A stretch of DNA of 64,000 bases from Octopus sinensis (GCF_006345805.1 NW_021833893.1:248001-312000); one strand, 5' to 3'; shown: positions 1 to 64,000, numbered from the stretch's first letter. Notes: a model not told the origin generated them from the letters alone. Program-made: numbers and translations.

Positions 1-510
1 CACAAGAGTGGTTAGTTACTCAAATGGGAGAACCAGTTTAGTCGCCGACTCCTTGACCATAGAACATCCCTGACCTGACGATCGTTGTTCCAGTACTCTG
101 TCATAATGCTATAGCAGCTGAATAAAGCGTCTCCTTCCTGGACTGAGGCTATGCTACCTGTTAGAATCGGGATGAGATTCCTCCTGACGATGCATTTCCA
201 TGACTTTGCTAACATGTAAGGTCAGAGAGTTAAGCCTGTAATTCTTAGCATCTGCTCGAGTATATGATATATTCTTTTCTAACATTTTGTGAAGCTTGCC
301 ACATGAGAGGAAACTCTGAAAAAGTATCTACAATGATTTTGCAAGAGATCTCTTGCATGCATTTAAATGAATAACTGGAAAAAACATCAGGGCCGTTGCC
401 CAGTTTGATTTCATCCCATTCATGACTGATATTACATCCTCTCCTTCTCTGTCAATGTAATCTTCTTGGTGTAGATTTGTGGTGTTGAAGAATTCATCAA
501 ACTTGCTTGT
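1..510 (-). mobile_element. Decayed CR1/L2-type LINE, RT N-terminal fragment
   Basis: Minus-strand frames give MKSNWATGPDVF (KAPGPD-like), NYRLNSLTLHVSKVME (NYRPISLT-like) and QLL*HYDRVL, with frameshifts and stops. Confidence 0.6.
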
Positions 511-610
511 TGGCAACACACACGCACGCACGCATACACATGAATACACATGCGCTTGTGCGCACACACATTCACATGTATGCACATATATGAGTATACA
601 TATATATGTA

Positions 611-1440
611 TGAGGTGTGATCAATAAGTATCCTGACTGTTGCTATAGTAACGAAATTAAAGCATGTAGAGTAAAGCCGCTTGGCACAGATTGATCTGGA
701 CTTCTGTTGTGCATGTGCACTAAGTTTTAACGTTCTAGCTCAGTTCCACTGTTTACAGCAGTGCTCGGAGGGAAGGTGTGTAACGTGTGATCGTCGCATT
801 GACCATGACAGAGAAAGTTGTCATGGCGATACCTACTCAGAGGTCGACGAAAAGTTGCAGAAAGTGTATGGAGAGGAGCGTATGAACCGCACACAAGTGT
901 ACGAGTGGTTTAGACGTTTCCAAGATAGCCGAAAAAAATGTTGATAGTGACGAACATCCTGGGAGACCTGCAACCTACGGAACTGAGAAAAACATCGCAG
1001 ATGTGCGTGCAGCTCAGAGGGGAAATCATCGAATCACCATTCGTGAATTAACAGAGGATGTGCAGATTAGTTACGGTTCATTTCAGTCTATTATCACTGA
1101 GGATTTGAGTATGAGGCACGTGTCGGCTAAGTTTGTATTAAAATAGCTTTTAGAACGATGAAAAATTCTTGAAAACTTTGCGTAGGCCTCTGAGTAGGTA
1201 TCGCCAAAATTTGATGCAGGTTTAACTGCTCAACTTTCTCTGTTATGGTCAATGCGACGAACACACGCTACATACGTTACTTCTAAGAACTGCTGTAAAC
1301 AGTGGAAGTAAGTTAGAACGTTAGAACTTAATGCGCACGCATAGCAGAGTTGAAGGTCAATCTGTACTAAGCGGCTTCACTCTATGTGCTTTATCTTCGT
1401 TACTAGGGCAACGGTCCGGATACTTATTGATCAGACTACG
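611..1440 (+). mobile_element. Internally deleted mariner element with 210-bp TIRs
   Basis: Arms 611-820 and 1231-1440 are imperfect reverse complements; TA at 609-610 and 1441-1442. The interior encodes mariner HTH remnants (MTEKV start; MNRTQVYEWFRRF; ITIRELTEDVQISYGS; MRHVSAKFV). Confidence 0.9.
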
Positions 1441-1464
1441 TATATATACATATATATATATATG

Positions 1465-1712
1465 TAGGTCCCGGGTTGATTCGGGGTTAACCACAGTAAA
1501 TAAGGTACTCAATACATAGCAGAGTAAAATTAATTTATTATATAGAAGGAGCTTCTACAGGACTAGAACTGTTTCATTCAAGAGAAATCTTCAGGAAGCT
1601 AGTTAACAAGAATTGTATTGGCATTTATACATTTAGGCAGGTTTAACGGGGTGTTGGTGGGGGACTTTTTTGGGGGTAGGCATAGCACAAAATATCATAC
1701 TTGGGGGAGTGG
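1465..1712 (-). mobile_element. Short Penelope-like pLTR fragment
   Basis: Carries a hammerhead fold at 1550-1600 and abuts (TA)n. Related to the 47.4-kb fragment (GAGCTYCTACAG shared). Confidence 0.55.
1550..1600 (-). ncRNA. Type I hammerhead ribozyme
   Basis: Minus strand reads AGCUUC-CUGAAGA-U-UUC[UCUU]GAA-U-GAAA-CAG[UUCUAGUC]CUG-UA-GAAGCU: 6-bp stem I, intact core, 4-bp stem III, GUA triplet. Confidence 0.75.
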
Positions 1713-1785
1713 TCAAGGAGTCAGTGTTAAATTAGATAGAAGAATAAATAAAAAAATAAGAAAATAAAAAATAAAAAAATAAAAT

Positions 1786-1816
<31 letters not shown>

Positions 1817-1864
1817 TATAAATGTATGTAGATATGTATGTACACGCACGCACGCATGCACACA

Positions 1865-1927
<63 letters not shown>

Positions 1928-2191
1928 GTATACATGCATTTATTTAGTAATCGGCAGAAGCGACAGGGTGACTCAAGGAGCCGATAGTTTCGTGCAATGG
2001 CACTCACCACACTAGTTTCATACAATTTATACAGACCGGTTAAATTGATAATTCTCTGGATTGTTTTAGAACGAACTATAAAAAAACAGTTATAAACTCA
2101 CGTGAAAATGCATACTTTTTATATACTCCCTCACGCAAATACAAACATACATACATACATACATACATACATACATACATACATACATACA

Positions 2192-2221
<30 letters not shown>

Positions 2222-2222
<1 letters not shown>

Positions 2223-3019
2223 GTAACGGCTTTAATTAGATTAGTAGAAGTTACCAATTGTAACGGTAGATATTTGATTGGTAAACAATATTATGAAATG
2301 TTATGGTCAGCAGTTGTGACGATAAAAGTTTGTTACTAAAACTGCGAGTTGTAAAATGTGTAAGATGAACAATGCATGAAGTTTTAAAGAAATGTTTATT
2401 TACCGTTACGTTATAATTACCTTGCCTCGACGAGCAGGTTATGATAAATCCAAAAGCATGCGAAAGTAAAGTTTGCTGCGGTAGAATGTTTTCTTTACAT
2501 AGTTTAACGTATAGTTAATAGTAATCCACAGATAGAATGATGTTGTAGGAGAACAGAATTAGAGCTAAAGAGAATTGTATGGTCTGTCTCACAGTTGCTT
2601 TCTCCCTCTGACCAAGGTTGGTCAGCCAGACCTCGTTGTGTCGTCACGATGGGACTGACCCTAGTCGAGTCGTCACGATGTGACTGACCCTAGTCGAGTC
2701 CTCACGATGTGACTGACTCTAGTCGAGTCGTCACCCGGCTGGTGACTAACTGATTTTTGCTTGGGGTATGCTTGCTTATATAAAGATCCAGAAGGATAGA
2801 TATATCATTGAGAACAATAGATTTAGTTGGTGGTCTTGTTATCTCTATTCTAGCTTTAGGTGAAGTAGAAGAGGTTAGAAAGGGTCAAGTGGTGAAGACC
2901 TTATTTTGGCCAGCTAAAGGCATCTGGAAAATGTAATAACTGTTGTCAGAGAAAAACCATTGTTCCATCGTGGGAAAAATTCTGTAGCAGTGAGGGTTTA
3001 AATTTGGATCGAATCCACA
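2222..3019 (+). mobile_element. Probable solo LTR
   Basis: TGT...ACA ends, about 800 bp, internal 29-bp tandem repeat (2640-2734), TATATAAA at about 2777. No clean TSD (it sits in an (ACAT)n tract). Confidence 0.55.
2640..2734 (+). repeat. 29-bp tandem repeat, 3.3 copies
   Basis: Unit GTCGTCACGATG(G/T)GACTGAC(C/T)CTAGTCGA starts at 2640, 2669, 2698 and 2727. Confidence 0.95.
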
Positions 3020-3074
3020 TCATGCATGCAACATTCGCTACACATACATACATACATGCAATCAAACACATAAG

Positions 3075-3189
<115 letters not shown>

Positions 3190-3197
3190 GTCTGTCT

Positions 3198-3235
<38 letters not shown>

Positions 3236-3257
3236 CACCTGTTTGTCTATCTATTTA

Positions 3258-3700
3258 TATAGAAATATTCAAAGCCGCAGTCGAACCAATCCTACTATAT
3301 GGCTCAGAAACCTGGACGTTATCAAAGAAGCTTGAGAGGCGGTTGGATGGAACCTACACTCGCCTCCTTATGAGAGCTCAAAATCTCTCGTGGAGGCGCC
3401 ATCCAACTAAAATGCAAATATATGGGAAATTACCACCTGTGTCATCTCTTGTGAAAGGTAGGAGAGTCCAGTTTGCTGGACATTGTTGTAGAGCTGAAAA
3501 AGAAGTAATTTCTACTCTTCTCCTCTGGAAGCCATCTACTCGCAACACCAGAGGGCGCACACTCTCCTACCCTGATGTAATCTCCAGGGATACAGGCATC
3601 CAGCAACAGGACCTCCGTAATGCTATGATGGACCGTGAAGTCTGGCGGAACATAGTAAATTCCATTGTCTCGACCATGGTCGAACAATGATGATGATGAT
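3258..3700 (+). mobile_element. 5'-truncated RTE-clade LINE, ORF C-terminus
   Basis: Open frame [35 protein letters not shown]...DREVWRNIV, then a (TGA)n tail. Confidence 0.9.
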
Positions 3701-4262
3701 TTATATATGTATATATTTAGACTATACATTCGTACGCATGCACAAACATATACACGCTACATACATAGACACACACTCACACACACTGACGCACACGCAC
3801 ACACGCACACATATACGCACGCACACACACACATACACACACACACACACACACACGCAAAGGAGTCATCCACACTAACAGTGTAACGGAGTTTTCTACA
3901 CAGGGTGTATTTATCCACTAAACACCGTTTCAAAAACCTGTTGCTATAACAACAGCAATACCGTGTATTATTTTTTTAATAGGTACGAGCGACCTATTTA
4001 CTGAGAGAAGAAAATACAAGCGGAATTTACTGACAATAAGTCTCTTATAAACACAAATAAAAGAGTAAGTCTTTCCTTCAAAATATGTTTGACTTTTTGA
4101 TCTGAAGAAAGTTTGTCGTTGTTATTTTTTAATGCTAAGCGGGACTTTATCGATTGAACAGATCGCTTGATTAAAGATATTTTGCTGTGGACTGGACGCA
4201 ATTTTATTTCAGGCATCGAATATGTAGCATTAGTCTGTAAGTATACACACCGAGTCTTAGTG

Positions 4263-4337
<75 letters not shown>

Positions 4338-4515
4338 AAGAGAGCGTATGTGTGTGACAGAGATCTGGCTGTTATTTCTGTCAGATTACACTTCATCCTT
4401 CTTAGCTCGATTACATGTGAAAAATCAAAACTTTATCAAGTTTTATGATACACAGTCATACATCATCCATCCGCCCCTCCGTCCGCGCATGCAAATATAT
4501 GTTATATATAATGGT

Positions 4516-4770
4516 TTTAGTCGAAGAAATCGACCCTTCTTTGTAAGTCGAGTACTTTTTCTATCGGTCTCCTTTACCGAACCGCTATGTTACGGGAACA
4601 TAAACACATCAACATCGGTTGTCAAGCGATGGTGGCGGGGGGACAAACACAAGCACAAAGAAACACTCATAAATACACCTCCCATACACGCACACATACA
4701 TGCGACGGTCTTCTTTCAGTTTTCGCCTACCGAATCCACTCACAAGGCTTTGGTTTGCCCGAGGCACCAC
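4516..4770 (-). mobile_element. tRNA-SINE family A, partial
   Basis: Reverse complement matches the body of the full copy at 42135-42537. Confidence 0.8.
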
Positions 4771-5355
4771 ACAGCCATACCTGTGCCTATATGTGTGTGT
4801 GTGCGTGCGTGTGTGTGTGTGTGTGTGCATGCACGCACGCGCATGTATGTTATGTGTTCTCTTTCTCATCTGAATTCAGAATGTATTTTGACCGGCCACC
4901 TGCATCGTAGGAAAGTTGTGAAAGAAAGCATCTTGTTTTGTTCAGCATCCTTTAAAGTATGGGTGCGTGTGTACGTGTATGTGTATTTGTGTGTGTGTAT
5001 AGTATCTATATATCTATGTAGACATACATAGTTGTTGTAATAAAGTCAAACCAGTTGGTAAAATTTTGAAATCATTTGATGGAAACATTTTCAATATATA
5101 TGAGACAGCTACTTTGTTATATTTCGGGACGGTCATTTTTTTTTATTTTGGCAAACACACGCATTATATATTCACTCTTCACTTTAGATTTATTATTGTT
5201 TTTATTTTATATTCTTTGTCTGCAAATCTTTTATCACACATCATGTAACCTCTTCAGTGATTCACCAACCACGTTTCTCCTCCGATTCACTGCTCTCATC
5301 ACACACACACACACACAACACACACACACACACACACACATGTATATATATGTAT

Positions 5356-5499
5356 GATGGACTGCTTTCAGTTTGTCTACCAAATCCACGAAGAAGGCTT
5401 TGGTCAGTCCGAGGGTACAGTGGAAGACACAGGCCCAGGGACTAAACTCGGAACAACGTGGTTGGGAAGCAAGCTTTTTACCATATAGACACGCTGCAC
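5356..5499 (-). mobile_element. tRNA-SINE family A, 5' part
   Basis: Reverse complement resembles the head of the 42135 copy. Confidence 0.65.
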
Positions 5500-5654
5500 T
5501 GATATATATATATATATAGATATATATAAATGAATGAAAGAATGGAGTCGAACGAAGATGTCAACAAAATTCCTGACGTAAATTTGCTACCCAGGTTTCG
5601 GTTAAACGAATTTTCCATGCTGACGATAAACATAGGATAATTCATTCACCTACT

Positions 5655-5695
<41 letters not shown>

Positions 5696-5728
5696 TCAAA
5701 ATAAGCAACAAGAATATCTTCGGCAATT

Positions 5729-5812
5729 TGGTACGATCGTTTCACGCTACATCATTTTATTAAACATTGTAAGTATTACAACAGTTTTAAAATGTTGAGC
5801 TATCATCAGCCA
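5729..5812 (-). ncRNA. Type I hammerhead ribozyme (long stem II, palindromic stem III) in a short Penelope-like element at about 5690-5860
   Basis: UGG-CUGAUGA-U-[long imperfect stem II]-U-GAAA-CGAUCG-UA-CCA; same family as 7600-7691. Confidence 0.65.
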
Positions 5813-5884
5813 TTTATAGAGGTTTTTCCATCAATACATATACTTATTTCCATGCTAATTATATATATATATATATATATATAT

Positions 5885-6049
5885 AAATTATAATTTAGGT
5901 TATCTGAGAGATACCATCACAGCTAGAAATAGCAGTCAAAACTTAACTCTAAAACCACATTAAACGACCATTTAATGTGGATTTAGAGTCAAGTTTTGAC
6001 TGCTATTTCTAGCGTGATGGTATCTCTTAGATCACCTAAATTATAATTT
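5885..6049. mobile_element. Near-perfect hairpin/MITE, about 165 bp
   Basis: Arms of about 80 bp pair almost end to end around the loop CGACCA (CCACATTAAA-cgacca-TTTAATGTGG). Confidence 0.85.
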
Positions 6050-6269
6050 TAAATAATTATTACCTTTGAAAGGTTTTTATTTCTATGCTGGCCACCTGAT
6101 AAGATCGGTATATCCTGAACAGAGTTAGTAAAAGTTTTTATCTTCATTTCACTAAATTTATCAAGCTTCTGTGTTTCTAGTACATACTTCGCCTTTAATC
6201 CACTTATATATGAATAATATATGGCCGGTGCTAGAAACACCAGCGATAATAATTAATTTTATTTTATCG

Positions 6270-6520
<251 letters not shown>

Positions 6521-6931
6521 ATTTCTTTTTGAGAATTGGGTCGTGGAGTACATATAAATCTATAAACAACAGCACGTAAATATTGGGTTGAAAAAGTTGA
6601 AAGCTGCCCGCGGGACACGAACCCATATCTTCTCTACACATGACGTCAACAATATATATAATATATTGGACTGTGAGCTAATGAAGTTCATATGATATTC
6701 GTTTAGTCTTTTCTAATCTCTTTTATTGTTTCTGTTCTGAACTCGACTAACGCTTCGTTCAGAAGTATACATGTATTGAGTTCTACACCAGTTTATTAGT
6801 ATTGCAATGCCTAAGCGATATATATATATATATATGTATAAAGGGAATGTTTACGGAAATAAACAAAAGACGAAGGCAGGTGGTGTACAAACAAACAGAT
6901 GTATTAGTATAGCGCTCAGGAATAGAAAAAG

Positions 6932-6969
6932 TCTTTTACGTTTCCAGCCTACGCTCTTCTACAGAAAGA
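6932..6969 (-). ncRNA. Minimal hammerhead-like fold (CUGUAGA core variant) in a short Penelope-like element at about 6840-7025
   Basis: UCUUU-CUGUAGA-A-GAGC[GUAG]GCUG-GAAA-CG-UA-AAAGA: 5-bp stem I, ACGU palindrome, GUA triplet. Confidence 0.55.
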
Positions 6970-7599
6970 TACACAGAAAAAAACAAGGAGAGAAAAAAAT
7001 GTGTGTAGTAGCTAACGATCTATCATATATATATTGCAAATAGGAAAATGGAGGAGAACAATAGTTGGTACATCAACTTTAGGACATTAAAAATGTTAAC
7101 TTATTTATTAAACTGATGATTATAATAACATACATACATATAGCATATTATTCTATGCATATAAAATAAGGATAAAGTAATTATCAAAAAACATGAATAT
7201 TAGTAATAACTGAATATTATATGTACTTATGGATGTAGATGTGCATGTATATTTCAGTATATTTGTATGTATGTATGTATGTATGTATGTATGTATGTAT
7301 GTATGTATGTATGTATGTATGTATGTATGTATATATAATTAATTATGTATAACCATATATGTATGTATATTCATGCATATATATATATATATATTCAAAT
7401 CTGTGTGTATTTTGTTTATCTTATATTTATATTTATATTTATTATTGTACTTTATAATCTCTGACAAAACCTAGAGATATGTACAACTTCCTCATTTTCA
7501 TCTGGTAAAACATGTTCTTTGTCTATGTCCTTATCCTCTTGGAGATTTTGGATAAAATTATACATATGTGTCCTAATTTAATTAGATTCTATATGTTTG

Positions 7600-7691
7600 T
7601 ACAGCTGAAGATTGCTCTACATTTTAAATCGATGTAATGAAATGATTGTATTGTTCAATTAAATAGAGTCGCATGAAACGATCGTACTGCA
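7600..7691 (+). ncRNA. Type I hammerhead ribozyme in a short Penelope-like element at about 7400-7727
   Basis: UACAG-CUGAAGA-U-UGC...GCA-U-GAAA-CGAUCG-UA-CUGCA. The 3' flank GATATYCTTGTTGCTTATTTTGA is shared with the 5.7-kb copy. Confidence 0.7.
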
Positions 7692-7896
7692 TTACCTCTG
7701 GATATCCTTGTTGCTTATTTTGATTATACACACACACACACACACAACACACACACACACACACATACACACACACATATATATATATTATACATATATA
7801 TGTATATATATAGTTCAAATTTATAGAAAAACAAAGACGATGACAGGTGTAGGAACAACAAGCGTTTTAGTTTGACGCTCGGGAAAAATGGAAAAG

Positions 7897-7934
7897 TCTT
7901 TTACGTTTCGAGCCTACACTCTTCAACAGGAAGG
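7897..7934 (-). ncRNA. Minimal hammerhead-like fold (CUGUUGA core variant), second copy of the 6.9-kb family
   Basis: CCUUC-CUGUUGA-A-GAGU[GUAG]GCUC-GAAA-CG-UA-AAAGA; stem I partly mismatched. Confidence 0.5.
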
Positions 7935-7980
7935 AATGAGAGGAAATAAATTGAGCGAAAATGAAAAAAATGTGTTGAGT

Positions 7981-8125
7981 TCAGTGGTAAGTGGTAAGTG
8001 TGGTAAGTAGCTTGCTTACCAACCACCTACTTCCGGGTTCAGTCCCATTGCGTGGCACCTTGAGCAAGTGTCTTCTACTATAGCCTCGGTTGATTTGGTA
8101 GGCGGAAACTGATAGAAGCTCGTCA
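7981..8125 (+). mobile_element. tRNA-SINE family A head
   Basis: TGTGGTAAGTAGCTTGCTTACCAACCAC...CCGGGTTCAGTCCCA; A- and B-box-like motifs. Confidence 0.8.
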
Positions 8126-8199
8126 TATATATATGTATATATAAAATTAAATAAGGGTAGAAATTGATATTAATCAATTAAAATTTAATCCGAAGACTA

Positions 8200-8536
8200 A
8201 CAAAATTTAGAGCACTGATCACTAAAAAAATGGACAGCCTATATGCTAGATATAGACGTCAAAATCGCCATTTTCCACGAAGAAAAAAATTCTCAAGAAA
8301 AAAATTCAGCAAAAATGCAAAGCGTAAAAACAAGCAAGACAAATGAAAATATACGAAATAAAAAAAAACCCGGTCGAGCGTTCTGTATCTAGTTCTGGGA
8401 ATTATGTTTTGTAAACGACAGTCTATGCTGATGATCTTGCAGATATTTGCGTATCCATATACGTAAATATTAACAAGTGAAACTTATTAGTACATAGGTA
8501 ATCCATTTTTTTAGTGGTCAGTCCTCTAAATTTTGT
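8200..8536. mobile_element. MITE-like element with 43-bp TIRs
   Basis: 8200-8242 (ACAAAATTTAGAGCACTGATCACTAAAAAAATGGA...) is the imperfect reverse complement of 8494-8536. Confidence 0.7.
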
Positions 8537-8936
8537 ATATATATATATATAAACTTGCTTAGAGAAGAAGAAACGAAACGAAACGAAACGAATCGAATCG
8601 AATCGACGCGAGGGCGCTCAGTCATACAATAGTGTAATAAATAAAATATATGCATACATACATACATATATGTACGTACCTACATCTACATGTATATATA
8701 CATGCATATATAAATATATATACGTGAGTACAGGACACCACAAATAGACGTAGAACTCAACGAGAAACGAAAACGTAAAAACAAGCATGGAACGGACCTT
8801 TTTTTTAACAACGAAAAAACAGAGTACAAGACAAACACACAAGGAAAAATCCCCTTCATCAGCTGTCCCTAGTTCAACCCCAGCGTGTTTGTGTGTGTGT
8901 GTGTGTGTGCGAGCGCGCGCGTATGTATTTTTGCGT

Positions 8937-9137
8937 GTCTGTGTTTGTCCCCCCACAATCGCTTGACAACCGATGTTGGTGTGTTCACGTCCTCGTAACT
9001 TAGCGGTTCGGCAAAAGTGACCGATAGAATAAGTACTAGGCTTACAAAGAATAAGTCCTGAGGTCGATTTTTTCGACTAAAGGCGATGCTCCAGCATGGC
9101 CGCAATCAAATGACTGAAACAAATAAAAGAATAAAAG
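8937..9137 (+). mobile_element. tRNA-SINE family A, 3' half
   Basis: Matches 42330-42537 and ends AAATGACTGAAAC-AATAAAAG. Confidence 0.85.
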
Positions 9138-9778
9138 AATATATATCGATACATATAAATTTGACATGGGCGATTCTTTCTTGTCTTGGGATCCACGCTC
9201 AATGGCTGGGTGGAATTGCGCAAAAAATTACACAGATGTGTAGAATGATCCAGTGGTGATGATGGGCTTTGTATTTTTTCTTAGCTCCTATGGTTACCGA
9301 GATAATCTACTATAATAATAATCTTGTGTTTATGAATGAGAAAGGAAGGGGTGATAGATGAATAAGAAAGGAACGAGTGATACTTGGTAGTGGGGTGATG
9401 AAAATTGTTCGCTGAAAAAATAAATCAAATAGCGTTTCAACTTTGTGTGAATATATGTGTGTGTATGTAAAAGGGGGTATGTGAATATGTTTGTGCGTAT
9501 GTGTGATGTGTGTGTGTGTGTGTGTGTGTGCGTGCGCGCGCGCGCGCAATGGAAGTAAGATGGTTCATCTTTGTTCACTTAGTATTTGAGTTTATATTTT
9601 GATTTGGTTGAATCTTGGTTGTTTTTTTTGTTGGTCAGTTATTTTTAGCATTTTGACAGAAAAAAATGTTATTCTAAAAATGTTTTTAACGTAAGCGTGC
9701 CCAAACAAGACAAATGCTTGCACAGAGCAGGTTTTACAGCCACATCATCGAAACCGACCGGGTAAAACCGGGCTTAGC

Positions 9779-9846
<68 letters not shown>

Positions 9847-9891
9847 ATATATATGTATGTATATGTATGTATGTATGCATGTATGTATGTA

Positions 9892-9924
<33 letters not shown>

Positions 9925-9926
<2 letters not shown>

Positions 9927-10130
9927 ATTTCAGTGTTTGTCCTTTCCCACTGCTTGACAACGGGTATTAGAGTGTTTACGTCTTCGTAACTTAGCGGCTT
10001 GGTGAAAGAACCTGATAGAATAAGTACCAGGCTTGCAAAATGAAATAAATACTGGGGTCGATTCATTCAGCTGACATTCTTCAAGGTGGTGCCCCAGTAT
10101 GGCTGGAGTCTAATGACTGAAATAAGTAAA
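9925..10130 (+). mobile_element. tRNA-SINE family A, 3' half, just upstream of TCTE1
   Basis: Matches the family A 3' half. Confidence 0.8.
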
Positions 10131-10241
10131 GGAGCCAAAACACGATGAGGCATCAACGCATGTTCTCAGGTAAGATGAACAACGTACACAAAACGGACAA
10201 TTTACGTAATAAGCAAATTATATATTCTGTATTTGTAGACA

Positions 10242-10548
10242 ATGCCAAGCAATTCAGAAAATAAGGATTCCGAAGACATTGGAGAAGAAGGAGAAACAGA
10301 GAAAGATAAGAATTCTGCAAATGAAGAAAGAAGAGATAGTGAGCAAGAAGAGTTTAACAACGCAGTGGAAGATGCAGAGGCATTACTCAGTGAATTTCCA
10401 ACATCAATATCAGAAACATTTATATTAAACCCTGCTGCTGACATGCGCAAAATGAGAAGGATCATCGCCGAAGATCCACATTGGTCATTGGCTACAGTGC
10501 CGTTACTAGAAGAACTCTGTATCAGCCATATTGTCGACAACTTTGAAA
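10242..10548 (+). CDS. TCTE1: TCTE1/DRC5 coding exon 1
   Basis: Encodes RRIIAEDPHWSLATVPLLEELCISHIVDNFE, recognisable as the TCTE1 N-terminal motif (RIIAEDxEWSLAxVPLLxELC). Donor GTAAGT at 10549, phase 1. Confidence 0.92.
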
Positions 10549-11131
10549 GTAAGTATTGATTAATGATAAGGGGATTGAATAACAGCACACGATTACTGCT
10601 GCTCATTTACTTTGTCATAATTTTAAAATCCTGGGTGCGTTATCGACAGATATCTCACTTTCATGTTTTAATTGTTGTTCAGCCCAAGTTAGGCTTTGAC
10701 TGAGCAGATTTATGATCAAAATACATTCAAGCAGTGACTATCCTATCTTTCTTTTCAAGTATCATGTATCTGAACCGGCATGTCAACTGTAGAATTTAGA
10801 TATTTAAAGGCCAGTAGGATTCAATGAGAATTTGGCTGTTCTTTGTAATAGGTCAAGCAACTGCATAGTGGTTTGTTTTTGGCTTGCTCATTTTTATGTA
10901 GAGTATAAATGTCAGATACGTCTGGCCACCACATTGAGATGAAAAGTTTAAAAATCTGAGAGCTGTAATATGAGTAGATGAGCTGACTGACGGTATTAGA
11001 TAAATAAGCCACACTTTCCCTCATTAATCCAAATTTGATGGTGAATATTATTTGAATCGTATGTATGTATGTAAGTATGTATGTATGTATGTATGTATGT
11101 ATGTATGTATGTATGTATGTATGTATGTATG

Positions 11132-11162
<31 letters not shown>

Positions 11163-11526
11163 GTGTATGTATGTATGTATGCTCGCATCTATTTTTAAAC
11201 TTTTGATTCTGTCCCATAAGGAAAGAGCTGGTTTCTTACAAAAATACAAAGCTCCATCGTTGGAATGTAGATAACAGAGACAACGTCAGATGTTGGACCT
11301 ATTTACCGTTTATTTGCAGATTGTATTTTGTAATGTGCATTTTCGTTGGTTGATTTCTTTTCCTGAAAAGCCAAGGCAATACCAACAAATCCAAGTGCAC
11401 CTATTATTATTGGTATAAATACGAATTTATATTCTAGGCTAATTCTTTAGGGTAAACATCTGTTCTGAGGGTGCTGTTGCATTCTGTCTCCGAATGCAGG
11501 CAGACAGACAGACAGACAGACAAATG

Positions 11527-11626
<100 letters not shown>

Positions 11627-12797
11627 CGTACCTACCTGTCTGTCTGTCTGTTTATGTATCTATCTATCTGACTGGCTGTCAGTCTGTCTAACTACACATT
11701 ATACGCAGAGTGGAATAGCCACAAAACTAAAAAGACCGCACTCTGAAAATATAAGAGAACTGAATATTGATTTATGAATCTTACCAATGCAGGTAAATTA
11801 TGTAACCAAACAATTTAAGTAGTAGACGTAGTTAAATATAGTAAAAGTGAGGAATGCTGGAGCACTTTGAGGTATATTATGTAGGGCTGTTTACCTTAGA
11901 ATGAAAGTTTCTTTTGATCGGGTACAAACACAGCTGTATTTCAGAGGAAGGAAAGTTAAATATGTCAGTTTTCACATGGTGTAAACATAGTGAAATATTT
12001 CAACTTCTAATTAAACTCATACTAGGAAGTGGGTTTAGTGGAGTTAAACTCTTATTTCAAATGTGTCTGGCAGTTGAAGCCATAATCCTGTTACATATGC
12101 ATACTATTTCCATGCATACATTCTCTGTTTTCTGAAAGCAAAACGATGGTCGAATACGAATAAACTATGACGAAATGTCGATATGTGGTGGTGGGGGAAA
12201 GCTAAACTCTGTTCTACATATCAATAGAATTATATACCATTCTCACAGTCTTGCCGTCTCCGCAATATATTCACTATTCTAACTAAGCATCTCATACAAC
12301 TTATTTATTCATTGCTTTCATATTGGAATTACTTCTGTTCGGTTCGTGAATCCATGGGGACGTTGCCTTTGAAATACATTGACATGGTGAAGGTTAATGC
12401 AAGCTGAATCTGCTACTAGGTTTCGATTCTGCCTTAACAACCTTAGATTATAAATAGATATTTAAAGAAGTTAACGCATACACAGACATAGAAAGAAATA
12501 GACAAAGATGGCAGCCTTGTCAGAGGACTATGTTTGACTAACTATATAAAGGGAGAGGAAATAGCGTGTCCCTTGATCACAAAATCACTTAAAATTGGGA
12601 AAAAAATTTTTAATGCAAAAGTAATCTTCGTTTTAAGTTTTCAAAGATCTACGTATATTCATAGAAAAAATTTCACCAGAATAACTCTATAGCTACACTG
12701 GGACAAAAGTTAGATAATTAAAAGACAAGACTATTCACAAGGGGTTACTTCACTTAATGATTGAATATGACTGACTTAATTTCTTATTCAATTTCAG

Positions 12798-13819
12798 ATA
12801 ATTCAATATATTTTAAAAGCCTGCGACCTGCGCACAAAGCAAAAGTTCTAGAGACGTTATCAGTCAACTTGCCTCTAAAAATAACAGCCGAACTTATTGA
12901 AGAAGAATGCTATTGGGAAAGGTGTTGCAGGAACCGTTGGGCACTCTGCAATGTCGCTGATTACGGCAACAATTGGAAGCGGATGTATTTTGAACGAAAC
13001 CTAGAGCATATCATTGAGTTCTTTGTACCTGACAAAACTGATATAAGAGAGTTAAATGAAACTTTGAAAGTCTCTTCAAATTTTATCAAACGCCTTGACA
13101 TTGGGCAATTGCTGCCACCTCTTACCCCAGATGAGAAATCCATGGATTTTTTAGAAGAGGGCTCTGATTCAACAAGCGAGAAAGAACGCGAGTGCGACCA
13201 TTTCAATATGTATCCAGTTTTGAAGGCACTGACCTCTCTAGAAGAACTACATCTGACTTACAGTGTCAGAGACTGTGGCATGAATTTTACTTGGTCTATG
13301 TTTCATTTCACTAAAAAAGATTGCCAAACGTTATCTGAAGCCATTCAGCATTGTAAAACACTGAGAGTTCTTCATCTTCATCGAAGCAAAATTGATGATG
13401 AAAAGACACGTATGCTGATGTATCATTTACTAGATCATCCGTCTATGGAAGAAATTGATTTGTCACACAACTATATTGGCGATCGTGGTGCCAAAGCAAT
13501 CGGCAAATTAATAACCAGCTGCGATAGGATTTTGAAACTTACATTATGTAATAATAGAATTGGGATTATTGGAGGACAAGCCCTAGCACACGCTTTAATT
13601 AAGACGCATAAACTAATGTTATTAAACTTAAGGTTAAACAGAATTGGTGACGAAGGAGGACATTGCATTTTCAAAGCTCTGACAAAAAATACATCTCTTC
13701 AAGAGCTGAATGTGGCGGCCAATAAGATGGGAGAGTCGACTGCAATAGCATTATCTCAAGTCCTTAGAACCAACATTAATTTGGTATCCATTGATATTTC
13801 TTGCAACGATCTCAAAGAG
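12798..13819 (+). CDS. TCTE1: TCTE1/DRC5 coding exon 2 (LRR region)
   Basis: Acceptor TTTCAG ending 12797 is phase-1 compatible (A|AT = Asn). Motifs YWERCCRNRW, WKRMYFERNLE, YSVRDCGMNFTW, LLDHPSMEEIDLSHNYIGDRGA, LNLRLNRIGDEGG. Donor GTAAGT at 13820, phase 0. Confidence 0.95.
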
Positions 13820-15769
13820 GTAAGTTTTTCATAGAAACAGGAAATAAAAATGGGTAAGGGAGAACAAGAGAAGAGAATATTAATTATATAGTAAAATGAA
13901 ACAGTGTTTTAGGTATAAGCTCCATTAAATCTCTTCTTTTCCCTCGTCTATTTCTACTTCCATTTTCTTTACTTTGCCAACGAAGGTATCGAACAACCAA
14001 TAAATTGCTAGTCGCTGACTCTTATTTTGGCAGTGATTCTGAGATGTGCCTTTGCCAAAATGCTTAATTATCAATTATTTATTTATTTATGCTCCTCGCT
14101 CCTTATGAAGCATCGACTCCGTACTTCTCCCAGGTCCTGCTGTAACTTTGCTTATCTCGAGGTAGGTGCAAACTCATGTTTATCTCATGTCTAGCATGGC
14201 AGGTTCTCCCAGGAGTATGTGCTCCGCTGGTATAGCTCTCAGGATTATATTGTTGAAATCATCATCAGCACTATTCGTAGGTTCATATTTCTTAGTTCAA
14301 TTCTACTCCAAGGAAAATACTTCAGAGTAGATTTATAGTCTGTTCTCTTAACGGTACAAAAGGCGGAGATAAACATTTGCTCTATAGGTTTGCTTATTGT
14401 ATATGGAGTGTAACTGAAGTATTATATAGTATAACGATTATTTCACAATATACTTTTTTGAGTTCGCAAACAGAGTGAAAATATTTTCGTCGAAGAATTG
14501 TATTATTTCTTCGCAGTAAACAAACTTATTTTGAAGTAAAAAGCATTCAATACGCCCAAAAGCAAATTCGGCGGCAGAAGGAAGTGCAAAAGTTTGTATC
14601 TTCTCAGTCGCACACAAATCCTTTCATCTGTCAGCATAAGATAACTCTCGCAACATCAGTTCTGTTAATCTCTTTTTAATACTGATTGTTTTGTGTCTTG
14701 TTCCCAGACAGTATTCCCTTTCTATTCTTAGCCTCTTAAAATTAAACAATAGATGTAATAAAATAATAAATCGTCAATATCTACTACTGATCTACAATAG
14801 AAGGAATATATGCTGAAGAAAACCATTAGATTCTAATGTATTGACTAATCTGTTACGTGTGTTGTGACTTAAGGTGCCAATGTTTTATTCAGAACATCGT
14901 TCTAGTAGACAGATCGATATGATGATAATTATAGTCATAGTAATGAAAGAATAAAAAATATGACTCTCGTACAACATTGGAGTAGTGGTCTGAAAGCTTA
15001 TTAACAATAGCAAAATAATGACGAAACGATGTACATTCAATATTGCTTGTGTAAAATTATCAATGACAATTCATAGTCTGATTTTTCCCAAGAGAAAGAA
15101 AAAAAAAACCACTATCTAAATCAGACTTTATGTTTATTGAAGTACGTGTGAGCTTTCTGTCCTCGTGAAACAGAATGTGAATCGAGCATATAAGAAAAAT
15201 AATTCAGCAAGTTGTCATTCAGAGGATTGGGTCTGTGCCATATAGGATCACTCCTTGTTCCAGGCAAATCAACTTTATACGTCGATGTAGACAAATTCAT
15301 TTGCTGCAATTGATTATCCTTAAATCATCTCCGATCGAATAAATTTATGATCAAAGGCGTTCTAGCAGTGAACATCGTGTCTATCAGATATAGCGTATCG
15401 AGAACTATATCGGGTAAAATGGCTGACAAAATGGAAAGCTACTTTTTATATAATGCATAAGTGTCTGTCCATTTATCAGCAGAATGCTATTAGGTGGAGA
15501 TTTAACTGCTATTTCTAACATTCTGAGTAACAACAAGAGGCTTGATAATAATGTTTATGAGAAGATAAAAAGGATTATCCTTCTCAAATTGCAAAGATCA
15601 CCTTTATTCCGCCATAACCGGATCGTAAATTTTATAAAATATTAGCATTGCATTTTTTGTTTTCACATCTTATATGCAAAAGAACCCATATATCTAGCAA
15701 CTTGTTGCTGTTTTGTAATCCCATAATATGATTCATATATGGTTTTGCAAGTTTTTATATTACTGTGTA

Positions 15770-15955
15770 GCCGAGCGAAATGCCTAGCGGTATTTCGTCC
15801 GTCTTTACATTCTGAGTTCCAATTCTATCGAGGTCGACTTTACCTTTCACCCTTTCGGAATCGATAAAATAAGTACCAGTTGAGTGCTGGCATCGATATC
15901 ATTGACTTAGCTCCTCCACTGAAATTGTTGGCCTCGTGCCAAAAATTTGAAACCA
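15770..15955 (+). mobile_element. tRNA-SINE family B
   Basis: CGAAATGCCTAGCGGTATTTCGTC...TTCTGAGTTC...GGTCGACTTT...ATAAGTACCAGT, as in the other family B copies. Confidence 0.8.
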
Positions 15956-16086
15956 ATATCACTGTGTAAATACTCCGAAAGGAAAATACAATAAAGAGTG
16001 ACTAGGCGAGTGTAAATGTAAGAAATAAAGAAGCCACTCTGAGCTTTCGAATGTAAAAGTTCATGCATTTATATATACAGTATATA

Positions 16087-17102
16087 CAGGGTGCGGTGAA
16101 TAAACTGTCGTCTAAATCAGTGCTACTCAAAGTGGTGGTTCATGGACCGGTGCCGGTTTGCGAGCAATCAGCTGCCGGTACGTAGCGAGTTTCTAGAAAA
16201 GAAAGAAACCTTATAAAATGCTTATGTAATATTGTATTATTTGTTTACAAAATAAGATTAAAAAATTGTCAACTTTTATTATATTCATTATATATATTGT
16301 TTCCGGTATAAATAAATATTACTAACAAATATTACCGGTCCCTGGCACATTGGAAAAAAGATAAAAAGAAAAAACTGCCGGTACGCCACATCAGATAGTT
16401 TGAGAAGCACTGGTCTAAATTACGCATAAATGAAAATAACATCTCATTTTAACAGATATATTTATCAAAATTACATAAAAATATCTTGAAATACTAAAGA
16501 GTAAATTTATCCAATAGAATCGCCTCCAGACGACTTCGGAATCCCCAGAAACTATTCTGGACGGTCTCCTTGTTTAAGTTGCTGAATGCTGTCATAATTC
16601 TTACCTTCAGTTCATCTTTGGTGTTACAAGGAGTTTTGTTGGTTCTCGTTCAACTGCGCCCCACACATAATAATCAAGGGGGTTGCAGTCTGAGGAGTTA
16701 CGTGGCCAGATGTTAGAGATGATGTGGTCGCAGAGATTGTCTGACAGCCATGACTGGGTTTTCCTGCTAGTGTGACATAGTGCAGAGTCCTGTTGCTAGA
16801 CGTAAGGTTTTTCAGCAGCCCCCCTCTTGACGCAGGGCAGCACCATCTCCTCCAGGCACTTGATATAGGCCTCTGTGTTGAGTATGAGGCCGTGTAGGAA
16901 GATGAATAAAGGCATAACGTCGCCAAGCACTACAGCATGTCGTTTCCAAATTTCTGGCAGAATGAATTGAGTAATGGCGCTGGTTTTCTCACAGACGGCG
17001 CCCAACTGACCCTACTATACTGTGTAGTCGACACAAATAAAACAAACAATGCGCATGCGTGAAATTAAAAATATAAAATACCGACAATTTACCTATCGCA
17101 CC

Positions 17103-17105
<3 letters not shown>
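16087..17105 (-). mobile_element. Deleted Tc1/mariner (maT/DD37D-like) element
   Basis: CAGGGTGCG... TIRs with TA at 16085-86 and 17106-07. Minus-strand remnants QQDSALCHT and WPRNSSDCNPLDYYVWGAVERE. Confidence 0.85.
16118..16412. mobile_element. hAT-type MITE (295 bp) nested in the maT element
   Basis: 14-bp TIR CAGTGCT(A/T)CTCAAA; exact 8-bp TSD GTCTAAAT at 16110-16117 and 16413-16420. Confidence 0.92.
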
Positions 17106-17133
<28 letters not shown>

Positions 17134-17646
17134 ATGTTCTTGGTGTGCGTGATGTATATAACTTCTACTTCCGTAATGTACACACACATGATGCAATGCG
17201 CACACACGCACTCTCTCTCTGTCTCTCTCATACAGATGCGAATACAAATAGACATTCAAACATGCAATCGCGCACAAGCACGCACTCACGCACATAGACA
17301 TAGATGTGTACACATATACGCACGCAAATGTGCTCATTCATGCGCATTCAAACACTCCTACACACTCATGCACACGTTCTCATGCAAAAACAAGCCCTCA
17401 CTCACAAGCTCTTACATGCACGCACGTATACGCACGCACATACACGCACGCACGCACACACACACATACACACACACATGCACACACACACACACACACA
17501 CACACGCTCGCACTCACTCACACACATACACGTGCGCGCTTAGTTTCATTCTGGAATCGAAACGTTTTTCGGTCATGTTGCTAAAGGTTTTTGACGCTCC
17601 TCTCTACTTCAAAGGATTTGTGTTTAGGTTTGAACTTCTCGTACGC

Positions 17647-17679
<33 letters not shown>

Positions 17680-17867
17680 GTATGTGTTGCGAGTGTTGTG
17701 TGTATGCATAGACATTACTATGCATGCAAGTCGACAAATTGTCACATTTTTATATATGTATACAATAACAGAGGAATTTATATGTATGTACACAGATGCA
17801 TATATTTAAATATCCAAACTTCAAAATACAATCACCATGTTTCATGATTTTCTCGCTTCCGTTTCAG

Positions 17868-18035
17868 GATGGTGGCAAACTGATCAGAGAAAGTCTTGAG
17901 GTAAACACAACAGTCAGGCACTTGGATCTTAGACTAACAAACTGTGGTCAAGAAGCGGAATTTCGGATCAATCAAATTTTGGATCACAACCAGGAAGCGA
18001 ATCGAGAAAGATTATTAGAAGAAATGCGCCATTAA
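17868..18035 (+). CDS. TCTE1: TCTE1/DRC5 final coding exon
   Basis: Acceptor TTTCAG ending 17867, then DGGKLIRESLEVNTTVRHLDLRLTNCGQEAEFRINQIL...TAA. Spliced CDS 307+1022+168=1497 nt, 498 aa. Confidence 0.92.
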   Translation, partial: DGGKLIRESLEVNTTVRHLDLRLTNCGQEAEFRINQILDHNQEANRERLLEEMRH

Positions 18036-19715
18036 ATCCGACACTTCTATTGGGTTTCTTTTATATTTAATGAAAGCTCTCAGTTATTTTCTTTTTATTC
18101 ACTGTTATTTAATCCTGCATCTTTTGCTTTGTCGAGCAACGTCGGCGAACTGAATTAACGACTCATTTTCTCTTGGAAATTATGATTCATTCATATCTTC
18201 ATGTTGCTTTGCATTTATTCCGAGGGAAAGGCATGCATATTACAAATGTCACTACTCATATTAAAAAGTAAAGCAAATTCTTCAAACCGTCCTGAGATAA
18301 ATGAATATTTTCTGCTTTTGTCAATGTGAAAATGACACGTTGTTACTGAGATGCCTTTCCCAAGAGAAATATTAACTTAGGTGAATGAAGTAAAATACAA
18401 AATATTTCAGCTGGTGGTAGAAAATTTCCCAAAGTAAACTAGCGGAGTACTTATTAACACGGTTAGCACTCGCTGGACGCTGAATAATATTTGGTTCTTT
18501 TGTGACTCAGTACACAGAAAAGCCCGGTATTTTAAGGAAAGGAAAATCAGAGTGTTTTCATGTCTTTCGTAAGTGTAGGTGAAATAGTTGCAAACTGCAC
18601 TTTGTTTTTGTTTATCGTATCGCGAATCTATAGCTAAAAACTCTTGTCAGTTGATTGTAATAGTTTTTATGTTGCGGAATCCATAATTTTTGAAGCATTG
18701 GAACAACTGAATCACAGAAATTAATGTAACACTCTATATGCTTTGAGTTCAAACCAGGCTGATGCCGACTATAGGCTTTATCTAACGATAGAATACGTAT
18801 AACTCAGGTAGTGTGTTCGGTTAAGTCATTTATATAATTTTTTTTACCAAAATCATCAGGGCAATCTATAAATTTAATTAAAATTGAGAGTTTATCACAT
18901 TATTTCTGATTTATACTTTACAGTTTCTGTAAGTTTCAAGCTTTCAGGTGAGATGAGTTCTTGACAGTGTCAATAAATTCCGTAGTTCGTCTGTGGTAAA
19001 GAGTACCAATATGCTTTAGAATCGGTATCTAACATATTGTATCAGTGAGCTTTACTATCGGTAAGTATCTGATAATACCTGTAAGTTTAATACTTTACAA
19101 TACTGGTCGGGGAACGTTACAATGTCAGTAAAACCTCATGTTCTGCCAGTAGTTTATAAAAGGTGAGTGAGTAGGTAGCAGTGTCAGATTTAGGTTTAGT
19201 CAGTACTGTTAGTAATTTTAAAGTTAGGTGTGTACTTTAAAACGTCAGCAAGTTTCATAATAAATGAAGAATATACCTTAGCGTTGGCAAGATTCAGTTC
19301 TCGACAGCATCATAGAGTGTCAATCTGTTTAATTTTCCGGCTGTATGGCTCATATTCCCTCAATATTTTAGATTGCCACCTCGTGAAAATGGTTACTTAA
19401 CATATTTCAAAGTCTGTACCTTTCGTATTCCGTCAGTAGTTAACAGTATTTTGTTTGTGCTCAACAATTTTGAGTGTCAGTAAGTTTCAGGTTCGTCAGA
19501 ATCTTACATTTCTTTCTTTCACGTAGACATGGGTCACAACCCTACTAACTTCTAATTAATTGCGTAGTAATTTCTTAGCAAATTATATTGTAACTTGTGA
19601 AGTTCATTTCTGTCTCGTTATTGTACAGATCTCAACTACATATGAATTAACAAAGCATTTCTTACTCTCAAGTTTGTCTTTTCTTTCTTTCTTTCTTTCT
19701 CCATATATATATAAG

Positions 19716-19870
<155 letters not shown>

Positions 19871-21829
19871 ATATATATATACATACATACATACATACAT
19901 ACACACATACATACATACATACCTCCATGTACATAGTCTTGTATGTTTATGTACACACACACACACACGACTGTGCATGCAAGTGTGTGAGGGTAGATGT
20001 TGGGTGCGTTTGAAAAATCACGTCAACAACATCCTAAACTCTATTGAAATGAAAACAAAACTAAAATCAATCAATAAAGAAAGCTAAGCAAGAAAACCGA
20101 TATAAAGCAAAAGAAATGTTGGAGGAAAGCGTGACTTAATGTTTCTGAAAAAGAAAATGTATGAATAAATGAAAGAATATGTTTATAAAAAATGTAAACT
20201 ATTAAATAATCGTGACTTTGTTGACATTATAATGATACTAACTTTGAATTTATAAAAGGTGGGACGAAGAAAAATTTGAAGGGAAGAAAATAAATGAATT
20301 TACCACTCCCTTGATTCCAAAAACGTTGGTAAAAATCACTTGATTCTATTAGTAAGTGTGAGGCGTCATGTATACTGCATTTGCTAATTAACCTGGTGAT
20401 TATTTGTTAGCTGACGCAATGGCTGGATGAACTGGGTTTCAGAATTCATGTGTTCGTATTTTGTGACCGGCGTCATCCACAAAATTTAAAAAATTGCTCG
20501 TACCTCATACCTAGTACTGTACTCTTACTATATTGCAGATTGTTTTAACGCGTTGTCGATATTTAACTGGTTTCAGTTAAACATTTAAAAGTGGTGTATC
20601 TCATCTCTGTAGATGGTAATAAGAGTTTATGGGGGAGAGAAAAGAGTATAGACTGGCGGTGCATTGTTAGGCGGCAGTAACCCACCCCGGCCGGAGGCCT
20701 AGACCAATCGTTTGCAACAGAGCGATTAGTTTAGAAGTGCCAATGCGCTCCGTTAGCTTTTAAAATTCAGTCATTTTCTTTTAGCTATCCAAGAGCTCCT
20801 CCTTAACTGTCACACAAGGCTTTCTTGTGACGATATATATAAAAGTGTGTAGAAGACCCCACTTCGATTAGGTTTATTGCATGTAGGTAGCAATGAAGGC
20901 ATTTTCAGGCAGATAAAAATAGCACCTTACTGAGCCACGAATTTCTTGAAATAATATCTTTAAATACACTCGATACTCAACGACCCGGTTCACCTATTTG
21001 TAAATATGTGTCATGCATAGATATAGCTCATCAATGTAACTAGCAGCAACGAAATTTGCTCCGTTAGCTATTAGTATTCAGTTTTTTCTTTTAATTTCTC
21101 CCTGTGATAGATTGATGTACCTATTCCAAATCTTATTCAGCTGAAGCTGGGATTTCACTCCACCGCTGCTCTAAGCTATCCATTTCCACAATATTTTTCC
21201 AGGTAACTAGTAAATAACTTCTGATTTTTGAAACAAAAATACTTCTTCTTTTAGATTTTGTTGCCAATGACAAAGCAGCACGTAGGATTGTATCTCGACT
21301 GCAATTGGCACGAAGAGTCAGTTTTTGTCGCCGTTTGACCCCTAGTTAACTCTAATAGAACAGAAAAGACCCTGCAACCTTGATCATCTCATCTTTTCGT
21401 ATATCTATAACTAAATTGCTTAATATGTTCTTCCTGATAATAGGATGCGATTTGAAGGAACTTGGCTGCGATTAATTGATTTGTTAGAGACTCTCTCATT
21501 GACTCTATCAGTAGTCAGTTATTGATCATTGTGGTCAGTTACTGATCCTTAGTGAAGACTAATATTAGAATTATTGCCAACATGGCTTTAGCACTACTAG
21601 GTTCCTTTACAGGCAGATGGCTATTCTGTTTGTGCTTTGATTTTTTAAAAATATGTAGTAATCCCTCACCCTATTGCTGGTCACCTATCGGGACAACTTC
21701 CATTGTCCTCCTCAGAAATTTTACCCAAGATTAACTTTTAGTTTATATGTATTGGGTTGGGGGATAATCCATGAGCGTTGTTTTCAAATTTATAAAAAAA
21801 AAACACACAACAAATTAATTAATCCCCGT

Positions 21830-22200
21830 TGTTGTTTACGATTTCCTATGATCGTTCAATAAGTTTTTCGATGCCTCGGTCTTGACTCAAAAAATTCAAT
21901 CTCCCGGTTTTGACCCAAAGAATTCGTCCACGTCAGTATTGAACGATAGACCGCGCAAAGCGTTCGAAAGCGGTCCAAAGAGATGAATACCTGACGGCGC
22001 CAAGTCTGGAGAATTTGGAGGATGAGGCAGCTCTTCCCATTCAAGTTCTTGAATCGTGGCTTTGGTTCATATTAGTGATGTGATGACGGGCGTTGTTGTA
22101 TTGCAGAAGAACGCCATTTCGCCTATTCGGTCTTTTTTGCTGAATTGAGTCGGTGCAGTTGTTGAACACAGAGCTCTGCAATGAGCGTTTGGTTGCTCTC
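21830..22200 (-). mobile_element. Mariner transposase C-terminal remnant
   Basis: Minus strand gives QELEWEELPHPPNSPDLAPSGIHLFGPLSNALRG. Confidence 0.8.
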
Positions 22201-22685
22201 AAGCAGTTCGTAATGGATTATGCCTTCTCAGTTTCACCATACACACAACATGGTCTTTCTTCCAATAAATCGACAGACAGACACATACACAGACGTTCGT
22301 TTTATTATATAGATATATACAAGTATAATATGTATGTATGTGTGTGTATACATATTCATTTCCACAGTAGCTCCCACTCCAAACCAAACAGAATTGTCCA
22401 AACGCAACTTTCTATCAACCCACACCGTATAAACATACTTTACCCCAGTTCTCTACTTGTCCACTTTTTATGCATCTACTTCTCAGACCTTCATGCCCCA
22501 AGCCTAATTTTACATAGCTTCACCTACTCCAGAAAACAACTTCCGAAAGACTGTTTAAAGCTAAAAGTGATCTAAGGGTAGTATAGTTCTACGATGGCTT
22601 GCAAGTCAAAACTTCGAAGTTACAGTTACCATTCTCGTAAGAGTTTAATAAATTTGTACTCTACTAAACTATTGAGTATTGTTTT

Positions 22686-22927
22686 TATATATATCTATTT
22701 CTTTACTGCCCACAAGGGGCTAAACACAGAGGAGACAAACAAGGACAGACAAACGGATTAAGTCGATTACATCAACCCCAGTGCGTAACTGGTACTTAAT
22801 TTATCGACCCCGAAAGGATGAAAGGCAAAGTCGACCTTGGCGGAATTTGAACTCTGAACGTAACGGCAGACGAAATACGGCTACGCATTTCGCCCGGGGT
22901 GCTAACGCTTCCGCCAGCTCGCCGCCT
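22686..22927 (-). mobile_element. tRNA-SINE family B, near full length
   Basis: Reverse complement begins GGCGGCGAGCTGGCGGAAGCGTTAGCACCCCGGGCGAAATGC and has the family B body. Confidence 0.85.
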
Positions 22928-23229
22928 ATGTTTTTATATATATCGTAACACAAACACACATACATATGTATGTGAGGACAGGACAGAACTTCTCTGACCA
23001 GTTTTTTTATCAAGAACTATAAGACAGACCTTTTTTGGTAATCCTTCAACTGGGCTCCTATCTTTCGCAGAAAGACATCTTTAACTTTTACAGAAATAGA
23101 TATTATTTTAGCAGCGAGGAACACGATTGGTACCATTCGATGAAAATGAGTAGACTAGAAAACCTAGACGTTCGACATAAATGCGTACTCATTTGACTCA
23201 GTTCAGGCAACTGATTTAGTCCGATTAGT

Positions 23230-23700
23230 TATCTTATATAAATTACATAGAAATATTCCAAACATTAATGATAATCAATATCGTGATGATTCTTTCTTCA
23301 ATGCCATTAATTATTCTATATTCCAATTAGAAAGACTTAGGAAATTACAACATAATTTTTAGAAATATAATTTATCCATTATGATTGAGAAAGGCATTAA
23401 GATTGTAAGTTTTCTAAATCTTAATTTAAATTCTGATCTTTATTATCCATATCATAAATCCAGTAAAGCACTTCTCTATATACACGAAATTATAAATCCA
23501 ATACTCCTAGATCCATTATGGTAGTTTATTATGAAATATTTCAGTTAGAATGTCCAGGCTTTCAGCTACAGCATACTATAGTGGTGTTTTAACGATATGA
23601 TTAAAACTTATATGCTTATAAATAATCCTCCGTGACAATTAGTTATTCTGAAAAATCTGCCCGTTAAAGAGAGCAGGATAAAGGAAAATAATAAAGATCC
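23230..23700 (+). mobile_element. Decayed Penelope-like RT fragment
   Basis: QYRDD (LYRDD-like) and IVSFLNLNLNSDLYYPYHK (FLDVxLDL...YxPYxK-like). Confidence 0.55.
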
Positions 23701-23719
23701 TTCCAAAGTCATATAGATT

Positions 23720-23937
23720 TATTGGGTCGATTTCCCGGTTTCCATGGTTCATATATTCTCCCTGGACAGGAGGCTGGTCCGTCGCAGGATTACTCATTTT
23801 GCCAGTTGAGTAGACTGGAGCAACGCGAAATGAAGTGTTTTACTTAAGAGCACAACGCGCCGCCCGGTCCAGGAATCGAAACTACAATCTTACGACAATG
23901 AGTCCAACACCCTAACCACACAGCCACGCGCCTCCAC
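23720..23937 (-). mobile_element. tRNA-SINE (another family)
   Basis: Reverse complement: GGAGGCGCGTGGCTGTGTGGTTAGGGTGTTGGAC...GTTTCGATTCCTGG (A and B boxes), then CCTGCGACGGACCAGCCTCCTGTCCAGGG. Confidence 0.75.
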
Positions 23938-24063
23938 AAAGAGAGAGTAAGCTTAAGAGAAAATGTAATGTAGACTAATACACGCATACAAACACAGACA
24001 CATACCTGTATACATGAATACATACGCATATATATAGGCCCACACCCCAACACATGTACCTTT

Positions 24064-24096
<33 letters not shown>

Positions 24097-24339
24097 TGAG
24101 CATTTTTGTTATGTTTTTCTTGTTCACTCCATATTCATTCCCAGTATCGAATCTCTGATGTTGTTGGCATGTTATATATTGATATCGTTTTTTGCTTAAA
24201 TTTCTGTAAAATATTTTTGTTTTCACTTTAATTTCTCTTTTTTCTTGGAAGATCCATTCCCATTTTTCGTACCGTTGTATGCTGCAAGTTATAATAATAA
24301 TAATTATTATTATCATTATCATTATCGATTCCAAATTTC

Positions 24340-24460
24340 ACCGGGATCGACTTTGCCTTTCATCTTTTCGGGCTGGATAAAATAAGTAAATGGAGTTCTG
24401 AAGTTGATGTAATCGACTATCTCCCGCCCCCCAATTCCAGGCCCTGTGCCTATAGCAGAA
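24340..24460 (-). mobile_element. tRNA-SINE family B fragment
   Basis: Contains GATCGACTTTGCCTTTCATC and ATAAAATAAGTA; arrangement looks rearranged, so the strand is uncertain. Confidence 0.45.
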
Positions 24461-25870
24461 AGAATTTAAAAACAAAAACTGGATAGAAGAAGTAAACCAA
24501 TTTCTTTTAGAAGTTTTCTTCGTGAAATTACCCCAATGGAAAAATGCGTTTTCTGAGGATTGAAATTGCATATCGTAGAGCTTTTTTATCCTGTTCATTT
24601 CCTGTTCTACATAATTTGCCGCAAAATCAATCGTATAGACTATTAACTTTTTTTTTTACACGCAACTAGCAATATCTCCACCATAGCCTTTAACATTTTA
24701 ATCATTATCATCATCACTATGATCTTTACTTCCACCATCATCTTCCCTAACAGGAAGATCACTGTCAGTATAATTACCATCAGCCTTGATGGTTGTGAAA
24801 CTTAAATGTTGATAATTTACTTGGAAAATATCGCCGCAAAACGTTGATAACTAAATTTAATGTTAGTGTTGACTAGGAATCATTTAATTGCTGAATGCAG
24901 ACATTTATTTCACTTGACAATTCTCAACACAGGCTATCCCCCAGAATTTCTTTTACACCTTTCTTGTTACAAATATCTTGAGATACCTTCACTCCTTTAC
25001 ATTCTGTTTCCTTCCATTGTGTCATTTGAAACAGATGGAAAGTACTTTGTTTTCTCTTTTTATTTCTCGCAGGGCATAAGCAATAAAAATAATACGCATA
25101 CAACTGCGTAAAGCGATCAGACACAAGCATATATAACACTGAGAGAAACACATACTCAAATGCAGAGAAGGAAAAATATTCTATTTCATCGGGAGATGGT
25201 AAAGCGAAAAATATACGTAAACATGTACATTTATATACACAAATAATCTTACACATACATACGTACACTTATATGAGTGTATGCATATATATGCATATAA
25301 ATACTCATACACAGATATATACATATAAAATATGCTGGTATATACATATATATTATACATGCTTGCATGTATATATATATATATATATATATAATCTATC
25401 TACGTATGTGTGTCTGCGTGTATGTATGTGTGTGTGTGTGTGTGTGTATGTCCGTCCAAAATTCGTCGAAGGAAAAACGTGGTAAGAAATTGCCTTTTTT
25501 AGATTGTTGCATCAATGAAAATTATCTTCCTGAATTGAATAAATTACTTGGAGCCTGAAACATTTTTCCTCGAAGCTCCCACAAATATGAAGTGAAGTAA
25601 TAATATATTCTATTCTCCGGCATTTTATAGAAGCTTGTTCAGATTTAGCCAACCATTATAATAGTAACTGATATATGTTCGCTTATTGGTTGAGAAAACT
25701 TTAGAGAGCGATAACGTGATATTTTGGGTAATAGAGAAAACTAGACAATCAAATATATAAGTTTCTTTACTGTTTAAACCTTTCATGGAGAAATAATTCT
25801 TCACCACATTTTTGTTACTGTTTCCTGCTGGCAGCAATTCAGACATGCAAATAAATGAACACCAAAAGTA

Positions 25871-25912
<42 letters not shown>

Positions 25913-27368
25913 ACCTACAAACTCATATACACGTATATATGTGCGTGTATAAATACAGACACACACATACACACACATACATATATAGTCACCCACACGA
26001 TCACAAGTTATATATACGCAAACAGGTGTATATACTTGCAATAAGTTGTTGCTACTTTAGTGTCGATGTGTCGACTCTCGTTTTACCATCTAATTGACAA
26101 CTGCAACTCAGTCATTACTCACTTTCCTTAATCAGAACTTGACAGTATCATTACTACAATGACAACTGGTCTGCAGGTAATTTGCTTCCATTTTCCTGTT
26201 ACCAACACCAAGTCTATGAGAGAACCAATACCACAACTAAAAAGAAAAATGCATCTCAATAAAAACATCGCATCGTTTAGTGTATTACGCTGCGCCTATA
26301 TTAAGATATATATTGATGTTAACCGCTTCAGAGTCCAGCGCCTGTCATAGCACACAAGATATGTCTGGCTGGATGGATAGGTAGTACAATATTCCAAGTT
26401 TGTAGCGAGAGTTATCACACATGTGAAGGACATCAGGTCGGCACCTACTCATTGTATTGTAATCTAAAGAAAATGTGTGCTGGAAACAATAAGATGACCA
26501 TTTAAATGATTCGAGTTCTGTTTGTAAAGACGTTTGTTACGTGAATTATATGCGAATGAATAAAAGAAATTCTGCTCTTTTATTAACTTGGCGGGTTCCC
26601 ACCCTACCTGTATATACTTTGAGTTGTATTCAAATTGAACACCTGTCTGCAACCAGATCTTAATGAAGATAAGAATACAATTCAGTTTATCTATTACATT
26701 AGCGTTAGAAACGCATATGCGCAAGGCCATGATAACTTAATGCCTGGTTTAGTTGTTTCGATATGTATAACTTAGTTCCCATTTTATTGTGTTAAATATA
26801 TTCAAGCATCAGCTATTTTCTTCATCAGTACTCTGATCGCGATTGCTTATTTTTCTTTTACATTGCTTTTTTTCTCCTATATAGCTCTTGTCCAAAGAAG
26901 TTTTATTCCAGTTTTATTCATCATACACGTTTAGTAAGTTGATTTTAAGTTGATCTACTGTGAATTTTCCAGATGATATTTACACCATAGTTTGAGATTA
27001 GTTAATAGTATTTTGGGCGTCTTTTTATAACTTTCTAGTCCCTTGCTGTATTATATGTACTTCGAGTTATATTCAGTTTGATCTCTTGTTTGTATTTAGC
27101 TTCTGGAAAACATTAAAGTGTAAATTAGCTTTGCTAGTAAACTCGCGTTTGAAATTCATGGCTTACAAACAACAGTGTTTTGGTATTTCGATTTGTACAA
27201 CATTCTCAAATGGGTTTAGCCAACGAAATCCAGCCTCAATATTTACTTTGAATTTATTATGGTCTTTTGTTATCACATTGTCATGTATTTTGACAAATAG
27301 AAGTGCAGCACCAGTTTCACTGATAAATATAAACAAATACATACGTACATACGCACACGAGCACACAC

Positions 27369-27565
27369 GGGCAGAATCGTTAGCACGCCGGACAAAATGT
27401 TTAGCCGAATTTGGTCCATTTTTACGTTTCTGAGTTCAAATGCCGCCAAGGTCATCTTTACTTTTCATTCTTTCGGGGTCGATAAAATAAGTACCAGTTC
27501 AGCCCTGGGGTCGATGTAATCAACTTATCTCCTCCCTCGAAATTTCAGGCCTTGTGCCTATATTA
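27369..27565 (+). mobile_element. tRNA-SINE family B
   Basis: GGCAGAATCGTTAGCACGCCGG...TTCTGAGTTCAAATGCCGCC...AAGTACCAGT. Confidence 0.85.
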
Positions 27566-27849
27566 AAAAGCATTACTTTCAATCCATTAATGTAGCGAAT
27601 TGGCATGACAGTTAGAAAGTTGGATACAATGCCACCCCAGTTTTCTTCTAACTATCCACCCCGGGTTCAAATTTTTCATACTTTGGGGACCGATAAAGTA
27701 AGTTGCGTTTATGCACTAATGGAGCTCCTCTTTCACTTTCTATTTCGCAATTGTCTACGTAGCACTGTCAGAAAGAGATCATTTACAGTGTCGCTTTTCG
27801 CAAAACGGAAGAAGGGTTGAGTAAAGAGCTGAAAAATTCTTCTCTCACC

Positions 27850-28800
27850 GCCCCAAACCTCTGCTATATTACGTGTACTACTCGAATCTGATGTGCACTA
27901 CTCAACGGAACGTAAAAATAAAACTGAAGAATTTGAAAATCTATTATCAGCATTAGACTTACTCTACTTCGGGTTTAAATTACACTTACATTTTCTTAAT
28001 TTACGGTTGTTTAGTAAGAAATCCCAATCAATTACTGGTATACTTCTATATCTCTAAAACCCCCCTTATCTACACACCCAGTCTAATTTCTACTCTATTA
28101 TTGCTTCTCACCACACTTGTTCATGTAGATAACGCCAGCTATAATTACATTACATCCATAATACTTGTGAACATAATTATCTTTCATAGATATTTATTAA
28201 AAAGACTTTTAATTAGTATACACCTATTTAACATACTTTCTTCCAACATTACATGAACTTCTTGTTAACTTACCATTTAAATAAATAATTTGAAACTTTT
28301 ACAAGCACCCGTATTATTTTTACACATCCTCCAATATATCAATTTTGACCTCTAATATAATCTTCTACTTGCATTTCTACATCGATTTTCCTAATTAAAA
28401 TCATTAATATTATTGGTTTTATATTTTTCCATACAGAAATTACAATCTAACGTCCTTATCCAGAAATTTATGATAAGAGCATAACATCTACTTATCACTC
28501 ACTACTATGGCTAATGAATCTATTTTGTTTGACATGGTAATGTATGTATATTATTTGCTTTATTAATTTGTCCTGGCTTCTTTTCATTTGCTCTCTTACA
28601 GTATTTTGTTCAAATTATATAATTGAAACATCACACAGTGTATATACTTTTATCAAAACTTGCATCTAACTAGTTATAAAATTTAGCAACCATTGTATTA
28701 GCTTTTGCACTCTTAATATCATCCATCATAAAATAACAACTATTAATCAATTTATAGTTTCTTTTTAAGATAATATATTATATATATGTTTTATATATTT
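27850..28800 (-). mobile_element. Highly decayed Penelope-like ORF (RT C-terminus and GIY-YIG)
   Basis: Fragments DVRL*FLYGKYKP and AGVIYMNKCGE; many stops. Confidence 0.4.
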
Positions 28801-29109
28801 TATGTTTATTTTATATATTCTATATTTTTATAAAACATTGTATATATCATTGACAATGAGGACATGGAAAACTTGTATATTTCACCTCAACCAATATTTT
28901 CAATATACATGTACACACACACACATTACTTACTTAATTTATGAAGGTAACATATATGCTTTCGTTACCATATTACTGATAGAGCAATTAGTAAATGGAA
29001 GTCTACTTAACTTGGTTTTATTTACAGGGTATTCTTCGGCTTAATTCAGTCTAAATGTACATACACATAGATATGCGCACCATTTTTCACATTCAGATAC
29101 ACGCGCTCG

Positions 29110-29510
29110 CGCATGAATGAGATTTTCAATATTTGTTTTAATGCAGTTCGTAACAATAGCATGTTCCTCAGAGAGTATAATTAACGATTCAGTTTCTTGT
29201 TTCAGGTTTTCATCTGTCAGCCACAACCAGCGTTCTTTAATTCCAACTGTCTTATTTGATGCATGAACTGGACATGTAATTCCTTTACATATCGACTAAT
29301 TATTCTGTCATTTTCCTTCTGACTTTGAATTCTCTTACTGTTCCAGTGATTTTCTCTATATTTCTGACCCCAGTAAGCGTTCTAACCTCACTACAGACAA
29401 CATAGTTTTTCAATACTCAACATTACTGCTCTGACAATGCTTTCTGCGAGAACAGTTCTGTTATTGTGGGTGTTCTAGGTATGATAAAAAAAGGGTATCA
29501 GAAATATCTA
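29110..29510 (-). mobile_element. R4/Dong-like LINE remnant
   Basis: WLTDENLKQETESLIILSEEHAIVTNCIKTNIE resembles the WLxxxxLKxETExLIxAAQEQ motif seen in the other copies. Confidence 0.6.
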
Positions 29511-29551
29511 GATAATATCTTCGGAGAACCATGTCTCAAATAAATCCAAAA

Positions 29552-30368
29552 TATTGTGCTAACAAGTACTGCCCACATCCTTGAGCGTTTTTTTTTTCAA
29601 ATTTAAAAATGCTCACAGAAATAAAATGCATTGGCGAAATGTTTTATGTTATTTGAAAGATATGATTTTCTCTACATGATAGTGTGTCTTGATTTTTTAA
29701 TTTTATTGATTTTTGTGTATTTTTCAAGTGGGCAAGACAGCATTCTTGACACCATTTGCTTTTTGTATTTAAATGAGGTGTTAAGTCCGTCGAAACTGAT
29801 CGTGATATTTGTGCTGTGTATGGAGAAGAAGCAATGCCTCAAAGTACTGCCCGCCGTTGGTTTTTGCGCTTCAAAAATTGGAATTTTAACCCCAAGGACG
29901 GATCACACATAACTGAGTTCGATGAACCTTGCCCATTGAGTGAAGGTGGTTCACCACAGTTTTTGTTATTACAATCCATCTGCGCTGCCAATTTTCTGGT
30001 CGTTGGATGTGAATTTTCATGAAGAAGTTGATTCAATCGCTCTTCATCGAACTCAGTTGGTCGACCGGTATGTAATCTGTCCTTGAGGTCAAAATTCCCA
30101 TTTTTGAAGCGCGGCCTTAAAACCTCGATTAAATGCAAAAAGTAAGGGGCGTCGAAAATGCTCAGTTTTGCCCACTGGACATTGCATTTTAATGATCTGA
30201 AAATACACAAAAATCAATAAAATTAAAATATCAAAACACACTATCTTGTAGAGCAAAACATTCTCTTTCAAATAGTATAAAACATTTTGCCAATGCGTTT
30301 TATTTCTGCGTGCATTTTTAAATTTGAAGAAAAAAAAAATCGCTCATGAATTATTCCTCAACCCAATA
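29552..30368. mobile_element. Palindromic mariner derivative (two inverted 5' arms)
   Basis: About 29580-29927 is the imperfect reverse complement of about 30043-30350. Both arms encode the transposase start (RWFLRFKNWNF / RFKNGNFDLKDRLHTGRPTEFDEERL). The right end is ...CCCAATA-TA. Confidence 0.85.
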
Positions 30369-31074
30369 TATTAAGAGAGAAAGAGAGAAAGAGAGAAAGA
30401 GAAAGAGAACAACATAGGGAGAAAGAAAAAGATAGATAGAGGAAGAAAGAGATAAGTAGAGAGACAGAGAGAGATAAAGAGACACATCAGATCATTGAAA
30501 GAGTTATCAAACGAAAGAAAGACAGGACGAAACAAAATTGGAAATGGATGTTCAAGTGCATGTCGGAAGGTAATCCTTACCAAAGAAACTGATGTTTGTC
30601 GCATCAGGATATAGAAATACATTCTTATCAGATTAGATTAATTTTAACGAAGAAGAAATTTTATAACAATATCTCAGCGAATAAAGGTTTCTCAATTCAT
30701 AATCATGTTTAGTTCTGAAGAAAATTTATATAAGATCTTAAGAGATAATGTCTATTTTAAATTCAAAATTCTGTATCACCCAAACGAAAGTAAGAAGGAT
30801 ATGTGATTAATTTACAATCTGCTGTAGTTAACCAAGAAAGTTTCTGTGTATTGTAAAAGAAAAAATATATAGAAACCTTAATACTGCAATTTAGTTTCAG
30901 TCTGCTAGATATTCTGCCTAGTGAATCGTGAAACTTCTCGATATACTTGCTTAACATTTAAATACAGAGGAATTATAAATACAATAAGCTTCTGTTTTCC
31001 GCTATTATTTGAAGCGATTAAACAAAGCAAAGTTTGGCAGCATTTAATTTTGAACGATTATTATAACCATTTTG

Positions 31075-31168
<94 letters not shown>

Positions 31169-31234
31169 TTGTCTGTTTGTCAGTCTGTTTGTCTGTCTGC
31201 CTTCCTGCCTGCCTGTATTCTGTCTGTCTTTCTT

Positions 31235-31319
<85 letters not shown>

Positions 31320-31346
31320 ACATACATACATACATACATACATACA

Positions 31347-31436
<90 letters not shown>

Positions 31437-31447
31437 CCAACCAACCA
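31075..31447. repeat. Compound tetranucleotide microsatellite (ATCT)-(GTCT-like)-(ATCT)-(ATAC)-(AAGC)-(AACC)
   Basis: Directly visible. Confidence 0.95.
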
Positions 31448-31449
31448 AT

Positions 31450-31798
31450 ATGGCACTCCGTCGGTTACGACGACGAGGATTCCAGTTCATCGATCAACGG
31501 AACAGTCTGCTTGTGAGACACGTGTGCCCTTAACGTAGTTCTCGGGGAGATTCAGCGTGACACAGAGTGTGAGAAGGCTGACCCTCCGATATACACGTAC
31601 AACAGAAACAGGAAGAAAGAGTGAGAGAAAGTTGTGGTGAAAGAGTACAGCAGGGTTCACCACCACCCCCTACCAGGGCCTCGTGGAGCTTTAGGCGTTT
31701 TCGCTCAATAAACACTCACAACACTCGGTCTAGGAATCGAAACCGCTATCCTACGACCGCAGGCCCGCTGCCCCCTAACCACTGGGCCATTGCACCTC
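31450..31798 (-). mobile_element. tRNA-SINE family C, near full length
   Basis: Reverse complement starts GAGGTGCAATGGCCCAGTGGTTAGGG...GGTTTCGATTCC; a 5' fragment of the same family lies at 54320-54487. Confidence 0.8.
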
Positions 31799-32002
31799 TC
31801 TCTATATATATTTGTGAATGTGTGTGTGTATGTATTGTTGGTACTTTATTGATTGCTTTTGGAAGTAAAAACGGCAAGGTTGCCATACGCAGTATTTGAA
31901 CAACGAGTTTAAGAATCTATATGCTCTGAGGACTCCGCCATTTCTCCTCCATGTGTACATAGATGCATGCATATACATATACGTATATTTGTGCACACAC
32001 AC

Positions 32003-32044
<42 letters not shown>

Positions 32045-32058
<14 letters not shown>

Positions 32059-34650
32059 ATACACACACATGATGGACACTCTCGTCGATTTTGGCGTATG
32101 ACGATCCGACAAACTACACTTTCTTTGTCAGTCATAATGCTTCTGTCTAATGTGACATTTAAGTCCTGCCAACGACTTATTATAAAGACCGCAGATGTTG
32201 CAAGTATGCGGATTACGGGTCAGTGCAGGCGATGTATTCGCAGCCACTTCTCTCCTTTGCCTGTTAATGCTGGTGGAAATAAAATCTCTTATACTTATTT
32301 CACACGACGGTCTCCATTCTGATTGCTCCAAGGATATTTCTTCAAAGGTGTTGTGAGCTATATAGATTGTGAGTTATATAGGTTACTTATCCTTATATCT
32401 GAGCCATGGTCGACCAACATTCTTGTATCCATATGAAGCTGGGTGTACATGAGGACTTTGGGTATTCTTTTGTCACCCATTCTGACAACATGACCAGCTC
32501 AGCGTAATTGCGACTGCATAAGGAAACTTTTGATTCCGTCAATCTTATACTTGCTAAATAGGCCTACATTAGACACTCTGTGTTTTAGTGTATAACCGCA
32601 GATTGTTCTAAGACAGCCTTTGTGGAAGACGTCTAGTTGGTTAATGTCCCACCTATAGGGTGTCCACGATTCCGTGCCATGGCAGTTATAGACCTGTATT
32701 TTGATGTCAAGTATAATGCTTCTTTCATTCCATAGGCAATGACGGAGTTCGCTGCGTTGGTTGCTTTAGCAAGACGGTTGACAATTTCATCAGCAAGGGA
32801 AGCGATTGAGTTTACTTTATTACCAAGGTATGTAAATGACTTCACATACTTAAGTTTTTCCCGTTAATCTGTATAGGAGTGTCAGGGAAATTCTGAACTG
32901 GTGGTCTCTGCATGACGCCTTGAATTTGCTCAGGAGGTTGGAAGATCACTTCTATCTTCGTTATGCTGATGGTCAAACTGAAGGCTTAACATGCAGCTGA
33001 AAACCAACCAAGAAGTTCCTGAGCTTCCTCTAGGGAATCACTACTAGTACAGCGCAAAGCAGATCACGAATGATACTGGTGCATAGTAGTGTTTTGGCTT
33101 TGAAACGCTGATGAGTGAATAGTCCACAACATGCTTGTAACTGTAACTTAACACCACTTACTATGTCGTCCAAAGCATACTTCAATATCATCGAAAAGAA
33201 GAGTACAAAAAAAAACAAGGTCGATGACGCAACCTTGCTTTGTGCCATTTGTAACATCGTAGGGAGCAGAAGATTCCCCGCACACAGTAGCAGCTTTTGT
33301 TCCCTCATAAAAGATGATAACATTCAATGTATTGTCAGGTATACGAAGCTTTTTCAGAACATACCAAAGCGCTTGCAGGTTAACAGTGTCAAAAGCCTTA
33401 ATAAGGTCAATGAATACCATGAATAGCTCCTGATGTTTCTCACGTACCTTCTCGGTGACCTTGACGAAGGGAAAAGATCATGTCGATAGTGCTATTCTGG
33501 ATAGATGTCATTTACGACGTATTTGATGATCCTGTCAATAATTAGTCGAGCAAAAACTCTTACCAGCAATAGACAGAAGAGATATCCCACGATATCCTTT
33601 GTTCTTATAAAGTTGTTGAACTGATGCGTCCTTAAATCCTGTACTACACTGCCTATCCTCCAAATATTTATTAAGAAGACGTGCAATTTCTTGAGAAGCT
33701 TCTGTCCACCGTACTTGTAGATTTCAGACGGGACAGCATTCTTGCCAGGCGCTTTACACGAAGAGATCTATCTAACAGAGTTTATCACTTACAGGAAGGT
33801 TGGCCTTAGAGACAGTTCCGGTATTTCAGCGTAATGTGAAACAGACACTATAACGTCATCATCAATGACCGGGGTAGAATTCAACTCAGCTTCGAAGTGG
33901 TCTTTCTATCTTTTCAGGAAGTCAGATTTGTCAGTTAACAGTGCCTCTCCATTGGATGAAAAAGTTGGAATAACACTGTGCTCTTAAAGGCCATACACTT
34001 TCTCGAGGGTATTATAGAAAACTTTTGAATTCTTTGTCGTCAGTTTCTTGGAGTTCAGTAGTTTGGATGTCCACCGAGCCTCCTTCATCTGTCTAAGAGC
34101 ACGTTGGATCATTTCTTATAAGCATTTTTTTGCTGGATGGGCTCTTATTATTGATCCATGTTTTATGAGAGCTGTACATTTTATTTATCGACTGCTGGAC
34201 ATCTGTACTGTTATCATGAAACTAATCTTGATATTTACGAACAAAAGATGACTCGATGTCATCACTGATATCAACAATGCTGAGTGCAGTGATCAGATTA
34301 TTAGAGAGCTCAGCCAGCGGATTTCAAAGACAAAATATTGGTGCGCTTAAACAATGATGACCTTTTTAGTATTATGTGTTTCAGATAGAGCGTAGCCTCA
34401 CCACGAAGAAGAAAATGGATAGAGAGATAACAGATGTTATGAAAGGAACATGTAATGTTAAAGTTCCTTTTTCTCGCGTCTTAGTGATATGCCAATTCTT
34501 AGATCTAGGATGCATCCAGGTCGTCTTGAAAACGTTCCACTGTTGAAAGATGCTTAGATCGAATTTCCTGCAGATGGTGAGCATGCACAGACCCCTGGAG
34601 TTCATTCGATCTGCACCATGACGACCAAGAATACTCTCTCATGTCTGATA
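32045..34650 (-). mobile_element. Decayed RTE-clade LINE (APE, RT and C-terminal C2H2 finger)
   Basis: WMHPRSKNWH (APE), FIDLIKAFDTV, GTKQGCV, FTYLG and CNICGLYNKSLAGLKCHIRQKH, followed by a (TG)n tail. Confidence 0.88.
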
Positions 34651-34654
34651 GTCA

Positions 34655-35275
34655 GTACTAACATAAGAATTGTTAGAAAGGATCACAAAACTACAGCTCC
34701 CAAAATTACTGCAGAGCTTAATGACAAACTCAGTTTCCACAAAAACTGTTCGCCATGAGCTACACCAAACCGGATTTCACAGGAGGCCTGCAATCAGAAA
34801 ACCACCACTTTCAAAAACAAACATTGCAAAGCGTTGAGAATAGAATAAAAACCTACAGAATTGGTCCCTAGAGCAGTGGAAGAATGTTATTTCTTGGACG
34901 AGTCAACCTTTACCTTATTTCCGACCACCGGCCGAGTATATGTGTGGAGACAGCCAAAAGAAGAATTTGGCCCAGTCTGCCTTCTTCCAACTGTTAAACA
35001 GTTGTGGTGATCTGGGGGCGCTATATCTTGGAAATCCGCCGGCTCAATGGTTTCCCTTCATGGCAAAATTAATAGTCAAGACTATTTAAGCATTTTTCCG
35101 ATCAAATTCATCCTATGGTTGCAGAACTGTTTCCGGAGGGAAACGCAATCTTTTAGGATGATAATGCACCAAGCAGCTATGTTGTTACTGAATGGCACGA
35201 GGAACATTCTAGTGAAGTTGAACATCTTATTTGGCCACCATGGTCCCCAGATCTCAATATTACTGAACATTTAAC
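34655..35275 (+). mobile_element. Tc1-like transposase remnant
   Basis: IVRKDHKTTAPKITAEL; WKNVIFLDES; WPPWSPDLNITEHL. Confidence 0.85.
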
Positions 35276-35276
35276 G

Positions 35277-35357
35277 GAGTTAAAACGAACATACCAAAAA
35301 GATTCCGAAGGAAAAGAGAACAAACCAATACATCATAAAAAAAACACAAAACCCACA

Positions 35358-35422
<65 letters not shown>

Positions 35423-36060
35423 GCACACACAACAATGTGAAAATAAGAAGAGATGCGCACAAAAACAAGACACACCGATAAACGAAATACAGACAACCCT
35501 AGAGAACAACGCACTCATACAGCACATCACTGCTATCATCCCCTCAAAAAACTGCCCAGAATCTCCTACCAAGCATCCACATGCAGACACACAACACAGT
35601 CAAACCCCGCCAAAACAGATAGCATACTTAATGACATCCATAGAAAAAAATTACAAAATTAAAAAAACATTATTAGACTACGCATCAGACACAAAATGCA
35701 TCTTAATTGATAAACAAAGACACGCAGCATTAAAAGAAACATTCAAATCCGGTATAGATCCACTGGGGTTAGAAGTGAGGTTTGATTCCCTCCCCACCGG
35801 TGGTAGAATATAGTGAACTTATGCCATATTTTGTATGGTAAAGTAAAAAAAAAAGTAAAATTGTTTTAAACGATTGAAAATTGTTGAACTAACAGATAAT
35901 TAACAGTAAAACGTGACTGCCTGAGAGTGGGGTTCAGATAAGACGTTCATCCTCATTTTGTATATTCATTTCATTCATAGTTTTGTATTTTGTCACAACT
36001 TGTATTGTCTGTCCTTGTGCCATCCCTTCTATGTTACGCCTTTATGGCGAATAAAGAAAA
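35277..36060 (+). mobile_element. Tx1/L1-type array unit U0 (5'-truncated; ORF1 tail and 3' UTR)
   Basis: C-terminal module (KCILIDKQRH...GIDPLGLEV) homologous to U1 and U2; shared 3' UTR; AATAAA at 36050. Confidence 0.75.
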
Positions 36061-37744
36061 TGTTCCAATCACCTCCTAGCTTGCTAGTGTGATTTTGTTT
36101 GCGGCTGCGTGCCTACTGTTACGTTCCTCGAAATACTCTTATTATTGTTACCATTCTTAGAGATTGTTACCGTTGGATTCTTATTGCTGTTTCGCATACG
36201 GGCTTGTGGTTTTTGTTTGTTTTTCTTTTCCTCAGTTTGGGGTAAAGAATTTTGAAATGGAGTATTCATAGGAACACGTCGGGAGCTTTGTGTCGGCGGC
36301 GGGTAGTCGCACGACCAGCGCTACGAGCACATTGGAGGTACGAGAGGTGGCAATAGCCCTCGAGAAGCTAGCAAGACACAGGGAGCTGCTCCAGAAGGAA
36401 GGGGAAAGTCTAGGGCTGACTCCTCCGGAAGAAGTAACTAAAAGCATGGGTAAAAGGACAGTTTTCTATAGAACGCTGTCCTTAACCAGCAAAAAGATAG
36501 AAATGGCGGTAGAGGAAGCCATAGAAAAGTGCATGGAGAGTATAAAGAATACAATAATATTTTACACCCGAGGAAGAAGGTACGATACAGTGGAGGTGAG
36601 GTTCGCCACTGAAGAAGAGTCACTCATCCACTCCACTGTGCCTTTAAGGTCAGAGGAATGGGTACTCCTGCCAACCTATTGCGGCAAAAGGGGTCGCAAG
36701 GATCAGGGTTGGCAGGGTGCCTCCTGAAATAGAAGAGGCGTGGCTGGTGGCAGCTATAATCTACGATACAAAGGAAACAAGAATTTTGCAAGTGACAAAG
36801 ACTAAAAATGTGAATTGGTTGGGTTATGGCCTGGAAATGGTGATCCAGGCCACCCAAGATTTAAACTCTATATCGGAGGAGATACTGTTGCCAGAAGATA
36901 GGAAATTGAGAATGATAGTGAGGGCCGACCGCACACCTGCTACCACTATGGAGAGAAGGGGCACATGAAAGTAAAGTGCCCCGAGTTAAAAGAAAGTATC
37001 GAGAGGGCAGCCCTAACAATCGAAGAAAACACAGAGGAACCAGAGGAGGGAGGATTTACTGAGGTTCCAAAGAGAAAGAGAGGTAAAATAACGGTTTTGC
37101 CTCAGAAGAACAACATAAAGAAAAAAAGAAGAGTGCAATATGGAAGACGAGACACACAGATAAATTCACATAGCACACATTACCACCACAAGCCCCACAA
37201 AAAAAGAGATATCACCCCACATAGTCCTAGTTAACCAGACAGGATTCCAACCAGAATTGCAGACAATACACAGCCCGTCAAAACCACCAGAAAACAAAGA
37301 GCATATATCATGACATATAAAAAAGTACATCAATTGAAATTAGGATTGCGAAAATAAGTTGGCAATGAGAATAAAATTCCCAGCGGAGGAAAACAGGAAA
37401 GGTGTCTTAACCGACGTAGAAGGATACCAAAAATTAAAAGGATCGAACATTGACCCTTTGGGACCGGAGGTGGAGTACGGTACCTTACCTCCGGTCGTTG
37501 ACTATGACGACTTAACGCCATACAAAGTACGTTCATTCTATGATTATAGCACAAGATAAAAAAAACTTTAAAAAAACCAGTTAAATGTAACCACCCGAGA
37601 GTGGGGCTCGAGTGGACATTACACCCTCATTTTGGTATAATTTCACTTTTCATTCGTTTCATGTTTTTGTCCCCACTTGAATAGTTCTGTCTGTCCTTGT
37701 GCTGTCTCCTCTATGTAACGCCTTTATAGCAGAATAAAGAAATT
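36061..37744 (+). mobile_element. Tx1/L1-type ORF1-only unit U1 (1684 bp)
   Basis: Frameshifted gag-like ORF1 from about 36257 (SAAGSR, VFYRTL, YDTVEV, PPEIEEAWL, degenerate knuckle CYHYGEKGHMKVKC). No ORF2 before AATAAA at 37733. Confidence 0.85.
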
Positions 37745-39456
37745 TGTTCCAGTCATCTCTGAGTTAGTCGTGATTTTTGTTTGAAGGCTTTGTGCGGAAA
37801 ACTGTTACTGTTGTTGAATATTGATGCTGTTGCTGTATATTGCTGCTGTATCGCCTGCGGCCCTGTGTTATTGTTTGTTTTTCTTTTCCCCATTTAGGGA
37901 TAAAGAGATTTGATAAAAAAGATGAATTGTTCACCAGAACAAGCCAATGTCGGGAGCTATGCTTCGGCGGCGGGAAGTCGTACCCCCGCAACGAATTCGC
38001 TGAAGATGCTAGAGGTCGATATTGATCATGGGAAATCGGAGAACTACAAAGAACTGTTCCAGAAGGAAGCGTCAAATTTAAGGTTGAGATCCTCCGGAAG
38101 AAGTAACCAACAATACAAAAAAGAGGACAGTGTTCTACAGAACGTTGTCTTTAACCAGCAAGAAGATCGAGATGGCAGCAGATGAGGCCATCAAGAAATG
38201 TTTGGAAGAGACAAAAAGCATCGTGATATTTTACACTAGAAGAGGAAGATATGGCACAGTGGAAGTGAGGTCTGTCACTGAAGAAGAGGCAATAAATCAT
38301 TCAACTGTACCACTTAGGTCACATGAATGGGTGCCCCTGCCGATCTACTGCAGCAGATGAGTCGTTAGAATTAGGATCGACAGGGTGCCACCCGAGATTG
38401 AAGAAGCGTGGCTGGTAGCAGCCGTGATGTATGGAGCCCGGGAAGATACGAAGATCGTACAAGTAGCAAGAATGAAAAAAAATGAATTGCTGGGGTTACG
38501 GCCTGGAAATGGTTATCCAGGCTACCCAACAAGACTGGAAGTAACGGAAGGAGTGCTACTACCAGAAGATAGAAAATTGACAGTGGCGGTAGAGGGAAGA
38601 CCGCCCACCTATTACCATTGTGGTGTAAAGGAGCACATTAAAATAAAGTGCTCCCAGATAAGTAATGAAACAACGGAAAATCAGAATGAACCAAGTAGGA
38701 GTACTGAGACAACAGCCCCAGCCCAGGAGGAGAGTATGGATGAGACAGAGGAGGAAGAATTTATCGAAGTTCCCAAAAGAAAAAGAAATGTAACAACAAA
38801 TTCATCCCCGAAAAGCTCTAAGAAAAAGGGGAGAAATAACAAAACTGCAGACACTACAAAAAACACATAACATATTAGATACGCCCACATAGCATACATC
38901 ACCACCAGTGAAAAAAAGAAACCGTCCCAGATAGCCCTAGCTCACCACGTAGAAAAGCAGATACAAATGCAGACAGACACAACCCCCCGTAAAAACAAAG
39001 TACACAATCATGACATATTCCAAAAGAACGGCAATTGAACATAACATCACCAAATTCAAATCGATTATCAGAGTGAAATTGCCGACTGAGGATCATTCTG
39101 AGAATACCAAAGGCTTATTAATAGACAAAGAAAGAGATGCCAAATTAAGGAATTGTTTGGTTCACATTGGGATTGGAGGTGGAGTACGATGACCTCCGGT
39201 CGTGGATTATGAGGACTTAATGCCATACATGAACTGGTAATACGAAGTGAGTAAAATTTTATACGATAAAAAATGATTAAAAAACAGTTAAATGTAACTA
39301 CGCGAGAGTGGGGCTCAGGTGGCCGTTTCACGCCCATTATTATATAAGTTCATACTCATCCACTCATTTTGTGCTTTATGTCCCCACTTTGTATTATTTT
39401 GTCTGTTCTTGTACTGTCCCTTCTATGGAAGGCCCTAAGTGGCCAATAAAGAGATA
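37745..39456 (+). mobile_element. Tx1/L1-type ORF1-only unit U2 (1712 bp)
   Basis: ORF1 from 37922 (MNCSPEQANVGSYASAAGSR...PPEIEEAWL...YYHCGVKEHIKIKC); AATAAA at 39445. Confidence 0.85.
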
Positions 39457-41760
39457 TGTTCCAGTCATCTCTGATTGAGTTAGTCGTGATTTTTGTGTAA
39501 AGGCTTTGCGCTTATTGTTGAATTATGTGGAATACTGTTACTGTTGCTGAATATTGCTGATTTACCTGCGGGCCTGTGTCTTTGTTTGTTTTTCTCTTCC
39601 CTATTTAGGGGCAAAGAGACTTGAAGAAAAAATGAATTGTTCTCCAGAACAAGCCATGCCGGGAGAAGGACCCAAGCAAGGGGGATATCATTAATAATTT
39701 AGGCCCATAACTCTGCTAAACATAGAGTTAAAGATTTTGGCCAAGGTATTAGCCAAGAGAGTGAGGCTTGTCGTGAGCGACCTAGTGGGAGAGGCGCAAA
39801 CATGCGCCATCCCAGGAAAGACGATACACGACAACCTTCACCGCATCCGCTACACCATAGAGCGGGTTAGTAAAGTTCCTAGCAAGGGTGGGACACTGGT
39901 GAATTTGTACCAGTCTAATGCCTTCGATAGGTTTGGCCACCGGTATCTGGCGGCCCGACTTTCCGTGGTTGGATCAGCGCTATGTATCGAGTCCGTTGTC
40001 CGAGTGAACAGTTTCTTCTAGAATCCGTTCGCAATCGAACGTTCAGTTCGCCAGGTTTGACCCCTGTCCCCGCTTCTATATGTATTGGCTCTTGAGCCAC
40101 CGCTGCGAAGTCTGGGGGCCGCGGGGGTCAATCTGAGGAGCGACGGCGTACGCGGATGATGTCAGAGGAGCGACGGCGTACGTGTCTGATGAAAGGCAGC
40201 TACCTCGTGTAGAAGACGCGATCAAAAGATACGAATCGGTGGCAGGGGCAAAAATTAACCAAGAAAAAAATCAGTCGGCTTGCAACTCGGCACCTGGAGA
40301 TGCAAGTCGATGCCTCCCAACAGCGTCGTTGGACGTTGGACGGAGGGCCAGGTTAAACTACACGGAGTCTGGTTTGGGCTAGATTTCCAGATGGAGAAAA
40401 ACTGGCGCGAGCAAGCAAGGTAACTGCTCTGACCCAGACCTGGTCTGGGAGGACATTATCCTTGCTAGGGAGGGAAGAAGTTACACAAGGGTTCATAGCA
40501 TCGGTAATAATCTACCGCCTAACCGTCGTGCCTTGTCCCAAGTTGTGGCTGAACAAGTTGGAACGGCTCATATTCCGCTTTTAGTGGAAAGGGAAACCAC
40601 TGCTTGTGAGGTGCTTTCTCTGCTGCCAAAAACCGTTAAAGGGTGGGTTAGGGATGCCTTGGCTGGTGATGCGCAAATTTGTGTTGAGGATGAGACATCT
40701 CCAGCTCTACTTGGATGGTGAACAGGTGTGGTCACCTCACGTTAAGTTTTTCTTCTCGCAATTAACGTCCTTGTGGGACTTAGGCCCATGGATCAGGCGT
40801 AAACCTAGATTGTAAGAATGGCAGCTGGAGTGCAGATAAGCATTCACTCCGCTCTCCCGGGTGAGTAATACCGGCAACGGGGCTACCAATACGGATTTCT
40901 ATAGCGGGTTGGTAGAGTACAAGTCTGACGACGTCACGAGGGAAAGTCTAGGCTTCGATAGGGACCAGTTAATCAACCTGTTTGGAAGGACATACGGGCC
41001 GAAGTACCTGGATAACTTTCAGAAATCCCTGACTTGGTTTTACCGGTTCGAGAGAGGCTGTCAAGGTACAGTTTTGGCGTCCCTCCCACGTATCCGGGCT
41101 GCGGGCGGGAGAGTGAAATTGCCGCACACACCTTTGTGCAATGTGTAGAATTGAGGGGGCTGATTGCCTATGTCGAACAGCTGATGTCGGATGCAGAAGG
41201 AGTACAGCTATCGGCTGAGTCCATCATCAAGATCGTATCGCCTTCCTCCTTAAATAAAGAAAGGGAAGCGTGTTTTTTTCTATGTAGTAGCCATACTGAA
41301 AAATACAGTATGGACGACGCGTGGAAGAGGAATTGAGATGGGCAACTTTATCTCTGGAGGCGGGTTGGTTAGTTGTTTCAACTACCACCTGCTAAGCAAG
41401 ATCCGTCGAGAAAGAAAATGTCTGTCTCAAAAAGTATTTGCGAAAAGATGGATGTCAGTGGTAAAGATGCTGCGGGCAAATGGAACCGAATCAGTGTAGC
41501 CGGTCAGAGGCAACGAAAGAGAGGAGAAAAAATAAAAACATAAGCCTTATTGAAAAAAAGGAACCGGCGGGTTAATCAGATCCCCGAGAGCTTTAATTCC
41601 AGTGGAATTTTCATACTCATAAACTTTTAACTTCATAATCATCCCATTTCAAATCCGATTTGATTATAATTTTGTTTTTATGATGGTAATACCATATTTA
41701 TGTATGTAAGTGCCCATGTATGTCCCCCTTTATGTAATCTTGTGGGAAATAATAGAAATA
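39457..41760 (+). mobile_element. Tx1/L1-type unit U3, deletion fusing the ORF1 start to the RT/C-terminal ORF2
   Basis: U2-like 5' UTR and MNCSPEQA start at 39632, joined at about 39665 to DPSKG...PITLLNIELKILAKVLAKR...AQTCAIPGKTIHDNLH; CCHC-like C-terminus (YPGCGRESEIAAHTFVQC). Confidence 0.85.
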
Positions 41761-43880
41761 TGTTCCAATCATCTCGACTTGTTCGTGTATGTTTGTGCGT
41801 TGTAAAGATTATAGTTAAGTGTTGTGTTTTTTGACACACTTGTTTTTGCTGTCGTACGGCAGTTTTGTTAACGCTGTTCCCCCTATTTGAAAGGAGCAGC
41901 GCTGTTTGAAAAAGAGAAATGATGATAAACTATGAGAACTTAAACCCCTCAGAATTCTCTTCGGAGGAGGAACTAATAAAAGCCCTGGACAATGCAGACA
42001 GGAAGATGGATTTCACAATGGTGGCCAGAAGCCACCAAAAACAAATTAATTTGGGAGAAATTGGTAGAGATACTAAGAAGAGACGGATACTATGTGAAGC
42101 AATTCAAGGTGAAAAAGGAAATGTTTACAGAACAGGAGTGGCTGTGTGGTAAGTAGCTTGCTAACCAACCACATGGTTCCGGGTTCAGTCCCACTGTGTG
42201 GCATCTTGGGCAAGTGTCTTCTATTATAGCCCCGGGCCGACCAATGCCTTGTGAGTGGATTTGGTAGACGGAAACTGAAAGAACCCCTCGTATATATGTA
42301 TATATATATGTATGTGTGTGTTTGTGTGTCTGTGTTTGGCCCCCTAGCATTGCTTGACAACCGATGCTGGTGTGTTTACATCCCCGTTACTTAGCGGTTC
42401 GGCAAAAGAGACCGATAGAATAAGTACTGGGCTTACAAAGAATAAGTCCCGGGGTCGATTTGCTCGACTAAAAGGTGGTGCTCCAGCATGGCCGCAGTCA
42501 AATGACTGAAACAAGTAAAAGAGTAAAAGAGTAAAAGAGAACATTTTCAGTAAAGAACAGGAAAACTAAGGTGATGACAGTTGCACAAATTGAAAAAGCT
42601 TTAAAACCCATATGGAGAGAGATTGTGTACCTCAACAGAAGCCGATTCAGAACTGTATAGGTGCGGTTCCGAGATGCATCGACCGCCAGGCAACCCTTTT
42701 AAAAACGGAGGAGGTGGTGCTTCTACCCATATACCTTGGAAGACGTGCTTCCAGGATAAGAGTAGAAGACATACCCCCAGAAATAGACGTAGCCTGATTG
42801 TTGGACGCTATCCTATGGGCTTGGAGAAGGTGGTGGTCCTCCAAGCCGCTTGTACTACCCACAAGAATTGGTAGGGGCAGGGTTTCTATATGATGATCCA
42901 GGTCGCCCTGGAAGTCCTAGAAAATATGATAGAAACTATAACGGCTGAGGACATGATATTGAGGGTTTTAGTGGAGGGCAGGATCCCTCGATGCTACAAA
43001 TGTGGCCAAAAGGGTCATGTTAGGGTAGACTGTCCTTTATCACCCGCAGAAATACAAGCCAAGCCTGTGACTAGGAAGGAAGCCGCAGCTCTACCTTCGG
43101 CAGTAACCAGTGCAGAAGCAAAGATAGACGAAAATAAGGACGACGACAGATGGGAAAAAGTGGAAAAAAAATGAAAGAAAATGAGAAAGACACAGCCTGT
43201 GAGGGATGAAACCCATCCCACGCCCACTCGACTCCCATCCAAGTTCACTTTGTCCCACCGATCCCCAGCAGACACTAACCCTCTCCCTGTTCTACCCGAC
43301 ACGGAAAAAATGAGCATATGCACAAAGGAGCCCCAAATTTCCCAACCCCTGCCCTGTAAGGAAAGAAAGGGAAAAGAGAAGTACATCGTTTTTTACGATG
43401 AAGCAAATGCCAAATTTATAAAGGAAATCCATCGTTGGGACAAGACAATAAATGTGAGCACGTATCTTTGTTATGAGGTGTCCAGGAATTTGGATTGTAT
43501 TATAGTCAACCCTATGTATGTGGATAAACTAAAAGAATAAGAAGAGAACATTAAATACGTGGCAAAGAATATAGATACCAGCGAGATGCCCACAATGGTG
43601 AGTCTATTTAAATTAAAACAAGACTTTGGTTTAGACATTTTACAATGTTTTTCTTCAAAAAAGAGAAAAAGTTATAAAACCTCGAGAAAAGGGTAAGATT
43701 GTAAGGTTAAATGAAGGCACCCGGACATGGGGGTCGGCCTCATCATTTCATTACTCATTTTATTTTATTTTATTTTTATTCATCCTTCCATCCGTTTTTG
43801 TGTCCCCACTTTCATTGTACCGTCTTGTTTATGTACTGTCTATTCTATATTTAGTCCCCTGTGGGCAATAAAAAATTCGT
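41761..43880 (+). mobile_element. Tx1/L1-type ORF1-only unit U4 (about 1.71 kb without the SINE)
   Basis: ORF1 from 41919; PIYLGRRASRIRVEDIPPEID; intact knuckle CYKCGQKGHVRVDC; AATAAA at 43867. Confidence 0.85.
42135..42537 (+). mobile_element. Full-length tRNA-SINE family A inserted in U4 ORF1
   Basis: Complete head, (TA/TG) spacer, body and (GTAAAAGA)n tail; probable TSD AGAACA on both sides. Confidence 0.92.
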
Positions 43881-46570
43881 TGTTACAATCATCTCTGACC
43901 GACTTGTTCGTAAATGTTGTTCGAAAGGTTTGGCGTAAGTTTTATGGATAATTTGCGGTTTATTTGTTGAATTTGCACTGTTGAATTATTACGTTTTGAA
44001 CTTTTGTTGAGTGTTTTTTAAACACCTATTTCTCTGCTTTTGGTAGTCCTTTGTTAAAGTTTCCCTCCTTGTGTGAAGGGGGAAAATATTGTTGTATTTT
44101 TCAAAAAAAAAAAAAAAGAAAAAAGAAAGTAAAAACCATGGACAAATCACCTATTAATGCCAAAACCAGTAGTGAACCTGGTACAAGTGAATGGAAAGAT
44201 ATCACAAGCGGAAAAGGTAGCGCAGTTTTAAATAGCATTCCGACAGGAGAAGAATTTATTCAAGGAAGAAAAGCTAGCAATTTTGCAGCAGCGGCCGGTG
44301 TCTCAAAAACGACAATAGATTGTGGAAGCAATGAGCTCGGAAGATACAAAGGTATAATGAAAAGGGAGGGGAGCGAAACAGAGATTACTCCTCCCAGTGA
44401 AATGACGCATAATGCACTACGGTGTACCGTGATATACAAATCATATATGACCAAAGCAAAAAGTAAAGAGGCGGTGGAGCTGCGTCTCCGTCCAGTCTGA
44501 AACGACGTGGCATACGTCACAAGAGGAGTGAAGTATTACACAATAGAAATCCATTTCAAAACCTAGGAAAAGGCAAAACATGCATCAACAGAACCATTAA
44601 AAACTGCGGTGGAGGTGGTTCTCCTACGTTTTTATCTTGGAAGGCGAACTTCCAAAATTAGGGTAGGAGATATCCCACCTGAAATAGGCCCCGCTAGGCT
44701 GGTGGAAGCCATAATAAACAGCTTGGAGGATAAGATTACAATTCTCCAAGCCTCAGCGTTGGGACTGCAAAATTGGCCGGGTCAAGGCCTGGAAAAGATT
44801 ATACAAGCTGCCCCGGCGGATTTAGAAAATATAGACACTATACAGGTAAGAGAGACTAAGCTGGGAGTCACAGTAGAGGGGAAGAAGCCTCGTTGCTACA
44901 TGTGTGGTCAAAAAGGTCACATTAGGGCCGAGTTCCAACCTCCCCTCAAAAAAGCAGTGACTCCCCCCACCTGCAGAAAAACAAACAGAAGCTGCAGAGG
45001 AAACGTTGAACAAATTTCTGAAAATGAAACAAAAGAGGAGATGGAGGAAGCCCAAGGAGAAAGGTGGGAGATTTTCTCCAGAAAAGGAAGGAAAAATCGC
45101 CCAATCCAACCCCACTAGCCCCACAACAAAACATAAAAAAAACGGCAACCAACCGAACACACAAACACTAAAAGATCCCAGCCCAAAATGTTCCCCTCCC
45201 ATCTAGACATAGATTATACTACAGTAGTGACGACTAACAAGTCACTACTGCAGCAATTGAAAGACGTGCCTAATGCGGACAACAGCACAAAAACCCTTGA
45301 GGGAAAAAACTTTCCCCCAAATATAGCAATTTATAATATAGACAGGGCTAACTATAATAGGTTAGCAAACCAATTAAAAAATGATATAGGCCCTCCGAGG
45401 AAAGACTTTTCCCCATTAATGTTTGAGAGCCTTGTCAACGACACCTGGCAAACCCCGGATCAAAAATCAAAGGAATGAGATGGTAGTGCTACCCCATTTC
45501 CAACCGTTAGTACAACGTTATGGATACACTTTATGTTGGATGTTTAATTGTACGCGACCTGGGGGGATGGGCAAAATGGAAACAACGTCGTTTCTTGAAT
45601 GGCCTCAGGTCGCTTAGAATGGATATTACAGTTGCCACAGAGTCCAGATTGGGTAGTCGACGGGGTTTCCTCCACTCCTAAATGGCTACGAGAAAGTTAT
45701 TTCTCCGTGCCTACCTGGAGGAGGAAGAGGCGTTGCTGTGCTGCTCAGAAAAATAAACTATCGTGGCACTAAGCAGCGGTAAGATCTTCAGGCTGGTAGC
45801 TGTCTACGCTACCTCGTGAACTGGACAGTCTGATTTTTTTAGGCCTGGAGAAGTTTCTTGGGACCTCTCACACCATAGTAATGTTAGGTGATTTAACGTA
45901 ATCGGCGATGCACGTGTAGATTACGTTGGTTCGTCTACTATTAGAAGGGGAAACCCGTGCTTCAGTAATCTGCTTAGTCCATTTCAGCTGGTAGATAGGT
46001 ATAAACTAGATGTCCTAGACGCTCCATTCTGGACATGGACTAATAGCGATGAGTCATCTAGATCTTATTTAGACAGAATTCTAATTAGGGAATTAGGGAA
46101 ATAGACAAAAACCTAGTTAGTCGTCCACAATTTCACTATGTCATCTATAGTGATTACAAATTTGTGACTTGTAGGCTGGACTTAAATGAGTTACGTAGAC
46201 AGGGATTACGTATAGCAAAGAGTTAGTGGCTAAGAAAAATTGAGTAGAAAGGCTTTAGACGAAGCACTGGAATCTGACTCCGCACCTCGAGTTTTTGCTG
46301 TGAGAATGGCGCTTAACCTTCATCTCGAGACTAAAAAAGAAGGATGCGTATTCAGGGTTAAGCAACTTGCAATGAGACGGGAAGGAATCAAAGCTGCGAG
46401 ATGGACCTGTGTGATAGAGACCCAACGTGGACATAATGGCACTATAAGGTCGTTGAGAATGATCAAGGGAACCCGAGGAGATGTGTAAGGTCTTTAAGGT
46501 GCATTTCGCCCTGCTTTTCGGAAGGGGCGGCGGGATGGAATGTAGGAGGGACCTTACGGACCTCCTCGTG
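43881..46570 (+). mobile_element. Tx1/L1-type unit U5 (ORF1 plus decayed APE/linker of ORF2), 3' end lost
   Basis: ORF1 from 44138 (NFAAAAG, RVGDIPPEIG, CYMCGQKGH). APE remnants FRLVAVYA, WTWTNSDESSRSYLDRIL, SDYKFV. Confidence 0.8.
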
Positions 46571-46594
46571 TCATTCTTCATGCCAATTATCGAC

Positions 46595-46950
46595 CACACG
46601 TTTCACTAATGAGTCTCCAGAAGTTGAAGGAACTTAGCTACGAGGTTCTTCCCCGCCCAGCTTATTCCCCATACCTTATTCTCCTACCGACTATCACTTT
46701 TTCAATCACCTTATGGTTTCCTGCGAGAAAAGAAGTCCAAAAATCGAACCGATGCTGAAAGTGCGTTCGAAGAGTTCATCAGCTCCAGAACTCCAGATTC
46801 TTATGTTAGCGGAATAAACAAATTTGTAACTCGTTAGCAAAAATGTGATGATTGTAATGGTACTTTGAAGAATAAAATTTCCGCTGTGTTGAAATATATT
46901 GTGATTAATCTCATGTTTCAAAACGTTGCTTTCTTTTTATTCAGCCTGAC
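46595..46950 (+). mobile_element. Mariner transposase 3' remnant
   Basis: LQKLKELSYEVLPRPAYSPYL, then (frameshifted) SPTDYHFFNHL. Confidence 0.75.
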
Positions 46951-47117
46951 ATACACACTCACACACACACACACGCACACACACATACACGCACACACAC
47001 ACACATACACACACATACATACACACACACCCATATACATACATACATATATATATATATACACACACATTATATATATATATAGGTACATACATACATA
47101 TATATATATATACATTT

Positions 47118-47149
<32 letters not shown>

Positions 47150-47182
47150 TTATATATATATATACGTAATACATATATACAC

Positions 47183-47237
<55 letters not shown>

Positions 47238-47654
47238 CTACATATATATAAAATTTGGTATAAGATAAAAATTTCAGATATTTGTCTTAAACTTTCAGAC
47301 AAGCAAATTCATAATTCAGATGTATGATATGAGATATTATTCGATTAAAATAACCGCATATTTATATTAAGACATAGATGATAAAAAATATAGAAATATT
47401 GGCTGAAGGAGATTGGAATAGAATGACGTGTAGAGCTCCTACAGAACGTTTCTCTCTTAGGGACAGCGAAGATTATCAGGAGGGTGCTAAGCACTTGAAA
47501 TAATCTAAGGTTACAGTTAAAAACCCACTATCCACATAAATCCATTCAGGAGTAAGACCGAACCTGAGTAAAACCAAATAATAATAATCTCTAACAATAC
47601 TAATGATAATACTGCTGCTGATAAGATTAATAACAACAACAATAATAATAGTTT

Positions 47655-47773
47655 CAAATTTTGCCACAAGGGCAGCAATTTTGGGGGAGGAATAAACTCA
47701 GAACGTGGCGGCAGACGAAATACCGTGAAGTATTTCACCCGGCGTGCTAACAGTTCTACCAGCTCGTCGCCTT
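47655..47773 (-). mobile_element. tRNA-SINE family B, shortened
   Basis: Reverse complement GGCGACGAGCTGGTAGAACTGTTAGCACGCCGGG...; flanked by (CAA)n and (TAA)n. Confidence 0.8.
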
Positions 47774-47887
47774 ACAACAACAACAACAACAACAACAACA
47801 ACACAACAACAACAACAACAACAACAACAACACAACAACAACATTAATAATAAACAAATTGAAAAAGTAAGATTAGGAATAACTGAT

Positions 47888-49156
47888 CCCCCATGTAAAC
47901 AAAATTCTCCTTAAAATCATCCAGAAGCGCCTGAACACAACTATTGAGAGAGAATTGCCAGAGGTGCAAGCTGGTTTCAGAAAGGGAAGAGGCACCCGCG
48001 ATCACATCGCCAACCTACGGTGGATTATGGAAAAGGCAAGAGAATACCAAAAGAAGCTGTACATGTGTTTCATCGATTACTCCAAAGCCTTTGACAGCAT
48101 TGATCATGACAAGTTATGGAAATGTCTGGAGGAAATGGGAACACCTTTACACCTTGTCCAGCTTATTAGATCACTCTATCAAAACCAAAGGCTACAGTAC
48201 GGACACCATATGGCGACACTGATTGGTTTGAGATTGGAAAAGGCACTCGGCAAGGTTGCATCCTGTCACCAGTAGCCTTCAACATGTGCGCTGAAAAGGT
48301 CATGAGGAACGCAGGCCTGGAGGATAGCAGCATTGGAGTGAGGATTGGAGGAAGAAATATTAATAACCTTCGCTATGCAAATGATACAACCCTGCTGGCG
48401 GAGAGTGGTAAGGATCTGCAGGATCTTGTCCTGCTGGTCAAGAAAGAGAGTGAGAAATTTGGGCTGTACCTCAATGTTAAGAAAACGAAGATCATGTCAA
48501 CAGCAGCCACAACAAACTTTAGCATCAAGATCGATAATGAAGAGATCGAAGTGGTTGATGATTTCATCTTCCTTGGCTCCAAAATAAATCGAGATGGTGA
48601 CTGCACCCCAGAAATAAGACGGCGGATAGTACTAGGCAGAGAGGCAATGGTCAGCATGAGCAGGGTCTGGAAGAGTAGAGACATCAGACTCGCTACCAAA
48701 TGCAGATTGGTGAATGCAATTGTCTTCCCAATAGCAACATATGGATGCGAGACCTGGACACTAAAGAAAGTTGACCAGAAGAGAATTAATGTATTCGAGC
48801 TTTGGTGTTGGAGAAGACTTTTACGGATTCCATGGACAGTGAGGCTCACCAATGGAGAAGTTCTTAAGCAGATCAGGCCGAAAGTGTCGCTAGAAGCTAG
48901 GATTTCCAAGCATAGAGTGGCATATTTCGGTCATATTATGCAGAGAAAATCCCCGGAGAAGGACATCATGCTCGGAATGGTCAGTGGCAAGAGAGGAAGA
49001 GGCCGACCAAGAACCCGCTGGCTTGACACCATCAAGAATGATACCGGAATGGACATAGCCAATCTGAAAGAAGCGGCCCAGGATAGAACTGACTGGAGGA
49101 CACTGGTCCAACGACTAACCGAGAGTCGACTTCGACTGAGCGGATAGATAGATAGA
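47888..49156 (+). mobile_element. Relatively young 5'-truncated RTE (BovB-like) LINE with 14-bp TSD
   Basis: RT motifs QAGFRKGRGTRDHI, FIDYSKAFD, NLRYAND; long open C-terminus; (ATAG)n tail; TSD TAGGAATAACTGAT at 47874-47887 and 49157-49170. Confidence 0.93.
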
Positions 49157-49170
49157 TAGGAATAACTGAT

Positions 49171-49640
49171 TAAACAAATTGAAAAAGAAAGGCTACAAAT
49201 ACTTTGGCATACTAGAGTTCAACAAAATGTCAGGGAGAAGGAAATGAAGGAACAACTGGAATATTTCCGAAGACTAAGATTGCTGTTGCGCTTAAACTTG
49301 ATCGGGTGGAATATAATCCAACATGGGCGATAGCACCACTTCGGTATGAAGCTGGAATCATAAACTGGCAAAAGAAAGAACTGAGGGACATGGTTACGAA
49401 GACAAGAATAATATTGAAATTGCACGGAACCTTGCACTCTAAGAGTGACATCGATAAGCTGTACTTATCCAGAAGAACGTGTGGGAGAGGTTTGATGAGT
49501 TGCCAGGATTGTATTGAAACAGAGGAAAGCAGGTTACGGTGGTATGTAAAAAAATACCGTAGAACCATTGTTGAAACATGTGAAGAAGTTCGGCGTCATT
49601 GTGCAATGAAAGAAAAACTTAGAGGCAAAGAAAACGCACG

Positions 49641-49673
<33 letters not shown>

Positions 49674-49689
49674 CACACACACACACACA

Positions 49690-49774
<85 letters not shown>

Positions 49775-50015
49775 CCACACACACACACACATACACACAC
49801 ACACACACACACACAAAAGGAACAGCATGGAAGGAGAAAAAATGTAAGACACTTTGCAAGTGATACGAACGCCAATATAAATACAGAAAACCGGTGGCTA
49901 TGGTTGAGTAGAAGTGATCTGAAGATAGAGACAGAAGCGCTTATATGCGCAGCACAAGAACAAACTTTAAGAACTGACTATGTGAAGTGCAAAATCGACA
50001 ATACTACCGACAGCT
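49171..50015 (+). mobile_element. R4/Dong-like LINE fragment interrupted by a (CA)-rich microsatellite
   Basis: TWAIAPLRYEAGIINW...LHSKSDIDKLYLSRRTCGRGL; WLSRSDLKIETEALICAAQEQ. Confidence 0.85.
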
Positions 50016-50019
50016 ACAG

Positions 50020-51410
50020 AAAAGAAAGTATGATCGGGGAAGAGTTATGGGAAATCTGAACCACTTGCTATTCATGGACGACCTGAAGATATTAAAAAAG
50101 AAACTGAAGCAGAACTGGACAGCCTAGGCCAGTCTGTGCGGATTTTCTCCAATGATATTAAGATGGAGTTTGGACTATCAAAATGTGCTACGAAGGTGAT
50201 GAGACGAGGAACGTTGCCAGGACAGATGGCATATGGTTGCTAAGTGGTGAAATGATGAAGGCAATTCAACTTCAATCCAGTTATACATACCGGTCAATAC
50301 TCGAGGCAGATGGATTCAAACACTACCACATGAAGGAAAAGACAAAAAAGAGAGTACCCGCGGCGAGTGAGAAGAATATTAGTTTCAAAGCTGAATGCCA
50401 GAAACATAATTTTGCGAATAAACTCGCGCGCAGTCGCAGTAGTTCGGTATGGCGCAGGATTCCTGAAGTGGACAGGAGAGAAACTAAAGGAGATGTACTG
50501 GAAGTCAAGAAAGCTCCTAACGATGCAGAGAGCTCATCATCCACGTGCAGACACTGATCGCCTATACATAAAGAGAGCAAATGGAGGAAGGGGCCTGATA
50601 TGTGTGGAAGATTGCGTGCGTATCGAACTGGAGAGCTTAATGAGATATCTAGCCAAAAGTAAGGAAATCATCCTAATGATAGTTAGGAGCGAGGGAGTAT
50701 TGAGAGTAGAGAATAAAAGAGAAAACAAAGGAAGAAATACAAAAAGGATATGAAGAATAATTACGCAAGGAGAGACTATACAATCAATTCCATGTAACCA
50801 AAACAGAAGTTACTAGAAAAAATAGGTGGGATTGGCTGATGAAAGGAACCCTAAAAAAAGAGACGGAGATCAAGATTTGGCCATGTGCTAGAGGGTCAAT
50901 CTTAGGAAGGAGCAAGTGTCTCAGCTGTTCCACTGCCCATATCACGAACAAATGCCCTAGACTTGCCCCAAACCTCTATAAATCGTGGCGACACGATCAG
51001 GTTGCGAAAGTACTGCATTGGAAACTGCGAAAAGCGGGGGCTAGAGAGAGAGGCAAGATATGGTATGAGCACAAACCGGTGAGAGTGGCGGATTCGGAGA
51101 CTAACAAAATCCTCTGGGATTACCGAGTATAATAGACCGGACCTAGTGGTGGTGTACAATTATATAAGCTATATAATTAATATTGCATACCTCTTTGACC
51201 CACAAATAGTCAAAAAGAAGGCGAAAAGATAGATAGATAAAACCCTCTTAAGTACGAAATAGCTCGACTATGGAAAATAAAGAAGGTGACGATGGTGCCA
51301 ATTATTGTTGAGTCCTTGGGAACAGTATCAGAAGACATCAAGAGGAATATAAAGGTTTACAAAAGGTTTGCCTTCTCGGCACAGCCAGAATAAGCAAGAA
51401 AGTATTAATC
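50020..51410 (+). mobile_element. Second R4/Dong-like LINE fragment (RT to RLE)
   Basis: NHLLFMDDLK; SKLNARN...AVVRYGAG...HHPRADTDRLY; RHDQVAKVLHW; DRPDLVV. Confidence 0.85.
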
Positions 51411-51580
51411 TTCTGTCTACAATGGACCCATTCCAGTCTTTTCAGTTGCTTTTTCCTACTGTTTATATTATTTGATTCTGCTGATTTCTCATGACTCTTA
51501 TTTTTTCTTGACTCTCTTTTATTTGTCAAATTGGAAATTTTCCGTATGTTTATAAAAGCTAGAAAATTTCACTTTATGCA

Positions 51581-53067
51581 TTAACTACCATATGGGTCCA
51601 CTAGACCCTCGAATTAAATTCAGGCAATACTCTTGTCATTCTAAACAGAATAAAATCAGTATCAAATATTATTTTCCTAGATATTTATCAGATATAAAAT
51701 AGATACAATTGTATTTAATTTATTTGCTTAATTTTGGATAAAACAGGGAAAAAAATCATGAAAATATTCCTATAAATTTCTGTGGTATTGCATCACCTTC
51801 AATCTGCTAGGTTATAGGGTGATGCAATATTTCTGTGATGACGCAATTCTTACAATAGCAATATCTACCTTTAGTCTGCTGTCAAGTTTCATATAGTTCA
51901 GTTATGCTTACCAAATGTCTAGGCGTGAAAACTTGAGTGAAGACCAAATATCGAAAAGGTTACTGGAATTAGATGAGAAATGGGAAGAAGGTTGTAGTGA
52001 TTCTTTCTATTGCTCTGAAGACGATGGTGAAAGTGATTCTGTGCTGGACAGTTTAGGTTCTGTGTCATCAGATGGTGAAGGTACTCAAAAACAATAATCT
52101 GTAAGCCACCCAATTATGAATGAGCAATATGTTTCTAGAGACAGGCAAGAACTACAGCTTGCAAAACGCAATACTTTGTTGAAATCTTCCCCTGACTCAT
52201 AATTTTGTTGAATATTGGGAGGCCATTTTCTTGACCCCATAACTAATATTTTCATGTTTAGATTTATAAACACCTATAAGAACAATCAGTCCAATATATT
52301 TCTTTAGTTCAGAGTGATTCATTTCCTTCCATTTATCTTTGTAAGCAATCTGACCTTCAATATTTGTCCAATTACGAATTACTTCAAGAAATGTGTAATC
52401 AGAATTTGTAAGATGGATATGTTCCAAGTTCATGCATGACAATTGATGAACAATTAGTTTTATACAGAGAGCGATGCCCATTCCGGGTATATATTCATTC
52501 AAAACCAAGGAAATATGGAATTAAAATTTGGGCAATATGTGATAGTGAAACATCTTATGCCTACAAAATGCAAATCTACACTGGGGAAGACCGAGTAAAA
52601 GTGAGAAAGACAAATCAAGGTTCAGGAGTTGTTGAAGACCTAGTAAAAGAACTTGAAAATACAGGTCGCAATTTAACTTGTGACAATATTTTTAGAAGTC
52701 TAGGATTTACTCGAAAGTTACTTAGCAAGAAAACTACTCTAGCTGGAATAATTAGAAAGAACAGAGTTGAACTTCCAAGTGCTTTCACAAATGGAAAAGA
52801 AAAAGGATTCTATGATCCCATCTTATTGTCACAAGAAAAAATATATTGTCACACTTATGAGTACAATGCACTCTCAGCCATCAATTGATTCATTAAGTCA
52901 TGAAAAGAAACCTGAAGTTATTACATGTTAGAATAAAATAAAAGGGGGAGTAGATACCCCAGATAAGATGGTAAGGACATACTCTTGCAAAAGACTGACT
53001 CGAAGATGGCCAATAGTTATACTCCACAACATAATTAATATAAGTGCAGTGAATGCTTTCATTATCA
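51581..53067 (+). mobile_element. Decayed piggyBac transposon with internal inversion
   Basis: TTAA plus GGGTC-n5-GACCC at 51581; acidic N-terminus; DDD motifs MTIDEQL, LTCDNIF, KGGVDT; segment about 52157-52405 is inverted. Confidence 0.88.
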
Positions 53068-54160
53068 ATAGATTATACCTACCATGGAAGGAGGTGGAGA
53101 GAGGTCTCATGTCAATAGAATACTGTGTAGAGATAGAAAATGAGATATACAAGAGTAAGTGAGAAGCAACCCAGAAAGACTGATACCAGCTGCCAGACGA
53201 GAGGAGAAAGATGTGGAGACGACAACAGAATACAAGAAAAGAAGAAAACAAAACCGAGTAAGAAATATCTGGAGGTAAAGAACTACACTGCCAGCGTCTC
53301 AGACAAGCCTTAGGAGTCGCAGCAGAAGAGTGCTGACTATGGATGAAGAATGGAGACCTTAAGAAAGAAACGGAAGGACTCATAATAACTGTTTAAGGCT
53401 AGTCGTTGCGGACAAATAACACTAAGGCCAAAATAGACGATACCACACATGTTGTATCCGTGTGCAGTCTTCTTGAGTCTGCAGAGTATCTCATCTGGCA
53501 CAATATATTCTCTAGGTAATTTGCGGCACAATATATTCACTGGGTAATTTGCATAAACCTGGACCTGCCCCATGATAAAAACTGGTGGGAAAACAAGCCA
53601 CTCCCAGTGCTTGAAGATGATCACAGCTCACTCTTCTGGAACTTCACCGTTCAAACTGACAGAAAGATAGATGCGAATAGGCCAGACATTATATTAAAAG
53701 ACTTCAGACAAAAATGATGCCTCCTCATTGATAAGGCTGTCTCAATCGACATAAATGTATCTGTCAAGACCTACCAAAAACTGAGCAAGTGTAAAGATCT
53801 TGAAATAGAAATTTGCAAACTTTGAAACCTCAAGACTAAAACAATACCTATTGTCATAGGTAACCTAGGAATGACAGAAAAAGGGGAGAATTCCTACCTA
53901 GCTCAGATACCAGGAAATCCCTAAATGGCAGAAATTCAAAAGATAGTGCTCATGGGTACTGCTCATATCCTACGTAAAACACTATGTAATCTCAAATTTT
54001 AAAACAAACTAATTTTCTTATATTTTAAACATTCTCTAGAACAATACAATATTCAAAACCAAATATATGACACGCTAAGCATAACAGCAACATGAACTTC
54101 TAACTTGTTGTCTCTTGTGGTCTCTGGATGAGACTTGGAATCAACTTGTACAAATACAAA
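53068..54160 (+). mobile_element. R4/Dong-like LINE 3' fragment
   Basis: RLYLPWKEVERGLMSIE; LFWNFTVQTDRKIDANRPDIILKD; KTYQKLSKCKDLEIEI. Confidence 0.8.
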
Positions 54161-54319
54161 GCAAAAGTTACACATATGATAATTTTGGGGGAGGGGACTA
54201 GTCGATTACATCGACACCAATATTTCGCTGGTACTTAATTCATCACTCCTGAAAGGATGAAAGGCAAACTCTGTACATTAAAGCCCTATAAAATCTTGTA
54301 TTAGTTTGTAATGTTGACA

Positions 54320-54487
54320 GGGGTCGCCACCATCCCATGCCGGAGCTTCGTGGAGCTTTTAGGCGTTTTCGCTCAATAAACACATACAACGGTCTGGGAA
54401 TCGAAACCGCGATCCTCCGACTGCAAGTTCGCTGCAGTGGTTAGGGCAGTGAACTTGCCCTAACCACTGGGCCACTGCACCTCCACA
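54320..54487 (-). mobile_element. tRNA-SINE family C head with a 23-nt inverted templated insert
   Basis: Matches 31680-31798; insert at 54436-54458. Confidence 0.8.
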
Positions 54488-54995
54488 TATGAGGCACCTA
54501 ACATATGTATATTGTATAAAAGCTTGAAGGTGCTATGTTCGTCCTGGACTATTAAAAATACAACTTAACCCTATTCAAACATAGTAAAATCTGAAACAGT
54601 ATATAACATGCATTTAAAAGATGAATGCAAATATAAAAAGAACTTTACTTAATTTGCACATTTGAGATTTAAATATACAATTAATTTGCATATATAATAA
54701 GCGAAATTGTCGCTGTTTTAAATTAGCTTAACACAAGTAATCGAGCTATCAAGCTGGATCAGCGTGCCACTTATAGAACATAAGAGATATTATTTACATA
54801 TTAATTGGTTGCATCAATAATTTCTTGACTATTAGAACATTTGCAGATGTAATATTTCTTGAAAACTGTATTTTCAAGAGTCTTTGGCATACATATATAA
54901 TTACATGTTCGATTTATTTATAAAAAATAAATCAGTGAAAACGATGTTTTCTAATTAATTTTTAAAGCAAGATTTGAAACTTAATGTGTTTAATA

Positions 54996-55030
<35 letters not shown>

Positions 55031-56016
55031 CTCACGCATGCACAAAATTACTTGCTAATTTGTATTTCATTCGAGCTTTGCTTTATATTGAAAAAACAAC
55101 CCCAAAAAACTAAGCTACAGTAACTTAGAGAGTTACTTCAGAACTCCCTTTCCTCTATTCAGTATACATATTTTCATCAAATTTTGAAATGTAATCAGTT
55201 TTCTACTTGTCCCATATAACTAAAGTTTGGTATGCTATACCTGTTACTTTTACAATAACCAGTATGTGTTGCTATGGAAACTATTTGTACTTGCTTTTGT
55301 TCATCGTTTTCGATATGGGCCGCAAAGTCATAAGCCACATGACGCGCTAAACGAACAAACTTTCGCTCGACACAAATCAGTTGCTTTAATTTTGATTTGC
55401 AATTATTGAAGCACGATCTGGACTTTTAGCTTCAGTAGTTACTAAGATACCGATTTAAAATTCAACCAAGCAGATAAACGTTGAAACATTTTCACTTTTT
55501 TAATACATTGATTGAATATGTGAGAAGGTGGGAAAAATAGTTTTGAATAAAAAATGTTAATTCGGAATTTAAGGTAACCCAGTTCTATTCAACGATGTCT
55601 GTCGAGTGAACAACTGTTTATACGAAAATTGAAATCAGTTTAACAAAAGGCGAAAGGCAATAGAAATATCTTTCAACACGTCACAAAACAAATTATTTAA
55701 AGTTTTGGTAAAATTCATACTAAATACTTTCCTCCGCTGACAATTCTATCGGTCGGAATTAAATCAAATATTTCTTTCGCTTCTCCAAAGTAATTAGAGA
55801 AGATACATGTAGATCACAGCCCTTCCCTAGTCTATCTTTGGGTTGTTAGTCATGAAACAAAGTGAAATTGTCACCTTGCCAAGACAACAAATTTATACCT
55901 GCGATTGAAGCAATTTCATTTCATTACTTTTTCATAAAACCTAAAAACGTATAATAAAATACAAAAAAGGAAAGAAAGAATGAATGGCAGAACAAAGAGT
56001 ACTTTATTATTATTAC

Positions 56017-56059
<43 letters not shown>

Positions 56060-56094
56060 GCGTTTGTTATTGTTGTTGTTGTTCTATATTTAAA

Positions 56095-56137
56095 AGACGA
56101 GGAATTATGTACATTATTTACATTTGACGGATATTTG

Positions 56138-56222
<85 letters not shown>

Positions 56223-56372
56223 TCGAAAAATACCTTAGGAATGAGAACCCAGGTTCGAAATTTCCCCAAGACACCTGATGAAGGCTGGAGGGTATGTCAG
56301 CCGAAACGTTGTGTTAACAACAAACAAGATGAGGACAAATATCCGTCAAATGTAAATAATGTAAATAATGTA
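56095..56372 (+). mobile_element. Short Penelope-like element with hammerhead and inverted terminal duplication
   Basis: Exact 29-bp inverted repeat at 56110-56138 and 56335-56363; hammerhead at 56268-56315. Confidence 0.7.
56268..56315 (+). ncRNA. Minimal type I hammerhead ribozyme
   Basis: GACAC-CUGAUGA-A-GGCUG[10 nt]CAGCC-GAAA-CG-UU-GUGUU: 5-bp stems I and II, ACGU palindrome, GUU triplet. Confidence 0.75.
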
Positions 56373-56409
56373 TTATTATTATTATTATATTATTATTATT
56401 ATTATTATT

Positions 56410-57476
56410 ACTTTTTTTTTCTTCTTTCAAATTTTCTTCCATTTCTTGCCGAGTCCCGACTCCTAGGGCAAAGAAACTCATAGTGTATATTGGTAGGCCA
56501 TTAAACCAAACTCAGTAGTTCGTTCATTTTTTTTTTGTTTTTTTGTTTTTTTTTAAGTTAAATTAAAATACATGAGCAGCAACAGTTCTCACATCGACAA
56601 TGCTCTTCTCAATACGTGTGATGTACCAGTTAAGACAATCTTTTGCACTTCTTGCAGGGATGGTAAGCCAGGGATCATTCTCATATAATTTTCGGTTCCC
56701 TTCTTGATCATTCCTAGTGCTCCTACGATCACTGGTATTGTAACCGCCTTGAGATGCCACATTTTCTCAATTTCAATGAGTAGGTCTTTATATTTTCTGA
56801 GCTTGTCAAACTCTTTCGCTGAGATATTATGATCACAGGGAATGCTCATGTCGATCAATAAGCAAACTTTATTGTTTTGGTCTTTCACAACAATATCTGG
56901 TTTATTGACCTTGATGGTTCGGTCTGTATGTACTGGAAAGTCCCACAGAATGGTTACATTTTCTCCTTCAGTTACAGACTCAGGGTGGTGATTATACCAC
57001 TTGTCGGCAGTTTTGATATTGTAATGCCGACTTATTAGCCAGTGGAGATATTGGCCAACTCTGTCATGTCTTAATTTATACTCCACTGGTGCTAAGACTT
57101 TACATCCAGAGATTAGGTGGTCCACTGTTTCAATCATGTCGTTGCAGAATCGGCATTTTGGGTCTGCTCCATTTTTCATCACATTGGCCTGGTAGTTCCG
57201 GGTTAATAGGCTTTGGTCTTGAGCAGCCAGGATGAAACCTTCGCTCTCTGCTTTTAGCCCTGAGCTCCGCAGCCACTGATGGGTTTGCTTCTGGTCAACA
57301 TCAGCTTGTTTGCTGCGGGTCACATATTTGCCGTGCAGAGGTTTCTCCTCCCACCTATCAGCCAATTGCTCGTGCGCTTTTTTCATTGCCATCAATTTCA
57401 CCTTCTTTGCAACAATAGTTGCCGTACTTCCCTCGGGTTGTTCAGTTTGGGTATCCTGCACGAGATCAATAGCTCC
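56410..57476 (-). mobile_element. 5'-truncated R4/Dong-like LINE in (TAA)n, intact C-terminal ORF
   Basis: 290-aa open frame with CCHC finger (CRFC...HLISGC), RHD and PD-(D/E)xK nuclease (KPDIVV...LIDMSIP...KYKDL); (TAA)n on both sense-strand flanks. Confidence 0.92.
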
Positions 57477-57477
57477 C

Positions 57478-57879
<402 letters not shown>

Positions 57880-57882
<3 letters not shown>

Positions 57883-58872
57883 TTTCCTTCTTTCTTCAAA
57901 TTTTCTTCCGTTTCTCGCCGAGTGTTTTCTATACACCTAGTGCAGAGAATCTCATTGTATGCATTCCCAGATTACACACACAAATTCACAGGTAAAATAT
58001 GTATTTAAAAAATTAATGAATAAATAAATTCATGAATGGATGTTGTCTTCATAGCGATAATGCTCTTCTCGGTACATGAGCCGTTCTAGTTAACACGATT
58101 TTTTGCACTTCCTGTAGGGATGATAAGCCTGGAATCATTTTCAAATAGGTTTCAGTACCTTTTTTTTTATCATTCCTAGAGATCCTACAATCACTGGTAC
58201 TGTAGTCGCCTTGAGATGCCACATTTTTTCAATTTCTATTAGCAGGTCTTTATATTTACTATCCTTGTCAAATTCTTTCGCCGCTATATTGTGATTGCAA
58301 GAAATACTCATGTCAATTAATAAATACATCCTTATTGTCTGATCTTTTATGATAATATCCGGTTTATTAGCTTTTATAGTCTTGTCGGTATTTACGGGGA
58401 AGTCCCATAGAATCGACACATTTTCTCCCTCAGTCACAGCTTCAGGATGGTGTTTATACCATTTGTCAGCGGTTTTGATTTTATAATGCCGACATATTGT
58501 CCAGTGTAAATACTGGCCGACTCTGTCATGTCTTGCTTTATATTCTACAGGTGCTAAGACTATACACCCTGAGATTAGGTGGTCTATTGTTTCAATCTCA
58601 TCGTTACAGAATCGGCATTTTGGGTCAGCTCCATTTTTTATCACATTGGCTTGGTATTTCCGGGTTAATAAGCATTGGTCTTGAGCAGCTAATATAAAAC
58701 CTTCACTCTCCGCTTTTAGCCCTGAGCTTCGTAACCATTGGTGCGTGTGTTTCTGGTCGACATCAGATTGTTTGCTACGGGCCACATACTTGCTATGCAG
58801 AGGTTTCTGTTCCCATCTGCTAGCTCTTTTTTCATGCGCTTTTGTCTTTGCAATCAATTTTATTTTCTTTGC
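57880..58872 (-). mobile_element. Second 5'-truncated R4/Dong-like LINE in (TAA)n
   Basis: 238-aa paralogous ORF; 3' end GGAAGAAAATTTGAA shared with the 56.4-kb copy, followed by (TAA)n. Confidence 0.9.
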
Positions 58873-59100
58873 AGATCCTCGAAACTAACCTTACGTAACG
58901 CATTTGCTTCTATACTTTATAGATATGAGGTATCCAGCCTGCTTTGTATAGTTCCTCTGTAGGGATTTTTAATATGGACACTCAGCCGAGTGGATTGTGT
59001 CCAGAAGTGGCTGTGTGGTAAGTAGCTTGCTTACCAGCCACATGGTTCCGGGTTCAGACCCACTGCGTGGCACATTGGACAAGTGTCTTGGTAAAGTCAA

Positions 59101-59181
<81 letters not shown>

Positions 59182-59659
59182 GTTATTGTTGTTGTTAAAG
59201 CGGCGATCTGGTAGAATCGTTAGCACACCGGGCGAAATGCTTAACAGTATTTCTTCCATCTTTATGTTCTGAGTTCAAATTTCACCAAGGTCGACTTTGC
59301 CTGTCATTTTTCAGGTTCGATAAAATAAGTACCAGTTCACCACGGGGGTCGATGCAGTTGACTAGCCCCCCAAATTTCAGACCCTGTACCTGTAGTAGAA
59401 AGGATTATTATTATTGTTGCTGTTATTATTTATGCTCTGTGTACAAATTCCAATACAATGGAAAATAATGTTCATTTTTGTATACTTCAACTTTATTTAT
59501 ATTTGAAAAGTTTTCTCTTTCTTGTTTTAATTGCAAAATCGATAAGATCCTCGAAACTAACCTTACGTAACGCATTTGCTTCTATACTTTATAGATATGA
59601 GGTATCCAGCCTGCTTTGTATAGTTCCTCTGTAGGGATTTTTAATATGGACACTCAGCC
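58873..59659 (+). repeat. Identical 115-bp direct repeats (58873-58987 and 59545-59659)
   Basis: AGATCCTCG...CACTCAGCC; no difference found by eye. Confidence 0.9.
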
Positions 59660-59945
59660 TCTGGCCGACCAAAGCCTTGTGAGTGGATCTGGTAGACGGA
59701 AACTGAAAGAAGCCCGTCGTATATATGTATATATGTTTGTGTGTCTGTTTGTCCCCCCCAACATCACTTGACAACCGATGCTGGTGTGTTTACGTCCCCG
59801 TAACTTAGCGGTTCGGCAAAAGTGACCGATAGCATAAGTACTAGGCTCACAAAGAATAAGTTCTGGGGTTGATTTGCTTGACTAAAGGCGGTGCTCCAGC
59901 ATGACAACAGTGAAATGACTGAAACAGGTAAAAGAGTAAAAGAGT
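59005..59945 (+). mobile_element. Split SINE family A (head 59005-59089, body 59656-59945) enclosing a family B SINE (59197-59400)
   Basis: The head stops at CAAGTGTCTT and the body resumes at GCC...GGCCGACCAAAGCC, close to collinear with the 42135 copy. Confidence 0.8.
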
Positions 59946-60314
59946 ATTAATATTAGAAATATTTGGAAGGCACACTCAATATTGTCTTCTACAATTATTT
60001 TACAAATTACGAGATGTCACTTTTATCACTTCGGTATCTATCGCAACATACTCTCATATTTTAAGTACATTTTACTTTCACAATTTTACGACGGTAAACT
60101 TCATGTTAACGAAAATAAGCAAATAGTAAGGTCTATTTCGGAGATGTATTTGCCTAACAAGTAATTTGATGTGAGAGAGGTCGCCAACAGAGGTGGATGA
60201 TAGCCACAAAATCCCTTCCCTGCAATATGGCTGGTCTTCCACTCAAATCCCAAGCAGTTGTTACAAATGCCTATTTTCACTTCTCCCCATCATCATCTGG
60301 ATTAGATTAACAGA

Positions 60315-60666
<352 letters not shown>

Positions 60667-60879
60667 TGTTGAAAATAAAATAGTAACTGGGTTTTAAACA
60701 AACAAACTGTGTTTAAACATTTCTGAAAGTTAAGGCATAATTAATTCATTTTAAATTGAAAGTTTCTCAATGGGAAATTTATAAATAAAGAGAGACAACG
60801 GTCCCGACAACATTTACATATATTTTATTACACGATTTAAAGAGGTTATAAACAGTCGATGGATATATTAAAGAAGTGT

Positions 60880-61150
60880 AAATGTTTTTGTCTTAAGATC
60901 AATCCACGCAACCGACAGGACTTTAAATGAATATTTTTAATGAACCATCGGAACAACTTGGTCTCTGCATCTTTCGGGAAACTCACCTAAAGATCTTTCA
61001 GAACAAGAACCTTAGAGCAAGAACGGAAGCCTCCGTTTATCGTATCTGTGTATCCATCTTTCTGCATTGGTCTGAGTGTTAGACCCTTTATTGGCATCAG
61101 ATCAGACAACTGGAAGCGTTCCATATCAGATTGCCCCAAAGTAAAACCAA
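60880..61150 (+). mobile_element. RTE LINE remnant
   Basis: TEASVYRICVSIFLHWSEC*TLYWHQIRQLEAFH. Confidence 0.65.
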
Positions 61151-61292
61151 AGTAAAACAGATGTCTCTTACCGAAATCCTCCTGACTAAATATGACTAAA
61201 TTGACTTAAGTACACGTTTTGGATTGCCTTTGAAAATAAGTTAGGTTTGGTAATTACAAATAGATTCCAGTACGACCTTTTTCGGTAATGGT

Positions 61293-61390
61293 AAAGTCGA
61301 GCAGTTTAGCAATTACCGTGAAATTTAGGTAATTTTACCATAAGGTCGAGCAGTTTAACAATTACCATAAAATTTAGGTAATTTTACCAT
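61293..61390 (+). repeat. 49-bp tandem duplication
   Basis: GTCGAGCAGTTTARCAATTACCRTRAAATTTAGGTAATTTTACCAT occurs twice. Confidence 0.9.
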
Positions 61391-61819
61391 GCATATATAT
61401 ATAAATATACTCTTGATACATATAGTTTGTTTACTTATTGTAAAAAAAAATATTCCTTGAATATTTTTGTGCTACTCTTTACTCTATCTCCACTCTTACC
61501 CTGTATTTTTCTCCACTCTTTCTCTCTCTGTCTTCTTTTCTTTTTCGTTTTTTCTCTCTCTCTCTGTATGTTTCCCCCATTTTCACTCTTACTCTATCTT
61601 TTGCAACCCCTAATTTCATTCTCTCTTTCTCCATTCTTACCCTCTCTTTCCTCCCTCACTTGCCTCCTTTGCACGTTCCCCTCTCTCTGTTTCTTACTCT
61701 GATCCTCCAATCTCTCTCGCTCTGTCATTTTCCTTCTCTTTCTACCTCTGCTCCTTCGTTCTCTCTCTCTCTCTGTCGTCCCCTATTTCCCTCTTTCAAC
61801 ACTTCCTCTTCCATACCAC

Positions 61820-62210
61820 GTGATCGATGCTCGGTAAAAGTGGTGTCATTCTTTTTCGCTCTACCTTTGACCAGACTGGTCACGCTGACCTAGGTTTCTG
61901 CTACGTCCGTTCTGTCCTCTAGGACTTACTCTATTTCCTCTTTGCGCAGCTCCACTCAGTTCGTTCGACAGCTGTAAAACTCTTTCTGTTGTATTTGTGG
62001 TATATGTATAATTATTATTTTTTTTTATATATAGCCGTTTGTATATAGCCGTAAGGCTTCGTGCTGTTGTATATACATAATTCGTTGTCTGTTATATTTA
62101 TATAATGTTTTGTTTGTTTCTGTCTTAGCTCACATTCGCTAGGTGTTTCCCAGTAGCTTAATAAAAGCACTGGCGCCTGCAAAATTGAGCAGTGTCAAAG
62201 GCAATTGGCA
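61820..62210 (+). mobile_element. Possible solo LTR
   Basis: TG...CA bounded segment with AATAAA at about 62160; ends and TSD not established. Confidence 0.25.
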
Positions 62211-62596
62211 TGAAATTGCTATGATATTTTGCGTCTTTGATTGAAGAGGAAAACTCAGCCGCGAATACTCTGTATATCTTGTCGTTGTCTAATTTCCCAT
62301 CTGTTTAGATTTCGTTTACTGTGCTTTTGTCTAACTTTTCTTTTTGTTTTCTTTCTTTCCAGCCCTTTATATACATAATACATACATACATACATACATA
62401 TTCGAAGCGACAAGTCGCGTATTTGGCGTGGGAAACTATTTATCGAAAATGCGATGAATACTATCTCCGACTTTGGAGCCTTATTAAATAACTGGTTAAT
62501 CTTCAGATGAAGTAACTGAGGGAGCGTTTTATTCACGATCGTCGCGATTTTCGACTGAAACTTGAATTTAGTATATACAGAGAATTACTACAAACA

Positions 62597-62880
62597 ACAT
62601 GGCCGTTCACAACATCAACAATTCAATCGAGGAACAGAACGAAAACAACAGCTCAACAGGTAAAGAAATTCTTTCTAGCTGTAGTTATGGAAGAAACCGT
62701 AACAACAAAACTCATTTCTCTTGGAGTCATGAATTGAATAATGATCTATTTAATTGTTACGAAATAGCGAAACAAAACCACGCTGTTGGCTATATGAATC
62801 AAGATTAAAATCATATTGGTACGATCTACATCCAGAATTAAATAATCTTACTGCGAAGCAACTACGCCATGAATCAAAGG
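62597..62880 (+). mobile_element. R4/Dong-like ORF N-terminus (Myb-like motif)
   Basis: FSWSHELNNDLFNCYE...GYMN, then (frameshifted) WYDLHPELNNLTAKQLRH. Confidence 0.6.
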
Positions 62881-62884
62881 ATGG

Positions 62885-64000
62885 AAAATTAAGATAAAGA
62901 TAAAAATGTAAGGACGGTAAAGAGGATAAGTAAAGGTAATAAAAAGAATGAGAGCGAAATATAAAGATAACGATAAAAGGGTAAAAGGCTGGTATTCTTC
63001 TTCGTCAGGGTAGGTTCGGGGTGAGAGGTCAGGGGTTAAGGTTTTGGTAAAGTGGAGGAGGAAAGCAGACAGCATTTATGGTCATTAACGGGAAATTAAA
63101 TGGATAGATGAATTCGTGGTTCAGCGTGGTCAGAAAGAATATTTAACTTTAGTTTAATGGTCGCTAAAGAGAGCTGAAATGCTAGAAATAGATGCCTAAC
63201 TTTAGTGCAGCTGGCGTATTTTGAGGTAAAAGGTATTAATGAAGGGAATACGTACGTATATTGTTACGATTGTGAATGTAGAGAAGCAGGTGACATGTCT
63301 TGATTTTGCTTGCACTTGGACCTGTGGAAGAACCTAAAGGTACAGTAGAATTTATGTTAGCAGGAAGAGAATGCTTCATGATGTATATTAAGTAATTGTG
63401 ATAAATCATGAACTAATATTTGGTGGGCTTCCGTAAGGCAGAGTCATATGTAGAGCAGTGACCTTGGTATGGGACACTAGAATCTATTATGCCCAGGTTA
63501 TCCTATATGGTATTTTCTTATTTATCAAGTGCTGTATATGGTTGACTAGGGAAGTGGATTTGCTATGCTCCTCATATCTAAATGAATTCAGATGTACGGA
63601 ATATCTCTACTTAAAATTAATTGTAGACCCTTTGCAATGGCTAGCAGAACTGTGCAGTATGTTGTGGACAGTACACTTATACACAACGTTAAATTTTCTA
63701 CAATGGTTTGCAGCGGGGATTTGGTCCCAGATCGGCAATTGCAGCTGGATCTATCTGTCCTACGTGGGTTAAATGTGGATAGGAATGATGTCGTACTATT
63801 TATGGGCAAGTTGAAGTCTAGGTAGTATTTGGGGGTTGGCTCATATTAGTATCTTTGTTATGTATACCTGTCGTGTCCGTAGGGTGGGGGCTAGGGGTGG
63901 ATGTGCTATGTTATATTCAGAATCGAGGGGCAATGGCACTCGAGAGACAAGTTTCAGGAGCTTCTCTATTGCGGACCATTTTTCTTTTGCGTTAACTATT
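62885..64000 (-). mobile_element. Decayed Penelope-like element 3' region (GIY-YIG endonuclease and 3' end)
   Basis: Minus strand gives CRKFNVVYKCTV...GSTINFK*RYSVHLNSFRYEEHSKSTSL...ITW and LCLTEAHQILV...LLNIHHEAFSSC*H. Confidence 0.75.

What the first reader, a model, noticed from the sequence alone, without database searches (positions are those of the whole stretch)
35277..46570. Head-to-tail array of six divergent Tx1/L1-type retroelements, half of them ORF1-only units of about 1.7 kb
Seen: six same-strand units abut with no host DNA between them. U1, U2 and U4 measure 1684, 1712 and about 1710 bp (after removing a SINE) and run 5' UTR, gag-like ORF1 with Zn knuckle, 3' UTR, AATAAA, with no RT. 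U3 and U5 carry ORF2 remnants. ORF1s are clearly homologous yet visibly diverged, and their C-terminal modules differ, so recent tandem duplication fits poorly. Known: ORF1-only L1 derivatives (HAL1) exist; Tx1-clade elements are often target-specific; Drosophila HeT-A forms head-to-tail gag-only arrays. Inference: a group of non-autonomous half-Tx1 families and autonomous partners that insert repeatedly at one motif or at each other's ends. I cannot say whether this is already described for cephalopods.
Basis: partly seen in the sequence, partly recalled or inferred. Interest (0 to 1): 0.88.

Follow-up and report, generated by a model that had tools for sequence, protein, structure and literature searches.

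The report
Head-to-tail array of octopus LINE copies
A real 11-kb chain of six dead L1/Tx1-type retrotransposon copies, joined tail to head with almost nothing between them and half of them lacking the reverse-transcriptase gene; it is of moderate interest to transposon biologists because the copies come from long-diverged lineages and similar unit-to-unit joins appear at other octopus loci.

Summary
Window 35277-46590 (+) holds six same-strand units joined 3' end to 5' end with only 1-5 variable bases at each junction. I reproduced the 1684-bp (U1) and 1712-bp (U2) units. U4 is 2120 bp, about 1715 without its SINE. These units are 5'UTR, ORF1 (two RRM folds plus a CCHC knuckle) and a ~170-nt 3' module ending AATAAAGAAA, with no ORF2. 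U3 carries RT plus zf-RVT and U5 carries an APE-type endonuclease remnant. U1 and U2 ORF1s diverged under purifying selection (omega about 0.19; third-position excess p=3e-11) and share no disabling lesions, so in-place tandem duplication followed by decay is rejected. A second tail-to-head junction lies on an O. bimaculoides chromosome, and a third gene model holds two ORF1s. The joining mechanism is not settled. Every right-hand unit has a complete 5' end and only the leftmost unit is 5'-truncated. That fits serial template switching during one reverse-transcription event slightly better than repeated self-targeted insertion. I rate it a new variant of known kinds (HAL1-like ORF1-only elements, LINE concatemers).

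The parts
35277..36060 (+). U0: 5'-truncated unit. It holds the ORF1 C-terminal tail with a (CA)n expansion, the post-ORF1 region and the 3' module ending AATAAAGAAA.
   Evidence: Homology to the U1/U2 post-ORF1 region and 3' module. It abuts a Tc1-like fragment at 35277.
36061..37744 (+). U1: ORF1-only unit, 1684 bp. ORF1 is at 36257-37234 with 1 stop and 2 frameshifts.
37745..39456 (+). U2: ORF1-only unit, 1712 bp. ORF1 is at 37922-38870 with 1 stop and 3 frameshifts.
39457..39665 (+). U3a: 5'UTR plus the first ~11 ORF1 codons (MNCSPEQAMPGE). The 5'UTR is 82% identical to that of U2.
39666..41760 (+). U3b: ORF2 remnant running from RT through the zf-RVT region (stop near 41497-41499), then a 3'UTR ending AATAATAGAAA. 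Heavily frameshifted.
   Evidence: RVT_1 1.4e-13. tblastn to ORF2 relatives at 45% over 370 aa. Weak zf-RVT hit.
41761..43880 (+). U4: ORF1-only unit interrupted by a tRNA-derived SINE (42135-42539). ORF1 is at 41919-43174 with an intact CCHC motif.
43881..46590 (+). U5: 5'UTR, ORF1 at 44138-45118 (only 2 in-frame stops), inter-ORF region, and ORF2 start with an APE-type endonuclease remnant from 45520. Cut at about 46590.
37578..37744 (+). The shared ~170-nt 3' module; this entry gives the U1 copy. Other copies: 35898-36060, 39286-39456, 41564-41760, 43706-43880. It runs from CAGTTAAATG to AATAAAGAAA and is common to ORF1-only and ORF2-bearing units.
   Evidence: It is homologous to the 3'UTR of ORF2-bearing copy L003, which ends at the same point.
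37582..37623 (+). Candidate RNA hairpin at the start of the 3' module, with loop (A/U)GUGGGG. Other copies: 35908-35949, 39289-39330, 43708-43750.
   Evidence: RNAfold z about -2 in 4 of 8 copies. The outer stem covaries: AATGT/ACATT, AACGT/ACGTT, AAATGA/TCATTT, and AAATGG/CCATTT in L006.
37745..37759 (+). 5'-terminal motif TGTTCCA(A/G)TCA(T/C)CTC, the most conserved block of the unit. Also at 36061, 39457, 41761 and 43881.
   Evidence: Conservation line of alignment A1.
34330..35276 (+). Left flank: Tc1-like transposase remnant truncated at ...WSPDLNITEHL.
   Evidence: Translation. No family scan was run.
46600..46860 (+). Right flank: fragment of a mariner-like transposase C-terminus. It is not the continuation of the left flank.
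   Evidence: Translation. No family scan was run.

Best explanation
What it is (confidence about 0.85). The region is a chain of dead retro-copies of an octopus L1-superfamily, Tx1-like LINE group, drawn from at least four long-diverged lineages. A full element would read: 5'UTR starting TGTTCCA.TCATCTC; ORF1 with two RRM folds and a CCHC knuckle; a short inter-ORF region; ORF2 with APE endonuclease, RT and a zf-RVT motif; and a ~170-260-nt 3'UTR that begins with a hairpin and ends AATAAAGAAA(T) with no poly(A). U0, U1, U2 and U4 belong to an ORF1-only ('half') form. It keeps both termini and lacks exactly ORF2, so it resembles mammalian HAL1, and its ORF1 evolved under purifying selection before these copies died. 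How the chain formed (inferred; about 0.45 for this specific route). I favour end-to-end joining by the elements' own reverse transcriptase during one target-primed reverse-transcription event, or a few. In this model cDNA synthesis starts on the rightmost RNA, U5, which is the ORF2-encoding one and would be favoured by cis preference. The RT reaches the 5' end of that RNA, switches to the 3' end of another family RNA, and repeats the switch. It aborts inside the last template, which becomes U0, within a Tc1-like target. One later deletion then removed the 3' part of U5 together with the right flank. Another deletion fused two units into U3. Shown: the anatomy, the termini, selection on ORF1, the independent lesions, and one further junction at a second locus. 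Inferred: template switching, the order of copying, and the deletions.
For: ORF1 homology among units. The ORF1 fold is two tandem RRMs plus CCHC. ORF2 is L1-like. The 3' terminus is fixed by ORF2-bearing relative L003, which ends ...GGCCAATAAAAGAAATC and then runs into (ATT)n. U1 versus U2 ORF1 mismatch by codon position is 0.205/0.268/0.459 on a nucleotide-level alignment (chi-square p=3e-11), and NG86 gives omega about 0.19. Frameshifts and stops are not shared between units. All five right-hand units in the window, and the one in L006, start at a complete 5' end. The leftmost unit is 5'-truncated in both arrays. Junctions carry 1-5 variable nt with no poly(A) and no target-site duplication. 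By my own count from the translations, the four ORF1s carry 3, 4, 6 and 2 lesions, which is compatible with a single age but has little power. A second tail-to-head junction lies in O. bimaculoides CM046615.1. UniProt A0A0L8I5B4 holds two ORF1 N-halves. Several L1-Tx1 families are co-active in Octopus (PMC13282606). Non-LTR RTs make head-to-tail products by template jumping (PMC11371274).
Against: No whole-array target-site duplication can be checked because the right end is deleted. The rightmost unit is 3'-truncated in both arrays, so the proposed initiating 3' end is not seen in either. Template jumping is documented for R2-type enzymes and was not shown here for this clade. Five or more consecutive switches between different RNAs would be unusual. 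The 6-of-6 complete 5' ends is also what 5'-end-targeted serial insertion predicts. The rate of 5' truncation in solitary copies rests on only about four examples. The unit in L006 that I call ORF1-only contains an assembly gap.
Confidence: 0.45

Rival explanations
1. Each unit is a separate retrotransposition event aimed at the end of a resident sibling. The aiming could work in two ways. The endonuclease may recognise the conserved 5' terminus. Alternatively, the 3'-terminal AAAGAAAU of the RNA may anneal to the same sequence at a resident's 3' end. Either way the array grows one unit at a time.
For: The 5'-terminal 15 nt is the most conserved block of the unit. The 3' end AATAAAGAAA is shared by all lineages. 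Tail-to-head junctions recur at independent loci. A 5'-targeted version also predicts complete internal 5' ends and a possibly truncated leftmost unit.
Against: The right-hand unit in L006 has a different 5' terminus (GTTGAGCGGCAG...), so that motif is not required. The only solitary 3' flank I could see is (ATT)n, not a sibling terminus. Logan copies L001, L013, L017 and L020 are not abutted by siblings. A 3'-targeted version predicts some 5'-truncated internal units, and 0 of 6 were seen, while 3 of 4 founder or solitary copies are truncated. There is no age gradient in lesion counts, though power is low.
Confidence: 0.3
2. The array is a fragment of, or a copy from, a much larger master array located elsewhere. 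It would have been moved here either as DNA (segmental duplication, capture of extrachromosomal DNA) or by retro-copying of a read-through multi-unit transcript. Under this model the local junctions say nothing about events at this site.
For: Both this array and the L006 pair are truncated at both outer ends, and each is flanked by unrelated truncated repeats. There is no target-site duplication and no tail at the outer ends.
Against: One ordinary deletion explains the right end here. 5' truncation explains the left end. No master array was seen. This model only moves the question of how units became joined to another locus.
Confidence: 0.12
3. The array arose by DNA-level tandem duplication or unequal crossing-over of a single 1.7-kb unit, possibly using the shared module like an LTR. 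Neutral decay and local deletions or insertions followed.
For: The periods are regular (1684 and 1712 bp) and U1/U2 align over their whole length at 68%. The module between ORF1s contains a poly(A) signal and a GT-rich stretch, and so looks superficially like an LTR.
Against: Divergence between U1 and U2 is concentrated at third codon positions, with omega about 0.19. No disabling lesions are shared. Units differ in architecture, with ORF2 in U3 and U5. The RT is of the non-LTR L1 type. The ORF2 copy L003 ends inside the 'LTR-like' module. 5'UTR and 3' module similarities are discordant between units.
Confidence: 0.05
4. The region is a decayed host gene cluster: a gag-like (2xRRM plus CCHC) gene domesticated from a LINE, tandemly duplicated, kept under selection for a time and then pseudogenised.
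For: There is purifying selection on ORF1. An intact 294-aa ORF1 sits on identical ~1.7-kb contigs in six sequencing runs of another octopod, with no ORF2 nearby. Octopus annotations list many such 'CCHC-type domain-containing' proteins.
Against: RT and endonuclease remnants lie inside the array. Element termini and the 3' hairpin are conserved. Outer units are 5'-truncated. There are 827 diverse representative clusters of this ORF1. The same architecture occurs at other loci with different partners.
Confidence: 0.03

Closest known systems
HAL1 ('half-L1') of mammals (Bao & Jurka 2010; cited from my own knowledge, mentioned in papers listed)
   Same: An L1-derived element that keeps ORF1 and lacks ORF2. 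Its ORF1 evolves under purifying selection. It is presumably mobilised in trans by ORF2-bearing relatives.
   Different: Here ORF1 is of the RRM-RRM-CCHC type, not coiled-coil/RRM/CTD. The element has no poly(A) tail. It shares a specific 3' module and hairpin with its partners. It is found joined tail to head with siblings rather than dispersed. The host is an octopus.
Tx1 group of the L1 clade (Xenopus Tx1L; Keno, Kibi, Koshi, Mutsu, Dewa)
   Same: APE endonuclease, RT and a C-terminal zinc motif. ORF1 has RRM and CCHC. There is no poly(A). Tx1-group elements tend to insert in repeats; here one relative ends in (ATT)n. L1-Tx1 families are annotated and recently active in Octopus vulgaris (PMC13282606).
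   Different: No host-repeat target is seen in this array; the neighbour of each unit is another unit. RT phylogeny with Tx1 references was not done, so membership of the subgroup is unproven.
Drosophila telomeric HeT-A/TART/TAHRE arrays
   Same: Mixed head-to-tail arrays in which a gag-only element (HeT-A) sits beside RT-encoding relatives.
   Different: Those elements belong to the Jockey clade and attach to chromosome ends. Their junctions are oligo(A) joined to variably 5'-truncated neighbours (PMC5932611). Here internal 5' ends are complete, there are no A tails, and the flanks are ordinary transposon debris.
Template-jump concatemers of R2-type reverse transcriptases, and double-insertion TE tandems (McGurk & Barbash 2018)
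   Same: Head-to-tail copies with few or no extra bases at the junctions are produced when the RT switches from a finished template to a new 3' end (PMC11371274). TE dimers are a known route to arrays (PMC5932611).
   Different: Documented natural non-LTR tandems are mostly tail-to-internal or carry a target duplication in the junction, for example the 33-nt rDNA repeat between R1 copies. This array has neither, and it mixes lineages 20-50% diverged.
Hebe of Adineta vaga (PMC2861651)
   Same: A non-LTR element whose copies keep complete 5' ends and die by internal deletions. Compare U3 here and the Logan copy L001.
   Different: Hebe is subtelomeric and dispersed, and was not reported as heterogeneous concatemers in the abstract I read.

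Membership tests
L1 superfamily LINE | Reverse transcriptase of non-LTR L1 type | tested here: met
   U3 conceptual RT hits RVT_1 at 1.4e-13, 51.5 bits against a cut-off of 29.6. Relative P0007 matches human L1 ORF2p at 1.5e-21 against R2 at 2e-12.
L1 superfamily LINE | N-terminal APE-type endonuclease in ORF2 | tested here: inconclusive
   U5 45520-46180 hits Exo_endo_phos at 9.9e-5 with 22.6 bits, under the cut-off of 24.5, and only after one conceptual frameshift bridge. There was no PDB sequence hit.
L1 superfamily LINE | C-terminal Cys/His motif after the RT | tested here: met
   zf-RVT at 8.9e-9 in relative P0007. A weak hit at the homologous place in U3.
Tx1 group | RT groups with Xenopus Tx1L and Keno/Kibi/Koshi in a phylogeny | not tested
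   No Tx1 reference sequences were available in the tools. Only the RepeatMasker-style label 'L1-Tx1' for octopus LINEs in the literature.
Tx1 group | ORF1 with RRM plus CCHC knuckle | tested here: met
   zf-CCHC in U4, U5 and P0010. The AlphaFold2 model has pLDDT above 90 over residues 100-170 and matches tandem-RRM proteins by Foldseek.
Tx1 group | Sequence-specific target | tested here: inconclusive
   One solitary 3' flank is (ATT)n. Six junctions lead into siblings. The outer target of the array is lost.
HAL1-like ORF1-only non-autonomous LINE | ORF1 present, ORF2 absent, both element termini kept | tested here: met
   U1, U2 and U4 run from the 5' motif to AATAAAGAAA in about 1.7 kb with no RT or endonuclease homology.
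HAL1-like ORF1-only non-autonomous LINE | ORF1 maintained by purifying selection along the lineage | tested here: met
   U1/U2 omega about 0.19; codon-position chi-square p=3e-11. Other pairs are saturated.
HAL1-like ORF1-only non-autonomous LINE | Multi-copy and dispersed in the genome | tested here: inconclusive
   Four copies here, plus one probable copy in L006 that contains an assembly gap. A genome-wide census was not possible with these tools.
HeT-A/TART-type telomeric array | Variable 5' truncation at each junction and oligo(A) joints, at a chromosome end | tested here: not met
   All internal 5' ends are complete and there are no A tails. The flanks are Tc1-like and mariner-like fragments.
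Double-insertion TE tandem (R1 type) | Duplicated target sequence between the units | tested here: not met
   Only 1-5 nt of variable spacer at each junction.
LTR-recombination tandem | LTR-type element whose units were identical at birth and share an LTR | tested here: not met
   The RT is of L1 type. An ORF2 copy ends inside the module. Divergence between units is selected, not neutral.
RT template-switch concatemer | Internal units complete at both ends, a few untemplated nt at joints, and only the last-copied (leftmost) unit truncated | tested here: met
   6 of 6 right-hand units have a complete 5' end. U0 and L006 unit A are truncated. Spacers are 1-5 nt. The pattern is consistent with this model but not exclusive to it.
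RT template-switch concatemer | One target-site duplication bracketing the whole array | not testable with these tools
   The right end of the array is deleted. No orthologous empty site was accessible.

The most novel reading that the evidence does not exclude
A clade of octopus L1/Tx1-like LINEs routinely builds mixed head-to-tail concatemers in vivo by serial template switching of its reverse transcriptase. ORF1-only 'half' RNAs from several co-active lineages ride along as passengers behind an ORF2-encoding RNA. This would be natural genomic evidence for multi-template jumping by an APE-type LINE enzyme. It would also be a mode of non-autonomous propagation that does not need its own priming event, and a ready source of tandem arrays.
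Probability: 0.3. Interest if true: 0.7.

Novelty: new variant of a known kind. Interest (0 to 1): 0.52.

Why it matters
If the census bears it out, this gives invertebrate L1/Tx1 elements a HAL1-like ORF1-only partner family. It also gives a concrete natural example of precise, tail-less, full-length LINE-to-LINE joins between diverged lineages. Such joins bear on three questions: how non-LTR reverse transcriptases finish and restart synthesis in vivo; how non-autonomous RNAs get copied; and how transposons seed tandem arrays and satellites. Octopus genomes are repeat-rich and L1-Tx1 families are reported as recently active, so the system could be studied with living copies. The locus itself is dead and has no evident host function.

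Tried and rejected
1. I first placed unit boundaries at CAGTTAAATG, because an A-rich stretch precedes it and all junction modules align from there. I rejected this when ORF2-bearing relative L003 was seen to run through that module and stop at AATAAAAGAAATC. The A-rich stretch is templated and homologous between U1 and U2.
2. I read the inter-ORF1 module as an LTR (TATA-like sequence, AATAAA, GT-rich). I rejected this for the same reason and because the RT is of L1 type.
3. I considered that the module could be a host small-RNA gene targeted by a site-specific element. Rfam at E<=1 found nothing but microsatellite artefacts, and ARAGORN found no tRNA.
4. I tested whether the conserved post-ORF1 'peptide' is a third ORF. 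The codon-position test was not significant. A 9-bp inverted repeat there suggests RNA structure instead.
5. Pfam on raw ORF pieces gave almost nothing. Conceptual joining across frameshifts was needed.
6. TRF cannot see 1.7-kb periods because its maximum period is 500.
7. Two metagenome scans with ORF1 and ORF2 profiles found no relatives. One alignment was too diverse to search with.
8. Two of the 12 contig look-ups found nothing on record (P0001, P0008).
9. Long proteins among the 827 ORF1 relatives turned out to be chimeric gene models (WD40, astacin, LDL-receptor), not ORF1-ORF2 fusions.
10. A PDB sequence search with the U5 endonuclease translation gave no meaningful hit.

Full report
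OBSERVATION. The window is AT-rich, microsatellite-rich eukaryotic DNA. The closest protein relatives of the elements come from Octopus bimaculoides, O. sinensis and O. vulgaris. Between 35277 and 46590 on the + strand, self-comparison shows repeated homologous segments. U1 and U2 align over about 2.1 kb at 68% identity with an offset of 1674-1709 bp. Four ORF1-like regions match each other by tblastn, with E-values down to 1e-39.

I anchored on the two best-conserved landmarks, AATAAAGAAA and TGTTCCA.TCATCTC. This gives U0 35277-36060, U1 36061-37744 (1684 bp), U2 37745-39456 (1712 bp), U3 39457-41760, U4 41761-43880 and U5 43881-46590. U4 is 2120 bp, about 1715 without the tRNA-derived SINE at 42135-42539. 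Between the two anchors there are only 1-5 variable bases (A, TT, TA, TA, TTCGT). There is no poly(A), no host DNA and no target duplication.

WHERE A UNIT BEGINS AND ENDS. A tandem array alone cannot show where its units start. I first favoured a boundary at CAGTTAAATG, which is preceded by an A-rich stretch. External evidence decided otherwise. An ORF2-bearing relative on a JGI contig (L003) has an ORF2 stop followed by a ~290-nt 3'UTR. That 3'UTR aligns with the module and ends ...GTGGCCAATAAAAGAAATC. After that point L003 runs into (ATT)n, whereas the window units run into TGTTCCA... (alignment A7). The ~170 nt from CAGTTAAATG to that point is a 3' module shared by ORF1-only units (U0, U1, U2, U4) and ORF2-bearing units (U3).

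That module starts with a candidate hairpin whose loop is (A/U)GUGGGG. Folding z-scores are about -2 in four of eight copies. The outer stem covaries: AATGT/ACATT in U1, AACGT/ACGTT in U0, AAATGA/TCATTT in U4, and AAATGG/CCATTT at the O. bimaculoides locus. It could be the element recognised by the reverse transcriptase, but this is suggestive only. Rfam finds no known RNA in the module.

WHAT THE UNITS ENCODE. ORF1 carries a CCHC knuckle: Pfam zf-CCHC at 5.8e-7 in U4, weaker in U5, and 3.6e-6 in the intact relative P0010. An AlphaFold2 model of P0010 has a confident core (pLDDT above 90 over residues 100-170). Its best Foldseek matches are tandem-RRM proteins such as UP1, NONO and IMP3 RRM12. 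ORF1 is therefore RRM-RRM-CCHC.

U3 has a 5'UTR and 11 ORF1 codons fused directly to the RT domain. Its conceptual RT hits RVT_1 at 1.4e-13. It aligns at about 45% over 370 residues with ORF2 relatives that carry RVT_1 and zf-RVT. Those relatives match human LINE-1 ORF2p better than R2 in the PDB (1.5e-21 against 2e-12).

U5 has ORF1, an inter-ORF stretch and then, from 45520, an endonuclease remnant. This remnant hits Exo_endo_phos at 9.9e-5, just below the curated cut-off, after I bridged one frameshift conceptually. Membership of the L1 superfamily is thus supported. Assignment to the Tx1 subgroup fits the ORF1 type and the literature label for octopus LINEs but was not tested by phylogeny. 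All reading frames are broken, so nothing in the array is active.

NOT A DECAYED TANDEM DUPLICATION. U1 and U2 are the closest ORF1 pair. On a nucleotide-level alignment that was not guided by protein, mismatches fall at codon positions 1, 2 and 3 in the proportions 0.205, 0.268 and 0.459 (chi-square p=3e-11). Nei-Gojobori estimates are pN 0.229 and pS 0.645, giving omega about 0.19. The frameshifts and stops of U1 and U2 lie at different places. Most of their divergence therefore accumulated while ORF1 was under selection, which means before these copies were laid down.

The non-coding 5'UTR and 3' module differ by only 25-30% between U1 and U2, against about 65% at synonymous sites. This points to constraint on the untranslated regions too. 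Similarities are also discordant between regions. U2 and U3 share an 82% identical 5'UTR, but their 3' modules are only 47% identical. U3 is best read as two neighbouring units fused by a later deletion, and the array once had at least seven units.

RECURRENCE ELSEWHERE. The ORF1 family is large: 827 representative clusters at E<=1e-3.

- An annotated O. bimaculoides protein (P0012) led to chromosome CM046615.1 near 28.15 Mb (L006). That locus holds a 5'-truncated unit with an intact CCHC, a post-ORF1 region containing an assembly gap, the 3' module with a perfect 8-bp hairpin stem...CCTAATAAAGAAAAC, and then immediately the 5'UTR and N-terminal half of another ORF1. This is a second, independent tail-to-head junction between different lineages.
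- UniProt A0A0L8I5B4 (P0001) contains two ORF1 N-terminal halves in one gene model. This points to a third locus with two same-strand units.
- In Logan assemblies of another octopod data set (SRR11869384-94), several decayed ORF1 copies have no sibling within 1-1.8 kb (L001, L013, L017, L020). Arrays are therefore not obligatory.
- The same runs hold an intact 294-aa ORF1 on identical ~1.7-kb contigs with no ORF2 downstream.

MECHANISM. Three retro-based routes remain.

(a) Serial template switching. One target-primed event starts on the rightmost RNA, and the RT switches from each finished template to the 3' end of another RNA. This predicts units complete at both ends internally, a few extra bases at the joints, and truncation only of the last-copied, leftmost unit. 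That is what is seen in 6 of 6 junctions and in both arrays. The rightmost unit here is the ORF2-encoding one, as cis preference would predict. Non-LTR RTs do produce such products (PMC11371274).

(b) Serial insertion aimed at a resident's 5' end. This predicts the same pattern. The 5'-terminal 15 nt is the most conserved block. However, the L006 right-hand unit has a different 5' terminus, and that conservation is equally explained by an internal promoter.

(c) Serial insertion primed at a resident's 3' end, with the RNA 3' end AAAGAAAU annealing to the same DNA sequence. This has a plausible chemistry but predicts some 5'-truncated internal units. None is seen, while three of four founder or solitary copies are truncated (U0, L006 unit A and L020, against L001).

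In Drosophila, natural non-LTR tandems made by double insertion are mostly tail-to-internal or carry target duplications in the junction (PMC5932611). Neither applies here. By my own count from the translations, the ORF1 lesions are 3, 4, 6 and 2 in U1, U2, U4 and U5. That is compatible with a single age, but power is low.

I rank (a) at about 0.45, (b) and (c) together at about 0.30, relocation of a fragment of a larger array at about 0.12, DNA-level duplication at about 0.05, and a decayed host gene cluster at about 0.03.

There are two caveats. Both arrays also lack the 3' part of their rightmost unit. The whole-array target duplication cannot be examined. Here, a single deletion from U5's ORF2 into a downstream mariner-like element would explain both the missing U5 3' part and the missing remainder of the Tc1-like element that forms the left flank.

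COMPARISON AND NOVELTY. The ORF1-only units work like mammalian HAL1, but they have an RRM-RRM-CCHC ORF1, no poly(A) and a shared structured 3' module. The mixed gag-only/RT-bearing arrays resemble HeT-A/TART superficially but fail that family's defining features: end attachment, variable truncation and A-tailed joints. L1-Tx1 LINEs in octopus are already known and reported as recently active (PMC13282606, PMC8967140). The repeat surveys I searched (keyword passages only) mention neither an ORF1-only form nor arrays. The locus is dead, the parts are familiar, and the interesting claim about how the joins are made remains unproven.

Noticed in passing
window 34330-35276 (+) and L020 2255-2331: A Tc1-like transposase remnant forms the left flank of the array and is cut at ...WSPDLNITEHL. 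A fragment of the same family (83% nt) lies about 1 kb downstream of a solitary ORF1 copy in Logan contig L020. This is probably just an abundant octopus transposon.
   Followed up: partly
window 46600-46860 (+): A fragment of a mariner-like transposase C-terminus (..YSPYLILLPTDYHFF..) begins where U5 is cut. It overlaps the same motif position as the left-flank Tc1-like piece, so it is a different element and not its continuation. A microsatellite block follows at 46940-47250.
   Followed up: partly
window 47955-49147 (+) and 33148-33420 (-): RT reading frames of a different LINE clade (AGFRKGRGTRDHI..., RTE/BovB-like by eye). They are unrelated to the array by tblastn.
   Followed up: no
window 42135-42539; also 59656-59946, 8924-9141, 4515-4765(-): A tRNA-derived SINE with a (GTAAAAGA)n tail is inserted in U4's ORF1, with a probable AGAACA target duplication. 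Other copies in the window are 75-88% identical.
   Followed up: partly
window 37463-37495 (U1) and about 39176-39200 (U2): A perfect 9-bp inverted repeat (ACCGGAGGT...ACCTCCGGT) lies in the post-ORF1 region and is partly kept in U2. The apparent peptide conservation there shows no significant codon-position bias, so it may be an RNA hairpin just upstream of where ORF2 would start.
   Followed up: partly
window 44138-45118 versus 45520-46590: Within U5, ORF1 has only 2 in-frame stops in 978 nt, while the endonuclease part has about a dozen stops and at least one frameshift in about 1070 nt. Possibly ORF2 was already decaying while ORF1 was still kept.
   Followed up: no
L007-L012 (Logan SRR11869384-94): An intact 294-aa ORF1 (2xRRM plus CCHC) sits on identical ~1.7-kb contigs in six runs. 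It has a 252-nt leader and a 566-nt A/C-rich trailer ending in an A run, and no ORF2. This could be a live ORF1-only element or a domesticated gene.
   Followed up: partly
L001 (Logan SRR11869385) 809-1759: Another internally deleted relative, in which mid-ORF1 is fused in frame to the ORF2 region downstream of the RT. Together with U3, this suggests that internal deletions are common in this family, as reported for Hebe in rotifers.
   Followed up: partly
L003 2028-2105: The ORF2-bearing relative ends in at least 22 ATT repeats, running to the contig end. This is either a microsatellite target or a repeat tail made by the element.
   Followed up: no
proteins P0051, P0081, P0135: Annotated or predicted proteins in which an ORF1 fragment of this family is fused to WD40, LDL-receptor class A or astacin/ShK domains. 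These are most likely gene-model chimeras caused by intronic or adjacent element copies.
   Followed up: no
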